NCBI GenBank assembly: GCA_030592465.1
Contig: JAUVJB010000002.1
Coordinates: 1 to 40,897 of the forward strand
Source: Bacteroidota bacterium
GTDB taxonomy: Bacteria; Bacteroidota; Bacteroidia; Bacteroidales; B39-G9
Direction: 5' to 3'
Length of the DNA: 40,897 bases
Part shown: one piece after another, positions 1 through 40,897 of the stretch
Position numbering within the stretch: the first letter of the stretch is position 1
How the letters are laid out: the number at the start of each line of letters is the position of its first letter
Notes under the pieces: generated by a model
What the model was told of the DNA's origin: nothing
What the model saw: the letters and a program-made list of their open reading frames with translations, nothing else
Databases searched by the model: none
Translations under genes and position numbers: made by a program

Positions 1-139
1 AAGTGTAAACTTTTTTCAGGACGAGACATAATAAATGTTGAAAATTAGACACGAATTTCACCTGTCTGCGTGCGGCACGCCTGACGTACCTGTCTCGTAG
101 CGAAATTTATCCGCATTTGGAATGGAATGTGAAACGGGA

Positions 140-175
140 TTTGGAACAGGTTTTGGAACGTGTTTTGGAACGTAG
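140..175. repeat. 12-bp tandem repeat x3 (tttggaacaggt / tttggaacgtgt / tttggaacgtag)
   Basis: Direct reading of the sequence. An 11-bp tandem caaccaacgca x2.4 follows at 199-225. Both lie inside the transposase remnant. Confidence 0.85.
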
Positions 176-199
176 AGACGCAATGCATTGCGTCTCTAC
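172..199. repeat. Perfect 28-bp palindrome with a GTAG head (gtagagacgcaatg|cattgcgtctctac), REP-like hairpin
   Basis: The reverse complement of 172-185 equals 186-199 exactly. A related copy is at 8472-8499. Confidence 0.9.
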
Positions 200-418
200 A
201 ACCAACGCACAACCAACGCACAACAAACGATACAGCCAAACCAAAAAATATATTTGGGCCACAACGCAAAAATTTGGCATCCATAAAACGCTGTATTAAA
301 TCTGCGGTAACAACACAAGCACAACAAATTAAACCGAATTTTGCATGGCAATCACGATATCACGACCATATTATTAGAAACAACGGTGAATATCAACTGA
401 ATACAAAAATATAAATAT

Positions 419-616
419 ATGAAAAAACACTTTTCCTGCTTTTTAGAAATATTATGGCTTATTGTATCAATATTAAGTCTTTTTGCAGGTATTCACAAAA
501 CTTATTATTATAATTTAAAAGATAGTTATATATTTTATATCTTTACATTAATTGGTTTATTTATGTATTTATATCGACGAAATTTAAGGAAAAACAAAAA
601 GGATAACACAAAATAG
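419..616 (+). CDS. Small hypothetical membrane protein (two predicted TM helices)
   Basis: 65-aa ATG ORF with two hydrophobic stretches (FLEILWLIVSILSLFAG and IFYIFTLIGLFMYLY) and a basic tail. It lies directly upstream of the CBS protein gene. I recognise no homology. Confidence 0.4.
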   Translation: MKKHFSCFLEILWLIVSILSLFAGIHKTYYYNLKDSYIFYIFTLIGLFMYLYRRNLRKNKKDNTK

Positions 617-637
617 AATATATTTTATAATTATAAA

Positions 638-1927
638 ATGAATAACATTATCATAATTCTTATTTCACTTCTTCTTTCTGCATTTTTTTCAGGAATGGAG
701 ATGGCTTTTATTTCATCAAACAAATTAAAAATTGAACTTGATAAAAAACAAGGACTATTCCCATCTAACATTATTTCAATTTTTTCAGTGCATCCCACAA
801 AATATATAGCAACAATGCTAATCGGGAATACTATTTCATTAGTTATTTATGGTATTTTTATGGCTATTATTCTTGAGCCTGTAATATTATTATATACTAA
901 GTCTGAAATATCTGTTTTATTAATACAAACAATAGTATCTACATTAATAATACTATTAACTGCTGAATTTATTCCAAAAACTTTATTCAGGATTAACCCA
1001 AATAAAATCTTAAATTTATTTGCAGTACCGGTACTAATATTTTATTATCTATTCTATCCAGTATCACATTTTACCATCTTATTTTCAAATAATTTTTTAA
1101 GCCGCATCTTTAAAATAAAAATAACAAAGAATGACACAAAAGTCTCCTTTGGTAAAATTGATTTGAATGATCTTATTGATAAAAATAAGAATATTAATAA
1201 AGAAGATTCGGAAATTGAACATGATATTAAAATTTTTAAAAACGCCCTTGACTTTTCAAAAGTAAAACTTCGCGAGTGTATAATGCCACGAAACGAAATT
1301 GTAGCATTAGATATTAATGATTCCCTTGACACTCTAAAACAAAAATTTATTAACACAGGATATTCAAAAGTTTTAATTTACGATGGAACTATTGATAATA
1401 TTATTGGATATACTCACTCATCAGAATTATTCAAAAACCCTGCGTCTATTAAAGATATGATACATAAAATACCAATAGTTCCCGAGACAATGCCTGCCAA
1501 CAAATTACTTTCCGATTTTATTCAAAATCATAAAAGTATAGCTTTAGTTGTTGATGAGTTTGGCGGAACATCCGGTATGGTAACAATTGAAGATATTATG
1601 GAAGAAATTTTTGGTGAGATAGAAGATGAGCACGACTCAACAGATCTTATTGATGAAAAAATTAACGAAAATGAATATCTTTTCTCGGGTAGATTAGAAA
1701 TTGATTACATTAATGAAAAATATACTTTAGAGCTTCCTCAAAATGAAGATTACGAAACAATTGCAGGTCTGATATTATCAAAATATGAAAAAATTCCTCA
1801 AATTAATGATAATATCATAATAGGCATTTATCACATTAAAATAATAAAAGTAAGTCAAACTCGAATTGAATTAATAAAACTTTTTATAGAAAAAAATAAA
1901 AAAACACTCAAAAAATTACAAACTTAA
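638..1927 (+). CDS. CNNM/CorC/TlyC-family membrane protein (DUF21 + CBS pair + CorC_HlyC), possibly GldE-like
   Basis: N-terminal multi-TM region, CBS-pair region and the family signature VVDEFGGTSGMVTIEDIMEEIFGEIEDEHD. Confidence 0.9.
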   Translation: MNNIIIILISLLLSAFFSGMEMAFISSNKLKIELDKKQGLFPSNIISIFSVHPTKYIATMLIGNTISLVIYGIFMAIILEPVILLYTKSEISVLLIQTIVSTLIILLTAEFIPKTLFRINPNKILNLFAVPVLIFYYLFYPVSHFTILFSNNFLSRIFKIKITKNDTKVSFGKIDLNDLIDKNKNINKEDSEIEHDIKIFKNALDFSKVKLRECIMPRNEIVALDINDSLDTLKQKFINTGYSKVLIYDGTIDNIIGYTHSSELFKNPASIKDMIHKIPIVPETMPANKLLSDFIQNHKSIALVVDEFGGTSGMVTIEDIMEEIFGEIEDEHDSTDLIDEKINENEYLFSGRLEIDYINEKYTLELPQNEDYETIAGLILSKYEKIPQINDNIIIGIYHIKIIKVSQTRIELIKLFIEKNKKTLKKLQT

Positions 1928-1955
1928 GGTTATATTTGCCAACTAAAATTGTAAA

Positions 1956-1969
1956 TTTTATTATCTTCG
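1956..1969 (+). promoter_or_regulatory. Putative Bacteroidota -7 promoter element (ttttattatcttcg; TATCTTCG approximates TAnnTTTG)
   Basis: It lies 42 nt upstream of the ppiD-like ATG. The identical 14-mer occurs 22 nt upstream of the ATG at 21157. A TTTG is present at 1935-1938. It is one mismatch from the TAnnTTTG consensus. Confidence 0.3.
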
Positions 1970-2010
1970 CAAATTCAAAAATTTAAGATAACATAAATAA
2001 ATAAATAAAA

Positions 2011-4125
2011 ATGGCCACATTACAACACATAAGAAACAAAGCAGGCGTATTGGTTGCAGTAGTTATAGCATTAGCACTATTAGCTTTCATTCTTGGCGAT
2101 ATGCTAAAATCGGGGCGTTCATTGTTTTCAAATTCGCAAAATGAAATTGCACAAGTAGCAGGTAAATCAATTCCTGTTCAGTTATATCAACAAAACGTTG
2201 AAGAAGCAACAGAAAACTACAAACGTAACACAAATCAATCAGCTGTTGATGAAGAAACAAGTGAAAAGATAAGACAACAAACTTGGGATCAATTAATTAG
2301 AAATTATGTAATGAAAAAAGAATATTCAGAGATTGGCATTTCTCTTAGCTCTGATGAACTTTTTGATATGGTTCAGGGAAATAATATTCTTCCACAAATA
2401 AAAGAAATTCCAATTTTTCAGAATAAAACAACCGGACGATTCGACCGATCATTAGTAATAGAATTCTTAAAAAACATAGATAGAGACCCTACCGGAAAAG
2501 CAAGACAAAGCTGGTTAGCTTTTGAAAAGGTAATTTCACAAAATCGTCTCAACGATAAATATAACAACTTGATAAAAAAAGGTTTGTATGTTACAAATCA
2601 AGAAGCAAAAGTCGAATCTCAAGAAAAAAATTACACAACTGATTTTGACTATTTTCTTTTGAGATACAACTCGGTTAATGATAGTTCTATTACCATTACT
2701 GATGACGATATTTCAAATTATTATAATGAGCATCTTAATAATTTCAAACAAAAAGCATCTCGTGATATTGAATATGTAACATTTGATGTTGTAGCTTCAA
2801 AAAAAGACAAACAATTGGCACAAAAATGGATTGACGATATTATTTACGATTTTACAAATACTGATGATGATGTTCAATTCGTTAATTTGAATGCAGATTC
2901 TCATTTTAATGACATTTACTACAAAGAAAAAGAGCTTCCTGCAAAAATTGATTCATTTGCTTTTCATTCAAAAGTTGGAAACGTTTATGGTCCATATCTT
3001 GAAGATGAAACATTTAAAATAGCGAAATTAAGCAAAATTGCATATTTACCGGACTCTGTTGAAGCACGTCATATATTGATTGCTTCTGACCAAAAAACCG
3101 GAGATTTCAAAAAAGCTGAAGCATTAGTAGATAGTTTGAAAACCTTAATTAAACATGGAAAGAGTTTTACCGATTTAGCAAAAAAATACTCTGCCGATCA
3201 AGGTTCAGCCGACAAAGGCGGTGATTTAGGATGGTTTAAAGAGAACACAATGGTTAAAGCCTTTAACGATTCATGCTTCTTTGCAAAAAAAAATGATTTA
3301 GTTACTGTTAAAACAAAATATGGTGTTCATCTAATCGAAATACTTGACCAAAGCAAAAAATATCAAAAAGTTCAACTCGCAATTCTTGACAGAAAGATTG
3401 AACCAAGTTCAGAAACTTATCAACGCATTTACTCACAAGCCAGTAAATTTGCAGGCATTAATAACACACAAGAGAAATTTGAAAAAGCTATTGAGAAACA
3501 AAATTTAACTAAAAAAGTTGCTAACAACTTAAGAGAAAACGATAAAAAAATCTCAGGGCTTAATTCCCCTCGCGAACTTGTAAGATGGGCATTCAAAGCA
3601 GAAAAAGGAAATGTTTCTTCTATATTTGAATTTGATAATAAATTTGTTGTTGCCACATTAACCGGTGTTAGAGAAGATGGTTATGCACCTATTGACCAAG
3701 TAAAATCGGAACTTGAAGTTGATGTCAAACGTGAGAAAAAAGCCAACAAACTAATTAAAAAAATTAACAACTTAATTAAAAATAACACAAACATTAACAC
3801 TCTGGCAAAAGAACTTAATACTGAAGTAAAATCTTCGGAAAATGTAAAATTTTCATCAATTGGAATGCCGGGACTTGGAGTTGAACCAAATCTCAATGCT
3901 GCTGCTGTAACACTTCAAAAAGATCAATTGTCAAAACCAATAAAAGGAAATAATGGTGTATATGTAATTGTAGTACAATCAATTACAGAACCGGATAAAA
4001 ACCTCGACATAAACAAAGAAAAAACTTCTCTCACTTATAATTTATTAAGACAAATAGATTATCAAGCTTACGAGGCGTTAAAAGAAAGTTCAAATATTAA
4101 AGACCACAGATCAAAATTTTATTAA
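2011..4125 (+). CDS. ppiD: PpiD-like periplasmic chaperone / parvulin-type peptidyl-prolyl isomerase
   Basis: N-terminal membrane anchor (AGVLVAVVIALALLAFILG), a long SurA_N-like region, and a parvulin block EARHILIA...KGGDLGWF...KTKYGVHLIEIL. Confidence 0.8.
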   Translation: MATLQHIRNKAGVLVAVVIALALLAFILGDMLKSGRSLFSNSQNEIAQVAGKSIPVQLYQQNVEEATENYKRNTNQSAVDEETSEKIRQQTWDQLIRNYVMKKEYSEIGISLSSDELFDMVQGNNILPQIKEIPIFQNKTTGRFDRSLVIEFLKNIDRDPTGKARQSWLAFEKVISQNRLNDKYNNLIKKGLYVTNQEAKVESQEKNYTTDFDYFLLRYNSVNDSSITITDDDISNYYNEHLNNFKQKASRDIEYVTFDVVASKKDKQLAQKWIDDIIYDFTNTDDDVQFVNLNADSHFNDIYYKEKELPAKIDSFAFHSKVGNVYGPYLEDETFKIAKLSKIAYLPDSVEARHILIASDQKTGDFKKAEALVDSLKTLIKHGKSFTDLAKKYSADQGSADKGGDLGWFKENTMVKAFNDSCFFAKKNDLVTVKTKYGVHLIEILDQSKKYQKVQLAILDRKIEPSSETYQRIYSQASKFAGINNTQEKFEKAIEKQNLTKKVANNLRENDKKISGLNSPRELVRWAFKAEKGNVSSIFEFDNKFVVATLTGVREDGYAPIDQVKSELEVDVKREKKANKLIKKINNLIKNNTNINTLAKELNTEVKSSENVKFSSIGMPGLGVEPNLNAAAVTLQKDQLSKPIKGNNGVYVIVVQSITEPDKNLDINKEKTSLTYNLLRQIDYQAYEALKESSNIKDHRSKFY

Positions 4126-4145
4126 TAAAAAATCTAATATTTAAT

Positions 4146-4184
4146 AAAAAAAAACAGACTGTCGAAAGATAGTCTGTTTTTTTT
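4146..4184. terminator. Bidirectional intrinsic terminator between convergent ppiD and yqeY
   Basis: 10-bp stem acagactgtc / gatagtctgt (one G-T wobble) with a GAAA loop at 4154-4177. It is flanked by an A-run (4146-4154) and a T-run (4177-4184). Confidence 0.85.
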
Positions 4185-4198
4185 ATAATTATATTCTC

Positions 4199-4645
4199 TT
4201 ACGACAATAAAGCCTTAACCTTATCGGCAATAATTTTCCCTTCTGCTCGTCCTGATAACTTTTTAGCAGCAATTCCCATTACCTTACCCATATCTTTTAT
4301 TGATGAAGCACCAATGCTTGAAATAATTTCTTTGATTTCTTTGCTCAATTCTTCATCACTCAATTGTTGTGGTAAGTAAGCTTGAATAATGTCAGCCTGA
4401 AAAACCTCTACTTCATACAACTCTTTTCTATTTTGCTCTTTGTATATATCGGCAGACTCTCTTCGTTGTTTTACGAGACGCTGCAAAATTTTAATTTCTT
4501 CATCTTTAGATAATTCTGAAGATGATCCCTTAGTCTTAGCAATTAATAATTCTGATTTAACAGCTCTTAACGCTTCAAGCTTTGCTTTTTGTTTAGCAAG
4601 CATTGCTTTTTTTATGTTTAATGTAATTTGGTCAAATAAGCTCAT
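4199..4645 (-). CDS. yqeY: GatB/YqeY domain-containing protein
   Basis: 148 aa. The N-terminus MSLFDQITLNIKKAMLAKQKAKLEALRAVKSELL and the overall helical pattern are typical of the YqeY family. Confidence 0.85.
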   Translation of the reverse strand: MSLFDQITLNIKKAMLAKQKAKLEALRAVKSELLIAKTKGSSSELSKDEEIKILQRLVKQRRESADIYKEQNRKELYEVEVFQADIIQAYLPQQLSDEELSKEIKEIISSIGASSIKDMGKVMGIAAKKLSGRAEGKIIADKVKALLS

Positions 4646-4666
4646 ATAATATTATTTTAAATTAAG

Positions 4667-6151
4667 TTAATCAACATTATCAAACAGATATGAATTATTG
4701 TGATTAATATTAGCATTATCACCACTTTCATCGTCGGACAAAGTGAACCTTGATATTTCTGTGCTGTCTTCTGAAAATAAGTTAAAATCCTCTAAATCAA
4801 TATCTTTTCTTTTGTAAGCCGGCACTTCCTCTAGTTCATCAATATTAGCACTTTTTAAATTGTTATTATTTCTCAATTTATTTCTGTCTAAACTGTTAGT
4901 TCTCTCACAAGACGTTTTAGGTCTTCTAAAATTTTTGCTTGCGTCTTCACTGCCATCCTCTCTTGTTGAAAGTTTAATATCAACATCTTTCTCATTTAAC
5001 TCAACTTTTTCAACATTAGTTTTACTAAATTTTATTTTTTTCTGTGCAGACGCAAAATTATCTCTCTTATTTAAAACTTTATTCTCAACCTCAAATGTAA
5101 TATTTGAATTAATATTTTCATCAAGAGAAATTTTTTCTTTCTTTTCAACATGTTTAACCGCAAATTCAGGAATAGCTTCAGTATTAAACCCTGTTGCAAT
5201 AATTGTAACAGAGATTTTTCGTCCCAAACTTTCATCAAGAGCATTACCCCAAATAATATCGGCATCTAAACCCGATGCATCTTGCAGATAATCAGTTATT
5301 TGACCAATTTCATCAACTTTTATTTCATCTTCTCTACCGGAACGTATATTCAGTAAAATATTTTTTGCTCCCCTAATATCATTATCATTCAAAAGAGGTG
5401 AATTTAAAGCTTCCTGAATAACTCTAAGTGCTCTATCATCACCTTCGGCAACAGACGAGCCCATTAAAGCAACTCCGCTATTAGTCATAACAGTATGCAC
5501 ATCAGCAAAATCAACATTAATATTACCCGGGACAGTAATTATCTCAGCAATACCTTTAGCAGCAATAGTTAACACATTATCAGCATTGGAAAAAGCTTTA
5601 GAAAACGGCAGATTGCCATAAATTTGTCGTAATTTTTCATTGTTAATAATAAGCAATGAATCAACATATTCTTTTAATTCAGCAATACCTTGAATAGCTT
5701 GATCGATTCGTCGTTTACCTTCAAACTGGAAAGGGATTGTAACAATAGCAACTGTTAAAATACCATTTTCTTTTGCCTCTTTAGCAATAATAGGAGCAGC
5801 ACCGGTACCTGTACCTCCACCCATACCGGCAGTAATAAAAACCATTTTTGTATTATGAGATAACAATTCAGTTATACTGTCAAGACTCTCAATTGCAGCT
5901 TGTCTTCCCATTTCGGGGTTATTACCTGCTCCACGTCCTTGTGTTAAAGTTTCGCCAAGCTGAATTTTTATTGGAACAGAGCTGCGCGCAAGGTCTTGTG
6001 CATCAGTATTACATACTACAAAATTCACATCAGTTATTCCCTGTTCATACATATAATTAACAGCATTACTACCGCCACCACCTACTCCAATAACTTTTAT
6101 TATTGAAGATTTTTCTTGTGGTAAATCAAAATTTATTAAATCTTCTAACAT
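4667..6151 (-). CDS. ftsZ: Cell division GTPase FtsZ
   Basis: Tubulin/FtsZ signatures [13 protein letters not shown] and [13 protein letters not shown]. The ORF-track start at 6223 is a TTG abutting a repeat. The first ATG ([27 protein letters not shown]) at 6151 fits homolog N-termini better. Confidence 0.95.
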
Positions 6152-6223
6152 AATGATATATTGTTGAGACCTTCCAGAGTCTGAAAGACCTGAAAGAGTC
6201 GGGTTAATTGTTATATTGTTCAA

Positions 6224-6287
6224 TTGTTAGACACGAATTTCACGAATTAACACGAAAAATTAGTGAAAATTTGTGTAATTAGTGTCA
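6224..6287. repeat. cacgaatt-word repeat module (ttgttagacacgaatttcacgaattaacacgaaaaatt plus an inverted partner ending gtaattagtgtc)
   Basis: The 38-mer at 6224-6261 recurs at 12521-12558 with 2 mismatches. A 17-nt piece (ttagacacgaatttcac) recurs at 45-61. gacac at 6230-6234 pairs with gtgtc at 6283-6287 as an imperfect inverted repeat. Confidence 0.85.
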
Positions 6288-6293
6288 AAGATT

Positions 6294-6335
6294 GTAAAAT
6301 CTAAAATCTAAAATCTAAATTCTAAATTCTAAATT
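6294..6335. repeat. 7-bp tandem repeat x6 (gtaaaat ctaaaat ctaaaat ctaaatt ctaaatt ctaaatt)
   Basis: Direct reading. The last unit overlaps the ftsA stop codon (6334-6336). Confidence 0.9.
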
Positions 6336-7635
6336 ACATTTTCCCATCATCTACCTCAAACATATCACTAAATTTTTCGAGGAAACCACTAAATATTTTT
6401 TTCTTCTTTCCTGAATCATTATCAACATTTTCTTGATTAGATGTATTAATTTCTTCAACATTATCAAAATCATTAAGCTCATGTTCATCATACCCTTTTA
6501 AAATCAAACCGATAGCTGTAGCATACTTAGGTTGGTTAATATCATCAACCACATCACTTGTTAAATGTTCATTAGGAAAACCAATACGCACATCCATTCC
6601 TGTTTTATATGCAACCAATTGAGGTAAATTTTTTAATAAAGCACCACCTCCTGTAATAACAATACCGGCACCTAATTTATCGGCAAAACCTGAAGTTTCA
6701 ATTTCAAAATAAATTTCACCTATTATTTCTTCCATTCTTGATTGAATGATATGAGCTAAACTTTTAAAAGAAATTTCTTTACTTGGTCTTCCACTAATAC
6801 CGGGTATAGTAACAACTTTATTCTCTTGTGCCTCATCGGCAAGTGCTGAACCGAATTTAATTTTTAAAGCCTCAGCTTGACGTTCTAATATTGAACATCC
6901 TATTTTTATATCATTGGTAATTATATTGCCTCCAAAAGGGATGACTGCAGTATGACGAATAATGCCATCGTAATAAACAGCAACATCAGTTGTACCACCT
7001 CCAATATCTGCTAAAGCAACGCCAACTTCTTTTTCATCTTCGGTTAAAACCGCATTAGAAGAAGCCAATGGCTCAAGAATTAATTTATTCACGTTTAAAC
7101 CTGCTCTATTAATGCACTTTTTTATGTTATTTCCGGAAGCTGTTTGACCGATAACAATATGGAAATTAGCTTCAAGTCGTTTTCCAAACATACCCACAGG
7201 ACTTTTCACACCTGTTTCATTATCAACAATAAAACTTTGAGGCAAAACATGAATTATTTCTTCACCAACATCAATAGGTATTCGATGCATGTCATCAATT
7301 AACATCTGCACATCTTCTTGGGTAATTTCCTCATCGTAAGTTTCCCTGTTAATATAGCCTCTGTTTCTAATGCTACGAATATGTTGTCCTGCTATTCCAA
7401 CAAAAGCATTATTAATTTTACAGTTAGAACTTTCTTCAGCCTGTTTAATTGCATCATTAATTGAATTAACAGTCTTATCAATATTAAGCACTACACCTCG
7501 CTTAACCCCGCTTGATGCAGAGTTGCCTAAGCCCAAAATTTCTAATTTTCCGGTTTTATTTTTCTTGCCAATTATGGCTACAATTTTTGTACTACCAATA
7601 TCAATAGCAGCAACAAAATTTTCTTTTTGGCTCAT
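6334..7635 (-). CDS. ftsA: Cell division protein FtsA
   Basis: Actin-like ATPase motifs AAIDIGSTKIVAIIG, DIGGGTTDVAVY and VITGGGALLKNL. The gene lies between ftsQ and ftsZ. Confidence 0.95.
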   Translation of the reverse strand: MSQKENFVAAIDIGSTKIVAIIGKKNKTGKLEILGLGNSASSGVKRGVVLNIDKTVNSINDAIKQAEESSNCKINNAFVGIAGQHIRSIRNRGYINRETYDEEITQEDVQMLIDDMHRIPIDVGEEIIHVLPQSFIVDNETGVKSPVGMFGKRLEANFHIVIGQTASGNNIKKCINRAGLNVNKLILEPLASSNAVLTEDEKEVGVALADIGGGTTDVAVYYDGIIRHTAVIPFGGNIITNDIKIGCSILERQAEALKIKFGSALADEAQENKVVTIPGISGRPSKEISFKSLAHIIQSRMEEIIGEIYFEIETSGFADKLGAGIVITGGGALLKNLPQLVAYKTGMDVRIGFPNEHLTSDVVDDINQPKYATAIGLILKGYDEHELNDFDNVEEINTSNQENVDNDSGKKKKIFSGFLEKFSDMFEVDDGKM

Positions 7636-7639
7636 ATAC

Positions 7640-8440
7640 TTATTTTTTTGTACAAATAATTTGATTACTATATTTTAAATTTATGCTTTTATATTTATTC
7701 CATCCTACTTTTGAGAATCCTTGCTTATATAACGCTTTTAATTTAGAAAACTTTTTATTAAAATCTTCAATATCACCAAACAAAATAATTTGAGAACCAA
7801 CTCTTGGTATTAATTCATATTCATTATTTTTAACATAAATTTGTTCAATTTGTGAATTCCAAAATTTATCATTATGAATAAACTTTGCCATAAGGTAAAT
7901 ATCACACAAAACACAATGTCGTTTTAACTCATCATTTTTTGACGAAGATAAAATATCTGTTGAGTAATTTAATGCATAAGGCTCATTAATATCGCCACTC
8001 GCAACTAACACACGAGCCGTATAATTTTTAGAAAGTGGCATTAATGCACCTTGCTCATCAATATAATAACTTTCGTTGTTATAATTAATTATTCGAACAA
8101 TTGGCGTCCGCTGTTCAATATCAATTTTTAAAACACCTTTTATTGTGCGGTAAACTTCCGATTTTTTTATAGACGGATTGTAATTAATTAAATCTTCCAG
8201 ATTAGCCAAATTAATACTATCAATAGGATAACCTAATAATTTTTCGCCTTTATCATAAATCATTGATATAACATCGTCTTCTTCAATAAAACGATTATGT
8301 GAATTATCAATAATATCAACATCAACAGAACTGCAAGGTATTTGTTTCTCTTTTTCAGAAACAAAACTAAAAGCAATTATTAAATAAGCAATTATTGCTA
8401 CCCAAAAAAATATTTCTTTTATATTTTTAATTCGTACCAT
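7640..8440 (-). CDS. ftsQ: Cell division protein FtsQ
   Basis: 266 aa with one N-terminal TM (IFFWVAIIAYLIIAFSFV) and a POTRA/FtsQ-like periplasmic part. Synteny is murC-ftsQ-ftsA. Confidence 0.8.
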   Translation of the reverse strand: MVRIKNIKEIFFWVAIIAYLIIAFSFVSEKEKQIPCSSVDVDIIDNSHNRFIEEDDVISMIYDKGEKLLGYPIDSINLANLEDLINYNPSIKKSEVYRTIKGVLKIDIEQRTPIVRIINYNNESYYIDEQGALMPLSKNYTARVLVASGDINEPYALNYSTDILSSSKNDELKRHCVLCDIYLMAKFIHNDKFWNSQIEQIYVKNNEYELIPRVGSQIILFGDIEDFNKKFSKLKALYKQGFSKVGWNKYKSINLKYSNQIICTKK

Positions 8441-8471
8441 ATTTAGTTTTTTATAGTCATTTGGGGTTTAT

Positions 8472-8499
8472 GTAAAGACGCACGGCAGTGCGTCTCTAC
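8472..8499. repeat. GTAG-type REP-like hairpin (gtaaagacgcac ggca gtgcgtctctac)
   Basis: 12-bp stem with one mismatch. The agacgc...gcgtctctac core is the same as at 172-199. It reads GTAG-agacgc on the minus strand. Confidence 0.85.
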
Positions 8500-8507
8500 C
8501 ATAAACA

Positions 8508-9890
8508 TCAAACCTTTGTTTCTAAATATTCTTTAACGGGTTGAACCAACCTGTCGATGTCACCTGCACCAAGCGTTAATACAACCTGCAAATCTTGTTG
8601 TTTTAATACATCAATTAATTCACTTTTTGAACAAATAATTTTATTTTCAATGTTCACCTTATCAAAAATTATTTTTGAACTAACTCCTTTAATAGGGAAC
8701 TCGCGTGCCGGATAAATATCGAGCAAAATTAAACTATCGAGCAATTCTAAACTTTTTGCAAACTCTTTTGCAAAATCGCGAGTTCTTGAAAATAAATGAG
8801 GTTGAAAAATCCCTGTTATTTTCTTATCAGGGAACAACTCCCTCGTTGAAGAAATACTTGCTTTAAGCTCGTTCGGATGATGAGCATAGTCATCAATATA
8901 AATTAAATTATTTGTCTTAATAATATAATTAAAACGCCGTTTTACTCCTTTCGAAGTACTCAGCGATTTTCTAATATCGTTTTCGTCAACTCCGAGTAAA
9001 TAAGCAACAGCAAAAGCTGCTATTGAATTTTCAACATTAAACAAACCCGGCAAACCTATTTCAACATTTTTAACCACATTATCGGGAGTTACAATATCGA
9101 CAAAATAAATTCCATTATTAAGAGTAATATTAGTTGCATAAAAATCGGCTTTAGAATTTAAAGAATATGTAAACTTCTCAACACCTTTATTTAATTCGTA
9201 ATTAATATCAATACTTTTTTTAATTAACAGTTTACCATTTACTTTAATTTGCTGAATAAACTGTGCAAACGATTCCTCCAAATGGTGCTTGTTACCGTAA
9301 ATGTCGAGATGATCAGCATCAACAGAAGTTACTATACCAAAATAAGGATATAATTGAAGAAATGATTTATCAAACTCATCAGCTTCAACAACAATAAAAT
9401 CACTTTTGTTTGATAATAATAAATTGCTATTATAATTATTTGAGATACCACCCAAAAAAGCACTGCAGTCAAATTTCGATTGCTTAAGTATATGCGCAAT
9501 TAGAGTAGAGATAGTGGTTTTACCATGAGTGCCCGCAACAGCAATTCCTTGTTTATCGTTTGCTATAAGTCCAAGTATTTTTGAACGTTTATATATTTGA
9601 AAATTATTAATCTTAAAATAATTTAACTCAGAATGATTCTTGGGAATTGCAGGAGTATATATTATTAAAGCTTTATTAATATCAGTTGTGTATAATTCGG
9701 GTATATTTTGAATATTATCATTAAAATGAATATTAATACCTTCATTAATTAACTCATCGGTTAATGTTGTTGGCGTTTTGTCATAACCCGCCACATTCAT
9801 GTCTAACGACTTAAAATATCGTGCAATGGCGCTCATACCAATTCCGCCAATACCAATTAAATAAACATTATGTATTTTGTTAATATCCAT
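8508..9890 (-). CDS. murC: UDP-N-acetylmuramate--L-alanine ligase MurC
   Basis: N-terminal GIGGIGMSAIA, Mur ligase P-loop AGTHGKTT, and dcw synteny. Confidence 0.95.
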   Translation of the reverse strand: MDINKIHNVYLIGIGGIGMSAIARYFKSLDMNVAGYDKTPTTLTDELINEGINIHFNDNIQNIPELYTTDINKALIIYTPAIPKNHSELNYFKINNFQIYKRSKILGLIANDKQGIAVAGTHGKTTISTLIAHILKQSKFDCSAFLGGISNNYNSNLLLSNKSDFIVVEADEFDKSFLQLYPYFGIVTSVDADHLDIYGNKHHLEESFAQFIQQIKVNGKLLIKKSIDINYELNKGVEKFTYSLNSKADFYATNITLNNGIYFVDIVTPDNVVKNVEIGLPGLFNVENSIAAFAVAYLLGVDENDIRKSLSTSKGVKRRFNYIIKTNNLIYIDDYAHHPNELKASISSTRELFPDKKITGIFQPHLFSRTRDFAKEFAKSLELLDSLILLDIYPAREFPIKGVSSKIIFDKVNIENKIICSKSELIDVLKQQDLQVVLTLGAGDIDRLVQPVKEYLETKV

Positions 9891-9928
9891 TATTGAGCTT
9901 ATTTTAAAGTAATAAAGTTAAAAGTTTA

Positions 9929-10166
9929 GTAACCGTTTCCGGGTTTAAATTATTACACTAAAAATTGTTATATTGTTAAATTGCTAAATTGTTATAATTA
10001 AGATATAAAGGCAATTATTATAACCATTTAACCATTTAATACCGATGGTTCGGGATATAATTTAATATCATCCAATTATAAATACTTCTTTTCCATATAA
10101 ACAATTTAACAATTTAGCAATTTAACCATTTAGCTATCCGCCAGCTGGCGGACTGAGAACGGTTAC
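9929..10166. repeat. Mosaic palindromic element E1 (MITE/BIME-like) filling the murC-murG spacer
   Basis: It is bounded by gtaaccgtt (9929-9937) and aacggttac (10158-10166). It contains left module 9944-9970, internal inverted repeats 9972-9993 / 10100-10121, block 9997-10024, and right module 10132-10166 with hairpin tccgccagctggcgga (10137-10152). All of these modules recur elsewhere in the window. Confidence 0.85.
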
Positions 10167-10201
10167 AAAATTATTAACTTTTTATACCCGACTCCTTATT
10201 A

Positions 10202-11311
10202 TTATTCAATCATTTTTAAAATTTCGTTTGCAATTATTTCATCAGAATTTGTTACAGCTAATTTGGAAATATTTTCTGATAAGTTTTGCATTTTTTCTGT
10301 ATCATTAATTAAGTTTAACGCCTGATCAACAAGCACTTCTCTTGCTTGATTATCTTTAATTAATATTGCTGCATTTTTATTAACCAAAGCCATTGCATTT
10401 TTTGTTTGATGGTCTTCGGCAACATTAGGCGAAGGGATTAATATTACCGGTTTTTTCACTAAACATAGTTCTGAAATAGTTCCTGCACCGGCTCTCGAAA
10501 TAATAATATCGGCAACAGCATAAGCATAATCCATTCTTGTTATAAAATCATAAACTTTAATAGTTTTATTTTTATAATTATATCTTAATAATTCCATTTT
10601 TGCTTTTTCAAAAAATGTTTTTCCTGTTTGCCAGATAAGCTGAACATCACTTCTGATAAATTTATCTATATCATTACAAATACTTTGATTAATAGTGCGA
10701 GCACCGAGACTACCTCCTATTACCAAAATAATTTTTGACTTATCATTTAATTTAAAATATTTGGAAGCATCAGTTTTTTTATTTTTAATATCAAATAAAT
10801 CTTTACGAATAGGATTTCCCGTAAATATAATTTTTTCTTTTGGAAAAAATCTCTCCATATTCTGATATGCTACACATATTTTATTAACTCTTTTAGATAG
10901 TAACTTATTGGTTATGCCTGCATACGAATTTTGTTCCTGAATTAAAGCAGGTATTCCTTTTTTAGATGCAATGTAAAGCAAGGGTCCGCTCGCATAACCG
11001 CCAACACCAACTACAGCATCAGGTTTAAACGATTTAATAATTTTTCGTGATTTTAATATACTTATTAACAACTTAAAGAAAAAAGTAATGTTCTTAAAAG
11101 TTATTCGACGCTGAAACCCATTAATAGGAAGACCAATAATATTATAGCCTGCAGCAGGCACCTTTTCCATTTCCATTTTGCTTTTTGCTCCTACAAATAA
11201 AATCTCAATATTTTTATCGATTCTTTTGAGTGCATTAGCAATTGAAATGGCAGGGAAAATATGTCCCCCTGTACCGCCACCACTAATTATTATTTTTTTA
11301 CTCATCTTCAT
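10202..11311 (-). CDS. murG: Lipid II glycosyltransferase MurG
   Basis: GGGTGGHIFPAISIA motif and dcw synteny. The ORF-track start at 11314 is TTG; ATGs are at 11311 and 11305. The gene overlaps the ftsW stop (11298-11300). Confidence 0.95.
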   Translation of the reverse strand: MKMSKKIIISGGGTGGHIFPAISIANALKRIDKNIEILFVGAKSKMEMEKVPAAGYNIIGLPINGFQRRITFKNITFFFKLLISILKSRKIIKSFKPDAVVGVGGYASGPLLYIASKKGIPALIQEQNSYAGITNKLLSKRVNKICVAYQNMERFFPKEKIIFTGNPIRKDLFDIKNKKTDASKYFKLNDKSKIILVIGGSLGARTINQSICNDIDKFIRSDVQLIWQTGKTFFEKAKMELLRYNYKNKTIKVYDFITRMDYAYAVADIIISRAGAGTISELCLVKKPVILIPSPNVAEDHQTKNAMALVNKNAAILIKDNQAREVLVDQALNLINDTEKMQNLSENISKLAVTNSDEIIANEILKMIE

Positions 11312-12458
11312 CAATTAAAATTAAATCATCAGTTTCTTGCACTTTACGACTAACATTAATCACTATTCCCATTGCAATGCTTGTAAATATTATTGAAGTA
11401 CCCCCCATGCTTACAAACGGTAATGTTTGACCTGTTACCGGAAAAATATTAACAGCAACAGCCATATTTATCATAGCTTGAAAAACAATACTAAAAGTTA
11501 AGCCTATAACTAAAAATGCAGGAAAAGTTCTTTCACATTTTTTAACAATAACACCTGCACGATATAATAAAATCAGATATAATAATAAAATAAAAAAACC
11601 ACCGACAAAGCCATATTCTTCAATAATTATTGCATAAATAAAATCGGAATAAGGATGTGGTAAAAAATTACGTTGTGTACTATGTCCGGGACCTTTACCA
11701 AATACACCTCCGGTAACAATTGCTATTTTAGATTGATTAATTTGATAATTACCACTATCATCATCTTTATCAACATAATTTTCTATTCTTTTTTTCCATG
11801 TTCCTACTCTCCCATGATCAGGAGAATTAAGAACAACTAATACAAAAATTCCAAAAAATACTAGGCCAATACCAATTATCGCAAATAAATATTTTAAACT
11901 AACTCGCCCCACAAACATTAATATTAAAGAGGTTGCAAATAAAATAGCTGCTGTAGAAAAATTAGCAGGCAGAATTAAACCACACACAACTATAATAGGT
12001 AATACAATAGGTTTAAAAGCCTTTTTAAAATCTTTGATATGCTCTTGTTTGCTCGATAATAACCTTGCAATGTAAATTATTAGTGCAAATTTTGCTAAAT
12101 CGGAAGTTTGAAACGACAAACCTATGCCCGGTAAAGTTATCCAGCGTGAAGCCTGATTAAGACTTATTCCTTTAAATAAAGTAAAAATTAATAAAGGAAT
12201 AGTAATGTATAATAATAATTTTGATAATAAATAATAATATTTATATGAAATTGTATGAAAGATATAAGTAATTCCTAATCCTGCAATTAAAAAACTTGTA
12301 TGTCTTAAAAAATAATATGTTGTATTTCCTCCCATTTTTCGATAAGCAAGAGTGCCTGTTGAACTATAAACAGCTAACATAGAGAAGATACCTAATATAA
12401 AAATCACTATCCATATAACAGTATCACCTTTAAAATATTTAGAAAGCTTTTCTTTCAT
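11298..12458 (-). CDS. ftsW: SEDS-family peptidoglycan polymerase FtsW
   Basis: Polytopic membrane protein with the SEDS block LPHPYSDFIYAIIIEEYGFVGG. The gene lies between murD and murG. Confidence 0.9.
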   Translation of the reverse strand: MKEKLSKYFKGDTVIWIVIFILGIFSMLAVYSSTGTLAYRKMGGNTTYYFLRHTSFLIAGLGITYIFHTISYKYYYLLSKLLLYITIPLLIFTLFKGISLNQASRWITLPGIGLSFQTSDLAKFALIIYIARLLSSKQEHIKDFKKAFKPIVLPIIVVCGLILPANFSTAAILFATSLILMFVGRVSLKYLFAIIGIGLVFFGIFVLVVLNSPDHGRVGTWKKRIENYVDKDDDSGNYQINQSKIAIVTGGVFGKGPGHSTQRNFLPHPYSDFIYAIIIEEYGFVGGFFILLLYLILLYRAGVIVKKCERTFPAFLVIGLTFSIVFQAMINMAVAVNIFPVTGQTLPFVSMGGTSIIFTSIAMGIVINVSRKVQETDDLILIDEDE

Positions 12459-12475
12459 TTATTAATATTTAAATA

Positions 12476-12663
12476 ATCGTTCACACATTGCTTTAAATTA
12501 TTATATTAAAAATTGTTAAATTGTTAGACACTAATTTCACTAATTAACACGAAAAATTATTGTTAAATTGTTATTGTTAATATATAGTATTTGCAAGAAA
12601 ACTAAGTCATTTATTATTATTCGTCATTGCCTCTCCGCCAGCTGGCGGACTGTGAATGGTTAC
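12476..12663. repeat. Mosaic palindromic element E2 filling the ftsW-murD spacer
   Basis: The 28-mer cgttcacacattgctttaaattattata (12478-12505) is identical to 28623-28650. The cacgaatt-type 38-mer at 12521-12558 matches 6224-6261. The 22-mer at 12559-12580 is identical to 33673-33694. The 22-mer at 12582-12603 matches 33577-33598 with 1 mismatch. The right module tccgccagctggcggactgtgaatggttac is at 12634-12663. Confidence 0.9.
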
Positions 12664-12671
12664 AATAAAAC

Positions 12672-14012
12672 TTACAATTCTCTTACAGCCATTTTAAATT
12701 GTCTTCCTCTGTCTTCATAATTTTCGAACAAATCGAAACTTGCACAAGCAGGCGACAGTAATACAACCTCGCCTTTCTTGGCAAGATAATAAGCAGCACT
12801 AACTGCTTCTTCAATTGATGCAGCATCAACAATTGTCTCGGTAAAATCGGCAAAAACTTTATGTATCTTTTTGTTATCGACACCAAGACAAATAATTGCT
12901 TTCACTTTGCTCTGTACTAAATCGGTTAAAATTGAATAATCATTACCTTTATCGATTCCTCCAACAATCCAAACTGTAGGTTTTTTCATGGTTTCAAGGG
13001 CATACCATGTAGAGTTAACATTAGTAGCTTTTGAATCGTTAATAAATTCAATACCATGAACTTTAATCACCGGTTCTAAACGATGTTCAACACCTTGAAA
13101 ATCTGCAAGACTTTCTCTAATAATTTCTTTTCTTATTTTCAATACTTTACCGGTTAATCCGGCAGCCATTGAATTATAAGTATTATGCTTTCCTTGTAAA
13201 GCTAAATCTTGTATTGACATGATAAAATTACTGTTAGTCATATTTATTATTATATTATTATTTTCAACATAAGCACCATCACTATCTTTAATACTAAGAG
13301 AAAATGGCATTTTTCTAGCATTAATATTTCGTTTTTTTAATTCATTGTTAACAACCTCATCATCAGAGCAATAAATTAAATAATCATTAGAAGTAAGATT
13401 TTGTGTAATACGAAACTTTGAATTAACATAATTTTGAAACACATTATCATACCTATTCAAATGATCAGGTGTAATATTCATTATTATTGCAATATCAGGT
13501 TTAAAATCATACATTCCGTCAAGCTGAAAACTGCTAAGTTCAATTACATAATAATCGAATGAATTTTGAGCAACCTGTAGAGCAAAACTTTTGCCTACAT
13601 TACCCGCCAATCCAATATTTAATCCGGCTTTTTTTAACAAATGATAAATCATTAGTGTTGTAGTAGTTTTACCATTGCTGCCAGTTACACATATTTTTTT
13701 AGCATTAGTATAAGCACCTGCAAATTCAATTTCGGAAATAATTTTAATCTTGTTCTCAATTATTTTTTTTATGATAGGAATACTATCCGGTATCCCCGGA
13801 CTTTTTATGATTAAATCTGCATTTAAAATTAAATTTTCAGTATGTTTACCCTCTTCCCAATCAATATTATTATTAATAAGAACATCTTTATATTTTTGAT
13901 TAATGCTTCCATTATCGGAAACAAAAACTTCGAAATTTTTCAATTTTGATAGAATGGCGGAACCAACACCACTTTCACCTGCTCCTAATATTACGGTTCT
14001 TTGTTTATTCAT
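12672..14012 (-). CDS. murD: UDP-N-acetylmuramoylalanine--D-glutamate ligase MurD
   Basis: GAGESGVG N-terminus and P-loop GSNGKTTT. The ORF-track start at 14021 is TTG; the first ATG is at 14012 (MNKQRTVILGAG). Confidence 0.95.
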   Translation of the reverse strand: MNKQRTVILGAGESGVGSAILSKLKNFEVFVSDNGSINQKYKDVLINNNIDWEEGKHTENLILNADLIIKSPGIPDSIPIIKKIIENKIKIISEIEFAGAYTNAKKICVTGSNGKTTTTLMIYHLLKKAGLNIGLAGNVGKSFALQVAQNSFDYYVIELSSFQLDGMYDFKPDIAIIMNITPDHLNRYDNVFQNYVNSKFRITQNLTSNDYLIYCSDDEVVNNELKKRNINARKMPFSLSIKDSDGAYVENNNIIINMTNSNFIMSIQDLALQGKHNTYNSMAAGLTGKVLKIRKEIIRESLADFQGVEHRLEPVIKVHGIEFINDSKATNVNSTWYALETMKKPTVWIVGGIDKGNDYSILTDLVQSKVKAIICLGVDNKKIHKVFADFTETIVDAASIEEAVSAAYYLAKKGEVVLLSPACASFDLFENYEDRGRQFKMAVREL

Positions 14013-14026
14013 TTTTGACAAATTGT

Positions 14027-15274
14027 TTATCTAATTTTAAGAGTAACAATAGTGATAACAGCGAGCAGCACACCAATAATCCAAAATCGGGTAACAATTT
14101 TTGATTCGTGATAACCTAATTTTTGATAATGATGATGCAACGGAGCCATTAAAAAAACACGTTTACCTTGTCCATATCTTCTTTTAGTATATTTAAAATA
14201 CCCTACCTGAATTATAACAGACAAACTCTCAATAAAAAATATTCCACATAAAACAGGGATAAGCAATTCTTTATGAATAATAATTGCAAAAACAGCAATA
14301 ATACCACCAATTGACAGACTCCCTGTATCGCCCATAAAGACTTGTGCAGGATATGAATTATACCATAAAAATCCAATGGTAGCACCTATAAAGGCACTGC
14401 AAAAAACTACCAACTCACCTGTATATGGTATATACATTATATTAAGATATTGAGAATAAATAACACTACCAGAGACATAAGCGAGTATAGCGAGAGTAGC
14501 ACCAATAATAGCAGAAGAGCCGGTAGCCAAGCCATCGAGTCCATCGGTCATGTTTGCACTATTTGATACAGCGGTAATAATAAAAATAACAGCAATAAGA
14601 AAAACAAGCCATACCCATTTTTGTGCAGCTTTTTCACCTAAAAAAGAAACTAATTTTGCATAATCGCCTTCGTTATGTTTAAAAAAAGGTATTGTTGTTT
14701 TTGTCGATTTTATATCACGAGTAACATATTTTACATTATTATTAACATTATCAACACCTTCAACAACCAGGCTACTTGGAGTGTCAATTTTAACTCTTTC
14801 TCTAATAATAACATCGTTATTTAAATAAAGAGTTAAAGCAACAATAATACCGAGAATAACTTGTCCTAAGATTTTAAACCAACCGGCTAATCCCTTTTTG
14901 TTTTTCTTAAATACTTTGATATAATCGTCGATAAAACCAATAAAGCCAAGCCATACCGTAGTAATAATCATTAAAATAATATAGATATTATCTAATTTTG
15001 CAAATAATAATGTTGGGATAAGAATTGAAGCAATAATAATTAAACCTCCCATTGTAGGAGTACCTTTTTTTTGCATTTGTCCATCGAGACCTAAATCCCG
15101 AATTGTTTCACCAATTTGTTGTCGTTGTAATAATTTAATAACTTTTTTACCATATCGCATCGAAATTATTAACGAAGTAATAATAGCCAATGCCGAACGG
15201 AATGATATATATTGAAACATTCCTGCACCGGAGAAATTTAATTTATCTAAATAATCAAAAATATAATAAAACAT
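14027..15274 (-). CDS. mraY: Phospho-N-acetylmuramoyl-pentapeptide transferase MraY
   Basis: Motifs [17 protein letters not shown] and HHHY in a polytopic membrane protein. Confidence 0.95.
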
Positions 15275-15282
15275 AAAGTTTG

Positions 15283-15336
15283 ATGTTTAAAGTTTAATAT
15301 TTAAAGTTGCATTTTCCATTGTTAAATTGTTTAGTG
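15283..15336. repeat. Short AT-rich word modules in the mraY-murE spacer
   Basis: atgtttaaagtttaa (15283-15297) is identical to 36646-36660. attgttaaattgtt belongs to the ttgttaaattg word family seen at 9972, 12516, 12559 and 33673. Confidence 0.6.
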
Positions 15337-15348
15337 TTTCGGCATTTA

Positions 15349-16800
15349 CTACTGAAATAATTGTCCTACAATTTCTTTATCGTCAAAATGATTTCTGACG
15401 CCATTAATATCCTGATAATTTTCGTGTCCTTTGCCTGCAATTAAAATTATATCGCCTTTTTTGGCAAACATATATGCTGTTTTTATGGCTTCTTTTCTAT
15501 CAATAATCGAAATAGTATTTTTTAAAAATATTGGTTCAATACCTTTCTTCATATCATAAATAATATCTTCGGGATTTTCCGATCGAGGATTATCAGAAGT
15601 TAAAATTACTTTATTGCTCAACTCAGAAACTATTTTAGCCATTAACGGGCGTTTGGTTTTATCTCTGTCTCCTCCCGCACCCACAACAGTTATAACTTGC
15701 TCATTACCCGAACGTATTTGATTAATGGTAGTTAAAACATTTTTTAATGCGTCTGGGGTATGAGCATAATCAACAATAGCAGTAATTCCATTGTCGGAAC
15801 GGATATACTCAAAACGTCCTTTAACAGAATTTAAGCTGCTGATATTTTGTAAAACCTCATCTTTTTTTTGATTTAATAATATTGCAACAACATAAACAGC
15901 TAATAAATTAGATGCGTTAAATTCTCCTATTAATTTAGTCCATACTTCAATGCCATTAACATCTAACAACATGCCTTCAAAATGACTTTCTAAAACATTA
16001 CATCTAAAATCAGCAAACGAATGAATTGCGAAAGTGTGTTTTTTTGCTTTAGAATTTTGCAACATAAATTCACCATTTCTGTCATCAACATTTGTCAATG
16101 CAAAAGCAGTATCAGACAAATTATCAAAAAACATTTTTTTGGCATTAATATATTCTTTAAATGTTTTATGATAATCTAAATGGTCTTGAGTAATGTTTGT
16201 AAATATTCCTCCTTTAAAATTTAATCCTGCTATTCTGTTTTGAACTATTGAATGGGAGCTTACTTCCATAAAGCAATAATCGCAACCGGTATCAACCATT
16301 TTACTTAACAACTCATTTATTTTTATAGCATCAGGGGTTGTATGTGTTGACGCAACAATTTTGTTATCAATAATATTATTAACAGTAGAAATTAGCCCTG
16401 ATTTATAACCAAGCTTTTTAAACAAGCCAAACAACAATGTTGCAATAGTAGTTTTCCCATTTGTGCCGGTAACACCAACTAAAATTAATTTTTTGGAAGG
16501 ATTGTCGAAAAACTCGGATGCAAAAAAACCAAGAGCATAATGGGTGTCGTTCACAAGAATATATGTAATATCAGATATTATATCTCTTGGCAGCACTTCG
16601 CAAACTATTGCAACAGCGCCCATCTCAATAGCTTTATCAATATAATTATGTCCATCGACCTGAGTGCCCTTTAAAGCAATAAATAATTGGTTTTTATCAA
16701 TTTTACGTGAATCAAAATTAATACCGGCTATATTAATATCTGTATTGTCAATAATTTTATTGATGTTGACCTTTTTTAATATTTCATTTAATGCTTTCAA
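15349..16800 (-). CDS. murE: UDP-N-acetylmuramoyl-tripeptide synthetase MurE (meso-DAP type)
   Basis: P-loop GVTGTNGKTT and the DNPRSE motif. The start codon at 16800 is TTG, with no nearby in-frame ATG. Confidence 0.95.
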   Translation of the reverse strand: MKALNEILKKVNINKIIDNTDINIAGINFDSRKIDKNQLFIALKGTQVDGHNYIDKAIEMGAVAIVCEVLPRDIISDITYILVNDTHYALGFFASEFFDNPSKKLILVGVTGTNGKTTIATLLFGLFKKLGYKSGLISTVNNIIDNKIVASTHTTPDAIKINELLSKMVDTGCDYCFMEVSSHSIVQNRIAGLNFKGGIFTNITQDHLDYHKTFKEYINAKKMFFDNLSDTAFALTNVDDRNGEFMLQNSKAKKHTFAIHSFADFRCNVLESHFEGMLLDVNGIEVWTKLIGEFNASNLLAVYVVAILLNQKKDEVLQNISSLNSVKGRFEYIRSDNGITAIVDYAHTPDALKNVLTTINQIRSGNEQVITVVGAGGDRDKTKRPLMAKIVSELSNKVILTSDNPRSENPEDIIYDMKKGIEPIFLKNTISIIDRKEAIKTAYMFAKKGDIILIAGKGHENYQDINGVRNHFDDKEIVGQLFQ

Positions 16801-16804
16801 TATA

Positions 16805-18919
16805 TTATATCAGTTTAATTGTTATTTCATTTCCTTTTTTAATTCTTGTGCCGGGCAAAATCGACTGTTCTGTAACTGCTCCTGCTCCTTCAACAGTAAC
16901 CTTCAACCCAACATTCTCAAGAATAAACAAAGCATCTTTTGCACCCATACCTTTAACATTAGGCACAACTTTACTTTTAATTAATCTATTCTGATACAGA
17001 ATATTAGAATTAGTTTTTGTTGTAACCACCCAGTCGGAATTAGTATTATTTTTAGCAACAGGTATTGATAAAGCAGCACATACATTATCTAAATCTTTTT
17101 TATAACCGCTTTTTGAATACGGAATTTTATCAGCCAAAATGTTATTATTATTAATGATATTTTTTTGCAGATCAATGTCAATAGAATATACTTTATCAGC
17201 TATTTCTTTAAAAACAGGACCGGCAACTAAGTTGCCATAATAAACATTATTTAAAGGAGCATTAACAACCACAATACAAGAATATTTTGGATTATCAGCA
17301 GGGAAATAACCACCAAATGAAGCCTGATAACTTATTTTTGATTTGTATTTATATCCATATTTACGATTTGCAATTTGAGCCGTACCGGTTTTCCCTGCAA
17401 TCTTATAATCACTATTTCTCAAATTTCTTGCAGTACCCTCTTCAACAACACCTTCTAACATTTTTTTTGCTTTTTTAATGGTTGACTTGGAGCATATTGA
17501 ATGATTAATAACCTCTGTACCATAAGTTTTAATAATATCGCCATGATCTTTAATTGCCTTAACGAATCTTGGTTTTACCATTTCTCCATCATTAGCAATA
17601 GCATTATAAAAAGTAAGTATTTGTAAAGGTGTTAAACGAATTTCATATCCAATTGATATTTGAGGCAGTGAAATACCTGACCATAAAGGATCTCCCGGAT
17701 ATTTTATATATGGTTTGCCTTCACCCTTAATTTCAATACCTGTTTTTTCGTTAAGATGCATACTGTAAAGTCGCTTCACAAATTTTTTTTCATTATTATA
17801 ATAATACTTTGTAATAATTTTAGAAATTCCTACATTTGAAGAAACTTCAAAGACTTGTTTAACTGTTATTTTCCCGTGTCCTCCAATTTTCGAGTCTCTA
17901 ACAGGAAAACCATAATATTTCACCACACCGTCACCAGTATCAACACTATCGTCTAAATCAACATAACCATCTTCTAAAGCAACTATTAACGATGCTAATT
18001 TAAAAGTTGAACCAGGCTCTGTACTTTCACCAATTGCATAATTATATTCTTCCCGATAATTACCAAGTTTATCTCTTGTTAAATTTGTAATAGCTTTAAT
18101 CTCTCCGGTTTTAACTTCCATCAACACAACACAACCATGACCTGCATCATGTTTTTTTAATTGTTTTAATAATGCATTTTGTGCAACATCTTGAATATTA
18201 ATATCAATTGTAGTAATAATATCTTTGCCATCTTGAGGTTCTACTTCGTTACCATCATTTATGGGCATCCAAACATTAGACGAAATTTTTTGCATTAATT
18301 TTATGCCATTAATACCCTTTAATTCCCTGTTAAAAGCTCCTTCAATTCCAACTATTGTTCCGGATTCTCCTTTATTCAAATAACCTATTGTACGCGAAGC
18401 GAGATTTACAAATGGCTGTATTCTTTTATTTTCTTGTGAATATATAACCCCACCCTTATATCTTCCTAATCTAAATAAAGGAAATTGCTTTAATTGTTTT
18501 AACTGTTTATAATTTACTTTTCGCTTAATTAGATGATAGCGTTCGCCTCGAAAACGTGCACTAATTAATTGTCGTTTATATTCTGATTTTAATTTATCTC
18601 CAAACAAATTTGACAAGCATAACGCAAGAGAATCAACTTTCTCATTAAATATTTTATTAGAAAGAGCTTCACTTTTAAGGTCCATTCTTATTTCATAATA
18701 TGGCAATGAACTTGCTAACAATCTGCCATCATCAGCACAAATATCACCTCTGTTTGCGTCAATAGTAATATCTTTCATAGTTAGAGTATTGGCTTTATCC
18801 CATTTATTCTTCTCAATGGTTTGCAAATAAACTACTTTGCCTATTATTACAATTGCGAGAGCAAGCATAATTACATAAACAAAACCAACTCTTAATAATA
18901 TGTCTTTTTTTACGCCCAT
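16805..18919 (-). CDS. ftsI: Class B penicillin-binding protein FtsI/PBP3 with a C-terminal PASTA-like domain
   Basis: N-terminal TM and transpeptidase motifs STFK, SSN and KTGT. The C-terminal 54 aa (VVPNVKGMGAKDALFILENVGLKV...GNEITIKLI) are PASTA-like. Confidence 0.95.
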   Translation of the reverse strand: MGVKKDILLRVGFVYVIMLALAIVIIGKVVYLQTIEKNKWDKANTLTMKDITIDANRGDICADDGRLLASSLPYYEIRMDLKSEALSNKIFNEKVDSLALCLSNLFGDKLKSEYKRQLISARFRGERYHLIKRKVNYKQLKQLKQFPLFRLGRYKGGVIYSQENKRIQPFVNLASRTIGYLNKGESGTIVGIEGAFNRELKGINGIKLMQKISSNVWMPINDGNEVEPQDGKDIITTIDINIQDVAQNALLKQLKKHDAGHGCVVLMEVKTGEIKAITNLTRDKLGNYREEYNYAIGESTEPGSTFKLASLIVALEDGYVDLDDSVDTGDGVVKYYGFPVRDSKIGGHGKITVKQVFEVSSNVGISKIITKYYYNNEKKFVKRLYSMHLNEKTGIEIKGEGKPYIKYPGDPLWSGISLPQISIGYEIRLTPLQILTFYNAIANDGEMVKPRFVKAIKDHGDIIKTYGTEVINHSICSKSTIKKAKKMLEGVVEEGTARNLRNSDYKIAGKTGTAQIANRKYGYKYKSKISYQASFGGYFPADNPKYSCIVVVNAPLNNVYYGNLVAGPVFKEIADKVYSIDIDLQKNIINNNNILADKIPYSKSGYKKDLDNVCAALSIPVAKNNTNSDWVVTTKTNSNILYQNRLIKSKVVPNVKGMGAKDALFILENVGLKVTVEGAGAVTEQSILPGTRIKKGNEITIKLI

Positions 18920-18931
18920 TAATTATAAAAC

Positions 18932-19309
18932 TTATTTTTTTTCAATAATTATTTTTTTCGGCGGCACAACAGATTCCTTTAAATCTAATCCATTCTTTTC
19001 TACAAGTTTAGCCACTTCTGATTGTTTGCTAATATACATTAGCTCTGAACTATTTGTAATTGCTTCAGCACGCAATTCTTTAACTTCGTTCTGTAAAACA
19101 ATAGTTTCTCTCACAATTTTTTCAGCCTGATAGCGATTTCCTATGTATATTATTGCTATAAGAGTAAGAAATAATATATAAGGAATTTGTTTAATAACAT
19201 TCTCACTTGTTAGAAAACTGCCACCAATAATATCTTTTATTGACCCTTTTTTATTATTTTGGGTGGCAGAATCTAATTCTTCAAAGGTTTTATCGTTATT
19301 ATACTTCAT
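18932..19309 (-). CDS. ftsL: FtsL-like small bitopic division protein
   Basis: 125 aa with a single TM (IPYILFLTLIAIIYIG) followed by a coiled-coil-like segment. The position between rsmH and ftsI is the canonical one. Confidence 0.7.
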   Translation of the reverse strand: MKYNNDKTFEELDSATQNNKKGSIKDIIGGSFLTSENVIKQIPYILFLTLIAIIYIGNRYQAEKIVRETIVLQNEVKELRAEAITNSSELMYISKQSEVAKLVEKNGLDLKESVVPPKKIIIEKK

Positions 19310-19317
19310 CCGGTCAT

Positions 19318-19542
19318 AATTTTAACATATATTACCTGCCCCGCAATTTGCCCCGTAGCGAAGCGTACTGGGGCGAAGCGTATCGGGGTCATTAATTGTC
19401 AATAAACAACTAAATGACAACAAATGACCCCGTGAAATATTGCTTCGCCATTACGAAATATGCTTCGCATTTCATTTGGTAAACATTTCACAGGGCAAAC
19501 AAATCACATTACACAAAATATAACCACGCAAAGTATATAATT
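19318..19542. repeat. aatgaca/gcgaagc-family long imperfect palindrome (copy A) in the ftsL-rsmH spacer
   Basis: cggggtcatt (19384-19393) pairs perfectly with aatgaccccg (19423-19432). The flanking arms carry gcgaagc / gcttcgc words. The 17-mer ccccgtagcgaagcgta (19351-19367) equals 40632-40648. Positions 19394-19420 match 40800-40826. The right-end module matches 22157-22200 and 40711-40751. Confidence 0.85.
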
Positions 19543-19568
19543 ATTCATGAGCTATTATTTTTTTATTA

Positions 19569-20468
19569 TTATACACGTTGCGCGATTCGAAGTTTCGCAC
19601 TTCTTGCTCTAACATTATTTTCAATTTCATTTTCGTTGGGAACAATTACTTTTTTATTCACAGCCTTAAAAAGAACTTTAAAATTCCCATAAAAATCTTT
19701 TTCAACCTCACCTTCAAATTTCCCTTTTTTAATATAATTCTTAACCAATCTATCTTCTATTGAATGATAAGTAATTACAACTAATCGACCATCCTTTTTA
19801 ATAACATCGCCCGATTGCATTAACAGGTCTTTTAAAGAATCAACCTCCCCATTAACCTCAATACGTAAAGCCTGAAACACTTTTGATAAATATTTATTCT
19901 CTCTGTTTTTCGGCATGCAATCACTAATAATTTCTTTAAACTGATTAATAGTTTTTATTTCATTTGTTTTTCTATAATTTACAATAGTGTTAACCAACTT
20001 TAAGGTATTACTTATTTCTCCATATAATTTAAAAATATTATAAAGTTGTTTTTCATGATAAATATTTAAAACATGTTTTGCTGTTATTGATGAATTTTGG
20101 TTCATTCTCATATCGAGCTCGCCATCAAATCTGTATGAAAAGCCACGCCCTGCTACATCAAAATGATGAGAAGAAACGCCCAAATCAGCAAACAAACCAT
20201 CAACTTGTCCAATATTATAATATCTTAAAAAATTTTTTAGGTATCTGAAATTATGGTTAACAAATAGTAAGCGTTGGTCGTTAATAACATTTAACACTGC
20301 ATCTTTATCTTGATCAAATGCAATTAATTTACCTTTTGTTAATTTCTTTAGAATCTCTTTTGAATGACCACCTCCACCATAAGTAACATCAACATAAGTG
20401 CCTTCAGGATTAATATTTAAGCCTTCAATACTCTCATTTAAAAGCACAGGTATGTGATAAGCTTTCAT
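19569..20468 (-). CDS. rsmH: 16S rRNA (cytosine1402-N4)-methyltransferase RsmH (MraW)
   Basis: Motifs HIPVLLNE, GGGGHS and DLGVSSHHFD. The start overlaps the mraZ stop by 1 nt. Confidence 0.95.
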   Translation of the reverse strand: MKAYHIPVLLNESIEGLNINPEGTYVDVTYGGGGHSKEILKKLTKGKLIAFDQDKDAVLNVINDQRLLFVNHNFRYLKNFLRYYNIGQVDGLFADLGVSSHHFDVAGRGFSYRFDGELDMRMNQNSSITAKHVLNIYHEKQLYNIFKLYGEISNTLKLVNTIVNYRKTNEIKTINQFKEIISDCMPKNRENKYLSKVFQALRIEVNGEVDSLKDLLMQSGDVIKKDGRLVVITYHSIEDRLVKNYIKKGKFEGEVEKDFYGNFKVLFKAVNKKVIVPNENEIENNVRARSAKLRIAQRV

Positions 20469-20935
20469 TATTCATCAAATTGATCAATTTGCCCATCCAT
20501 AATTTTTTCAGCTAATGCCGCAAAATCATCTTCATTACCAACTATATTATTGTATAATTCTTTATCCCAAATTTCTATTTTTCCATCCTGTCCTGCCAGA
20601 ATAACCTCTTTATTTATACCGACAATTTCAAGCAAACGTTTTGGAACTAAAAAACGATTACTTCCATCTAACATAATTTCAGCAGTACCCTTATAAAAAC
20701 CTCTCAAAAATTTATTATGTTCTTTTTTATAAGGATTAATTTTACTACGAATAATTTTATTTTGACGTTCCCATTCTTCAAGCGGGTAAAGAATTAGGCA
20801 TTTTTCAAAAAGATCTTTTTTAATGACAAACCTATCCTGAACAGATGATTTCATCTGGCGTTTCAAAGCAGACGGCAGCATTATTCTGCCTTTTGCATCT
20901 ACCTTACATGGATAATCTCCTATAAATGTTGTCAT
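20468..20935 (-). CDS. mraZ: Division/cell wall cluster transcriptional regulator MraZ
   Basis: 155 aa with two SpoVT-AbrB-like halves (FIGDYPCKVDAKGRIMLPSALKRQ and LDGSNRFLVPKRLLE). It is the first gene of the dcw cluster. Confidence 0.95.
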   Translation of the reverse strand: MTTFIGDYPCKVDAKGRIMLPSALKRQMKSSVQDRFVIKKDLFEKCLILYPLEEWERQNKIIRSKINPYKKEHNKFLRGFYKGTAEIMLDGSNRFLVPKRLLEIVGINKEVILAGQDGKIEIWDKELYNNIVGNEDDFAALAEKIMDGQIDQFDE

Positions 20936-20973
20936 TATAAATTACTTATTAAACGTAAAAATAAGAATTTTTT

Positions 20974-20998
20974 CCCACTTACAACCACATTTCCCCAT
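20974..20998 (-). promoter_or_regulatory. Putative MraZ operator: three direct RTGGK repeats at exact 10-bp phasing
   Basis: The minus strand reads ATGGG-5nt-GTGGT-5nt-GTGGG (plus-strand cccac 20974-20978, accac 20984-20988, cccat 20994-20998), 39-63 nt upstream of the mraZ ATG. A fourth in-phase GTGGG lies at 21034-21038. Confidence 0.45.
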
Positions 20999-21121
20999 TT
21001 TTTTACACAATTGTTAATAACTTTCTAACATCACCCACCAACAATCATCGCAATATGCTATATATCAGCATATTACATAAGCCACGAACAAAAAAAAATT
21101 ATTTTAAATAAGCAGGTATTT

Positions 21122-21135
21122 TTTTATTATCTTCG
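21122..21135 (+). promoter_or_regulatory. Putative Bacteroidota -7 promoter element (ttttattatcttcg)
   Basis: The 14-mer is identical to 1956-1969 and lies 22 nt upstream of the ATG at 21157. No clear -33 TTTG is seen. Confidence 0.3.
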
Positions 21136-21156
21136 TAAAGTAAAATTATATTTTTT

Positions 21157-22017
21157 ATGGGGGGAGAATTACCAAAAAATAAAACACAACTCATTAATAT
21201 TGAAGAAGTTATTAAAAATAAAAATCCTCAATTAATAAAAATACTGCCAAAATTTATTATTAACTTCATAAAAAGAATTATTCATCAAGACGAAATAAAT
21301 TTTTCTTTAAAAAAACATTCCATCATAAAAGGCGTTGATTTTGTTAATAATGTTTTAAACGATATTGGCGTTAAGTATAAAATTATTGGGGAAGAAAATA
21401 TTCCAAAATCCGGGAAATTTATTTTTGCATCAAATCACCCGCTTGGTGGTTTAGACGGATTAATTTTTATAAGTGCAATTACAAAATTTTTCAAACAAAT
21501 TAAATTTCCTGTAAACGATATATTATTAAATATTGATAAGTTTGAAGACCTTTTTTTACCAATAAACAAACATGGCAAGCAAGCTCGTCAAGATATTAAC
21601 GAACTTAATGAAGCATACAAATCAGATGCACAAATTTTATACTTTCCGGCAGGCTTATGCTCTCGCAAAATTAAAGGTAAAATAACAGATCTTAAATGGC
21701 AAAAAAATTTTATTCATCAAGCCATTAAAAATAAAAGAGATATCATACCGGTACATATTGATGGAAAAAATTCAAGTTTTTTTTACAGATTAGCAAACAT
21801 TAGAGAATTTTTTCGTATAAAGGCAAATATTGAAATGTTCTTTTTACCAAATGAGATGTTTAAACAAAAATCTAAAAAAAACATTTTACGTATTGGCAAA
21901 CCCATTTCATATAAATTATTTCTCGATAAATCAAAAACTTTAGGACAATGGGCTAAATATGTTAGAGACAAAACATATTCTCTTGTTAAAAATAAAAATG
22001 TGAATAATATACTGTAA
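21157..22017 (+). CDS. PlsC-family lysolipid O-acyltransferase (GlsA/OlsA-like)
   Basis: 286 aa with the acyltransferase motif region FASNHPLGGLDG (a variant of HX4D) and YFPAG. It is adjacent to an OlsB/GlsB-like N-acyltransferase. Confidence 0.75.
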   Translation: MGGELPKNKTQLINIEEVIKNKNPQLIKILPKFIINFIKRIIHQDEINFSLKKHSIIKGVDFVNNVLNDIGVKYKIIGEENIPKSGKFIFASNHPLGGLDGLIFISAITKFFKQIKFPVNDILLNIDKFEDLFLPINKHGKQARQDINELNEAYKSDAQILYFPAGLCSRKIKGKITDLKWQKNFIHQAIKNKRDIIPVHIDGKNSSFFYRLANIREFFRIKANIEMFFLPNEMFKQKSKKNILRIGKPISYKLFLDKSKTLGQWAKYVRDKTYSLVKNKNVNNIL

Positions 22018-22200
22018 ACGGTTATAATTTATAATTGTCATTAAATAGTTGAATTACGGCGAAGCCAAATGACTATAAATGACAGCAAAGCGTAATGACA
22101 ACAAATGACCCTGATGAAATAACCTGATAAATCAGGATTTCACGGGGTGAACGGGGCAAGCAAATCATATTACTCAAAATATAATCGTGTAGAGTATAAT
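22018..22200. repeat. aatgaca/gcgaagc-family element (copy B) between the two acyltransferase genes
   Basis: The 19-mer cgtaatgacaacaaatgac (22091-22109) is identical to 40645-40663. The right-end module caagcaaatcatattactcaaaatataatcgtgtagagtataat (22157-22200) matches 19497-19542 and 40711-40751. Confidence 0.85.
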
Positions 22201-22212
22201 AAAAATAAAAAA

Positions 22213-23193
22213 ATGCAACAAATAATATCTCCGGTTCCGAGAAGTGAACTTTTAAAAGAATTAACTGACGATAAATTTATTAGAGACACCAACAAAGCAA
22301 AAAACAAAATTTATATCTTCTCCCATCAAGACTCCCCAAACTTAATGCGAGAAGTAGGCAGGTTAAGAGAAATTTCATTTAGAGAAGCAGGAGGAGGAAC
22401 AGGCGAAGAACTTGATGTTGATAAATTTGACACTTCTAAAAATCCCTACAAACAGTTAATTGTGTGGGATCCAAAAGCAAAAGAAATAGTTGGTGGATAT
22501 AGATTTATTTTAACCGGAGACGCTGATAAAGATGAAAATGGAAATCCAATTTTAGCTACTTCACGATTATTTAACTTTTCCGATAAATTTAATGCTGATT
22601 ATTTACCTTGTTTAATTGAACTTGGCAGGTCATTTATTCAACCTAAATATCAGTCAATTAAATCACATGCAAAAAGTATCTTTGCGTTAGATAATTTATG
22701 GGATGGTTTAGGTGCTTTAATAATTAATCATCCTGAAATAAAATACTTTTTTGGCAAAGTAACAATGTATCCTCATTATAATAAAGAAGCTCGTAATTTA
22801 CTTTTATTCTTTATTCGTAAATATTTTAGAGATGACGATAACCTTATTTCTCTAATAGATCCTTTAGAAATTGACTGGGATATTAAAGAACTTGATAAAA
22901 TATTTTTGGGGAATTCTTATAAAGAAAATTATAAAATACTATCAAAAAAAGTACGTTCGTATGATGAAAATATTCCACCATTGGTTAATGCTTATATGAA
23001 TCTTTCAGCAACAATGAAAACATTTGGCACTTCAATAAATCCCCATTTCGGTAATGTTGAAGAAACAGCTATTTTAATTTCAATCAAAGATGTTTATGAA
23101 TCTAGACTCGACAGGCATCTTTTTTCTTATAAAACCTTTTTAGATAATTTGAAAAAAAATATATTAAATAATTTACCATATTCCAGTCATTAA
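22213..23193 (+). CDS. GNAT-type (hemolysin-like, OlsB/GlsB-like) amino-acid N-acyltransferase
   Basis: Block LREISFREAGGGTGEELDVDKFD...QLIVWDPKAKEIVGGYRFI is typical of N-acyl amino acid synthases. The ORF-track GTG start at 22147 lies inside the repeat; the ATG at 22213 is preferred. Confidence 0.8.
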   Translation: MQQIISPVPRSELLKELTDDKFIRDTNKAKNKIYIFSHQDSPNLMREVGRLREISFREAGGGTGEELDVDKFDTSKNPYKQLIVWDPKAKEIVGGYRFILTGDADKDENGNPILATSRLFNFSDKFNADYLPCLIELGRSFIQPKYQSIKSHAKSIFALDNLWDGLGALIINHPEIKYFFGKVTMYPHYNKEARNLLLFFIRKYFRDDDNLISLIDPLEIDWDIKELDKIFLGNSYKENYKILSKKVRSYDENIPPLVNAYMNLSATMKTFGTSINPHFGNVEETAILISIKDVYESRLDRHLFSYKTFLDNLKKNILNNLPYSSH

Positions 23194-23204
23194 AATTAAC
23201 TCAA

Positions 23205-23711
23205 ATGAAAAAATTCAGTTATTTATTATTATTGGCTTTAATTATTAACATAGGAACTACTAAAGCCCAAAACGAAAAATATAAGGCTATATTTATTTAT
23301 AACTTTACAAAATATGTTGAATGGCCTGCTTCTGTAAAACAGGATAAATTTATTATTGGTGTTTATGGCAATTCGCCTATAATTAAAGAACTGTCAACTA
23401 TTTCTCAAAATAAAACTGCAGGTTCGAAACAAATTGAAGTAATACGGTATTCGTCAATCGACCAAATAAGCAATTGTAATATACTTTATATTACTAAAAG
23501 CAAGGGCAATAAAACAAACGACATTATTTCAAAAGTAAATAATCAAAACACCTTAATTATTTCAGACGGACATTCAATTTCTGATAATGGTGCTTCAATA
23601 AACTTTGTTGTTAAGGATGGTAAGCAAAAATTTGAAATCAGCAAAAAAAACATACAACAACAAGGTCTAAATGTTGACCCTAAATTAATCTCTTTGGGTA
23701 TTAAAATATGA
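23205..23711 (+). CDS. YfiR/DUF4154 family periplasmic protein
   Basis: Signal peptide, then KAIFIYNFTKYVEWP...FIIGVYG...ILYI...LIISD...GASINFVV...KFEIS, a pattern typical of DUF4154. It starts 12 nt after the preceding stop. Confidence 0.75.
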   Translation: MKKFSYLLLLALIINIGTTKAQNEKYKAIFIYNFTKYVEWPASVKQDKFIIGVYGNSPIIKELSTISQNKTAGSKQIEVIRYSSIDQISNCNILYITKSKGNKTNDIISKVNNQNTLIISDGHSISDNGASINFVVKDGKQKFEISKKNIQQQGLNVDPKLISLGIKI

Positions 23712-23732
23712 TAAAAATAATAAGGTTAAATT

Positions 23733-23880
23733 AATCGCATGAGTCCACTGTGAAAACTATCCGCCAACTGGCGGATTAGCCGATTAGTGGTTTTGCAATA
23801 GACTGATATACAGGATTATAACCTCCAATCTTTCCGTCAGCTGACGGATTAACCGCTTTTCGGAGTGGATTCATCGCATT
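23733..23880. repeat. 148-bp nested palindromic element X (outer 24-bp stem enclosing two GC-rich hairpins)
   Basis: The outer arms 23733-23756 and 23857-23880 pair at 20 of 24 positions (18 Watson-Crick, 2 G-T). Hairpin atccgccaactggcggat is at 23759-23776. Perfect palindrome tccgtcagctgacgga is at 23833-23848 and is identical to 28766-28781. Confidence 0.85.
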
Positions 23881-23911
23881 AAAAATATAATAATAAACAC
23901 TAACTATCAAT

Positions 23912-23947
23912 AACAAAAAACGACAACCTTTAAAAGTCGTCGTTTTT
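23912..23947. terminator. Intrinsic terminator between convergent yfiR-like and T9SS-cargo genes
   Basis: Stem acgacaac (23920-23927) / gtcgtcgt (23936-23943). On the minus strand the odd pair is a G-U, followed by TTTTTTGTT. On the plus strand it is followed by TTTT. Confidence 0.7.
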
Positions 23948-23968
23948 ACATTATATAAAAGTTTAATA

Positions 23969-25105
23969 TTATTTAACTAATAACCTTTTGCTAAAACTCT
24001 TGTTTGATGATGATACACTAATAATATGATAGCCTACTGAGTTAAAAATACCTGCATCAAGACTTAAAGCTAATGAGCCATCAAAACCTGAATAAGCTTT
24101 ATTATAATATTCTACTTTGCCAAAAATATTAATAACTTTAACAGTAACAGCTTCATCTGAATTAAAACCATTAATCTTTACATTAACATTTTGCGAATTC
24201 TTTAAAACAGGATTTGGATATACATTCATATCCTGAGATATTGCTTTTTTTTGATTTTTTACTGAAACCAATGAAGAATATTCAAATTTACCGTCATAAT
24301 CGGTTTGTTTTAGTCTGTAGTAAGATGTTCCTTCTAATGGATTATTGTCAATAGTTTCATAGTTTAAAATATCGTTGCTGTTTCCTGCACCGTTAACAAT
24401 ATTAAGTATTTCAAAATTAACTCCATCAGTTGACCTTTCGATTGTAAAATAATCATTGTTTATTTCTGATGCTGTGCTCCAATCCAATACAACATGGTTA
24501 TTATCAAAAGTAGCATTAAAAGAAAGCAATTCAATGGGCAATGTTGAATTAACAACCGTACCAGGGTCTGAACCATCTGGTATATCAACTGTGCCATCTA
24601 CAGTTATTGAACCTATTCCTGTAATTGAGCCTGAAGCTAATGTAAAATCACCGGCAACAGCAATAGCACCGTCAACATTTAAAGTTACATTTGGCGCTCC
24701 TTCAAAACTACCGCCAATATTTATTTCTCCATTTAATTGTACGTTTAAGCCACTGTTATTTTTCATATACACACCATTAGTAACATTTAAAACACCATCA
24801 ACATATAATTTTGCATTATTCAAAATTGAAATACTATCAACAGTTAAAGTATCACCAGAGCTGATAAATAAAATACTATTTTGATTAAATATTAAAACAC
24901 CTCCTCCTGTGAGACTGGCATCAATATCGACCCAAACACTATCATTGTTTGCTATATCAGCATTATCGCTAATACTACTTGGATAAGTTGCAACACCCCA
25001 AGTTGCAGAATCTGTCCAACTACCATTACCTGCAGTTGTATAATCAGTTGAGTAAGCTTTTAAGCTAACAATAAAGAAAAATAATATGTAAAAAGTTTTT
25101 TTCAT
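23969..25105 (-). CDS. Secreted repeat/beta-helix-like protein with a T9SS C-terminal sorting domain
   Basis: Signal peptide MKKTFYILFFFIVSLKAYS. G/N/V-rich repeats. Conserved LPIELLSFNA...DWST..E.NNDYFTIERS.DG..F...YRLKQTDYDGK module. C-terminal Por/T9SS tail (NVYPNPV...VKVINIFGK...RLLVK). Confidence 0.85.
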   Translation of the reverse strand: MKKTFYILFFFIVSLKAYSTDYTTAGNGSWTDSATWGVATYPSSISDNADIANNDSVWVDIDASLTGGGVLIFNQNSILFISSGDTLTVDSISILNNAKLYVDGVLNVTNGVYMKNNSGLNVQLNGEINIGGSFEGAPNVTLNVDGAIAVAGDFTLASGSITGIGSITVDGTVDIPDGSDPGTVVNSTLPIELLSFNATFDNNHVVLDWSTASEINNDYFTIERSTDGVNFEILNIVNGAGNSNDILNYETIDNNPLEGTSYYRLKQTDYDGKFEYSSLVSVKNQKKAISQDMNVYPNPVLKNSQNVNVKINGFNSDEAVTVKVINIFGKVEYYNKAYSGFDGSLALSLDAGIFNSVGYHIISVSSSNKSFSKRLLVK

Positions 25106-25288
25106 GATTTCTATGTTTTATATAAATATACGCCGTGCAATATCAATAGTTAGATATTATTAACTAAACGACATTTTCCATTGATGAAACAATATTTTTT
25201 AATGACAAAAATATCTCGTAAAAATAACTCTTTTAATTAATCAAAAAAATATATAATTTTATTTGTGAAAGATAAATTGTTTTTCGTG

Positions 25289-27178
25289 TTAATATGCTCT
25301 AATATTTTTACCTTCAATATAATTAATAAATGCTGTATTTACAACCTTGTTTCCGCCAGGAGTGGGGTAATCGCCTGTAAAATACCAATCGCCTAAATCA
25401 TTTGGGCATGCTTTGTGAAGTTTTTCCACAGTTTGATAAATTATTTTGACACCTGCCTTAATATCATTTGGTTTAAGTAATTGACTAATTTTGTTTGAAA
25501 TTTCCTCGTCTGAAAATGGCTCATAAATCTCTTTAACGTAATTAACTATTTGCTCTTTAGGTAAATTTTGTTGGTTTTTTGATTTTTTATAAACCTCGTT
25601 AATAATGTTTTCTTTACCTGTTTCTTTCAGCAACTCAATAACTGCATTAAAAGCAACAAAATCGCTCAATTTTGCCATATCTATGCCATAACAATCAGGA
25701 TAGCGAATTTGGGGTGCAGAAGAAACAATAATAATTTGTTTTGGACCTAACCTGTCTAAAATTTTTAAAATACTTTGTTTCAGAGTTGTTCCTCTAACAA
25801 TAGAATCGTCAATAACAACCATGCTGTCAACATCTCTTTCTATAGTACCATAGGTAACATCGTAAACATGTTCAACTATATCGTTTCTGCCTTTATCTTC
25901 AGAAATAAAAGTTCTTAACTTAACATCTTTAACAGCAATTTTCTCGACTCTTAATTTTAACGAGACAATTTCATCTAATTGTTTATCAGTTATCTCATTG
26001 CCTAATTCAGATAATATTCTTTTTTTCTCTTTAACAAATAGATTATCCATACCTTCCATCATTCCATAAAAAGATGTTTCGGCAGTATTAGGTATAAATG
26101 AAAAAACAGTGTTTTTAATATCTTTTAATAAAGCATCATATATTACCGGAGCTAATAATTCTCCGAGTTTTTTTCTTTCTTTATAAATATCAATATCGCT
26201 GCCGCGAGAAAAATAAATACGCTCAAATGAACAAGACTTTCTTTCTTTAGGTTCTCTGATTTTTTCCTCGGTAATATATCCTTGTTTTTTTATTATTAAA
26301 GCATAACCGGGTTTAATTTCTTTTATTGATTTAAGAGGTACATTTAAGACTGTTTGAATAGCAGCTCTTTCAGAAGCAGCAACTACAATTTCATCATCGT
26401 GATAATAAAAGGCAGGACGTATGCCATTTGGGTCTCTGTTGACAAAAGCATCACCATGACCTATGAGTCCTGCAATAACATATCCACCGTCCCACTTTTC
26501 GCTTGCTTCATGTAACAAATGTTGTACATCAAGATGTTTAGCTATGAGTTTTGAAATTTCTTTATTTTGATAACCTTGTTTTTTAAACTTATTAAAAGTT
26601 ATTTGGTTCTCTTCATCTAAGAAATGACCCAATTTTTCAAGTATTGTAACTGTATCTGAATAATCTTTTGGATACTGCCCCAAATCTATTAATGTTTGGA
26701 ATAGCTCATCAACATTAGTTAAATTAAAATTACCTGCAATAACTAAATTCCTAGATTTCCAATTATTTTCACGCATCACGGGGTGCACATTATCAATATT
26801 ATTTCGACCAAAAGTGCCATATCTCAAATGACCTAAATACAACTCGCCGGCAAATGGCAAATTTTGCTTTGACCAATTAGCATCTTTGGATAGTTTTGGA
26901 TTTTTTAAAATACCGGAATTTATTTGTTCAAACACCTTAACAATAGGCATTGAAGCATTTGACCGGGCTCTAAAAATATATTTATTACCCGGTTCTAAGT
27001 CAAACTTAACACAAGCCACACCGGCACCGTCTTGCCCTCTGTTTCGTTGTTTCTCCATAAGCAGGTATAACTTTTGCAAGCCATATTGCCATGTACCATA
27101 TTTGAATTGATAATATTCAAGAGGTTTCAATAATCTTACTAAAGCTATGCCACATTCGTGTTTTATTTGTTCGCTCAT
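25289..27178 (-). CDS. purF: Amidophosphoribosyltransferase (long Bacteroidota form)
   Basis: Class II glutamine amidotransferase N-terminus (KHECGIALV) and PRPP-binding loop MVVIDDSIVRGTT. 629 aa. Confidence 0.9.
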   Translation of the reverse strand: MSEQIKHECGIALVRLLKPLEYYQFKYGTWQYGLQKLYLLMEKQRNRGQDGAGVACVKFDLEPGNKYIFRARSNASMPIVKVFEQINSGILKNPKLSKDANWSKQNLPFAGELYLGHLRYGTFGRNNIDNVHPVMRENNWKSRNLVIAGNFNLTNVDELFQTLIDLGQYPKDYSDTVTILEKLGHFLDEENQITFNKFKKQGYQNKEISKLIAKHLDVQHLLHEASEKWDGGYVIAGLIGHGDAFVNRDPNGIRPAFYYHDDEIVVAASERAAIQTVLNVPLKSIKEIKPGYALIIKKQGYITEEKIREPKERKSCSFERIYFSRGSDIDIYKERKKLGELLAPVIYDALLKDIKNTVFSFIPNTAETSFYGMMEGMDNLFVKEKKRILSELGNEITDKQLDEIVSLKLRVEKIAVKDVKLRTFISEDKGRNDIVEHVYDVTYGTIERDVDSMVVIDDSIVRGTTLKQSILKILDRLGPKQIIIVSSAPQIRYPDCYGIDMAKLSDFVAFNAVIELLKETGKENIINEVYKKSKNQQNLPKEQIVNYVKEIYEPFSDEEISNKISQLLKPNDIKAGVKIIYQTVEKLHKACPNDLGDWYFTGDYPTPGGNKVVNTAFINYIEGKNIRAY

Positions 27179-27276
27179 CTTAATATACTAATTTAAAGAC
27201 ATATAACTCGCTTTTCGGATTACAAATCCGAAAGAGCAGTGTAATATTTAGCAATTGTTTGAAAAAACGCATTAAA

Positions 27277-27750
27277 TTAAAGTTTCGGGTATTTAATAAT
27301 AGACTTTACTATGTATGAATTAGGAAATTGTATTGCAACTTGTTTATAAAATTTTAAAGCTTCTTCTTTTGTTCTATAATCACCAACACGAATTTTAAAG
27401 AAAGGTGGCTGATAAAGCGGATAAATTAAATTATAATCAAAATCGGGATATATAGAAATAAACTGCGACCGCATTTTATTGGCAGATTCTCTTGCTTGTT
27501 GTCCTGATGCTGAAAAAATTTGTATTCTATACCCTTTAATTCCTCTCTGTTTTGAATGAATGGAAATAAATTTATTTACCAAAAATTTTATTGATTGTGA
27601 TTGATAAATATTAATCTGTCCTGTTTGCGGATTATTCTGCTGAATATATTCAAAAAAAGAAGAATCGTCATTATTATAAGTTTGTTGGGCAGTTACAACA
27701 GTTGAATTATAAATAAGAATTATTAATAGTAATAAAAAAAAATTTCTCAT
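27277..27750 (-). CDS. SPOR domain-containing protein
   Basis: Signal peptide plus a C-terminal SPOR-like block GYRIQIFSASGQQARESANKMRSQF...FKIRVGDYRTKEEALKF. Confidence 0.7.
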   Translation of the reverse strand: MRNFFLLLLIILIYNSTVVTAQQTYNNDDSSFFEYIQQNNPQTGQINIYQSQSIKFLVNKFISIHSKQRGIKGYRIQIFSASGQQARESANKMRSQFISIYPDFDYNLIYPLYQPPFFKIRVGDYRTKEEALKFYKQVAIQFPNSYIVKSIIKYPKL

Positions 27751-27752
27751 TT

Positions 27753-28580
27753 TTAAACCGGATTAAATGAAATTACAGGAATAGGTGAGTGATTAACCAT
27801 TTGCTGTGCATACGTGCCTATAATAAAATTCTTTGCACTTTCTGGTTGTTCAGTCATTATTGCAATAAGATCTGCATCAATCCCCACAGCAAAATTAATA
27901 ACCGTTTCTGTTAAATTTTCTCCAACAAAAGATTCTCTATAACATTTTACATTTTTCTTGTTAATATAATCAGAAACTTGATCCGAATATTTATTAAGTT
28001 TCTCAATAATAGATTTTTTTTCGGAAGAATGAATATCTACGAGATATATTTCAGCCCCAAAGGCTTGTGCTATTTCTGTTACAAAAGGGACTTTTTGTCG
28101 TGTCACTTTTGATGTATCAAGAGGAAGAACAATTTTTTTTAAACCATTTTTTTCAAATCCGAAACGAATAGTAACAACCGGGCATGCAGAATTAACCACA
28201 ACACGAAACGCATTACTCCCAACCCACCTTGCCTCAAAGCCTGACATTCCATGAGTACCCATTATTATCATTAAGGCGTCACCATATTTTGCCTGATTAA
28301 TAATTTCAGCATAAACTTTACCTTCACGAATTTTATAATCAAAACTAGCATGCAGCTTTTCTTTATATTTATTGATAATTAATTCAAAATAATCATCAAT
28401 TGAATTACTTAAAATTTTAGAATAATCATTAAAGTCAATTGTACCATTATAGACAGCATTTTTTTTCGTAACGTGGATAAGCCTGATATTTGCATTAAGC
28501 ATATTTGCATACTCAATAGCATTTTCTAAAGCATGAACAGAATCGCCGGAGAAATCAATAGGTACAAGTATATGTCTCAT
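27753..28580 (-). CDS. Tandem universal stress protein (UspA family)
   Basis: 275 aa with two USP-like halves (ILVPIDFS...IIMGTHGMSGF and IVLPLDTS...LIAIMTE). Confidence 0.8.
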   Translation of the reverse strand: MRHILVPIDFSGDSVHALENAIEYANMLNANIRLIHVTKKNAVYNGTIDFNDYSKILSNSIDDYFELIINKYKEKLHASFDYKIREGKVYAEIINQAKYGDALMIIMGTHGMSGFEARWVGSNAFRVVVNSACPVVTIRFGFEKNGLKKIVLPLDTSKVTRQKVPFVTEIAQAFGAEIYLVDIHSSEKKSIIEKLNKYSDQVSDYINKKNVKCYRESFVGENLTETVINFAVGIDADLIAIMTEQPESAKNFIIGTYAQQMVNHSPIPVISFNPV

Positions 28581-28621
28581 TAGTCCTGATTTAAAAAATT
28601 TAATAATAAATATATTTGTAA

Positions 28622-28883
28622 GCGTTCACACATTGCTTTAAATTATTATACTAAAAATGGTTAAAACTTGTCCGACTGCCGGCGGATTGTTGAGCTTTAG
28701 CGAAATCCCAATCCATCGGGATTAAGATATAAGGGGAATTATTATAACAATCAGTCAAAAGTCAGTCCGTCAGCTGACGGATAAACTCTAACAAGTTTTA
28801 ACTATCTAACCCTGATACGCTCATACTTCGCTACAGGACAGACAATTCAGCTATCCGCCAGCTGGCGGACTGTGAACGGTTAC
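28622..28883. repeat. Mosaic palindromic element E3 containing nested element Y (28660-28802)
   Basis: Left module 28623-28663. Outer inverted repeat gttaaaacttg (28660-28670) / caagttttaac (28792-28802). Hairpins at 28671-28686 and 28766-28781. Small hairpin aatccc...gggatt at 28704-28723. Block 28721-28748 matches 9997-10024 at 26 of 28 positions. The right-module 35-mer 28849-28883 equals 10132-10166 with 1 mismatch. Confidence 0.9.
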
Positions 28884-28954
28884 TTATATTTTGAATAATT
28901 AAAAATAATAAAATTTAAATTAATAAAAAAATTAATTTAAATAGGGACTTTTTT

Positions 28955-28985
28955 ACTAAAAAAAAGAGGAACAATAAGTTCCTCT
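28955..28985 (-). terminator. Intrinsic terminator downstream of the exbBD operon
   Basis: Stem agaggaac (28965-28972) / gttcctct (28978-28985) with loop aataa. It is followed on the minus strand by a T-run (plus-strand A-run 28958-28964). Confidence 0.8.
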
Positions 28986-29002
28986 AAATATATTAATAAA
29001 AA

Positions 29003-29473
29003 CTATTCGGACGATAACATTCGTGTAGAATAATTTATTTTAAGAGCATTGCATTTTCTGAGTGCTTGTTTAATATCAGTAACAACCCCCATTTTTGTAT
29101 ATTCATCTACTTTTAACGATGTAGTCATATAAGGTACTTCTTTCTCATCACGAGCTTCTCTTTCGCTGGTAATATAATCGCGAATATCATTAGTAGTTGC
29201 AAAAGCATCGTTCAACTGAATACGAGGTTCAGTACCAAAGATTTTTTGATATTGTTGCAAAGGAGAGCCTACATAAATATAGCTAACCAAAGATTTTTTT
29301 TCCAATTTTTGTATCTCACTCGCTGCAGGAACATGAACTCTAATTTTCAGATCTTGTTGCCTCATTGTTGTACTAACCATAAAAAAGAACAATAACATAA
29401 AAACTATATCAGGTAAAGATGCCGTTGATATTGGTGGTGTTCCTTTATCTTTCTTTGTTCTAAATTTTGACAT
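29003..29473 (-). CDS. exbD: Biopolymer transport protein ExbD/TolR
   Basis: 156 aa. The N-terminal TM motif LPDIVFMLLFFFMVST is typical of ExbD. Confidence 0.85.
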   Translation of the reverse strand: MSKFRTKKDKGTPPISTASLPDIVFMLLFFFMVSTTMRQQDLKIRVHVPAASEIQKLEKKSLVSYIYVGSPLQQYQKIFGTEPRIQLNDAFATTNDIRDYITSEREARDEKEVPYMTTSLKVDEYTKMGVVTDIKQALRKCNALKINYSTRMLSSE

Positions 29474-29475
29474 AA

Positions 29476-30066
29476 TTATTTACCTCCTCCTACATTTTTA
29501 GGTTCTGCCTCAGAAATTCGCTGAGGAAATACCTTTTTAATTAATTTTTGTTTACTTTCGCTTAACTCCTTATACTTTTCGCCAAAAGTTCTCATAGCCA
29601 ACCCATTACGCAACTCATTATATGCAGCTGCTAATTCATTTTGAACTTGTATATAAGTTCCGTATGATGTGCCTCTATCATTTTGTAAAGAAATTACACC
29701 TTTTGAAACAAAATATGTGTGTCCAAAATATTTCCCGTCAATATCAGTTATTTTTTTCTCAGGCAACTTTGGATTATTTGCCGGATTATCAATAAATTCC
29801 TTAGCCTTGTCTTTCAATAGACGTACATCCATAGGTTCACCTTCAACCAACAATTGATTATTTTTATTAATAAGAACAACGAAAACATTTCTTTCTTTAA
29901 TCTTATCATTAGATTTTTCTTGATCTTTTTCAGGCATTGGAGGCAACTTTCGAGATATTCCGGAATCTGTATCCATAGTTGTTGTAACAAGGAAAAATAT
30001 TAAAAGCAAAAAAGCAATATCTGCCATTGATCCCGCATTAAATCCTCCCATTTTTTGTCTTGCCAT
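29476..30066 (-). CDS. exbD: Biopolymer transport protein ExbD/TolR (longer paralog)
   Basis: 196 aa. N-terminal motif SMADIAFLLLIFFLVTT. Adjacent to the second exbD and to exbB. Confidence 0.85.
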   Translation of the reverse strand: MARQKMGGFNAGSMADIAFLLLIFFLVTTTMDTDSGISRKLPPMPEKDQEKSNDKIKERNVFVVLINKNNQLLVEGEPMDVRLLKDKAKEFIDNPANNPKLPEKKITDIDGKYFGHTYFVSKGVISLQNDRGTSYGTYIQVQNELAAAYNELRNGLAMRTFGEKYKELSESKQKLIKKVFPQRISEAEPKNVGGGK

Positions 30067-30123
30067 AACTTACGAATTAAAAAGTTAAAAATTCCGTTGA
30101 AAATTTTCAACGGAAAATAAATA

Positions 30124-30537
30124 CTATCTGAATGCAGAACTTACTTCTGAATAAATAACACTTAAAAATGCTAATATTCCGCAAATATACATCATATATA
30201 AACCTGTACCTACAAATCGAGATACACCGGCTGTAATATTAAACGCATCAGATCCAAAAAAATGTGGGATACTTGATGATGCCAGTAAATATGATATAAA
30301 CAATAAAACTCCTACAATTAAAAGATAGATAAGACTATTTTTTGCATTTTCTTTACTTTGAAATATATTAATAATTGAAAATATCAAAGCAATAGATGCA
30401 GCTAATCCCAGTAATATATATGCCCATATAATAAAAGGATTCTCTGTTATTACATTTGTATAAAAGAAAATGCCTAATATTGCACATACACCCAATAAGA
30501 TATATGAAATAATAGAAACAATTTTACTGATAGACAT
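30124..30537 (-). CDS. Hypothetical 4-TM membrane protein inside the exbB-exbD operon
   Basis: 137 aa and almost entirely hydrophobic helices. It is tightly packed between exbB (2-nt gap) and exbD. Confidence 0.6.
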   Translation of the reverse strand: MSISKIVSIISYILLGVCAILGIFFYTNVITENPFIIWAYILLGLAASIALIFSIINIFQSKENAKNSLIYLLIVGVLLFISYLLASSSIPHFFGSDAFNITAGVSRFVGTGLYMMYICGILAFLSVIYSEVSSAFR

Positions 30538-30539
30538 AA

Positions 30540-31391
30540 TTATTTATTTTTAAGATTATATTTTGTTAAAATATCAATTAATGATATTGATGCATCTTCC
30601 ATTGAATTAACAATGCCATCAATTTTAGATACAATATAGTTATAGAAAACCTGAAGAATCATAGCAACAATTAAACCGAATAATGTAGTAATCAAAGCAA
30701 CACTAATACCACCTGCAACTAATGCCGGAGAAATATCACCTGCCGCTTTAATAGTATCAAAAGCTTGAATCATTCCAATAACAGTTCCCATAAAACCTAA
30801 CATAGGAGCAAGAGAAATAAATAATGAAATCCAAGTTAAGCCTTTTTCCATTAAACCTGCTTGAACACTACCATAAGAAACAATAGATTTTTCAACAACA
30901 TCAAGACCTTCATGTGCTCTATCTAAACCTTGATAAAAAATACTTGCAACAGGTCCTCTTGTGTTTCTACATACTTCTTTTGCGGCTTCAACACCACCTT
31001 CGTCTAATGCACTTTCAACACCGGTTAATAATTTTTTGGTGTTTGTTGTTGCCAGATTTAAATAAATAATTCTTTCAATAGCTAAAGCTAAACCAAATAT
31101 TAAACAAAGTAATACAATAGCCATGAAACCTGCACCACCTTCAATAAATTTTTGTTTAAGTATTTGGTGTAAACTTTTACCTTGTACTTCTTCAACTTGT
31201 TCTTCTACTGCTGTTGAATCTGTTTGTTCTACTGCTGCAGAATCTTGAGCAACGGCTGTTGTGTCAGTTTGTTCTACTGCTGCTGTGTCTTGTGCATCAG
31301 TTTGAGTTGCTTCTTCTTGTGCAAATACTAAATTTGACGCTCCAAATGTAAGCAAACTAAAAATAGTAAATAATGCAAATAGTTTTTTCAT
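30540..31391 (-). CDS. exbB: MotA/TolQ/ExbB proton-channel protein with signal peptide and acidic repeat N-terminal extension
   Basis: C-terminal channel block LAPMLGFMGTVIGMIQAF...GGISVALITTLFGLIVA. The ORF-track start at 31424 is TTG. The ATG at 31391 gives a clean signal peptide MKKLFALFTIFSLLTFGASNLVFAQ. Confidence 0.9.
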   Translation of the reverse strand: MKKLFALFTIFSLLTFGASNLVFAQEEATQTDAQDTAAVEQTDTTAVAQDSAAVEQTDSTAVEEQVEEVQGKSLHQILKQKFIEGGAGFMAIVLLCLIFGLALAIERIIYLNLATTNTKKLLTGVESALDEGGVEAAKEVCRNTRGPVASIFYQGLDRAHEGLDVVEKSIVSYGSVQAGLMEKGLTWISLFISLAPMLGFMGTVIGMIQAFDTIKAAGDISPALVAGGISVALITTLFGLIVAMILQVFYNYIVSKIDGIVNSMEDASISLIDILTKYNLKNK

Positions 31392-31625
31392 GATCTGTTT
31401 TTTTAATTTTTTAATTAAGAACAAAAATATACAATTTTAATTATAATACAAATTTTTTGCTTTGAAAGAAATTATTACCGGTTTAAATAAAATAAAGAAT
31501 CTGTTATTTTCAGACATTTCCATTAAACAATAAATATTTTTCTTTACTCACAAAAACTTACAAATATTTGCCAACAAAATACAAAAAAAATTAAATAAAA
31601 AAATAATTTATTAAATATTTATTTC

Positions 31626-32645
31626 TCATCTTATTGATTTGTTAAGATTTTTTTTGATTTCTTCGTTGTTTAATCCTTGTCCTAAAAGGAACATAAGCTT
31701 TGTGATTGCTGCCTCTGTTGTAATATCGTATCCACTTATTACTCCGTAATTTAACAATTCGAGACTCGTTTCATATTTTCCCATGTCAACACTTCCTGCA
31801 CTACATTGAGTAACATTTAAGATAATAATCCTCCTTTTTATTGCTTTTTCAATCTCATCGAGAAACCACTCCTGAGTTGGTGCATTTCCCGATCCAAATG
31901 TTTCAAGAACTACAGCCTTTAAATCTTTTATATTAAAAAATGAAGCAACAACATTTCTATTAATTCCGGGAAAAATTTTCAGAACTGCAACATTAGAATC
32001 TAATTTTGTATAAATATCAAATTCTCGTTTTACGGTTGGATAATGGATAACCGAATAGTTATATTTAATATGTATCCCTGCCTTAGCCAAAGCAGGATAA
32101 TTATCAGATGTGAAAGCATTAAAATACTCGGCATTATATTTTATGGTGCGGTTTCCTCTATATAATTTATTTTCAAAATAAATACATACTTCGGGTACTA
32201 AAGGCTGACTGTTTTGTTGTGCGGCTGCAATTTCAACTGATGTTATTAAATTTTCTTTACCATCGGTACGTAATGTTCCTATTGGTAATTGTGAGCCGGT
32301 AAAAATAACCGGTTTTGACAAATTTTTGAGCATAAAACTTACTGCTGATGCTGTATATGACATAGTATCAGTACCATGTAAGACTACAAACCCATTGTAT
32401 TTATCATAATTTTCTTTAATTATTTTTACAAGTTTTATCCAAAACGCAGGATTAATATTTGACGAATCAATAATTGGGTCAAATGTTATTGTATTTAACC
32501 GATATCCGAACTTATTTAATTCAGGTACTTGTTTTAATATATGGTCAAAATCAAAAGGGCTTAGCGAACCTGTTTTTGGATTTTTTACCATCCCGATTGT
32601 TCCACCTGTGTATATTATTAATATTGAAATATTTTCTGATTCCAT
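31626..32645 (-). CDS. ansA: Type I L-asparaginase
   Basis: Motifs ILIIYTGGTIGM and VVLHGTDTM. 339 aa. Confidence 0.9.
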   Translation of the reverse strand: MESENISILIIYTGGTIGMVKNPKTGSLSPFDFDHILKQVPELNKFGYRLNTITFDPIIDSSNINPAFWIKLVKIIKENYDKYNGFVVLHGTDTMSYTASAVSFMLKNLSKPVIFTGSQLPIGTLRTDGKENLITSVEIAAAQQNSQPLVPEVCIYFENKLYRGNRTIKYNAEYFNAFTSDNYPALAKAGIHIKYNYSVIHYPTVKREFDIYTKLDSNVAVLKIFPGINRNVVASFFNIKDLKAVVLETFGSGNAPTQEWFLDEIEKAIKRRIIILNVTQCSAGSVDMGKYETSLELLNYGVISGYDITTEAAITKLMFLLGQGLNNEEIKKNLNKSIR

Positions 32646-32703
32646 TTTTCAAATAAAAATTATATTATTATATTTCCTTAAATCCACAAATTAAAATATA
32701 ATC

Positions 32704-32778
32704 GCCACTAATTCACGAATTTAGAACGAATTAATTTAATCAGTCTGTGTGAATTAATATTCGTTTTTAATTCGTGGC
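32704..32778. repeat. Imperfect palindrome of cacgaatt-type words in the ansA-tatD spacer
   Basis: Left arm gccactaattcacgaatttagaacgaattaatt (32704-32736) and right arm gaattaatattcgtttttaattcgtggc (32751-32778). The ends gccac / gtggc and the inner aacgaat..taatt pair. Confidence 0.7.
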
Positions 32779-32799
32779 ATACAAAAAAAATTTACAGAT

Positions 32800-33576
32800 T
32801 TACGGTATTTTAATATTAAAAATTTCTTTTGCATTTTGAGTAGTTTCTTCAGCTACTTTATTAATAGTTACATTTTGCAATTGAGCAATTTTTTCAGCTA
32901 TATAAATTATATTGGCACTTTCGTTTCGTTTTCCGCGTTTTGGTGCAGGTGATAAATATGGCGAATCTGTTTCTAATATAATATTTTTTAAATCAATTTT
33001 TTGCACAACATTGTCAAGTCCCGAATTTTTAAATGTTACAATTCCGCCTATCCCTAATTTAAAACCCAACGATATTATTTTTTCTGCTTGTTCAATATCT
33101 CCCGTAAAACAATGAAAGACACCTCGCAACTTACTATTTTTATAATTTTTAACAATATCATAAATCATTTCAAAAGAATTACGTGCATGAATAACAACAG
33201 GTAAATCGTGTTTAATTGCTAATTCAATTTGTTTTTCGAAAGCATCTATTTGTTGATTTTTAAATGTCTTATCCCAATATAAATCAATACCTGTTTCACC
33301 TATTGCATAAAATTTTTCTTTTTTTAACCATAACTCTACATTTTCTAACTCTTCTAAATAATTGCTTTTAACCGATGTCGGGTGTAAACCTATCATTGGA
33401 AAAAAATTATAGGGATAATCTTTTACAAGTTTCAATAACGGAACAACAGAGCTGCTGTCAATATTCGGTAATAAAATTTTAGTAACATTATTATTAAATG
33501 CGTTTTTTATTACCTGTTCTCTGTCGTTATCAAATTCATTGAGATAAATATGTGAATGTGTGTCAACTAATATCAT
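32800..33576 (-). CDS. tatD: TatD-family metal-dependent hydrolase/DNase
   Basis: Motifs ILVDTHSHIY, GETGIDLYW, HCFTG and ETDSPYL. Confidence 0.9.
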   Translation of the reverse strand: MILVDTHSHIYLNEFDNDREQVIKNAFNNNVTKILLPNIDSSSVVPLLKLVKDYPYNFFPMIGLHPTSVKSNYLEELENVELWLKKEKFYAIGETGIDLYWDKTFKNQQIDAFEKQIELAIKHDLPVVIHARNSFEMIYDIVKNYKNSKLRGVFHCFTGDIEQAEKIISLGFKLGIGGIVTFKNSGLDNVVQKIDLKNIILETDSPYLSPAPKRGKRNESANIIYIAEKIAQLQNVTINKVAEETTQNAKEIFNIKIP

Positions 33577-33744
33577 ATATAGTATTTGTAAGAAAACTTT
33601 AAAAATCCCATAGAATCGGGATTATTGCAATACAGTTTATTTTATAAATTGAATATATTGCTAAATTGTTCTATTGTTAAATTGTTATTGTTAAGATTTA
33701 ATGACAATTATTATAACAATTTAACAATCCGCCAACCTGCAGAT
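33577..33744. repeat. Mosaic element E4 (partial) upstream of tatD
   Basis: 33577-33598 matches 12582-12603. Small hairpin aatccc...gggatt is at 33604-33623. The 22-mer at 33673-33694 is identical to 12559-12580. gacaattattataac (33703-33717) matches the E1/E3 block. A degenerate hairpin atccgccaacctgcagat is at 33727-33744. Confidence 0.8.
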
Positions 33745-33896
33745 AATAAATTTCCTTCTATTTTAAATATAGTACACGTTACAGAATTTTCGTACAAAAA
33801 CTAAATAGATAAAAACACAGCTCCTTTAATTTCAAAATAAATTATAGAATACTGATTGTTTATGACTTGTTATAATTTTTTTTGCAAATATAAAGA

Positions 33897-35009
33897 TTAA
33901 TTACATAAGGTATAATATTTACCAGGCAAACTTTTAACAACGCCTGAAAATTCTAAATTTAACAACATTGCCGAAACTTTACTCATTGGCAAATGGATGT
34001 TAACACAAATAATATCAATACTTTGCTTGTCGTTATTTTTAAGAAACTCAATAATATTTTTTTCATCATCGGTAAGATTAACAAATAATTTATTTTGAAT
34101 TACTTTTGGTTTTGTTTCATCTACTTCCCAACCCAAAATATATTCAAGGTCTTTAAAACTTTCGATCAATGCGGCGCGGTTTGATTTAATAAATTTATTG
34201 CAACCAACAGAATATTTATCATTAATACGGCCCGGGAAAGCAAAGACATCTCTGTTATATGAATTAGCAATATCTGCAGTTATTAAAGCTCCACCCTTTT
34301 CTGCGGATTCCACAACAATTGTTGCATCAGACAAACCTGCAATAATTCTGTTTCGCCTCACAAAATTTGATCTGTCAGGTTTTGTGTCAGATAAAAATTC
34401 TGTTACTAAAGCTCCTTGATTAATTATTTCTTTAGCGATTGATGTGTGTGCTGTTGGGTAAATTCTATCTAAACCATGACCGAGAACAGCAGCGGTTTTA
34501 AGATTATTTTTTAATGCTGCTTTATGAGCAGTAATATCAATACCATAAGCTAAGCCACTAACAATTATGGCATTATGACCATTTTCATATAAATCTTTAA
34601 TTAAATCATTACAAATATCTCTCCCTCGCGGCGTTGCATTTCGTGTTCCAACAATGCTTATCACTTTTGATTGATTAAAATCTACATATCCCTTGGCAAA
34701 TAATATTAATGGTGCATCATAACAATTTATCAGACGTTGCGGGTAATCTCTATCTAAATAAAAAAAAGGTTTTATATTATATTGAGAAATAAACTCAATT
34801 TCTTTTTCTGCTCTGTATAGAACTTTCTGATTTATGATATTATTAGCTAAACATGTACCAATATCGGGAATTTTAAGAAGATTTGATTTTTTCTCTTTAA
34901 AAACGCCTTCAACACTACCCACATAAGCAATTAATTTTTTAGCTGTAATAAAACCTATACCCGGGATTAAAGCAATACCGATTTTATACTTTAATAATTC
35001 ATCATTCAT
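33897..35009 (-). CDS. dprA: DNA-processing protein DprA (Smf)
   Basis: DprA Rossmann-like core IVSGLAYGIDITAHKAAL and GGALITADIANSYNRDVFAFPG. Confidence 0.9.
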   Translation of the reverse strand: MNDELLKYKIGIALIPGIGFITAKKLIAYVGSVEGVFKEKKSNLLKIPDIGTCLANNIINQKVLYRAEKEIEFISQYNIKPFFYLDRDYPQRLINCYDAPLILFAKGYVDFNQSKVISIVGTRNATPRGRDICNDLIKDLYENGHNAIIVSGLAYGIDITAHKAALKNNLKTAAVLGHGLDRIYPTAHTSIAKEIINQGALVTEFLSDTKPDRSNFVRRNRIIAGLSDATIVVESAEKGGALITADIANSYNRDVFAFPGRINDKYSVGCNKFIKSNRAALIESFKDLEYILGWEVDETKPKVIQNKLFVNLTDDEKNIIEFLKNNDKQSIDIICVNIHLPMSKVSAMLLNLEFSGVVKSLPGKYYTLCN

Positions 35010-35029
35010 ATCAATAAAATACTAAAATA

Positions 35030-35497
35030 TTATTTTTTATTATGTAATAAAACGGCATTTAATGATTTTGTTATTGTTTCAATATCTTTTTGATTTAATA
35101 AACTAATACTTATTGGCGGATACTTAGCAATGCCTCCTTTAAATTTTTGATATAAGGTTATCTCTTTTTTAAGTTCGAAAAATGATTTTTTAATATTAAA
35201 CTTCATAAATGATGCTTGCGGTATTTCTATTGTTTTGTTTAAACTAATAATGAGACTTAGTGAGGAATATCTAAAAATTATTTTATCATCATCAATATCA
35301 AAAAAAATATAATAAAATTTTAAATGTGTTAAAATTATAAATACTATTGTAAAAAAAAGTGTTAGAATTATTATAAATGTATATCCTTGTATAAAATCAA
35401 CTAATAATGAGACAACAAGTAATACTAAATAAATAAAAAGGGTTGTCATATAGTAAAGTTTGATTTTTGCTGCTTTGTCTTTATTTTCTAATAACAT
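35030..35497 (-). CDS. Hypothetical membrane protein (two TM helices plus a small soluble domain)
   Basis: 155-aa ATG ORF with two long hydrophobic helices followed by a lysine-rich soluble segment. I recognise no family. Confidence 0.5.
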   Translation of the reverse strand: MLLENKDKAAKIKLYYMTTLFIYLVLLVVSLLVDFIQGYTFIIILTLFFTIVFIILTHLKFYYIFFDIDDDKIIFRYSSLSLIISLNKTIEIPQASFMKFNIKKSFFELKKEITLYQKFKGGIAKYPPISISLLNQKDIETITKSLNAVLLHNKK

Positions 35498-35572
35498 AAT
35501 TTGTGATTTTTGATATATAACTCTGATTTTTTTTTAATTTTATATTTTATTTTTTCAAATGTAATATAAAAA

Positions 35573-36634
35573 ATGCAATTAATGTTTAATTCAAATAACA
35601 TTATAACAGACAAACTGAAATTTAATTTAAAAAAAATTTCAAACAATTATTATAAAAATAAAATTTTTATTCTTGTTGATGACAATAGTTACAAATTTTG
35701 TTTCCCAATCATAAGTAAAATTATAGCATTAAACACAAAAAATATTATAAAAATTAAAAACGGTGAAGAAAATAAAAATATTGACACAATTGTTTCAATA
35801 TGGAATTTTTTAAGTCAAAACAGTGCTGACAGGTATTCGCTGTTAATAAACTTAGGCGGTGGCGTTGTTTGCGATATGGGCGGCTTTGCTGCTTCTACAT
35901 TTAAACGGGGAATCAATTTTATAAATATACCTACAACTTTGCTTTCACAAGTTGATGCTGCTGTGGGCGGAAAAACAGGCTTTAACTTTAACGGGTTGAA
36001 AAATGAAATCGGAATAATAAATAATGCTAAATATGTTTTTATCGATACAATATTTTTAAACTCTCTCAATAAAAAAAACATCTTATCAGGCTTTGCCGAA
36101 ATGATAAAACATGCTTTGATTTATAACAAAAAACATTACCAAGAACTTATTCATTTAGATTTAGAAAACACCAACAGCAATGAATTTAAAGACGCTATTA
36201 TTAAATCGATAAATATAAAAAAGCACTTTGTTGAGAAAGACCGATTTGAACAAAATATTAGAAAATCGCTTAATTTCGGGCACACTTTTGCTCATGCATT
36301 TGAAAGTTTATCTCTAATAAAAAAACAGCATATAACTCATGGTTACGCAGTTGCTTACGGGATTATTCCCGAATTATATTTGTCATACAAAAAATTGGGT
36401 TTTAATTATGATAAATTAATAAAAATCGCTAATCATATTATTGATGTTTACGGCAAATTCAATATTAATTCAAATGATTCCTCCAAACTCATAAACTTTA
36501 TGAGACACGATAAAAAAAATAAAGACAATAAATTAATGTTTACCCTTTTAAAAGACATTGGAGATGTAAGCATAAACAACTCATGTGAAGATTATGAATT
36601 GATTGAAGCACTGAATTTTTATTCAAAAATATAG
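35573..36634 (+). CDS. aroB: 3-dehydroquinate synthase
   Basis: Signature GGGVVCDMGGFAASTFKRGINFINIPTTLLSQVDAAVGGKTGFN and metal-binding histidines (GHTFAHA). Confidence 0.9.
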   Translation: MQLMFNSNNIITDKLKFNLKKISNNYYKNKIFILVDDNSYKFCFPIISKIIALNTKNIIKIKNGEENKNIDTIVSIWNFLSQNSADRYSLLINLGGGVVCDMGGFAASTFKRGINFINIPTTLLSQVDAAVGGKTGFNFNGLKNEIGIINNAKYVFIDTIFLNSLNKKNILSGFAEMIKHALIYNKKHYQELIHLDLENTNSNEFKDAIIKSINIKKHFVEKDRFEQNIRKSLNFGHTFAHAFESLSLIKKQHITHGYAVAYGIIPELYLSYKKLGFNYDKLIKIANHIIDVYGKFNINSNDSSKLINFMRHDKKNKDNKLMFTLLKDIGDVSINNSCEDYELIEALNFYSKI

Positions 36635-36645
36635 CAAAAAAATTA

Positions 36646-36856
36646 ATGTTTAAAGTTTAAGGTTTAACGGCAATGTCGTTTAGTTAAGAACATATCAGAT
36701 TAGCACCATTCTTTAGGATGGTGGATTAAATCAGTTAATTGTTTTGGAAGTCGGCTTAAAGCCGACTTTTAAAGAATTGCTTTTGAATTCTTAGCACCAT
36801 CCGTTAGCTAACGGATGGTGCTAATCTGATTTTTAAAATTCATCCCTTAACTTAAA
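36646..36856. repeat. Highly structured aroB-aroA spacer with nested inverted repeats and a 34-bp perfect palindrome
   Basis: Perfect palindrome ttagcaccatccgttag|ctaacggatggtgctaa at 36791-36824. The 14-bp inverted repeat atcagattagcacc (36694-36707) pairs with ggtgctaatctgat (36817-36830). Degenerate hairpin at 36704-36723. Hairpin aagtcggc ttaaa gccgactt at 36748-36768. Outer inverted repeat gtttagttaag (36678-36688) / cttaacttaaa (36846-36856). Confidence 0.85.
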
Positions 36857-36896
36857 TGATATTGTGCTTTGGCGGACTTCTAATTAAATATAAATA

Positions 36897-38123
36897 ATGC
36901 AATACAAAATAACCAAAGACAATAAAAATCTTATAGGTGAAATAACCTTACCTGCGTCAAAAAGCATAAGTAACCGACTGTTAATTATTCAAGCATTAAG
37001 TTATTCACATTTCACAATTAAAAACATTTCGAAAAGTGACGATACAAAAATCATTTATTCGGTATTAAACTCAAACACAAACAATTTTGATGTAGATAAT
37101 TCGGGAACTGCAATGAGATTTTTAACTGCATTTTTGTCAAAAATTGTTGGAGAGTGGATACTTACCGGTAGCGACCGAATGAAAAAACGACCTATTGGTA
37201 AATTAGTTGATGCTTTACGTGAACTGGGAGCAAATATAGAATATATTGAAGATGAGGGCTTTCCGCCGTTAGAAATTTTAGGCTCCAACCTTACAGGCAA
37301 AACCATTGAGATTAATGCAAACATAAGTAGTCAGTTTATTTCAGCTTTGCTTCTTATCGCACCAACTTTAAAAAACGGTTTAACCATTAAACTAAAAGGC
37401 AAAATTGTTTCAAAACCATATATTGACTTAACTTTAAATATTTTAAAATATTTTGGCATTAACTCTTCTTTTATCAATAACGCTATTAAAATTAACAATC
37501 AAAAATTTATACCAAAGGAATTTTTTGTTGAAGCAGATTGGAGCGCTGCTTCGTATTGGTATGAGATGGCTGCTTTTGCAGATAATGTTGATTTAAAACT
37601 TTTTGGCTTAAGTAAAGACAGTCTTCAAGGTGATGCTGTTGTTGCAAAGATATTTGAAGATTTCGGCGTTAAAACAACTTTTTTCAACAATGGTATTCAT
37701 CTGACAAAAAAAGAAAGTAATATTAAAGAATTCAATATTGACTTAACAAATTATCCTGACCTTGCTCAAACTTTAGTTGTAACTTGTGCGTTTTTGGAAA
37801 TTCCTTTTAAAATTAGCGGTTTAGCAAACTTAAAAATAAAAGAAACAAACAGAATTAAAGCTTTAATAAACGAACTTTCAAAATTTAATATAAATTTGAA
37901 TGAGACAAGCGAAGGAGTTTTAGAATGTAATAATTTTCAACCCAACAATATTGAAGAATATTTTATCAACACCTGTAACGACCATAGAATGGCTTTAAGT
38001 TTTTTGCCAATTTCAATTCTTAACAAAAAAATTATTATTGATAATATTAATGTAATAAATAAATCGTATCCTGCTTTTTACGACGATTTAGGGAAAGTCG
38101 GGTTTGAGGTTAGAGAGGGATGA
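36897..38123 (+). CDS. aroA: 3-phosphoshikimate 1-carboxyvinyltransferase (EPSP synthase)
   Basis: Motifs LPASKSISNRLLII, NSGTAMRFLTAF and RMKKRPIG. Confidence 0.9.
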   Translation: MQYKITKDNKNLIGEITLPASKSISNRLLIIQALSYSHFTIKNISKSDDTKIIYSVLNSNTNNFDVDNSGTAMRFLTAFLSKIVGEWILTGSDRMKKRPIGKLVDALRELGANIEYIEDEGFPPLEILGSNLTGKTIEINANISSQFISALLLIAPTLKNGLTIKLKGKIVSKPYIDLTLNILKYFGINSSFINNAIKINNQKFIPKEFFVEADWSAASYWYEMAAFADNVDLKLFGLSKDSLQGDAVVAKIFEDFGVKTTFFNNGIHLTKKESNIKEFNIDLTNYPDLAQTLVVTCAFLEIPFKISGLANLKIKETNRIKALINELSKFNINLNETSEGVLECNNFQPNNIEEYFINTCNDHRMALSFLPISILNKKIIIDNINVINKSYPAFYDDLGKVGFEVREG

Positions 38124-38258
38124 TTTTGGGGGAATAGTACGGGATGCAACTATCATCTAATAAAAATCAATCCCATTTAACCGACTTATGTTCTTATGTT
38201 AATTTTTGAAAATAAAAAATCTGCCACAAAAAAAATATTTACAGCAGAAAAAATATTA

Positions 38259-39005
38259 TTATTCCTCTTCCAAAGAAGCAGTTAATTCATCAGTAATTTC
38301 AATGTTATGATAAACATTTTGAACATCATCATCTTCTTCAAAAAAATCAACTAAAGCTAATACTTGTTTTGCATCATCTAAACTAAGTTCTTTAGTATTA
38401 TTAGGTATTCGTTGCAATTCGGCACTTTGAGGTTCAATACTCATTTCGTCTAATTTTTTCTGAAGTGTTCCAAAATCTTCTAAAGCAGTAGTAATAACAA
38501 AAACATCGTCTTCAACTTCAAACTCTTCAACACCGGCATCAATAATCTCAAGTTCGAACTCTTCGGGGTCAAGGTCTCCTTTTTCAACAGCAAAAACTCC
38601 CTTTCTGTCAAACAAAAAGCTTAAAGAACCATTTGTTCCAAGACTACCACCTCGTTTTGTAAAAATTGAACGAATGTTACTTACCGTACGTTTATTGTTG
38701 TCTGACAAACATTCAACAAAAATTGCAATTCCATGTGGAGCATATCCTTCAAAAGTAATTTCCTGAAGATTAGCTCCGTCTTTTTCTGCTTTTGAAATTG
38801 CACGCTGAATATTATCTTTAGGCATATTTGCACCTTTTGCATTCGAAAGTGCCATCCTTAATCGAGGATTACTCTCAGGGTCTTGTCCCCCCTCTCTAAC
38901 AGCAATTACAATCTCTTTAACAATACGTGAAAAAATCTTTGAACGCTTTGAATCTATAGCTCCTTTTTTTCTTTTTATGGTTGACCATTTACTATGTCCA
39001 GACAT
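38259..39005 (-). CDS. yebC: YebC/PmpR-family DNA-binding regulator
   Basis: N-terminus MSGHSKWSTIKRKKGAIDSKRSKIF is diagnostic. 248 aa. Confidence 0.95.
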   Translation of the reverse strand: MSGHSKWSTIKRKKGAIDSKRSKIFSRIVKEIVIAVREGGQDPESNPRLRMALSNAKGANMPKDNIQRAISKAEKDGANLQEITFEGYAPHGIAIFVECLSDNNKRTVSNIRSIFTKRGGSLGTNGSLSFLFDRKGVFAVEKGDLDPEEFELEIIDAGVEEFEVEDDVFVITTALEDFGTLQKKLDEMSIEPQSAELQRIPNNTKELSLDDAKQVLALVDFFEEDDDVQNVYHNIEITDELTASLEEE

Positions 39006-39188
39006 ATTATATTTTTTAATTTAACAAAATAATTATGTAAAAATACAAAATTCTTAAATCTTAAAAAAATATTGAACTAATTTTAAAATAATTACAGTTT
39101 GTTATAAAATTTTATAAAACTTATACACTAACTTTACGCCATAATTTTTTAAAAAATATTATCATAAAAAATCAATCAATTACGGAAC

Positions 39189-40529
39189 ATGTCAATAAAA
39201 AATAATAATAAAGATAAATTATATATTGAAACTTACGGCTGTCAAATGAATGTGGCTGACAGCGAGGTTGTTGCAGCAATAATGAAAGAAAACAATTATT
39301 CAATTACAAATAATATTAATGATGCTGATATTATTTTTATTAACACATGTTCAATTCGCGATAATGCAGAGCAACGAATTTGGGGTAGATTGAACGTGTT
39401 TAATCAAATAAAAAAGAAAAAGAAAAATTTGATTATTGGTGTAATTGGCTGTATGGCTGAACGTGTGGGTGAAAATTTTTATAAAAAAAACGTTGTAAAT
39501 CTTGTTGCAGGTCCTGATGCTTATCGCGATATGCCACATCTAATAGATGTAGTGAAAACCGGCGGGAAAGCTACAAATATTGAATTATCTGAAACAGAAA
39601 CTTATGACGGCATTTGTCCTACAAGATTAGACAATAATAAAATATCAGGTTTTGTATCAATATCACGAGGTTGTAATAATTTTTGCACTTATTGTATTGT
39701 GCCATATACCCGTGGAAGAGAAAGAAGCCGCGACCCTGAAGATATTATTTTTGAAATTAAAGATTTAGCAAATAAGGGCTACAAAGAAATAACTCTTTTA
39801 GGTCAAAATGTTAACTCATTTATATGGAATAACGAAAATGAAAATATAAACTTTGCAAAATTACTTGAATTAGTTGCAATAAAATTTCCTGATTTAAGAA
39901 TTCGGTTTACTACTTCTCATCCAAAAGACATGACTGATGAGACACTTAAAACGATTGCGAAATATCATAATATCTGTAATTACATTCATCTGCCTGTTCA
40001 ATCGGGAAGCAGTAAAATTTTAAAACTCATGAACAGAAAATACACTGCAGAATGGTATATGGACAGAATAAAAGCAATAAAAAAATATATACCCAACTGT
40101 GGCATATCAACCGATATTTTCACCGGATTTTGCTCTGAGACAGAAGAAGACCATAATGAGACATTAAAACTTATGAAATGGGCAAAATTTGATTTTGCTT
40201 ATATGTTTAAATATTCGGAACGCCCGGGCACTTATGCTGCCAACAAATTAAAAAATGATGTTACTGAAGAAACTAAACTCAAACGGCTGGAACAAGTTAT
40301 TGAATTGCAAAAACAATTATCGGCAGAGAGTAACAAAAAAGATGTTAATAAAATTTTTGAAGTACTGATTGAGGGCGTTTCAAAAAAATCTGAGCGAGAG
40401 TTATTCGGAAGAACTCAACAATATAAAGTCGTTGTTTTCCCTCGAGAAAATTATAAAATTGGCGATTACGTTAATGTAAAAATTAATAGATGCACATCAG
40501 CTACATTAATTGGCGAAGTTGTTAACTAA
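39189..40529 (+). CDS. miaB: tRNA-i6A37 methylthiotransferase MiaB
   Basis: UPF0004 N-terminal block YIETYGCQMNVADSE, radical-SAM CNNFCTYCIVP, and a C-terminal TRAM-like segment. Confidence 0.9.
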   Translation: MSIKNNNKDKLYIETYGCQMNVADSEVVAAIMKENNYSITNNINDADIIFINTCSIRDNAEQRIWGRLNVFNQIKKKKKNLIIGVIGCMAERVGENFYKKNVVNLVAGPDAYRDMPHLIDVVKTGGKATNIELSETETYDGICPTRLDNNKISGFVSISRGCNNFCTYCIVPYTRGRERSRDPEDIIFEIKDLANKGYKEITLLGQNVNSFIWNNENENINFAKLLELVAIKFPDLRIRFTTSHPKDMTDETLKTIAKYHNICNYIHLPVQSGSSKILKLMNRKYTAEWYMDRIKAIKKYIPNCGISTDIFTGFCSETEEDHNETLKLMKWAKFDFAYMFKYSERPGTYAANKLKNDVTEETKLKRLEQVIELQKQLSAESNKKDVNKIFEVLIEGVSKKSERELFGRTQQYKVVVFPRENYKIGDYVNVKINRCTSATLIGEVVN

Positions 40530-40585
40530 TATACTCTGCTTCGTAATAATTTGAGCTAATTTATATACTATAAAACAATTATAAT

Positions 40586-40897
40586 TTTAAAATATAGCCA
40601 TTAATAGTCATTGATAGTCATTAATTGCCAACCCCGTAGCGAAGCGTAATGACAACAAATGACGGCGAAGTCAAATGACGGTAAAGCCAAATGACAGCAA
40701 AGCTAAATGACAAATTATATTACGCAAAATATAACCTCTCAAAGTATAATTTTAACATATATTGCCATTAATAGTTATTGATAATCATTGATAGTCATAA
40801 ATTGTCAGTAAACAACTAAATGACAATCCCGAAGCTTCAGCGATTTTCTATTGACTATTGATTATTGTCTATTGCTCGCTAACACATTGGTTAATAG
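40586..40897. repeat. Two tandem aatgaca-family elements (C1 to about 40751; C2 from 40749, running off the window)
   Basis: 10-bp-phased tcattRatag words at 40594-40629 and 40759-40800. 16-17-bp tandem caaatgac-N8 x3.5 at 40656-40713. ccccgtagcgaagcgta at 40632-40648. Right-end module at 40711-40751. The C2 start ttttaacatatatt equals 19320-19333. 7-bp ctattga-type tandem at 40849-40876. Confidence 0.85.

Follow-up and report, generated by a model that had tools for sequence, protein, structure and literature searches.

Small mobile repeats as probable fillers of the long gaps in a Bacteroidota dcw operon

The window analysed here, a 40,897-nt stretch of a Bacteroidota genome (contig JAUVJB010000002.1), carries a dcw cluster in which all 13 genes were confirmed, 11 of them named by NCBIfam; FtsL and FtsQ gave no HMM match and are named from position and collinearity with relatives. 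The features of the window described below lie on its minus strand unless stated otherwise. An earlier note on this DNA had recognised the operon and listed its junction lengths, and both the identity of the operon and each of the lengths, taken from ORF coordinates, were reproduced. Some genes overlap (mraZ/rsmH by 1 nt; ftsW/murG) or are closely spaced (ftsL-ftsI 12 bp, ftsI-murE 4, mraY-murD 5, ftsQ-ftsA 4), and six gaps are long: rsmH-ftsL 259 bp, murE-mraY 74, murD-ftsW 213, murG-murC 311, murC-ftsQ 67 and ftsA-ftsZ 110, or 179 with the FtsZ start at 6154. Each of these six spacers has sequence in common with further intergenic spacers of the genome, between 14 and 91 of them, and modules also turn up again elsewhere within the window.

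When folded as RNA, four of the six long spacers are far more stable than shuffled sequences (rsmH-ftsL, z = -4.4; murG-murC, -3.4; ftsA-ftsZ, -5.5; murC-ftsQ, -7.0), murD-ftsW (z = -1.1) contains one local GC hairpin only, and murE-mraY (z = +1.05) is unstructured and not palindromic. The earlier description of every long gap as filled with recurring, palindromic and structured modules therefore stands with regard to recurrence and, for structure, in four spacers, shrinks to a local hairpin in murD-ftsW and does not apply to murE-mraY. Its statement that the GC hairpins lack T-runs was borne out, and no terminator-like site was found on the transcribed strand in any of the six. Stable folds (z = -3.4 to -7.0) in spacers without terminators, together with an RNase III gene at C193:18863-19240, favour adaptive punctuation of the mRNA, whereby REP/BIME- or Correia-like hairpins would be kept because they block exonucleases or serve RNase III as cleavage sites, and so uncouple the stability of mur and fts segments and set their expression ratios; the structureless murE-mraY spacer speaks against it.

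Two of the gaps contain a non-coding, multi-copy, intergenic MITE of 82-266 bp (family A) with IS66-type ends (GTAAGCGTTCACA / GTAACCGTTCACA) starting GTAAGCG or GTAACCG, 13-bp TIRs, inverted arms of the octamer AAATTGTT and, next to one end, a GC palindrome of 16 nt; its characteristic length is 190-240 bp. The copy in murD-ftsW (12473..12663; TIRs GTAACCATTCACA and TGTGAACGATTAT) includes octamer arrays, the palindrome TCCGCCAGCTGGCGGA at 12634-12649 and, at 12527-12556, a module of CGTG/AGTG repeats, while that in murG-murC (9929..10166; TIRs GTAACCGTT and AACGGTTAC) carries the palindrome (10137-10152) along with two inverted octamer arms (10100-10131, 9962-9995). A third complete copy in the window, outside the dcw cluster (28618..28883; 8-bp flanks AAATATAA and AAATATAT), is also in sense orientation. 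Target duplications are 8 bp long and AT-rich, the flanking octamers being identical at 7-8 of 8 positions in six of nine complete copies against a control mean of 3.7/8. Family A TIRs number 9 in the genome itself, 0 in two same-genus relatives (L001 and L002, about 83% nucleotide identity to the window) and 21 in another genus. The search turned up no transposase with matching ends, and the absence of the IS66 transposase PF03050 from this genome, both congeners and two relatives at family level is weak evidence because the genomes searched are fragmented MAGs.

With respect to flanking genes, family A copies lie 13 in sense and 1 in antisense (P = 0.002), independently of local GC skew. This bias is compatible with avoidance of start codons and also with an RNA-level role, and to that extent it favours hairpins retained for punctuation. 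It also places the AT-rich right end of the element 5-60 nt upstream of downstream starts, as would suit outward-facing promoters that divide the dcw cluster into several transcription units, for which there are precedents in Correia elements (PMC2649163) and BrickBuilt (PMC4596501). However, TTTG-N17-23-TAnnTTTG did not occur on the transcribed strand of any spacer (one isolated TAnnTTTG was seen) in a Bacteroidota promoter scan of low sensitivity, since it gave nothing upstream of mraZ either, and sigma-70-like matches were at shuffle level (115 vs 104.5 +/- 10.5). Internal promoters thus seem very unlikely.

The rsmH-ftsL gap holds another element, family B (19300..19537), collinear with a cassette of the same genome that carries a PF05635 gene (C85:7405-8022). 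Its long TIRs are at 19514-19537 (TATACTTTGCGTGGTTATATTTTG) and 19300-19325 (TTAAAATTATGACCGGATGAAGTATA), the second enclosing the ftsL ATG (19307-19309). Inside are a nested hairpin module (GCCCTGTGAAAT...ATTTCACGGGG, 19428..19496), which forms part of a long predicted hairpin, has 28 genome-wide copies covering at least 60% of its length and is mostly missing in the orthologous L001 copy; gene-less inverted GTCATT / AATGAC short-repeat arms (19388..19428), with 17 nt identical in L001; and a second nested GC hairpin module (CCCCGATACGCTTCGCCCCAGTACGCTTCGCTACGGGG..., 19335..19388) with 33 partial genome-wide matches, not present in L001. The four-helix-bundle (4HB) gene at C85 has arms of identical type, and family B comprises 31 paired copies of 123-387 bp genome-wide plus one gene-bearing copy of 623 bp. 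To judge by this shared layout, the rsmH-ftsL element is a gene-less derivative of the 4HB-gene cassette.

The murE-mraY spacer (15275..15348) consists of AACAATTTAACAAT octamers at 15316-15334 and AAACTTT units at 15275-15309, with no hairpin; its 74 bp compare with 426-442 bp and a 4HB gene in both congeners. L002:5764-6141, which matches TIGR02436 at 82.5 bits (cutoff 24), lies between inverted AAATTGTT/AACAATTT arrays, and the L001 gene copy at this junction has a premature stop. As read from the alignment, the spacer in the window is a set of array remnants only, where the congeners have the complete 4HB cassette. Similar inverted short-repeat arms surround 22 of 27 4HB genes in a sample of the order's other genomes and, judged by eye, most of the seven in the present genome, each with arms of its own unit; AAATTGTT array pairs occur 50 times in arm-core-arm polarity vs 3 times in the opposite one.

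A REP-type hairpin lies in murC-ftsQ (8466..8507), with the core GTAGAGACGCAC-TGCC-GTGCGTCTTTAC at 8472-8499 and a stem extension TGTTTATG/CATAAAC; 11 of the 16 genome copies of its family are GTAG-headed. Four parts are stacked in the ftsA-ftsZ spacer (6166..6333). TTTAGAA/TTTAGAT heptamers form an array at 6295-6333 and octamers another at 6203-6229; between the two lies a CGTG hairpin (6230-6286), and a TTTCAG hairpin occupies 6166-6200. Heptamers of this type, with CACGAATT units, border the 4HB gene at C36. RAYT-like genes are intact at C2 and C16, and a decayed RAYT-like fragment at 160..414 on the plus strand (ending ...FAWQSRYHDHIIRN; a weak NF047646 match of 20.6 bits vs a cutoff of 80) contains a palindrome of the murC-ftsQ REP family (GTAGAGACGCAATGCATTGCGTCTCTAC, 174-201, plus strand). 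The 16-nt palindrome TCCGCCAGCTGGCGGA acts as an insertion unit in its own right and has undergone a burst specific to the present species, with 144 exact copies here, 8 in each congener and 0-5 in 38 other genera. Of the copies no more than 30 nt from a gene boundary, 14 follow an upstream stop and one precedes a downstream start (P = 0.001); overall the palindrome shows no stop-side preference (59:53), and this exclusion from starts alone is a further point against a punctuating role.

Aligning orthologous spacers, as the earlier note had proposed, revealed presence and absence of whole elements among close relatives, and the occupied dcw junctions differ from species to species. The murG-murC gap measures 311 bp in the window vs 6-9 bp in the congeners, murD-ftsW 213 vs about 69, and ftsA-ftsZ 179 vs 47-56, so that the window has about 120 nt extra; in murC-ftsQ the relatives have AT-rich sequence where the window has its REP-type hairpin; and rsmH-ftsL is 259 bp in the window, 188 in L001, with a shorter orthologous element, and 18 in L002, with none. 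These alignments show the elements in the long junctions to be lineage-specific insertions. Spacers shared by relatives and built of modules without other genomic copies, which would have contradicted the earlier reading, are not what we found: the spacers are polymorphic and the modules multi-copy. That congener junctions are empty or hold different elements also argues against hairpins conserved as punctuation. Repeats mis-joined into the dcw contig are conceivable in a MAG of 317 contigs (largest 46 kb, 88% complete), and such repeats break assemblies; yet the flanking genes are all intact and collinear with relatives, the independent L001 assembly carries an orthologue of the rsmH-ftsL element in the same place, and the elements have unique flanks and are shorter than typical read pairs, making an artefact barely credible.

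Repeats cover 48% of intergenic bases in this genome. Modules are almost always intergenic, hardly ever within ORFs, and occur in 563 of 1489 co-directional junctions (0.378) as well as in convergent and divergent spacers, with no orientation bias in five of seven families; this spread over all types of junction and the general lack of bias are at odds with punctuation. Because about 38% of all co-directional junctions bear modules, the dcw cluster, with 6 of 12, is hit at the genome-average rate (binomial P = 0.28). The density that the earlier note called unusual is so in comparison with other Bacteroidota dcw clusters, other long operons of this genome and its ribosomal-protein operon (0 of about 21 junctions invaded), but not against the genome-wide junction average.

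We therefore consider it probable that the dcw gaps were colonised by small non-coding mobile repeats spread genome-wide, of at least four kinds, stacked or nested and tolerated there; these are family A (murD-ftsW, murG-murC), family B (rsmH-ftsL), the GTAG-headed REP (murC-ftsQ) and the palindrome TCCGCCAGCTGGCGGA. Tolerated selfish DNA, one of two readings offered earlier, gains strong support from the presence/absence pattern, TIRs with 8-bp duplications, tens to hundreds of mostly intergenic copies and the palindrome burst. Since the long gaps appear to be recent insertions of genome-wide mobile repeats, the dcw case is mechanistically ordinary, though unusually heavy, selfish DNA tolerated in an essential operon. 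Together with selection around start codons (GC hairpins are nearly absent within 30 nt before downstream starts), this accounts for most of the data, with two constraint signals outside it, the sense bias of family A and the conservation at rsmH-ftsL. There, window and L001 agree at 92-95% of positions over the element ends and 28 nt of single-copy flank, against 56% at four-fold sites of the genes on either side, and upstream of mraZ the two cannot be aligned; in both species a predicted TIR-TIR stem covers the ftsL AUG (z = -4.7 for the window element). These conserved ends look like constraint rather than neutral junk, and with the stem they favour punctuation, for which RNase III binding and cleavage of Correia elements, one of them in a Neisseria dcw cluster (as summarised in PMC2649163), and RNase III excision of the Coxiella IVS (PMC4990558) are precedents. 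Overall, the support for adaptive punctuation is indirect and mixed, and we judge it unlikely.

Tolerated mobile repeats would persist for two reasons: RNA polymerase would transcribe across them, and insertions would survive only if they spare the translation-initiation region. One end of the family B element in rsmH-ftsL now provides the ftsL start codon; the gene that the cassette carries elsewhere belongs to the 23S-rRNA intervening-sequence protein family. Within the polycistronic mRNA the elements would form long hairpins, plausible RNase III or exonuclease-barrier sites, and may therefore alter relative mur/fts mRNA levels, a possible side effect that is not evidently selected.

Several known systems resemble parts of this picture. 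The published IS66 signature of GTAAGCG ends and 8-bp duplications (PMC11946415) recalls the GTAAGCG/GTAACCG ends, 8-bp direct repeats (six of nine complete copies), small size and intergenic location of family A, as in IS66-derived MITEs; yet reported IS66 TIRs are 20-30 bp vs 13 bp, no IS66 transposase was found in this genome or four relatives, and IS66 is not known to have a GC palindrome and octamer arms in tandem inside it. Enterobacterial REP/BIME elements share GC-rich intergenic operon hairpins without T-runs, the GTAG head (11 of 16 in the murC-ftsQ family) and RAYT-like genes in the genome, but neither dcw palindrome family flanks an intact RAYT here, TCCGCCAGCTGGCGGA is a perfect palindrome without a GTAG head, and alternating REP orientations with defined linkers were not seen. 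Correia elements (CREE) of Neisseria are likewise intergenic, co-transcribed, hairpin-forming MITEs variable among close relatives, one of which generated a promoter upstream of an N. lactamica dcw gene (Snyder et al. 2003, as cited in PMC2649163). They differ in showing no sequence similarity, in their 26-bp TIRs, TA duplication and IHF site, and in that processing by RNase III and activity as promoters have been demonstrated for them. BrickBuilt of Porphyromonas gingivalis is also an intergenic, multi-copy, strain-variable Bacteroidota MITE with small inverted-repeat ends and an internal tandem repeat (PMC4596501), but lacks sequence similarity and has a single-orientation 23-nt minisatellite vs 7-10-nt units in two inverted arrays with nested GC hairpins. 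In Xanthomonas and Nostoc, intergenic heptamer repeats (GGGNATC type) are likewise transcribed tandem units of 7 nt, with enrichment between genes of like orientation (PMC4692102), though G-rich and quadruplex-forming vs the AT-rich inverted pairs here. The 23S rRNA intervening sequences with an ORF (Coxiella burnetii, Leptospira) lie in rRNA, whereas the dcw elements lie between protein-coding genes, five of six spacers being arms or remnants without a gene. Nevertheless, the IVS also has a PF05635/TIGR02436 gene within inverted repeats, which form a long stem, and is regarded as selfish and excised by RNase III (PMC4990558), and the same gene-in-arms layout recurs in the 22 of 27 sampled genes and in the dcw operons of L001 and L002.

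The dcw genes run on the minus strand in the order mraZ-rsmH-ftsL-ftsI-murE-mraY-murD-ftsW-murG-murC-ftsQ-ftsA-ftsZ, in a fragmented genome assembly (2.89 Mb in 317 contigs, 88% complete; window about 30% G+C) whose closest public relatives are uncultured Bacteroidales. NCBIfam models name 11 of the 13 genes, while FtsL and FtsQ were assigned from position and collinearity with relatives. All junction lengths listed in an earlier note on this DNA could be reproduced from ORF coordinates: six junctions are long (259, 74, 213, 311, 67 and 110-179 bp) and the others are overlaps or gaps of 4-12 bp. We also confirmed that the long spacers are repeat-filled, each having sequence in common with 14-91 intergenic spacers elsewhere in the genome, yet four rather than six are significantly structured. 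On the transcribed strand, RNA fold z-scores are -7.0 for murC-ftsQ, -5.5 for ftsA-ftsZ (a stack of heptamer array, two hairpin modules and octamer array), -4.4 for rsmH-ftsL and -3.4 for murG-murC, against -1.1 for murD-ftsW, with a single local GC hairpin, and +1.05 for murE-mraY, which has no structure. The proposal that the hairpins are not terminators held, a terminator scan finding no site on the transcribed strand of any spacer. Promoter scans of the spacers, both sigma-70-like and Bacteroidota-type, gave nothing above chance, no convincing small ORF was found in the three longest, and no spacer matched an Rfam 15 covariance model at E <= 1 in a scan of 4000-23000, where the sole match was weak and fell outside the spacers (4133-4208).

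The earlier note had suggested aligning these spacers with those of close relatives, and the outcome favours mobile insertions, with gains as well as losses. Two assemblies of the same genus, L001 and L002, share 82.9% and 82.7% nucleotide identity with the window and 85.3% with each other; both retain the dcw gene order, and the length differences lie exactly at the long junctions. The murG-murC spacer measures 311 bp in the window, 6 bp in L001 and 9 bp in L002; the corresponding lengths are 213, 69 and 68 bp at murD-ftsW, 179, 56 and 47 bp at ftsA-ftsZ, 259, 188 and 18 bp at rsmH-ftsL, and 74, 426 and 442 bp at murE-mraY. The long dcw spacers are insertions. Summed over the operon, spacers reach 1128 bp in the window versus 25-421 bp in more distant Bacteroidota, whole-gene insertions aside. 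Two apparent large insertions among those distant relatives contain no repeat element, one (L008) being a masked stretch that splits mraY and the other (L024) an unrelated lipoprotein-like gene. Nearer relatives suitable for population-level polymorphism were also sought: a JGI metagenome scan gave none above 60% MurG identity, and an exact-protein look-up of MraZ returned only one 1-kb contig.

One group of insertions, family A, is present at murD-ftsW (12473-12663), at murG-murC (9929-10166) and once outside the cluster (28618-28883). Its terminal inverted repeats (TIRs) are 13 bp long, GTAACCGTTCACA/GTAAGCGTTCACA (also given as GTAACCGTTCACA ... TGTGAACGCTTAC), the 16-nt palindrome TCCGCCAGCTGGCGGA adjoins the left end, a conserved module lies at the right end, and the element has octamer arms in inverted orientation. 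In six of nine complete copies the flanking octamers are AT-rich and identical at 7-8 of 8 positions, indicating target-site duplication (mean 6.0/8 identical, control mean 3.7). The IS66 family is characterized by inverted repeats starting GTAAGCG and by 8-bp direct repeats (PMC11946415), and family A has both the GTAAGCG start and the 8-bp duplications. Being small, non-coding and multi-copy, and filling sites that are empty in relatives, family A is a MITE carrying the IS66 end signature, for which no parent element was found: no TIR pair in the genome encloses a transposase, and the IS66 transposase domain (PF03050, DDE) has no match in this genome, the two congeners or two other members of their taxonomic family (G003, of another genus, and G005), a weak negative given fragmented assemblies. 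Exact family A ends number nine in this genome, none in either congener and 21 in G003, a patchy distribution that fits a mobile element and suggests horizontal spread or differential loss. At one further locus (C193:7111-7951) a beta-barrel-like ORF of 205 aa with a signal peptide stands between family A ends and octamer arms; it may be non-transposase cargo, or a gene that two solo ends flank by chance. Exact copies of GGTTATAATTTTAACAT lie 11:0 on the plus strand of the genome's contigs and those of GTAACCGTTCACA 1:8, a skew one would not expect from contigs oriented at random; with looser patterns the two strands are about even (14:9 and 15:16).

A second kind of insertion is seen in the congeners, where the murE-mraY junction holds a cassette (L001:5743-6184; L002:5728-6185) with a gene for a four-helix-bundle (4HB) protein. 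The L002 gene matches TIGR02436, the 4HB family of 23S rRNA intervening sequences (IVSs), at 82.5 bits against a cutoff of 24; it is intact, whereas the L001 copy has a premature TAA stop. Inverted AAATTGTT/AACAATTT arrays bracket the gene, and the murE stop codon lies inside the left octamer array. The window's own genome has seven 4HB genes, most flanked, as judged by eye (with C287 unclear), by inverted arrays in which each gene has its own unit of 7-10 nt, and elsewhere in the order the flanks form an inverted repeat (z > 4), nearly always built of tandem units, at 22 of 27 sampled loci. PF05635/TIGR02436 ORFs enclosed by inverted repeats were found in the congeners, in this genome and at those 22 loci. 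In the window's dcw spacers the arms are present and the 4HB ORF is absent. The spacer units GTCATT and AGATTTT recur at 4HB genes of this genome, AATGGTT/AATTGTT-like units flank the one on contig C240, and AAATTGTT arrays are paired arm-core-arm 50 times as against three of opposite polarity, with cores of 7-582 nt. Given the shared units and this pairing, the dcw array hairpins have the architecture of cassette arms without the gene. In the literature searched we found no description of the short-repeat-arm layout of 4HB genes outside rRNA intervening sequences. The 4HB gene on C287 (2427-2792) sits between genes of a respiratory-complex-like cluster, in which NADHdh (PF00146) matches at 5481-6338.

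Family B, the gene-less derivative of such a cassette, occupies 19300-19537 in the rsmH-ftsL spacer, with long TIRs (TATACTTCACTCGGTTATAATTTT and its inverse) and inverted GTCATT/AATGAC arms. Elsewhere in the genome, C85:7405-8022 is collinear with the element and has a PF05635 gene between its arms. Genome-wide, the paired copies that lack the gene number 31 (123-387 bp), a single copy of 623 bp has it, and no target-site duplication was found. Two GC hairpin modules are nested in the window's rsmH-ftsL copy and are absent from the orthologous copy in L001. The ftsL start codon lies inside the TIR (transcribed strand ...ACCGG ATG AAG TAT A...), while in L002, without the element, ftsL begins GTG AGG GAT TTA before the common AAT AAC GAT; the element thus supplies the first ftsL codons in the window and in L001. 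In both of these a stem between the two TIRs is predicted to bury the ftsL AUG.

The ends of this element are conserved between the window and L001 to a degree that its surroundings are not. The head (63 nt, including 28 nt of single-copy flank) is 95% identical and the tail 92%, as compared with 56% at the four-fold sites of six flanking genes (n = 837), and the region upstream of mraZ is unalignable. The TIR part resembles paralogous copies as closely as it does its L001 ortholog, whereas the single-copy flank is without any paralogue. Recent recombination could in principle have produced such ends; we reject it because the adjacent coding DNA is only 84-89% identical. The conserved ends point to a constraint at this junction. 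Downstream of ftsZ (window 4126-4666), the 40-89 nt directly after the gene are 85-90% identical to both congeners; around the cluster, conserved non-coding DNA was found only here and at the rsmH-ftsL element ends.

The murC-ftsQ hairpin, GTAGAGACGCAC-TGCC-GTGCGTCTTTAC, belongs to a 16-copy family headed by GTAG in 11 of the 16, and its sequence is that of a REP, typically a GC-rich imperfect palindrome some 20-40 nt long that begins with a conserved GTAG at the 5' end. Its family's association with a RAYT gene is at most suggestive. The perfect palindrome GTAGAGACGCAATGCATTGCGTCTCTAC (174-201), of the same family, falls within a RAYT-like fragment that is a weak match (HMM score 20.6, cutoff 80), and the intact RAYT-like genes on contigs C2 and C16 are flanked by hairpins of other kinds; apart from the fragment, Y1-type genes occur on C2, C16 and C71. 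The fragment itself, of a decayed RAYT-like transposase (window 160-414), ends in FAWQSRYHDHIIRN; over 1-414, a GTTTTGGAAC-type short tandem repeat and the GTAGAGACGCAATGCATTGCGTCTCTAC palindrome precede it. On C16 the RAYT-like gene (C16:3-2141; NF047646, 51.7 bits, below cutoff) has GC hairpins on either side, and the ORF directly before it looks like the C-terminal part of a Cas9. The 16-nt palindrome TCCGCCAGCTGGCGGA lacks the conserved 5' GTAG of REPs; in this genome it has 144 exact copies, or about 239 with variants, 93% of them intergenic and in many unrelated flank contexts, compared with eight copies in each congener and 0-5 in 38 other genera of the order. BIME organization (alternating REP pairs, linker motifs, an IHF site) was not found in these elements, the palindromes being single and lying inside unrelated modules.

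Whether the dcw operon is special depends on the yardstick. Repeats cover 48% of intergenic bases genome-wide, and 563 of 1489 co-directional junctions (0.378) bear a module, defined as one common to at least three other spacers; against that background, modules at 6 of 12 dcw junctions do not amount to an enrichment (binomial P = 0.28). The assembly has few runs of twelve co-directional junctions in a row, and the dcw operon ranks in the top 4 of 28 such runs. None of the roughly 21 junctions of the ribosomal-protein operon (C94:96-11159) contains a repeat module, versus 38% of co-directional junctions genome-wide, and in the respiratory-complex-like cluster on C287 a single internal junction bears one, besides the 4HB gene there. 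The density that the earlier note called unusual is therefore ordinary for this genome, but unusual relative to long conserved operons and to the dcw clusters of other Bacteroidota.

That note had offered two explanations, tolerated selfish DNA and hairpins acting as punctuation, that is, as sites of processing or stability in the dcw mRNA. The former is well supported, the insertions being polymorphic among relatives. Modules are almost never inside ORFs. The 16-nt GC palindrome comes within 30 nt of an upstream stop in 14 cases and of a downstream start in one (P = 0.001), although overall it does not favour the stop side (59:53). Just before the start codon, 14-17 nt (39 nt at ftsL) still resemble the sequence of the relatives at four of the six junctions. 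Family A in co-directional spacers is oriented sense 13 times and antisense once (P = 0.002), for which a link to replication was ruled out by the lack of association with local GC skew (13:10). Insertions probably survive where RNA polymerase can read through them and the site of translation initiation is left free of structure, which would explain both the positional asymmetry and the family A orientation bias without invoking function.

Once transcribed, the elements should nonetheless fold into long stems. The genome has an RNase III gene, and RNase III is known to cleave Correia elements (PMC2649163) and the Coxiella IVS (PMC4990558), so that some effect on mRNA processing is plausible, given the predicted stems. 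Punctuation as a general explanation is less likely, although it may apply at the rsmH-ftsL element. A bolder version, which we consider improbable, would treat the array-armed hairpins as mRNA counterparts of IVSs: gene-less 4HB cassettes whose stems in the dcw mRNA are cut by RNase III, splitting the operon, with the stem at the ftsL AUG as a regulated switch. Under that version, the arrays of 7-10-nt units might be bound by their cognate 4HB proteins, made from genes elsewhere in the genome. If it were true, the operon would be divided into independently stable mur and fts segments, and a switch at ftsL would explain why the element ends are 92-95% conserved against 56% at neutral sites.

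Few gene arrays in bacteria are as conserved as the dcw operon, whose tight junctions are commonly read as a sign that its genes must be co-expressed. Here, within one genus, half of the junctions took up 70-300 bp of mobile hairpin DNA and no gene was lost. This amounts to a natural experiment in how far an essential operon can bear structure between its cistrons, and it shows what selection removes, namely hairpins beside start codons. It also brings together things usually kept apart: IS66-type MITE ends, REP-like palindromes and the short-repeat arms of 4HB cassettes. The link between the dcw elements and these cassettes merits experimental attention, and if the hairpins are processed in the mRNA, the REP/Correia paradigm would extend to Bacteroidota.

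In summary, the dcw elements belong to known kinds, and it is their load that is remarkable. Operons that contain MITEs and REPs are familiar (reviewed in PMC3184786), and PMC2649163 cites a Correia element that lies in the dcw cluster of a Neisseria. The array-armed elements resemble the ORF-bearing intervening sequences of rRNA (PMC4990558) in layout but differ in location, being intergenic rather than within rRNA.

Follow-up and report, generated by a model that had tools for sequence, protein, structure and literature searches.

The 238-bp unit E1, found in the murG-murC spacer of an uncultured Bacteroidales contig, probably descends from a small mobile cassette of the PF05635 type, as a MITE-like foldback form that has lost its gene, a reading to which we assign a probability of roughly 0.6. 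Three copies of the repeat family (E1 to E3), together with decayed ones, occur within 41 kb of DNA with ~30% GC, referred to here as the window, i.e. the whole stretch of 40,897 nucleotides that was analysed. The repeats are real and not a product of chance, and the family is larger than the three copies listed in a preliminary description of this DNA. The MurC protein of the window has its best named matches in uncultured Bacteroidales, and the dcw cell-division cluster extends from mraZ to ftsZ on the minus strand, between 20935 and 4667. The gene names given in the preliminary description are correct, with MurC encoded at 8508-9890 and MurG, as assigned by synteny and by Pfam hits in relatives, at 10202-11314.

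Genes encoding PF05635 "four helix bundle proteins" are very common and have an explanation only within diversity-generating retroelements and 23S rRNA intervening sequences; where the latter came from and how they move has been debated since about 1990. Here the cassette appears to be caught in three states: intact in relatives, as a miniature in an essential cell-division operon, and as a sibling with a target duplication. Together these states provide a concrete handle on how cassettes move and decay, and suggest that the spacers of operons can receive small cassettes of the PF05635 type, which there degenerate into MITE-like repeats.

Structure and insertion sites of the E elements

All coordinates and strings of the preliminary description were present in the sequence, with two of its mismatch counts requiring correction. 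E1 is bounded by inverse ends as proposed, with GTAACCGTT at 9929-9937 being the exact inverse of 10158-10166, and the 35-mer at its right end (10132-10166) recurs at 28849-28883 with the single mismatch reported (34/35). The related 30-mer at 12634-12663, for which one mismatch had also been claimed, differs from E3 at 1 of 30 positions and from E1 at 2 of 30. The copies of the left module lie where they had been placed, the three 27-mers differing pairwise at 2 of 27 positions, and the pairing of block B between E1 and E3 holds at the level claimed, with a third copy found in addition (Table 1). The contrast in composition also stands: a 24-nt hairpin region reaches 67% GC in a spacer of 26% GC.

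Table 1. Features of E1 and of its sibling elements, in coordinates of the window
Feature	Positions	Strand	Remarks
E1, 238-bp unit in the murG-murC spacer	9929-10166	-	Orientation follows the gene remnant and the dcw transcript
E1 terminal repeat adjoining the hairpin, GTAACCGTTCTCAG	10153-10166	-	One mismatch to GTAASCGTTCACA; pairs with 9929-9937
GC hairpin H, TCCGCCAGCTGGCGGA	10137-10152		6-bp stem, AGCT loop
5' array of 8-nt words, TAAATGGT TAAATTGC TAAATTGT TAAATTGT	10097-10136	-	Type found directly upstream of PF05635 genes
Putative PF05635 gene remnant, first 14 codons, MEKKYL*LDDIKLY	10055-10096	-	In-frame stop
hp2, second hairpin module, ATCCCGAACCATCGGTAT	10039-10056	-	Where the gene similarity ends
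Block B, ATTAAGATATAAAGGCAATTATTATAAC	9997-10024	+	26/28 to 28721-28748; third copy at 33690-33720
3' inverted array, TATAACAATTTAGCAATTTAACAATATAACAAT on the minus strand	9964-9996	-	Same array after the stop codon of intact PF05635 genes
Left module (9944-9965) and terminal repeat (9929-9943)	9929-9965	-	Homologous stretch after the intact gene in L149
E2, murD-ftsW spacer	12473-12663	-	Same two ends; 3'-type arrays only
E3, most intact sibling, 266 bp, between the exbD terminator and usp	28618-28883	-	13-nt terminal inverted repeats
E3 target-site duplication, left copy, ATATATTT	28610-28617		7/8 versus 28884-28891
E3 target-site duplication, right copy, TTATATTT	28884-28891		Flank comparison with the left copy
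E4, decayed mosaic copy	33605-33744	+	hp2, ATTG array, block B, short CAAT array, degenerate H (ATCCGCCAACCTGCAGAT)
E5, different foldback unit	23739-23874	+	Two H-type hairpins (23760, 23833), 11-nt inverted arms

On the minus strand E1 is arranged in the order terminus, H, ATTG-type array, ATGGAAAAGAAGTATTTATAATTGGATGATATTAAATTATAT, hp2, block B, CAAT-type array, left module and terminus, and the two arrays are inverted partners with 31-nt arms that are 87% complementary. The termini are common to E1, E2 and E3, while the interiors differ. The first bases of E3 are GTAAGCGTTCACA and its last are the inverse of GTAACCGTTCACA; these ends agree at 12/13 positions (chance probability 3.5e-5). 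The same terminal sequence bounds E1, where the repeat is 9/9, and the terminal repeats of E2 are degenerate. Both E2 and E3 begin with CGTTCACA, with the right end reading TGTGAACG in E3 and TGTGAATG in E2. The array of E2 is interrupted at 12527-12558 by a module beginning GACAC, and E3 contains three H-type hairpins (28671, 28766 and 28854) along with hp2 and block B, hp2-related copies being identified at 28705-28722 and 33605-33622 and in the relatives L007 and L136. With respect to MITE size, the three elements measure 238, 191 and 266 bp (E1, E2 and E3), and their sole trace of an open reading frame is the 14-codon remnant with its stop.

Allowing up to three mismatches, hairpin H (TCCGCCAGCTGGCGGA) occurs seven times in the window versus 0.01 expected. 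The additional copies lie at 23760, 23833, 28671 and 28766, with a decayed one at 33727-33744, and in two copies one stem pair has undergone a compensatory change from C-G to T-A. H is present in both orientations within a single unit (the three copies of E3), and its flanks read TA...CTG, with neither a GTAG nor a GTGG head.

Comparison with relatives identifies E1 as a lineage-specific insertion, since the murG-murC spacer spans 311 bp here versus only 6-9 bp in four relatives with 80-85% MurC identity (L008/L009, L010-L012 and L013). The murD-ftsW spacer is 213 bp here versus 69 bp in relatives, and E3 is absent from the exbD-usp spacer in L134/L135 and L138. The empty sites at murG-murC, murD-ftsW and exbD-usp support an inserted element over the ancient fixed spacer that the preliminary description had named as the outcome speaking against it. 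In L134/L135, whose Usp is 84% identical, both flanks can be aligned along the exbD-usp spacer with nothing between, and the flank AAATATA(A/T), present once in L134, occurs twice around E3, forming a duplication of 7-8 bp (7/8, or 7 perfect; chance 0.3-1.3%). The flanks of E3 and the once-only sequence in L134 are the signature of a staggered-cut insertion. E3 thus provides both the empty site (L134/L135) and the target duplication (7/8) that the preliminary description had proposed looking for; the 8-mers flanking E1 and E2, compared by eye, gave no convincing target duplication, with matches of 5/8 and 2/8.

Two further relatives illustrate the instability of these spacers. In L136, which is more distant, a different 90-nt insert occupies the exact insertion point of E3 (L136 3300-3541) and has one module in common with E3, ATCC...GG.ATTT.GCTAAAG.TCAAC. 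The history of the site may therefore be one of loss rather than gain: either an older element was precisely lost in L134, or the site may have been hit twice. Upstream of murC, L007 (a 94% relative) possesses a different filling, an array of CATTAAA/CTTTAAA heptamers, which points to a fast turnover in these spacers. The L007 contig ends inside this array, an example of repeats breaking assemblies, and cassettes of the type described below would account for some of the rapidly evolving "junk" between genes in uncultured Bacteroidales.

Relationship to PF05635 cassettes

Contrary to the preliminary description, which recognised no described family, our comparisons point to a PF05635 four-helix-bundle cassette as the source of the E1 core. 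In blastn searches of the elements against the loci of relatives, matches were obtained to the flanks of a small gene between murE and mraY, which encodes a 106-125-aa PF05635 ("23S_rRNA_IVP") four-helix-bundle protein. In the cassette, a gene for a 125-aa PF05635 protein stands between an upstream array of ATTG-type 8-nt words and a CAAT array in inverted form, followed by an AT-rich module and a short terminal motif. More specifically, the gene is preceded by TTAAATTGTTAAATTGTTAAATTGTTG and followed by the inverted TTAACAATTTAGCAATATAACAAT, and in four other genomes the inverted arrays are 26-46 nt long and 85-88% complementary. Array-flanked PF05635 genes were identified in L010, L011 and L013 (murE-mraY spacer), in L144-147 (labelled CPR) and in L140-143, and the same architecture also surrounds homologous genes in L148 and L149; the open reading frame is intact in the related cassettes of L010, L013, L140, L144, L148 and L149. 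The cassette of L144, whose protein is labelled Candidatus Pacebacteria, is located between PrgI and TraC-like genes.

Read on the minus strand, the array and start region of E1 display 78% column identity with four cassettes, and the array with the remnant matches the intact cassette of L149 at 73/81 nt (90% DNA identity, the 5' array likewise being 90% identical). The peptide MEKKYL*LDDIKLY agrees at 11 of 14 positions with family N-termini such as MEKKYLKLNDIKVY. Within the whole window the remnant is the top tblastn match for the cassette protein (E = 0.18, weak alone) and the top-ranked tile for the PF05635 family profile (HMM; E = 2.3, also weak alone); combined with position, orientation and the DNA match, these hits make what we regard as a convincing case for descent from the cassette.

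The L149 locus also informs on the ends of the family. After its intact gene and 3' array comes a stretch homologous to the left module and then the terminus GTGAACGCTTA, and therefore the left end of the E family appears to belong to the gene-bearing cassette. Upstream of the same gene neither hairpin H nor a second terminus is present, and thus the inverted terminus of E1-E3 may be a later acquisition. None of the loci examined yielded a complete copy in which two terminal repeats enclose an intact gene.

Homologues of the cassette protein number in the thousands; the best 120 are 70-81% identical to the L013 protein and carry source labels of Bacteroidota, Bacteroidales, Pacebacteria, Andersenbacteria, Parcubacteria, Patescibacteria and Minisyncoccia. 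Many of these 120 derive from very short contigs. The labels and short contigs fit horizontal spread and assembly breaks induced by repeats, and mis-binning of metagenome-assembled genomes is also possible. For a 125-aa protein, identity at this level between Bacteroidota- and CPR-labelled contigs in the best 120 homologues is unusually high across phyla.

In the window itself, the murE-mraY spacer (15275-15348) holds a short CAAT-type array (AAACAATTTAACAATGG) at the place where L010, L011 and L013 have an intact PF05635 gene. From an alignment that is weak, the gene seems to have been lost from this spacer. PF05635 cassettes in operon spacers were not found described in the literature, and we know of no description of the cassette outside rRNA or of its miniature derivatives.

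Proposed origin, rival explanations and described systems

Copies of the family would spread by transposition-like, staggered-cut insertion with the enzyme supplied in trans. Their later divergence would reflect array slippage, nested insertion of hairpins and deletions of internal sequence. Of the cassette, E1 would have kept the two arrays, the AT-rich module, the terminal motif and 14 initial codons that now contain a stop, and would have gained an inverted copy of the terminus beside the GC hairpin, yielding terminal inverted repeats; E2 retains 3'-type arrays alone and E3 nothing of the cassette interior. E1 would be co-transcribed within the dcw mRNA, where its arms may form a long double-stranded stem. 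The predicted fold of the E1 minus-strand RNA has an energy of -61.5 kcal/mol (z = -4.8 versus shuffles), with z = -5.8 for E3 and an ordinary z = -0.7 for E2; E1 and E3 fold end to end, E1 through its 31-nt arms (87%) and a 9-nt terminal stem. RNase III probably cuts this stem, by analogy with 23S rRNA intervening sequences. The E elements are most likely selfish DNA without a dedicated host function.

More tentatively, array-bracketed PF05635 cassettes could constitute a distinct class of small mobile DNA, present in Bacteroidota and CPR at 70-80% protein identity and in both operon spacers and rRNA. Such cassettes would lack a classical transposase of their own, perhaps with their pentameric protein binding its own flanking arrays, and would spawn gene-less miniatures acting as mRNA "intervening sequences" that RNase III either excises or cleaves. 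We offer this as a rather unlikely speculation.

It is unlikely that the family arose as an ordinary MITE from an IS66-family insertion sequence that also mobilised it, with the four-helix-bundle remnant as passenger or nested DNA. Known IS66 elements occur in Bacteroidetes and have inverted repeats of 20-30 bp starting with GTAAGCG and direct repeats of 8 bp (PMC11946415), and the left end of E3 does start with GTAAGCG and is flanked by an 8-bp repeat at 7/8. However, the inverted repeat here spans 13 nt, and GTAAGCG is found at one end of E3 only, the other termini being GTAACCG or ATAATCG. Furthermore, the window contains no IS66 genes (no tnpA/B/C genes were seen), and the terminus of the E family was seen in none of 147 loci searched. 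In L149, outside that set, the intact PF05635 gene is followed by the same terminus, an observation linking the end to the cassette and arguing against an IS66 origin. In the start of its inverted repeats and its 8-bp duplications, IS66 nevertheless provides a lead toward the mobilising enzyme, with the reservation that the repeat here is 13 nt long and a partner was not found.

It is improbable that the unit is a host cis-regulatory RNA, acting as terminator, attenuator, processing site or carrier of a promoter and selected because it uncouples the genes murG and murC. Such an RNA would account for the shared orientation of the three copies with respect to transcription, in which the next start codon lies 14-38 nt downstream of the AT-rich end, and for the strong predicted structure of E1 and E3. 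Against it, the elements are absent from relatives with otherwise colinear dcw genes, and their interiors differ among the three copies. The Rfam search for a described family that the preliminary description had suggested returned no match at the gathering score and none on the elements even at E<=5. As for a terminator role, the H copies of E1 and E2 lack a downstream T run and were not called as terminators, and the true exbD terminator lies outside E3. No Bacteroidetes-type promoter motif was detected on the transcribed strand and sigma-70-like matches were not above shuffles, and promoter delivery by E1 was rejected on these grounds.

Very improbable, too, is a palindromic element of the REP/BIME type that owes its spread to a REP-associated tyrosine transposase (RAYT). 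GC palindromes do occur here in AT-rich spacers, within mosaics and in both orientations in one unit (28671, 28766 and 28854), and a separate GTAG...CTAC hairpin is present at 172-199 and 8472-8499. Yet H has no GTAG or GTGG head, the window holds no RAYT gene (and no transposase genes at all), and E3 has a target duplication and terminal inverted repeats. IS200/IS605-type chemistry is not known to make target duplications or terminal inverted repeats. Of the "MITE/BIME-like mosaic" originally proposed, the inserted, MITE-like mosaic of shared modules is therefore retained and the BIME/REP component set aside on these three points. Finally, the reading as chance similarity or old fixed spacer DNA is refuted: AT-rich low-complexity DNA yields many weak repeats, and the 9-nt inverted repeat of E1 alone is expected in 18% of shuffles, but seven hairpins, a 35-mer conserved at 34/35 and empty sites in relatives stand against it.

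The closest described system to E1, read as a decayed PF05635 cassette, is the 23S rRNA intervening sequence. Intervening sequences are excised by RNase III and contain a decaying ORF (PMC4990558), 23S_rRNA_IVP (PF05635) ORFs occur in rRNA insertions of CPR (PMC11270868), and PF05635 is related to the Avd protein of diversity-generating retroelements (PMC10053308). The intervening sequences of Coxiella, Leptospira and Salmonella (PMC4990558) resemble the E family in several respects: inverted repeats at the ends form a long stem enclosing the insert, a variable number of short tandem repeats sits immediately before the ORF start, and the distribution is sporadic, consistent with horizontal spread. 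Their decaying PF05635 (S23p) ORF has a putative counterpart in E1, which appears to retain a 14-codon remnant only. Unlike intervening sequences, the E elements are found in spacers of protein-coding genes (dcw, exbD-usp) and not in helix 25/45 of 23S rRNA, and possess a GC hairpin, short terminal repeats and a target duplication, with RNase III cutting proposed by analogy.

The Correia/NEMIS MITEs of Neisseria resemble the E elements in being non-coding, intergenic, co-transcribed foldback units of 100-300 bp with terminal inverted repeats and target duplication, and RNase III cleaves Correia stems in mRNA. The interiors of the E elements are mosaic rather than uniform, and the gene of the putative source cassette is not a transposase. 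No transposase-bearing partner with the same termini was found in the window or in 147 loci, the gene-bearing relative in L149 encoding PF05635. The BIME/REP sequences of E. coli also combine palindromic units with linker motifs into mosaics located between the genes of operons, the E family differing, in addition to the points above, in its 16-22 nt hairpin set in AT-rich arrays. Pneumococcal BOX elements (boxA-boxB(n)-boxC) share with the E elements a modular design of conserved end modules and a variable number of internal repeats; no sequence relation between the two is known, and the E elements carry a putative gene remnant. Cyanobacterial STRR heptamer arrays, reportedly described with small dispersed hairpin repeats by Elhai et al. 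in 2008, also combine tandem arrays of 7-8-nt words in spacers with small hairpin repeats in varied contexts, but belong to another phylum and have other sequences, and H is not enriched near tandem arrays outside the window.

Hairpin H in other genomes and further repeats of the window

Searches with H as a 19-23-mer identified six stretches of representative genomes (five contigs), from Saccharibacteria, Moranbacteria, another Patescibacteria, Imperialibacter and Flavobacteriales, and more than 120 metagenome loci. About 39% of the outside loci lie in open frames of at least 150 codons, e.g. in the RQLADW motif of CoA-transferases; only ~10% have extended stems, and a few cap longer stems or resemble bidirectional terminators. 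The flanks of H in the window are common to none of the outside loci, a profile search detected no PF05635 gene next to H in these loci, and no enrichment near 7-9-nt tandem arrays was observed in 126 of them. Viral contigs gave 0 matches to the hairpin, the hairpin string was not found in the literature, and the more specific end module CTGGCGGACTGNGAAYGGTTAC had 0 matches in JGI metagenomes and none in any fetched locus. H as a cross-phylum mobile hairpin tied to heptamer arrays was considered and rejected in view of the mixed contexts, the lack of array enrichment and the differing flanks, and occurrences outside the window were not counted as copies of its family.

Several outside copies of H adjoin or lie between tRNA genes (L014 3609, L119 7853, L087 6515 and L018 8283). 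A recurrent family of ~90 nt around the hairpin, GATGCGGAGAACCAATGTTTGATTAACC-H-CGGAACACTGAACCGCCAC, was also identified on several low-GC contigs (L005 47-69, L052 9818 and 11953, L077, L110, and L112 75 and 837), twice per contig in two of them. Within the window, E5 sits in a convergent spacer, with arms ATGAGTCCACT / AGTGGATTCAT and its two H-type hairpins in direct orientation.

The two GTAG...CTAC GC hairpins (GTAGAGACGCAATGCATTGCGTCTCTAC and GTAAAGACGCACGGCAGTGCGTCTCTAC) have a REP-like look, and the second fills the murC-ftsQ spacer, which is 67 bp here; in L007 that spacer is 189 bp with other hairpins. A second repeat family occurs at 19403-19537, 22058-22198 and 40592-40807, comprising AAATGAC-containing words, ATTAATAGTCATTGATAGTCA arrays and a common 39-nt block. 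Within it, a weak tblastn match (40700-40759) to the N-terminal part of PF05635 suggests that a further cassette subfamily has left remnants here. The module GACAC(G/T)AATTTCAC(G/T)AATTAACACGAAAAATT is found at 48-61, 6230-6261 and 12527-12558; in E2 it lies between two ATTGTTAAATTGTTA copies, as if nested in the array, and its copy in the ftsA-ftsZ spacer belongs to a small foldback. Upstream of ftsZ, a TCTAAAA/TCTAAAT heptamer array (6296-6333) is patterned differently from that at the same place in L007 (3817-3869), which indicates rapid slippage. Lastly, a long, GC-richer inverted repeat (TTAGCACCAT...GGATGGTG and TTAGCACCATCCGTTAGCTAACGGATGGTGCTAA) lies at 36700-36824, between the genes for dehydroquinate synthase and EPSP synthase.

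Follow-up and report, generated by a model that had tools for sequence, protein, structure and literature searches.

Two segments of a 40,897-nucleotide stretch of Bacteroidota DNA (the window), X (23733-23880) and Y (28660-28802), each contain two GC-rich hairpins enclosed by an outer stem. A preliminary description, made from the sequence alone, held that the two have one architecture and unrelated outer stems, likened the preserved pairing of those stems to compensatory covariation, and suggested either a structured RNA or a hairpin-bearing mobile unit. The locus therefore raises the question of which of these X and Y are and of whether they are the same thing at all.

Genetic setting

The window has a GC content of 29.6% and carries a complete dcw cell-division cluster on the minus strand, extending from mraZ (20468-20935) to ftsZ (4667-6223) in the order mraZ, rsmH, ftsL, ftsI, murE, mraY, murD, ftsW, murG, murC, ftsQ, ftsA, ftsZ. 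A plus-strand group of acyltransferase, GNAT, and YfiR/DUF4154 genes is also present, as is an ExbB-ExbD-ExbD operon, after which come usp, a gene for a SPOR-domain protein, and one for an amidotransferase-like protein. For YfiR, Usp, and MurG, the closest named homologues belong to Saccharicrinis, Labilibacter, Salinivirgaceae, and Bacteroidales MAGs, which marks the organism as an uncultured, Marinilabiliales-like member of the Bacteroidia. A Pfam scan of 30 window ORFs detected no transposase gene and, specifically, no Y1 transposase/RAYT.

The scan of the genes also yielded two incidental observations. The mechanical ORF start of the GNAT gene, a GTG at 22147, overlaps a repeat module (22147-22215), and alignment with a related locus (L122) indicates that the true start is an ATG near 22214. 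Two relatives have a small gene for a 23S-rRNA-intervening-sequence protein (PF05635) between murE and mraY (L439, 5621-5941; L441, 5761-6138), which the corresponding spacer of the window (15275-15348) lacks.

Element X and its insertion site

All of the features that had been described for X are present. Hairpin A (ATCCGCCAACTGGCGGAT, 23759-23776) is followed 56 nt further on by hairpin B (TCCGTCAGCTGACGGA, 23833-23848) and, after another 8 nt, by the right arm; together with their flanks, the two hairpin units form direct repeats identical at 23 of 31 nt. The outer stem, put at 24 bp, is imperfect, however, comprising 18 Watson-Crick and 2 G-U pairs together with 4 mismatches, three of which are consecutive. 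These three mismatches arise because the outermost 7 nt are a perfect direct repeat that is nearly palindromic by chance. The features of X and its surroundings are as follows (in this and the later lists, a strand is given where one was assigned).

23734-23740, left target-site duplication of X, ATCGCAT, identical to 23873-23879
23741-23756, left terminal inverted repeat of X, GAGTCCACTGTGAAAA, with 3 mismatches to the reverse complement of 23857-23872
23759-23776, subterminal GC-rich hairpin A of X, ATCCGCC-AACT-GGCGGAT
23833-23848, subterminal GC-rich hairpin B of X, TCCGTC-AGCT-GACGGA
23857-23872, right terminal inverted repeat of X, TTTTCGGAGTGGATTC
23873-23879, right target-site duplication of X, ATCGCAT
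23916-23947, bidirectional intrinsic terminator common to yfiR and a convergent 378-aa gene, kept in relatives, with X upstream of it

The terminal inverted repeats are 16 nt long and match at 13 of 16 positions, and a perfect 7-bp direct repeat flanks them directly, a combination absent from all 20,000 shuffles of the 204-nt spacer. The element proper measures 132 bp, and no ORF of at least 80 aa overlaps it. As had been described, it is located downstream of the yfiR stop codon and ahead of the terminator, which is real and bidirectional.

Two orthologous loci, L122 (YfiR 83% identical) and L123 (84% identical), have no X. In both, the spacer from the yfiR stop codon to the stop codon of the convergent gene is ~80 bp and holds only the conserved bidirectional terminator, whereas the spacer in the window is 257 bp, X being the extra DNA that makes it longer. 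The X-free site in these relatives is too diverged to display a single ATCGCAT. With its inverted repeats, its perfect duplication, and two orthologous loci that are without it, X behaves as the hairpin-bearing mobile unit that had been suggested.

X occurs once in the window and has no BLAST match among the plasmids of PLSDB. The word GTCCAC, found once in the window, at the start of the X inverted repeat, precedes four of six TCCGCC hairpins at a locus of a Prolixibacteraceae MAG (L093). Positions 1-8000 of that locus contain GTCCAC/GTGGAC 44 times in 8 kb, which hints at an element family related to X.

Y lies within a larger element, E3

Y, too, has its features where they had been placed. 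Its arms (GTTAAAACTTG and CAAGTTTTAAC) pair perfectly over 11 bp and its hairpin B is identical to that of X, but an A-G mismatch lies within its hairpin A (TCCGACTGCCGGCGGA) and its outer stem is at the level of chance: perfect inverted repeats of 11 bp or more with 20- to 200-nt spacing number 17 in the window and 10.5 +/- 3.2 in dinucleotide shuffles. As a mobile unit in its own right, Y did not hold up, having no target duplication of its own. It is instead the core of a larger element, E3, whose empty site is kept in a relative, and its left arm starts at the end of the conserved left module of what we call the E elements.

28610-28617, left target-site duplication of E3, ATATATTT, matching 28884-28891 (TTATATTT) at 7 of 8 positions
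28618-28631, left terminal inverted repeat of E3, GTAAGCGTTCACAC, with the IS66-like start GTAAGCG
28632-28659, minus strand, conserved end module of E3, common to E1 and E2 and adjoining the downstream gene (alignment A1; repeat families D6 and D7)
28660-28802, Y, variable palindromic core of E3, without a flanking direct repeat; its parts are the 11-bp inverted arms, two hairpins (28671-28686 and 28766-28781), a further hairpin, AATCCC...GGGATT, and a module common to E1 and 33690-33720
28854-28869, hairpin of E3, TCCGCCAGCTGGCGGA, abutting the right inverted repeat (repeat family D2)
28870-28883, right terminal inverted repeat of E3, CTGTGAACGGTTAC
28884-28891, right target-site duplication of E3, TTATATTT

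E3 (28618-28883) is 266 bp long, is overlapped by no ORF of at least 80 aa, and lies in the spacer bounded by the ExbD terminator and the start codon of usp, in agreement with the reported position of Y upstream of usp. Its inverted repeats (GTAAGCGTTCACAC and GTAACCGTTCACAG) match at 12 of 14 positions and, in combination with the 8-bp duplication (7/8), were reproduced by 1 of 1,000 shuffles. The locus L431, whose Usp is 84% identical, retains the exact empty site, in which ...TTTAAAATATAA is joined directly to TTTATTTTAG... and the duplicated octamer is present in one copy; E3 is absent from L433 and L436 as well. The flanks of both elements thus display the insertion polymorphism for which the preliminary description had proposed to look, X being missing from L122 and L123 and E3 from L431, L433, and L436.

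The sole match of an exact-protein look-up was a short Logan contig from the organism of the window itself, which is contained in sequencing run SRR32546279. A Logan contig from that organism with an identical Usp, L121 (1-58), ends 21 nt inside E3. Since assemblies usually break at multi-copy repeats, this break fits the presence of several E3 copies in that genome.

At the place of E3, L433 (Usp 73% identical) has a different insertion (3420-3520), which is without GC hairpins or E ends and has a piece, ...TTYGCTAAAGYTCAAC..., in common with the Y core. Insertions seem to recur at the site of E3. The Y arms (GTTAAAAC...GTTTTAAC) were also considered as an integron attC-like site, a reading that was rejected; the core sites misfit RYYYAAC/GTTRRRY, and the neighbours are housekeeping genes, not cassettes.

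E1 and E2, sisters of E3 in the dcw operon

The spacers upstream of murC, ftsW, and usp agree in a left module of ~50 nt and a right module of ~32 nt and differ in their cores (alignment A1; families D2, D6, and D7). This comparison defines two further E elements.

9929-10166, minus strand, E1, sister MITE of E3 in the murG-murC spacer; its end modules are those of E3, and it has a hairpin (10137-10152) and a 31-nt internal inverted repeat (I15) of its own
12473-12663, minus strand, E2, sister MITE in the murD-ftsW spacer, containing a hairpin (12634-12649) and without a significant fold as a whole

The ends of E1, E2, and E3 are inverted repeats with the consensus GTAASCGTTCACA, the complementarity of which ends after 13 to 14 nt; ends other than the left end of E3 mostly read GTAACCG or ATAATCG. 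All three elements (3 copies in 41 kb) have the same orientation, each 10 to 40 bp ahead of the start codon of a minus-strand gene (murC, ftsW, and usp), and a promoter might lie in, or be tolerated by, the gene-proximal module; the elements might likewise supply or tolerate transcription into these genes.

E1 is absent from three relatives (L439, L441, and L442), in which the murG-murC spacer is 6 to 9 bp versus 311 bp in the window. E2 is absent from two of the same three, with a murD-ftsW spacer of 69 bp versus 213 bp. Because these spacers are short in relatives, we concluded that E1 and E2 are also insertions, which split a normally tightly packed dcw operon.

X and the E elements as probable MITEs

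We consider it probable that X is a MITE of 132 bp and that E3, with Y as its core, is another, unrelated to X, 266 bp long, and with IS66-like ends; the two contain the same hairpin module. X and E3 are lineage-specific insertions bounded by terminal inverted repeats and target duplications, and they exhibit the features by which MITEs are recognized, namely, small size without coding capacity, inverted repeats, a target duplication, and presence in one genome with an empty site in another.

Under this reading, the insertion of X would have separated the yfiR stop codon from a pre-existing bidirectional terminator, and E3 would have entered the stretch from the ExbD terminator to the usp start codon. 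X and the E elements are presumably nonautonomous and mobilised in trans by DDE transposases whose genes lie at other places in the genome; for the E elements, the mobilising enzyme may belong to the IS66 family, in which case its gene would be flanked by GTAAGCGTTCAC ends. The outer stem would correspond to the paired transposon ends (in X, also to the near-palindromic duplication), and the inner hairpins would be subterminal palindromes. The apparent architecture shared by X and Y would then follow from the fact that such elements are built with inverted ends and subterminal palindromes.

Several observations count against this reading. X is single-copy in the window, neither a second copy nor a cognate transposase was retrieved, and the window itself has no transposase. 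The inverted repeats are short and imperfect (13/16 in X and 13 to 14 nt in the E elements, versus the 20 to 30 nt typical of IS66), and the duplications are poor at E1 (5/8) and E2 (2/8).

Among the bacterial MITEs whose transcripts fold as long hairpins are the Correia/NEMIS elements of Neisseria, the enterobacterial ERIC/IRU elements, and the pneumococcal RUP elements. These are 100 to 300 bp long, non-coding, and intergenic, have inverted repeats and a duplication (of TA in the case of Correia elements), are often co-transcribed with adjacent genes, and are variably present between related genomes. X and E3 are like them in size, lack of coding capacity, inverted repeats, duplication, intergenic site, and variable presence. 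They differ from them in duplicating 7 bp (X) or 8 bp (E3), in having no sequence similarity to them, and in carrying discrete GC-rich subterminal palindromes in a context of ~30% GC.

The ends of IS66 elements start with GTAAGCG and the family generates 8-bp target duplications, and some of its members are of Bacteroidetes/Chlorobi origin (PMC11946415). E3 has GTAAGCG at its left end and an 8-bp duplication that matches at 7 of 8 positions; at E1 and E2 the octamers match at only 5 and 2 positions. The inverted repeats differ, being 20 to 30 nt long in IS66 and 13 to 14 nt long in the E elements, and most E ends read GTAACCG/ATAATCG. Neither IS66 tnpA/B/C genes nor a full-length partner of the E elements was seen in the window. 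We regard the IS66 link as a tentative lead, somewhat more apt to be wrong than right.

A GC-rich hairpin in elements with unrelated ends

The MITE reading leaves one observation unexplained, namely, that a GC-rich palindrome recurs in two MITE families with unrelated ends. The module common to X and the E elements is a palindrome of 16 to 18 nt, TCCG(C/T)C-loop-G(G/A)CGGA. Its motif TCCGNCNNNNGNCGGA is found seven times in the window (starting at 10137, 12634, 23760, 23833, 28671, 28766, and 28854), with 0 expected from 100 shuffles, and all seven TCCGNC-NNNN-GNCGGA hairpins of the window lie inside X, E1, E2, or E3. No such hairpin occurs in ~72 kb of syntenic DNA from relatives (L122, L123, L431, L433, L436, L439, L441, and L442). 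A degenerate eighth copy (TCCGCCAACCTGCAGA, 33728-33745) in the spacer upstream of tatD adjoins E-type core modules and has no recognisable E ends.

An alternative explanation is that the 16- to 20-nt GC-rich hairpin is itself the mobile or selected unit, REP-like and spread by a Y1/HUH (RAYT-type) or other enzyme, and that it has colonised AT-rich intergenic DNA and older MITEs, X and Y being alike since each was hit twice. TCCGCC-NNNN-GGCGGA, with its TCCGTC/GACGGA variant, would then be a mini-module spreading independently across Marinilabiliales-like Bacteroidia and into unrelated MITEs; a Bacteroidetes-type RAYT, or a templated hairpin insertion leaving a 3- to 4-nt duplication, would be the candidate mechanisms. 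We think both the general proposal and this more specific version of it unlikely, although the occurrence of the same hairpin in elements with unrelated ends speaks for them, as do certain loci elsewhere. A scan of genome contigs with a loose two-hairpin pattern returned mostly high-GC, REP-rich genomes (Dyella, Acidobacteriota, and Dehalococcoidia) and few informative Bacteroidia loci, namely, L093 (Prolixibacteraceae), L080 (Mariniphaga), and L061. These MAG loci are rich in TCCGCC-loop-GGCGGA hairpins, with 4 to 6 per 5 to 8 kb, variable loops, and both orientations. In L080 (1400-4600), a ~45-nt unit of CACTGAT-like words is present in six copies with a 16-nt TCCGCC-AGTG-GGCGGA hairpin and three copies without it, and some of the hairpin-bearing copies show a TGA/CTGA duplication; it is these copies with and without the hairpin that suggest a 3- to 4-nt duplication on hairpin insertion. 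Also in favour is RAYT subclass 2.6, which is mostly from Bacteroidetes and has been tied to "atypical secondary structures" (PMC6006769).

Within the window, the evidence points the other way. The seven hairpins have no GTAG/CGTC tag and no common flanking tetranucleotide, no consistent short duplication lies beside them, the units in X are direct rather than inverted as in REPINs, and the 30 ORFs scanned include no Y1 transposase. Nor is the exact 16-mer globally over-represented: in viral contigs it is found at 55 loci, versus 91 and 41 for two composition-matched control palindromes. The idea that it is a "universal word" was rejected, as it is no commoner than these controls and its flanks in viral contigs look random. 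A metagenome scan for TCCGCCAGCTGGCGGACTG gave at least 120 matches in organisms of 29 to 69% GC with unrelated flanks, and none among the matches listed was related to the window.

Like the hairpins of the window, the REP/BIME/REPIN sequences associated with RAYT/TnpA-REP are short GC-rich intergenic palindromes that occur between convergent or co-directional genes and in mosaics with other modules. The GTAG- and CGTC-tagged REP families were rejected, since their stems, tags, and tails differ from those seen here; CGTC-type stems, for example, are 8 to 9 bp long and start with AT (PMC3733652). Elements mobilised by Y1 transposases are without inverted repeats and duplications, whereas X and E3 have both, and this also sets them apart from the IS200/IS605-derived PATE, which have subterminal hairpins.

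A role for the hairpins as intrinsic terminators was not supported; a weak T-rich tail is found only at hairpin B of Y, on the minus strand, and the hairpins of E1 and E2 lie within an essential operon.

The predicted folds and the outer stems

A functional structured RNA (a 3'-UTR stabiliser, a processing element, or a small RNA) is the other reading that had been proposed for X and, perhaps, Y. The predicted folds are strong, at -54.8 kcal/mol for X (z = -6.1 versus dinucleotide shuffles) and with a z of -4.6 for Y, X lies in the yfiR transcript with the terminator downstream, and the TCCGCC/GGCGGA and TCCGTC/GACGGA stem variants both retain pairing. We nevertheless judge this reading to be quite improbable. 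The outer stem of X consists of a near-palindromic target duplication plus transposon inverted repeats, and that of Y is a chance-level internal inverted repeat. They are not homologous positions, and there is consequently no compensatory covariation between them. The proposal that the outer stems might turn out to be target-site features applies to X, the stem of which includes the duplication, and not to Y, which has no flanking duplication.

The demonstrable likeness between X and Y is confined to the hairpin module. Hairpin B is identical in the two, but hairpin A differs, and outside the hairpins the similarity of their interiors is not significant (60 of 500 shuffles match its score); the interior of Y has a clear module in common with E1 and with 33690-33720 (0 of 500 shuffles). 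The C-G to T-A change in the hairpin stem is a single subtype, identical in X and Y, rather than a set of independent compensatory events, and a target-site duplication is a signature of DNA insertion. A closed fold is also not constant in the E family, since E1 has its 31-nt internal inverted repeat at the corresponding place and E2 has none, the fold of E2 being no better than those of shuffles (z = -0.5). Rfam gave 0 matches at the gathering score and, at E <= 1, only chance-level hits with half the gathering score or less, and the same loci in relatives with 83 to 85% protein identity do not contain the elements. The absence from close relatives, the lack of an Rfam match, and the inconstant fold together argue against a selected RNA structure. 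If X is a MITE, as we favour, and is co-transcribed in the yfiR 3' UTR, its fold would be a by-product of the symmetry of the element and may incidentally affect the 3'-end stability, decay, or RNase processing of the yfiR mRNA.

It is very improbable that the 16-bp palindromes are double-stranded operators for a dimeric DNA-binding protein, for although TCCGCCAGCTGGCGGA and TCCGTCAGCTGACGGA are perfect 16-bp palindromes and three copies lie upstream of genes, the AACT and TGCC variants lose central symmetry and keep the stem, which fits a hairpin and not a duplex site, the sites came with insertions that are missing from relatives, and they lie 190 to 270 bp from the start codons of the unrelated genes murC, ftsW, and usp or, in X, in a 3' spacer.

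Other repeats in the window

A second, unrelated repeat family occupies 19310-19568, 22018-22213, and 40530-40897 of the window and is also found in L122 (801-1046) and L439 (1443-1630). It is made of GCGAAGC-type mini-hairpins and of nnAAATGAC and TCATTGATAG word repeats and includes a conserved 48-nt module (19490-19537, 22151-22198, and 40701-40748). Being partly common to relatives, it is older than X and E3.

Tandem AT-rich words (AAATCTAA/AAATTCTA) are repeated about five times between ftsA and ftsZ (6224-6333), and octamers of the AATTGTTA type occur in E1 (9964-10137), in E2, and at 33657-33728. They recall the TAACTGA-type heptamer repeats described in intergenic DNA of Bacteroidetes, Cyanobacteria, and Beggiatoaceae (PMC4679880). 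The element cores and nearby spacers likewise consist of AT-rich words with a period of 7 to 13 nt (AATTGTTA, AAATCTAA, and nnAAATGAC in the window; CACTGAT in L080), but the heptamer repeats are plain direct arrays near start codons and not bounded elements with GC hairpins. Finally, positions 36694-36830, ahead of the gene at 36897-38123, form a long near-perfect inverted repeat, ATCAGATTAGCACCA...TGGTGCTAATCTGAT, that encloses GC hairpins and matched nothing in Rfam at the gathering score.

Implications

What appeared to be a covarying RNA fold is, in these elements, the signature of mobile DNA, a warning against annotating such regions as noncoding RNA. This lineage of Bacteroidia has recently gained probable MITEs at unusually sensitive places, inside the dcw operon and in the usp promoter region, which raises the questions of transcriptional read-through, of promoters borne by the elements, and of effects on mRNA 3' ends. 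X and the E elements are useful for strain typing and account for breaks in assembly contigs.
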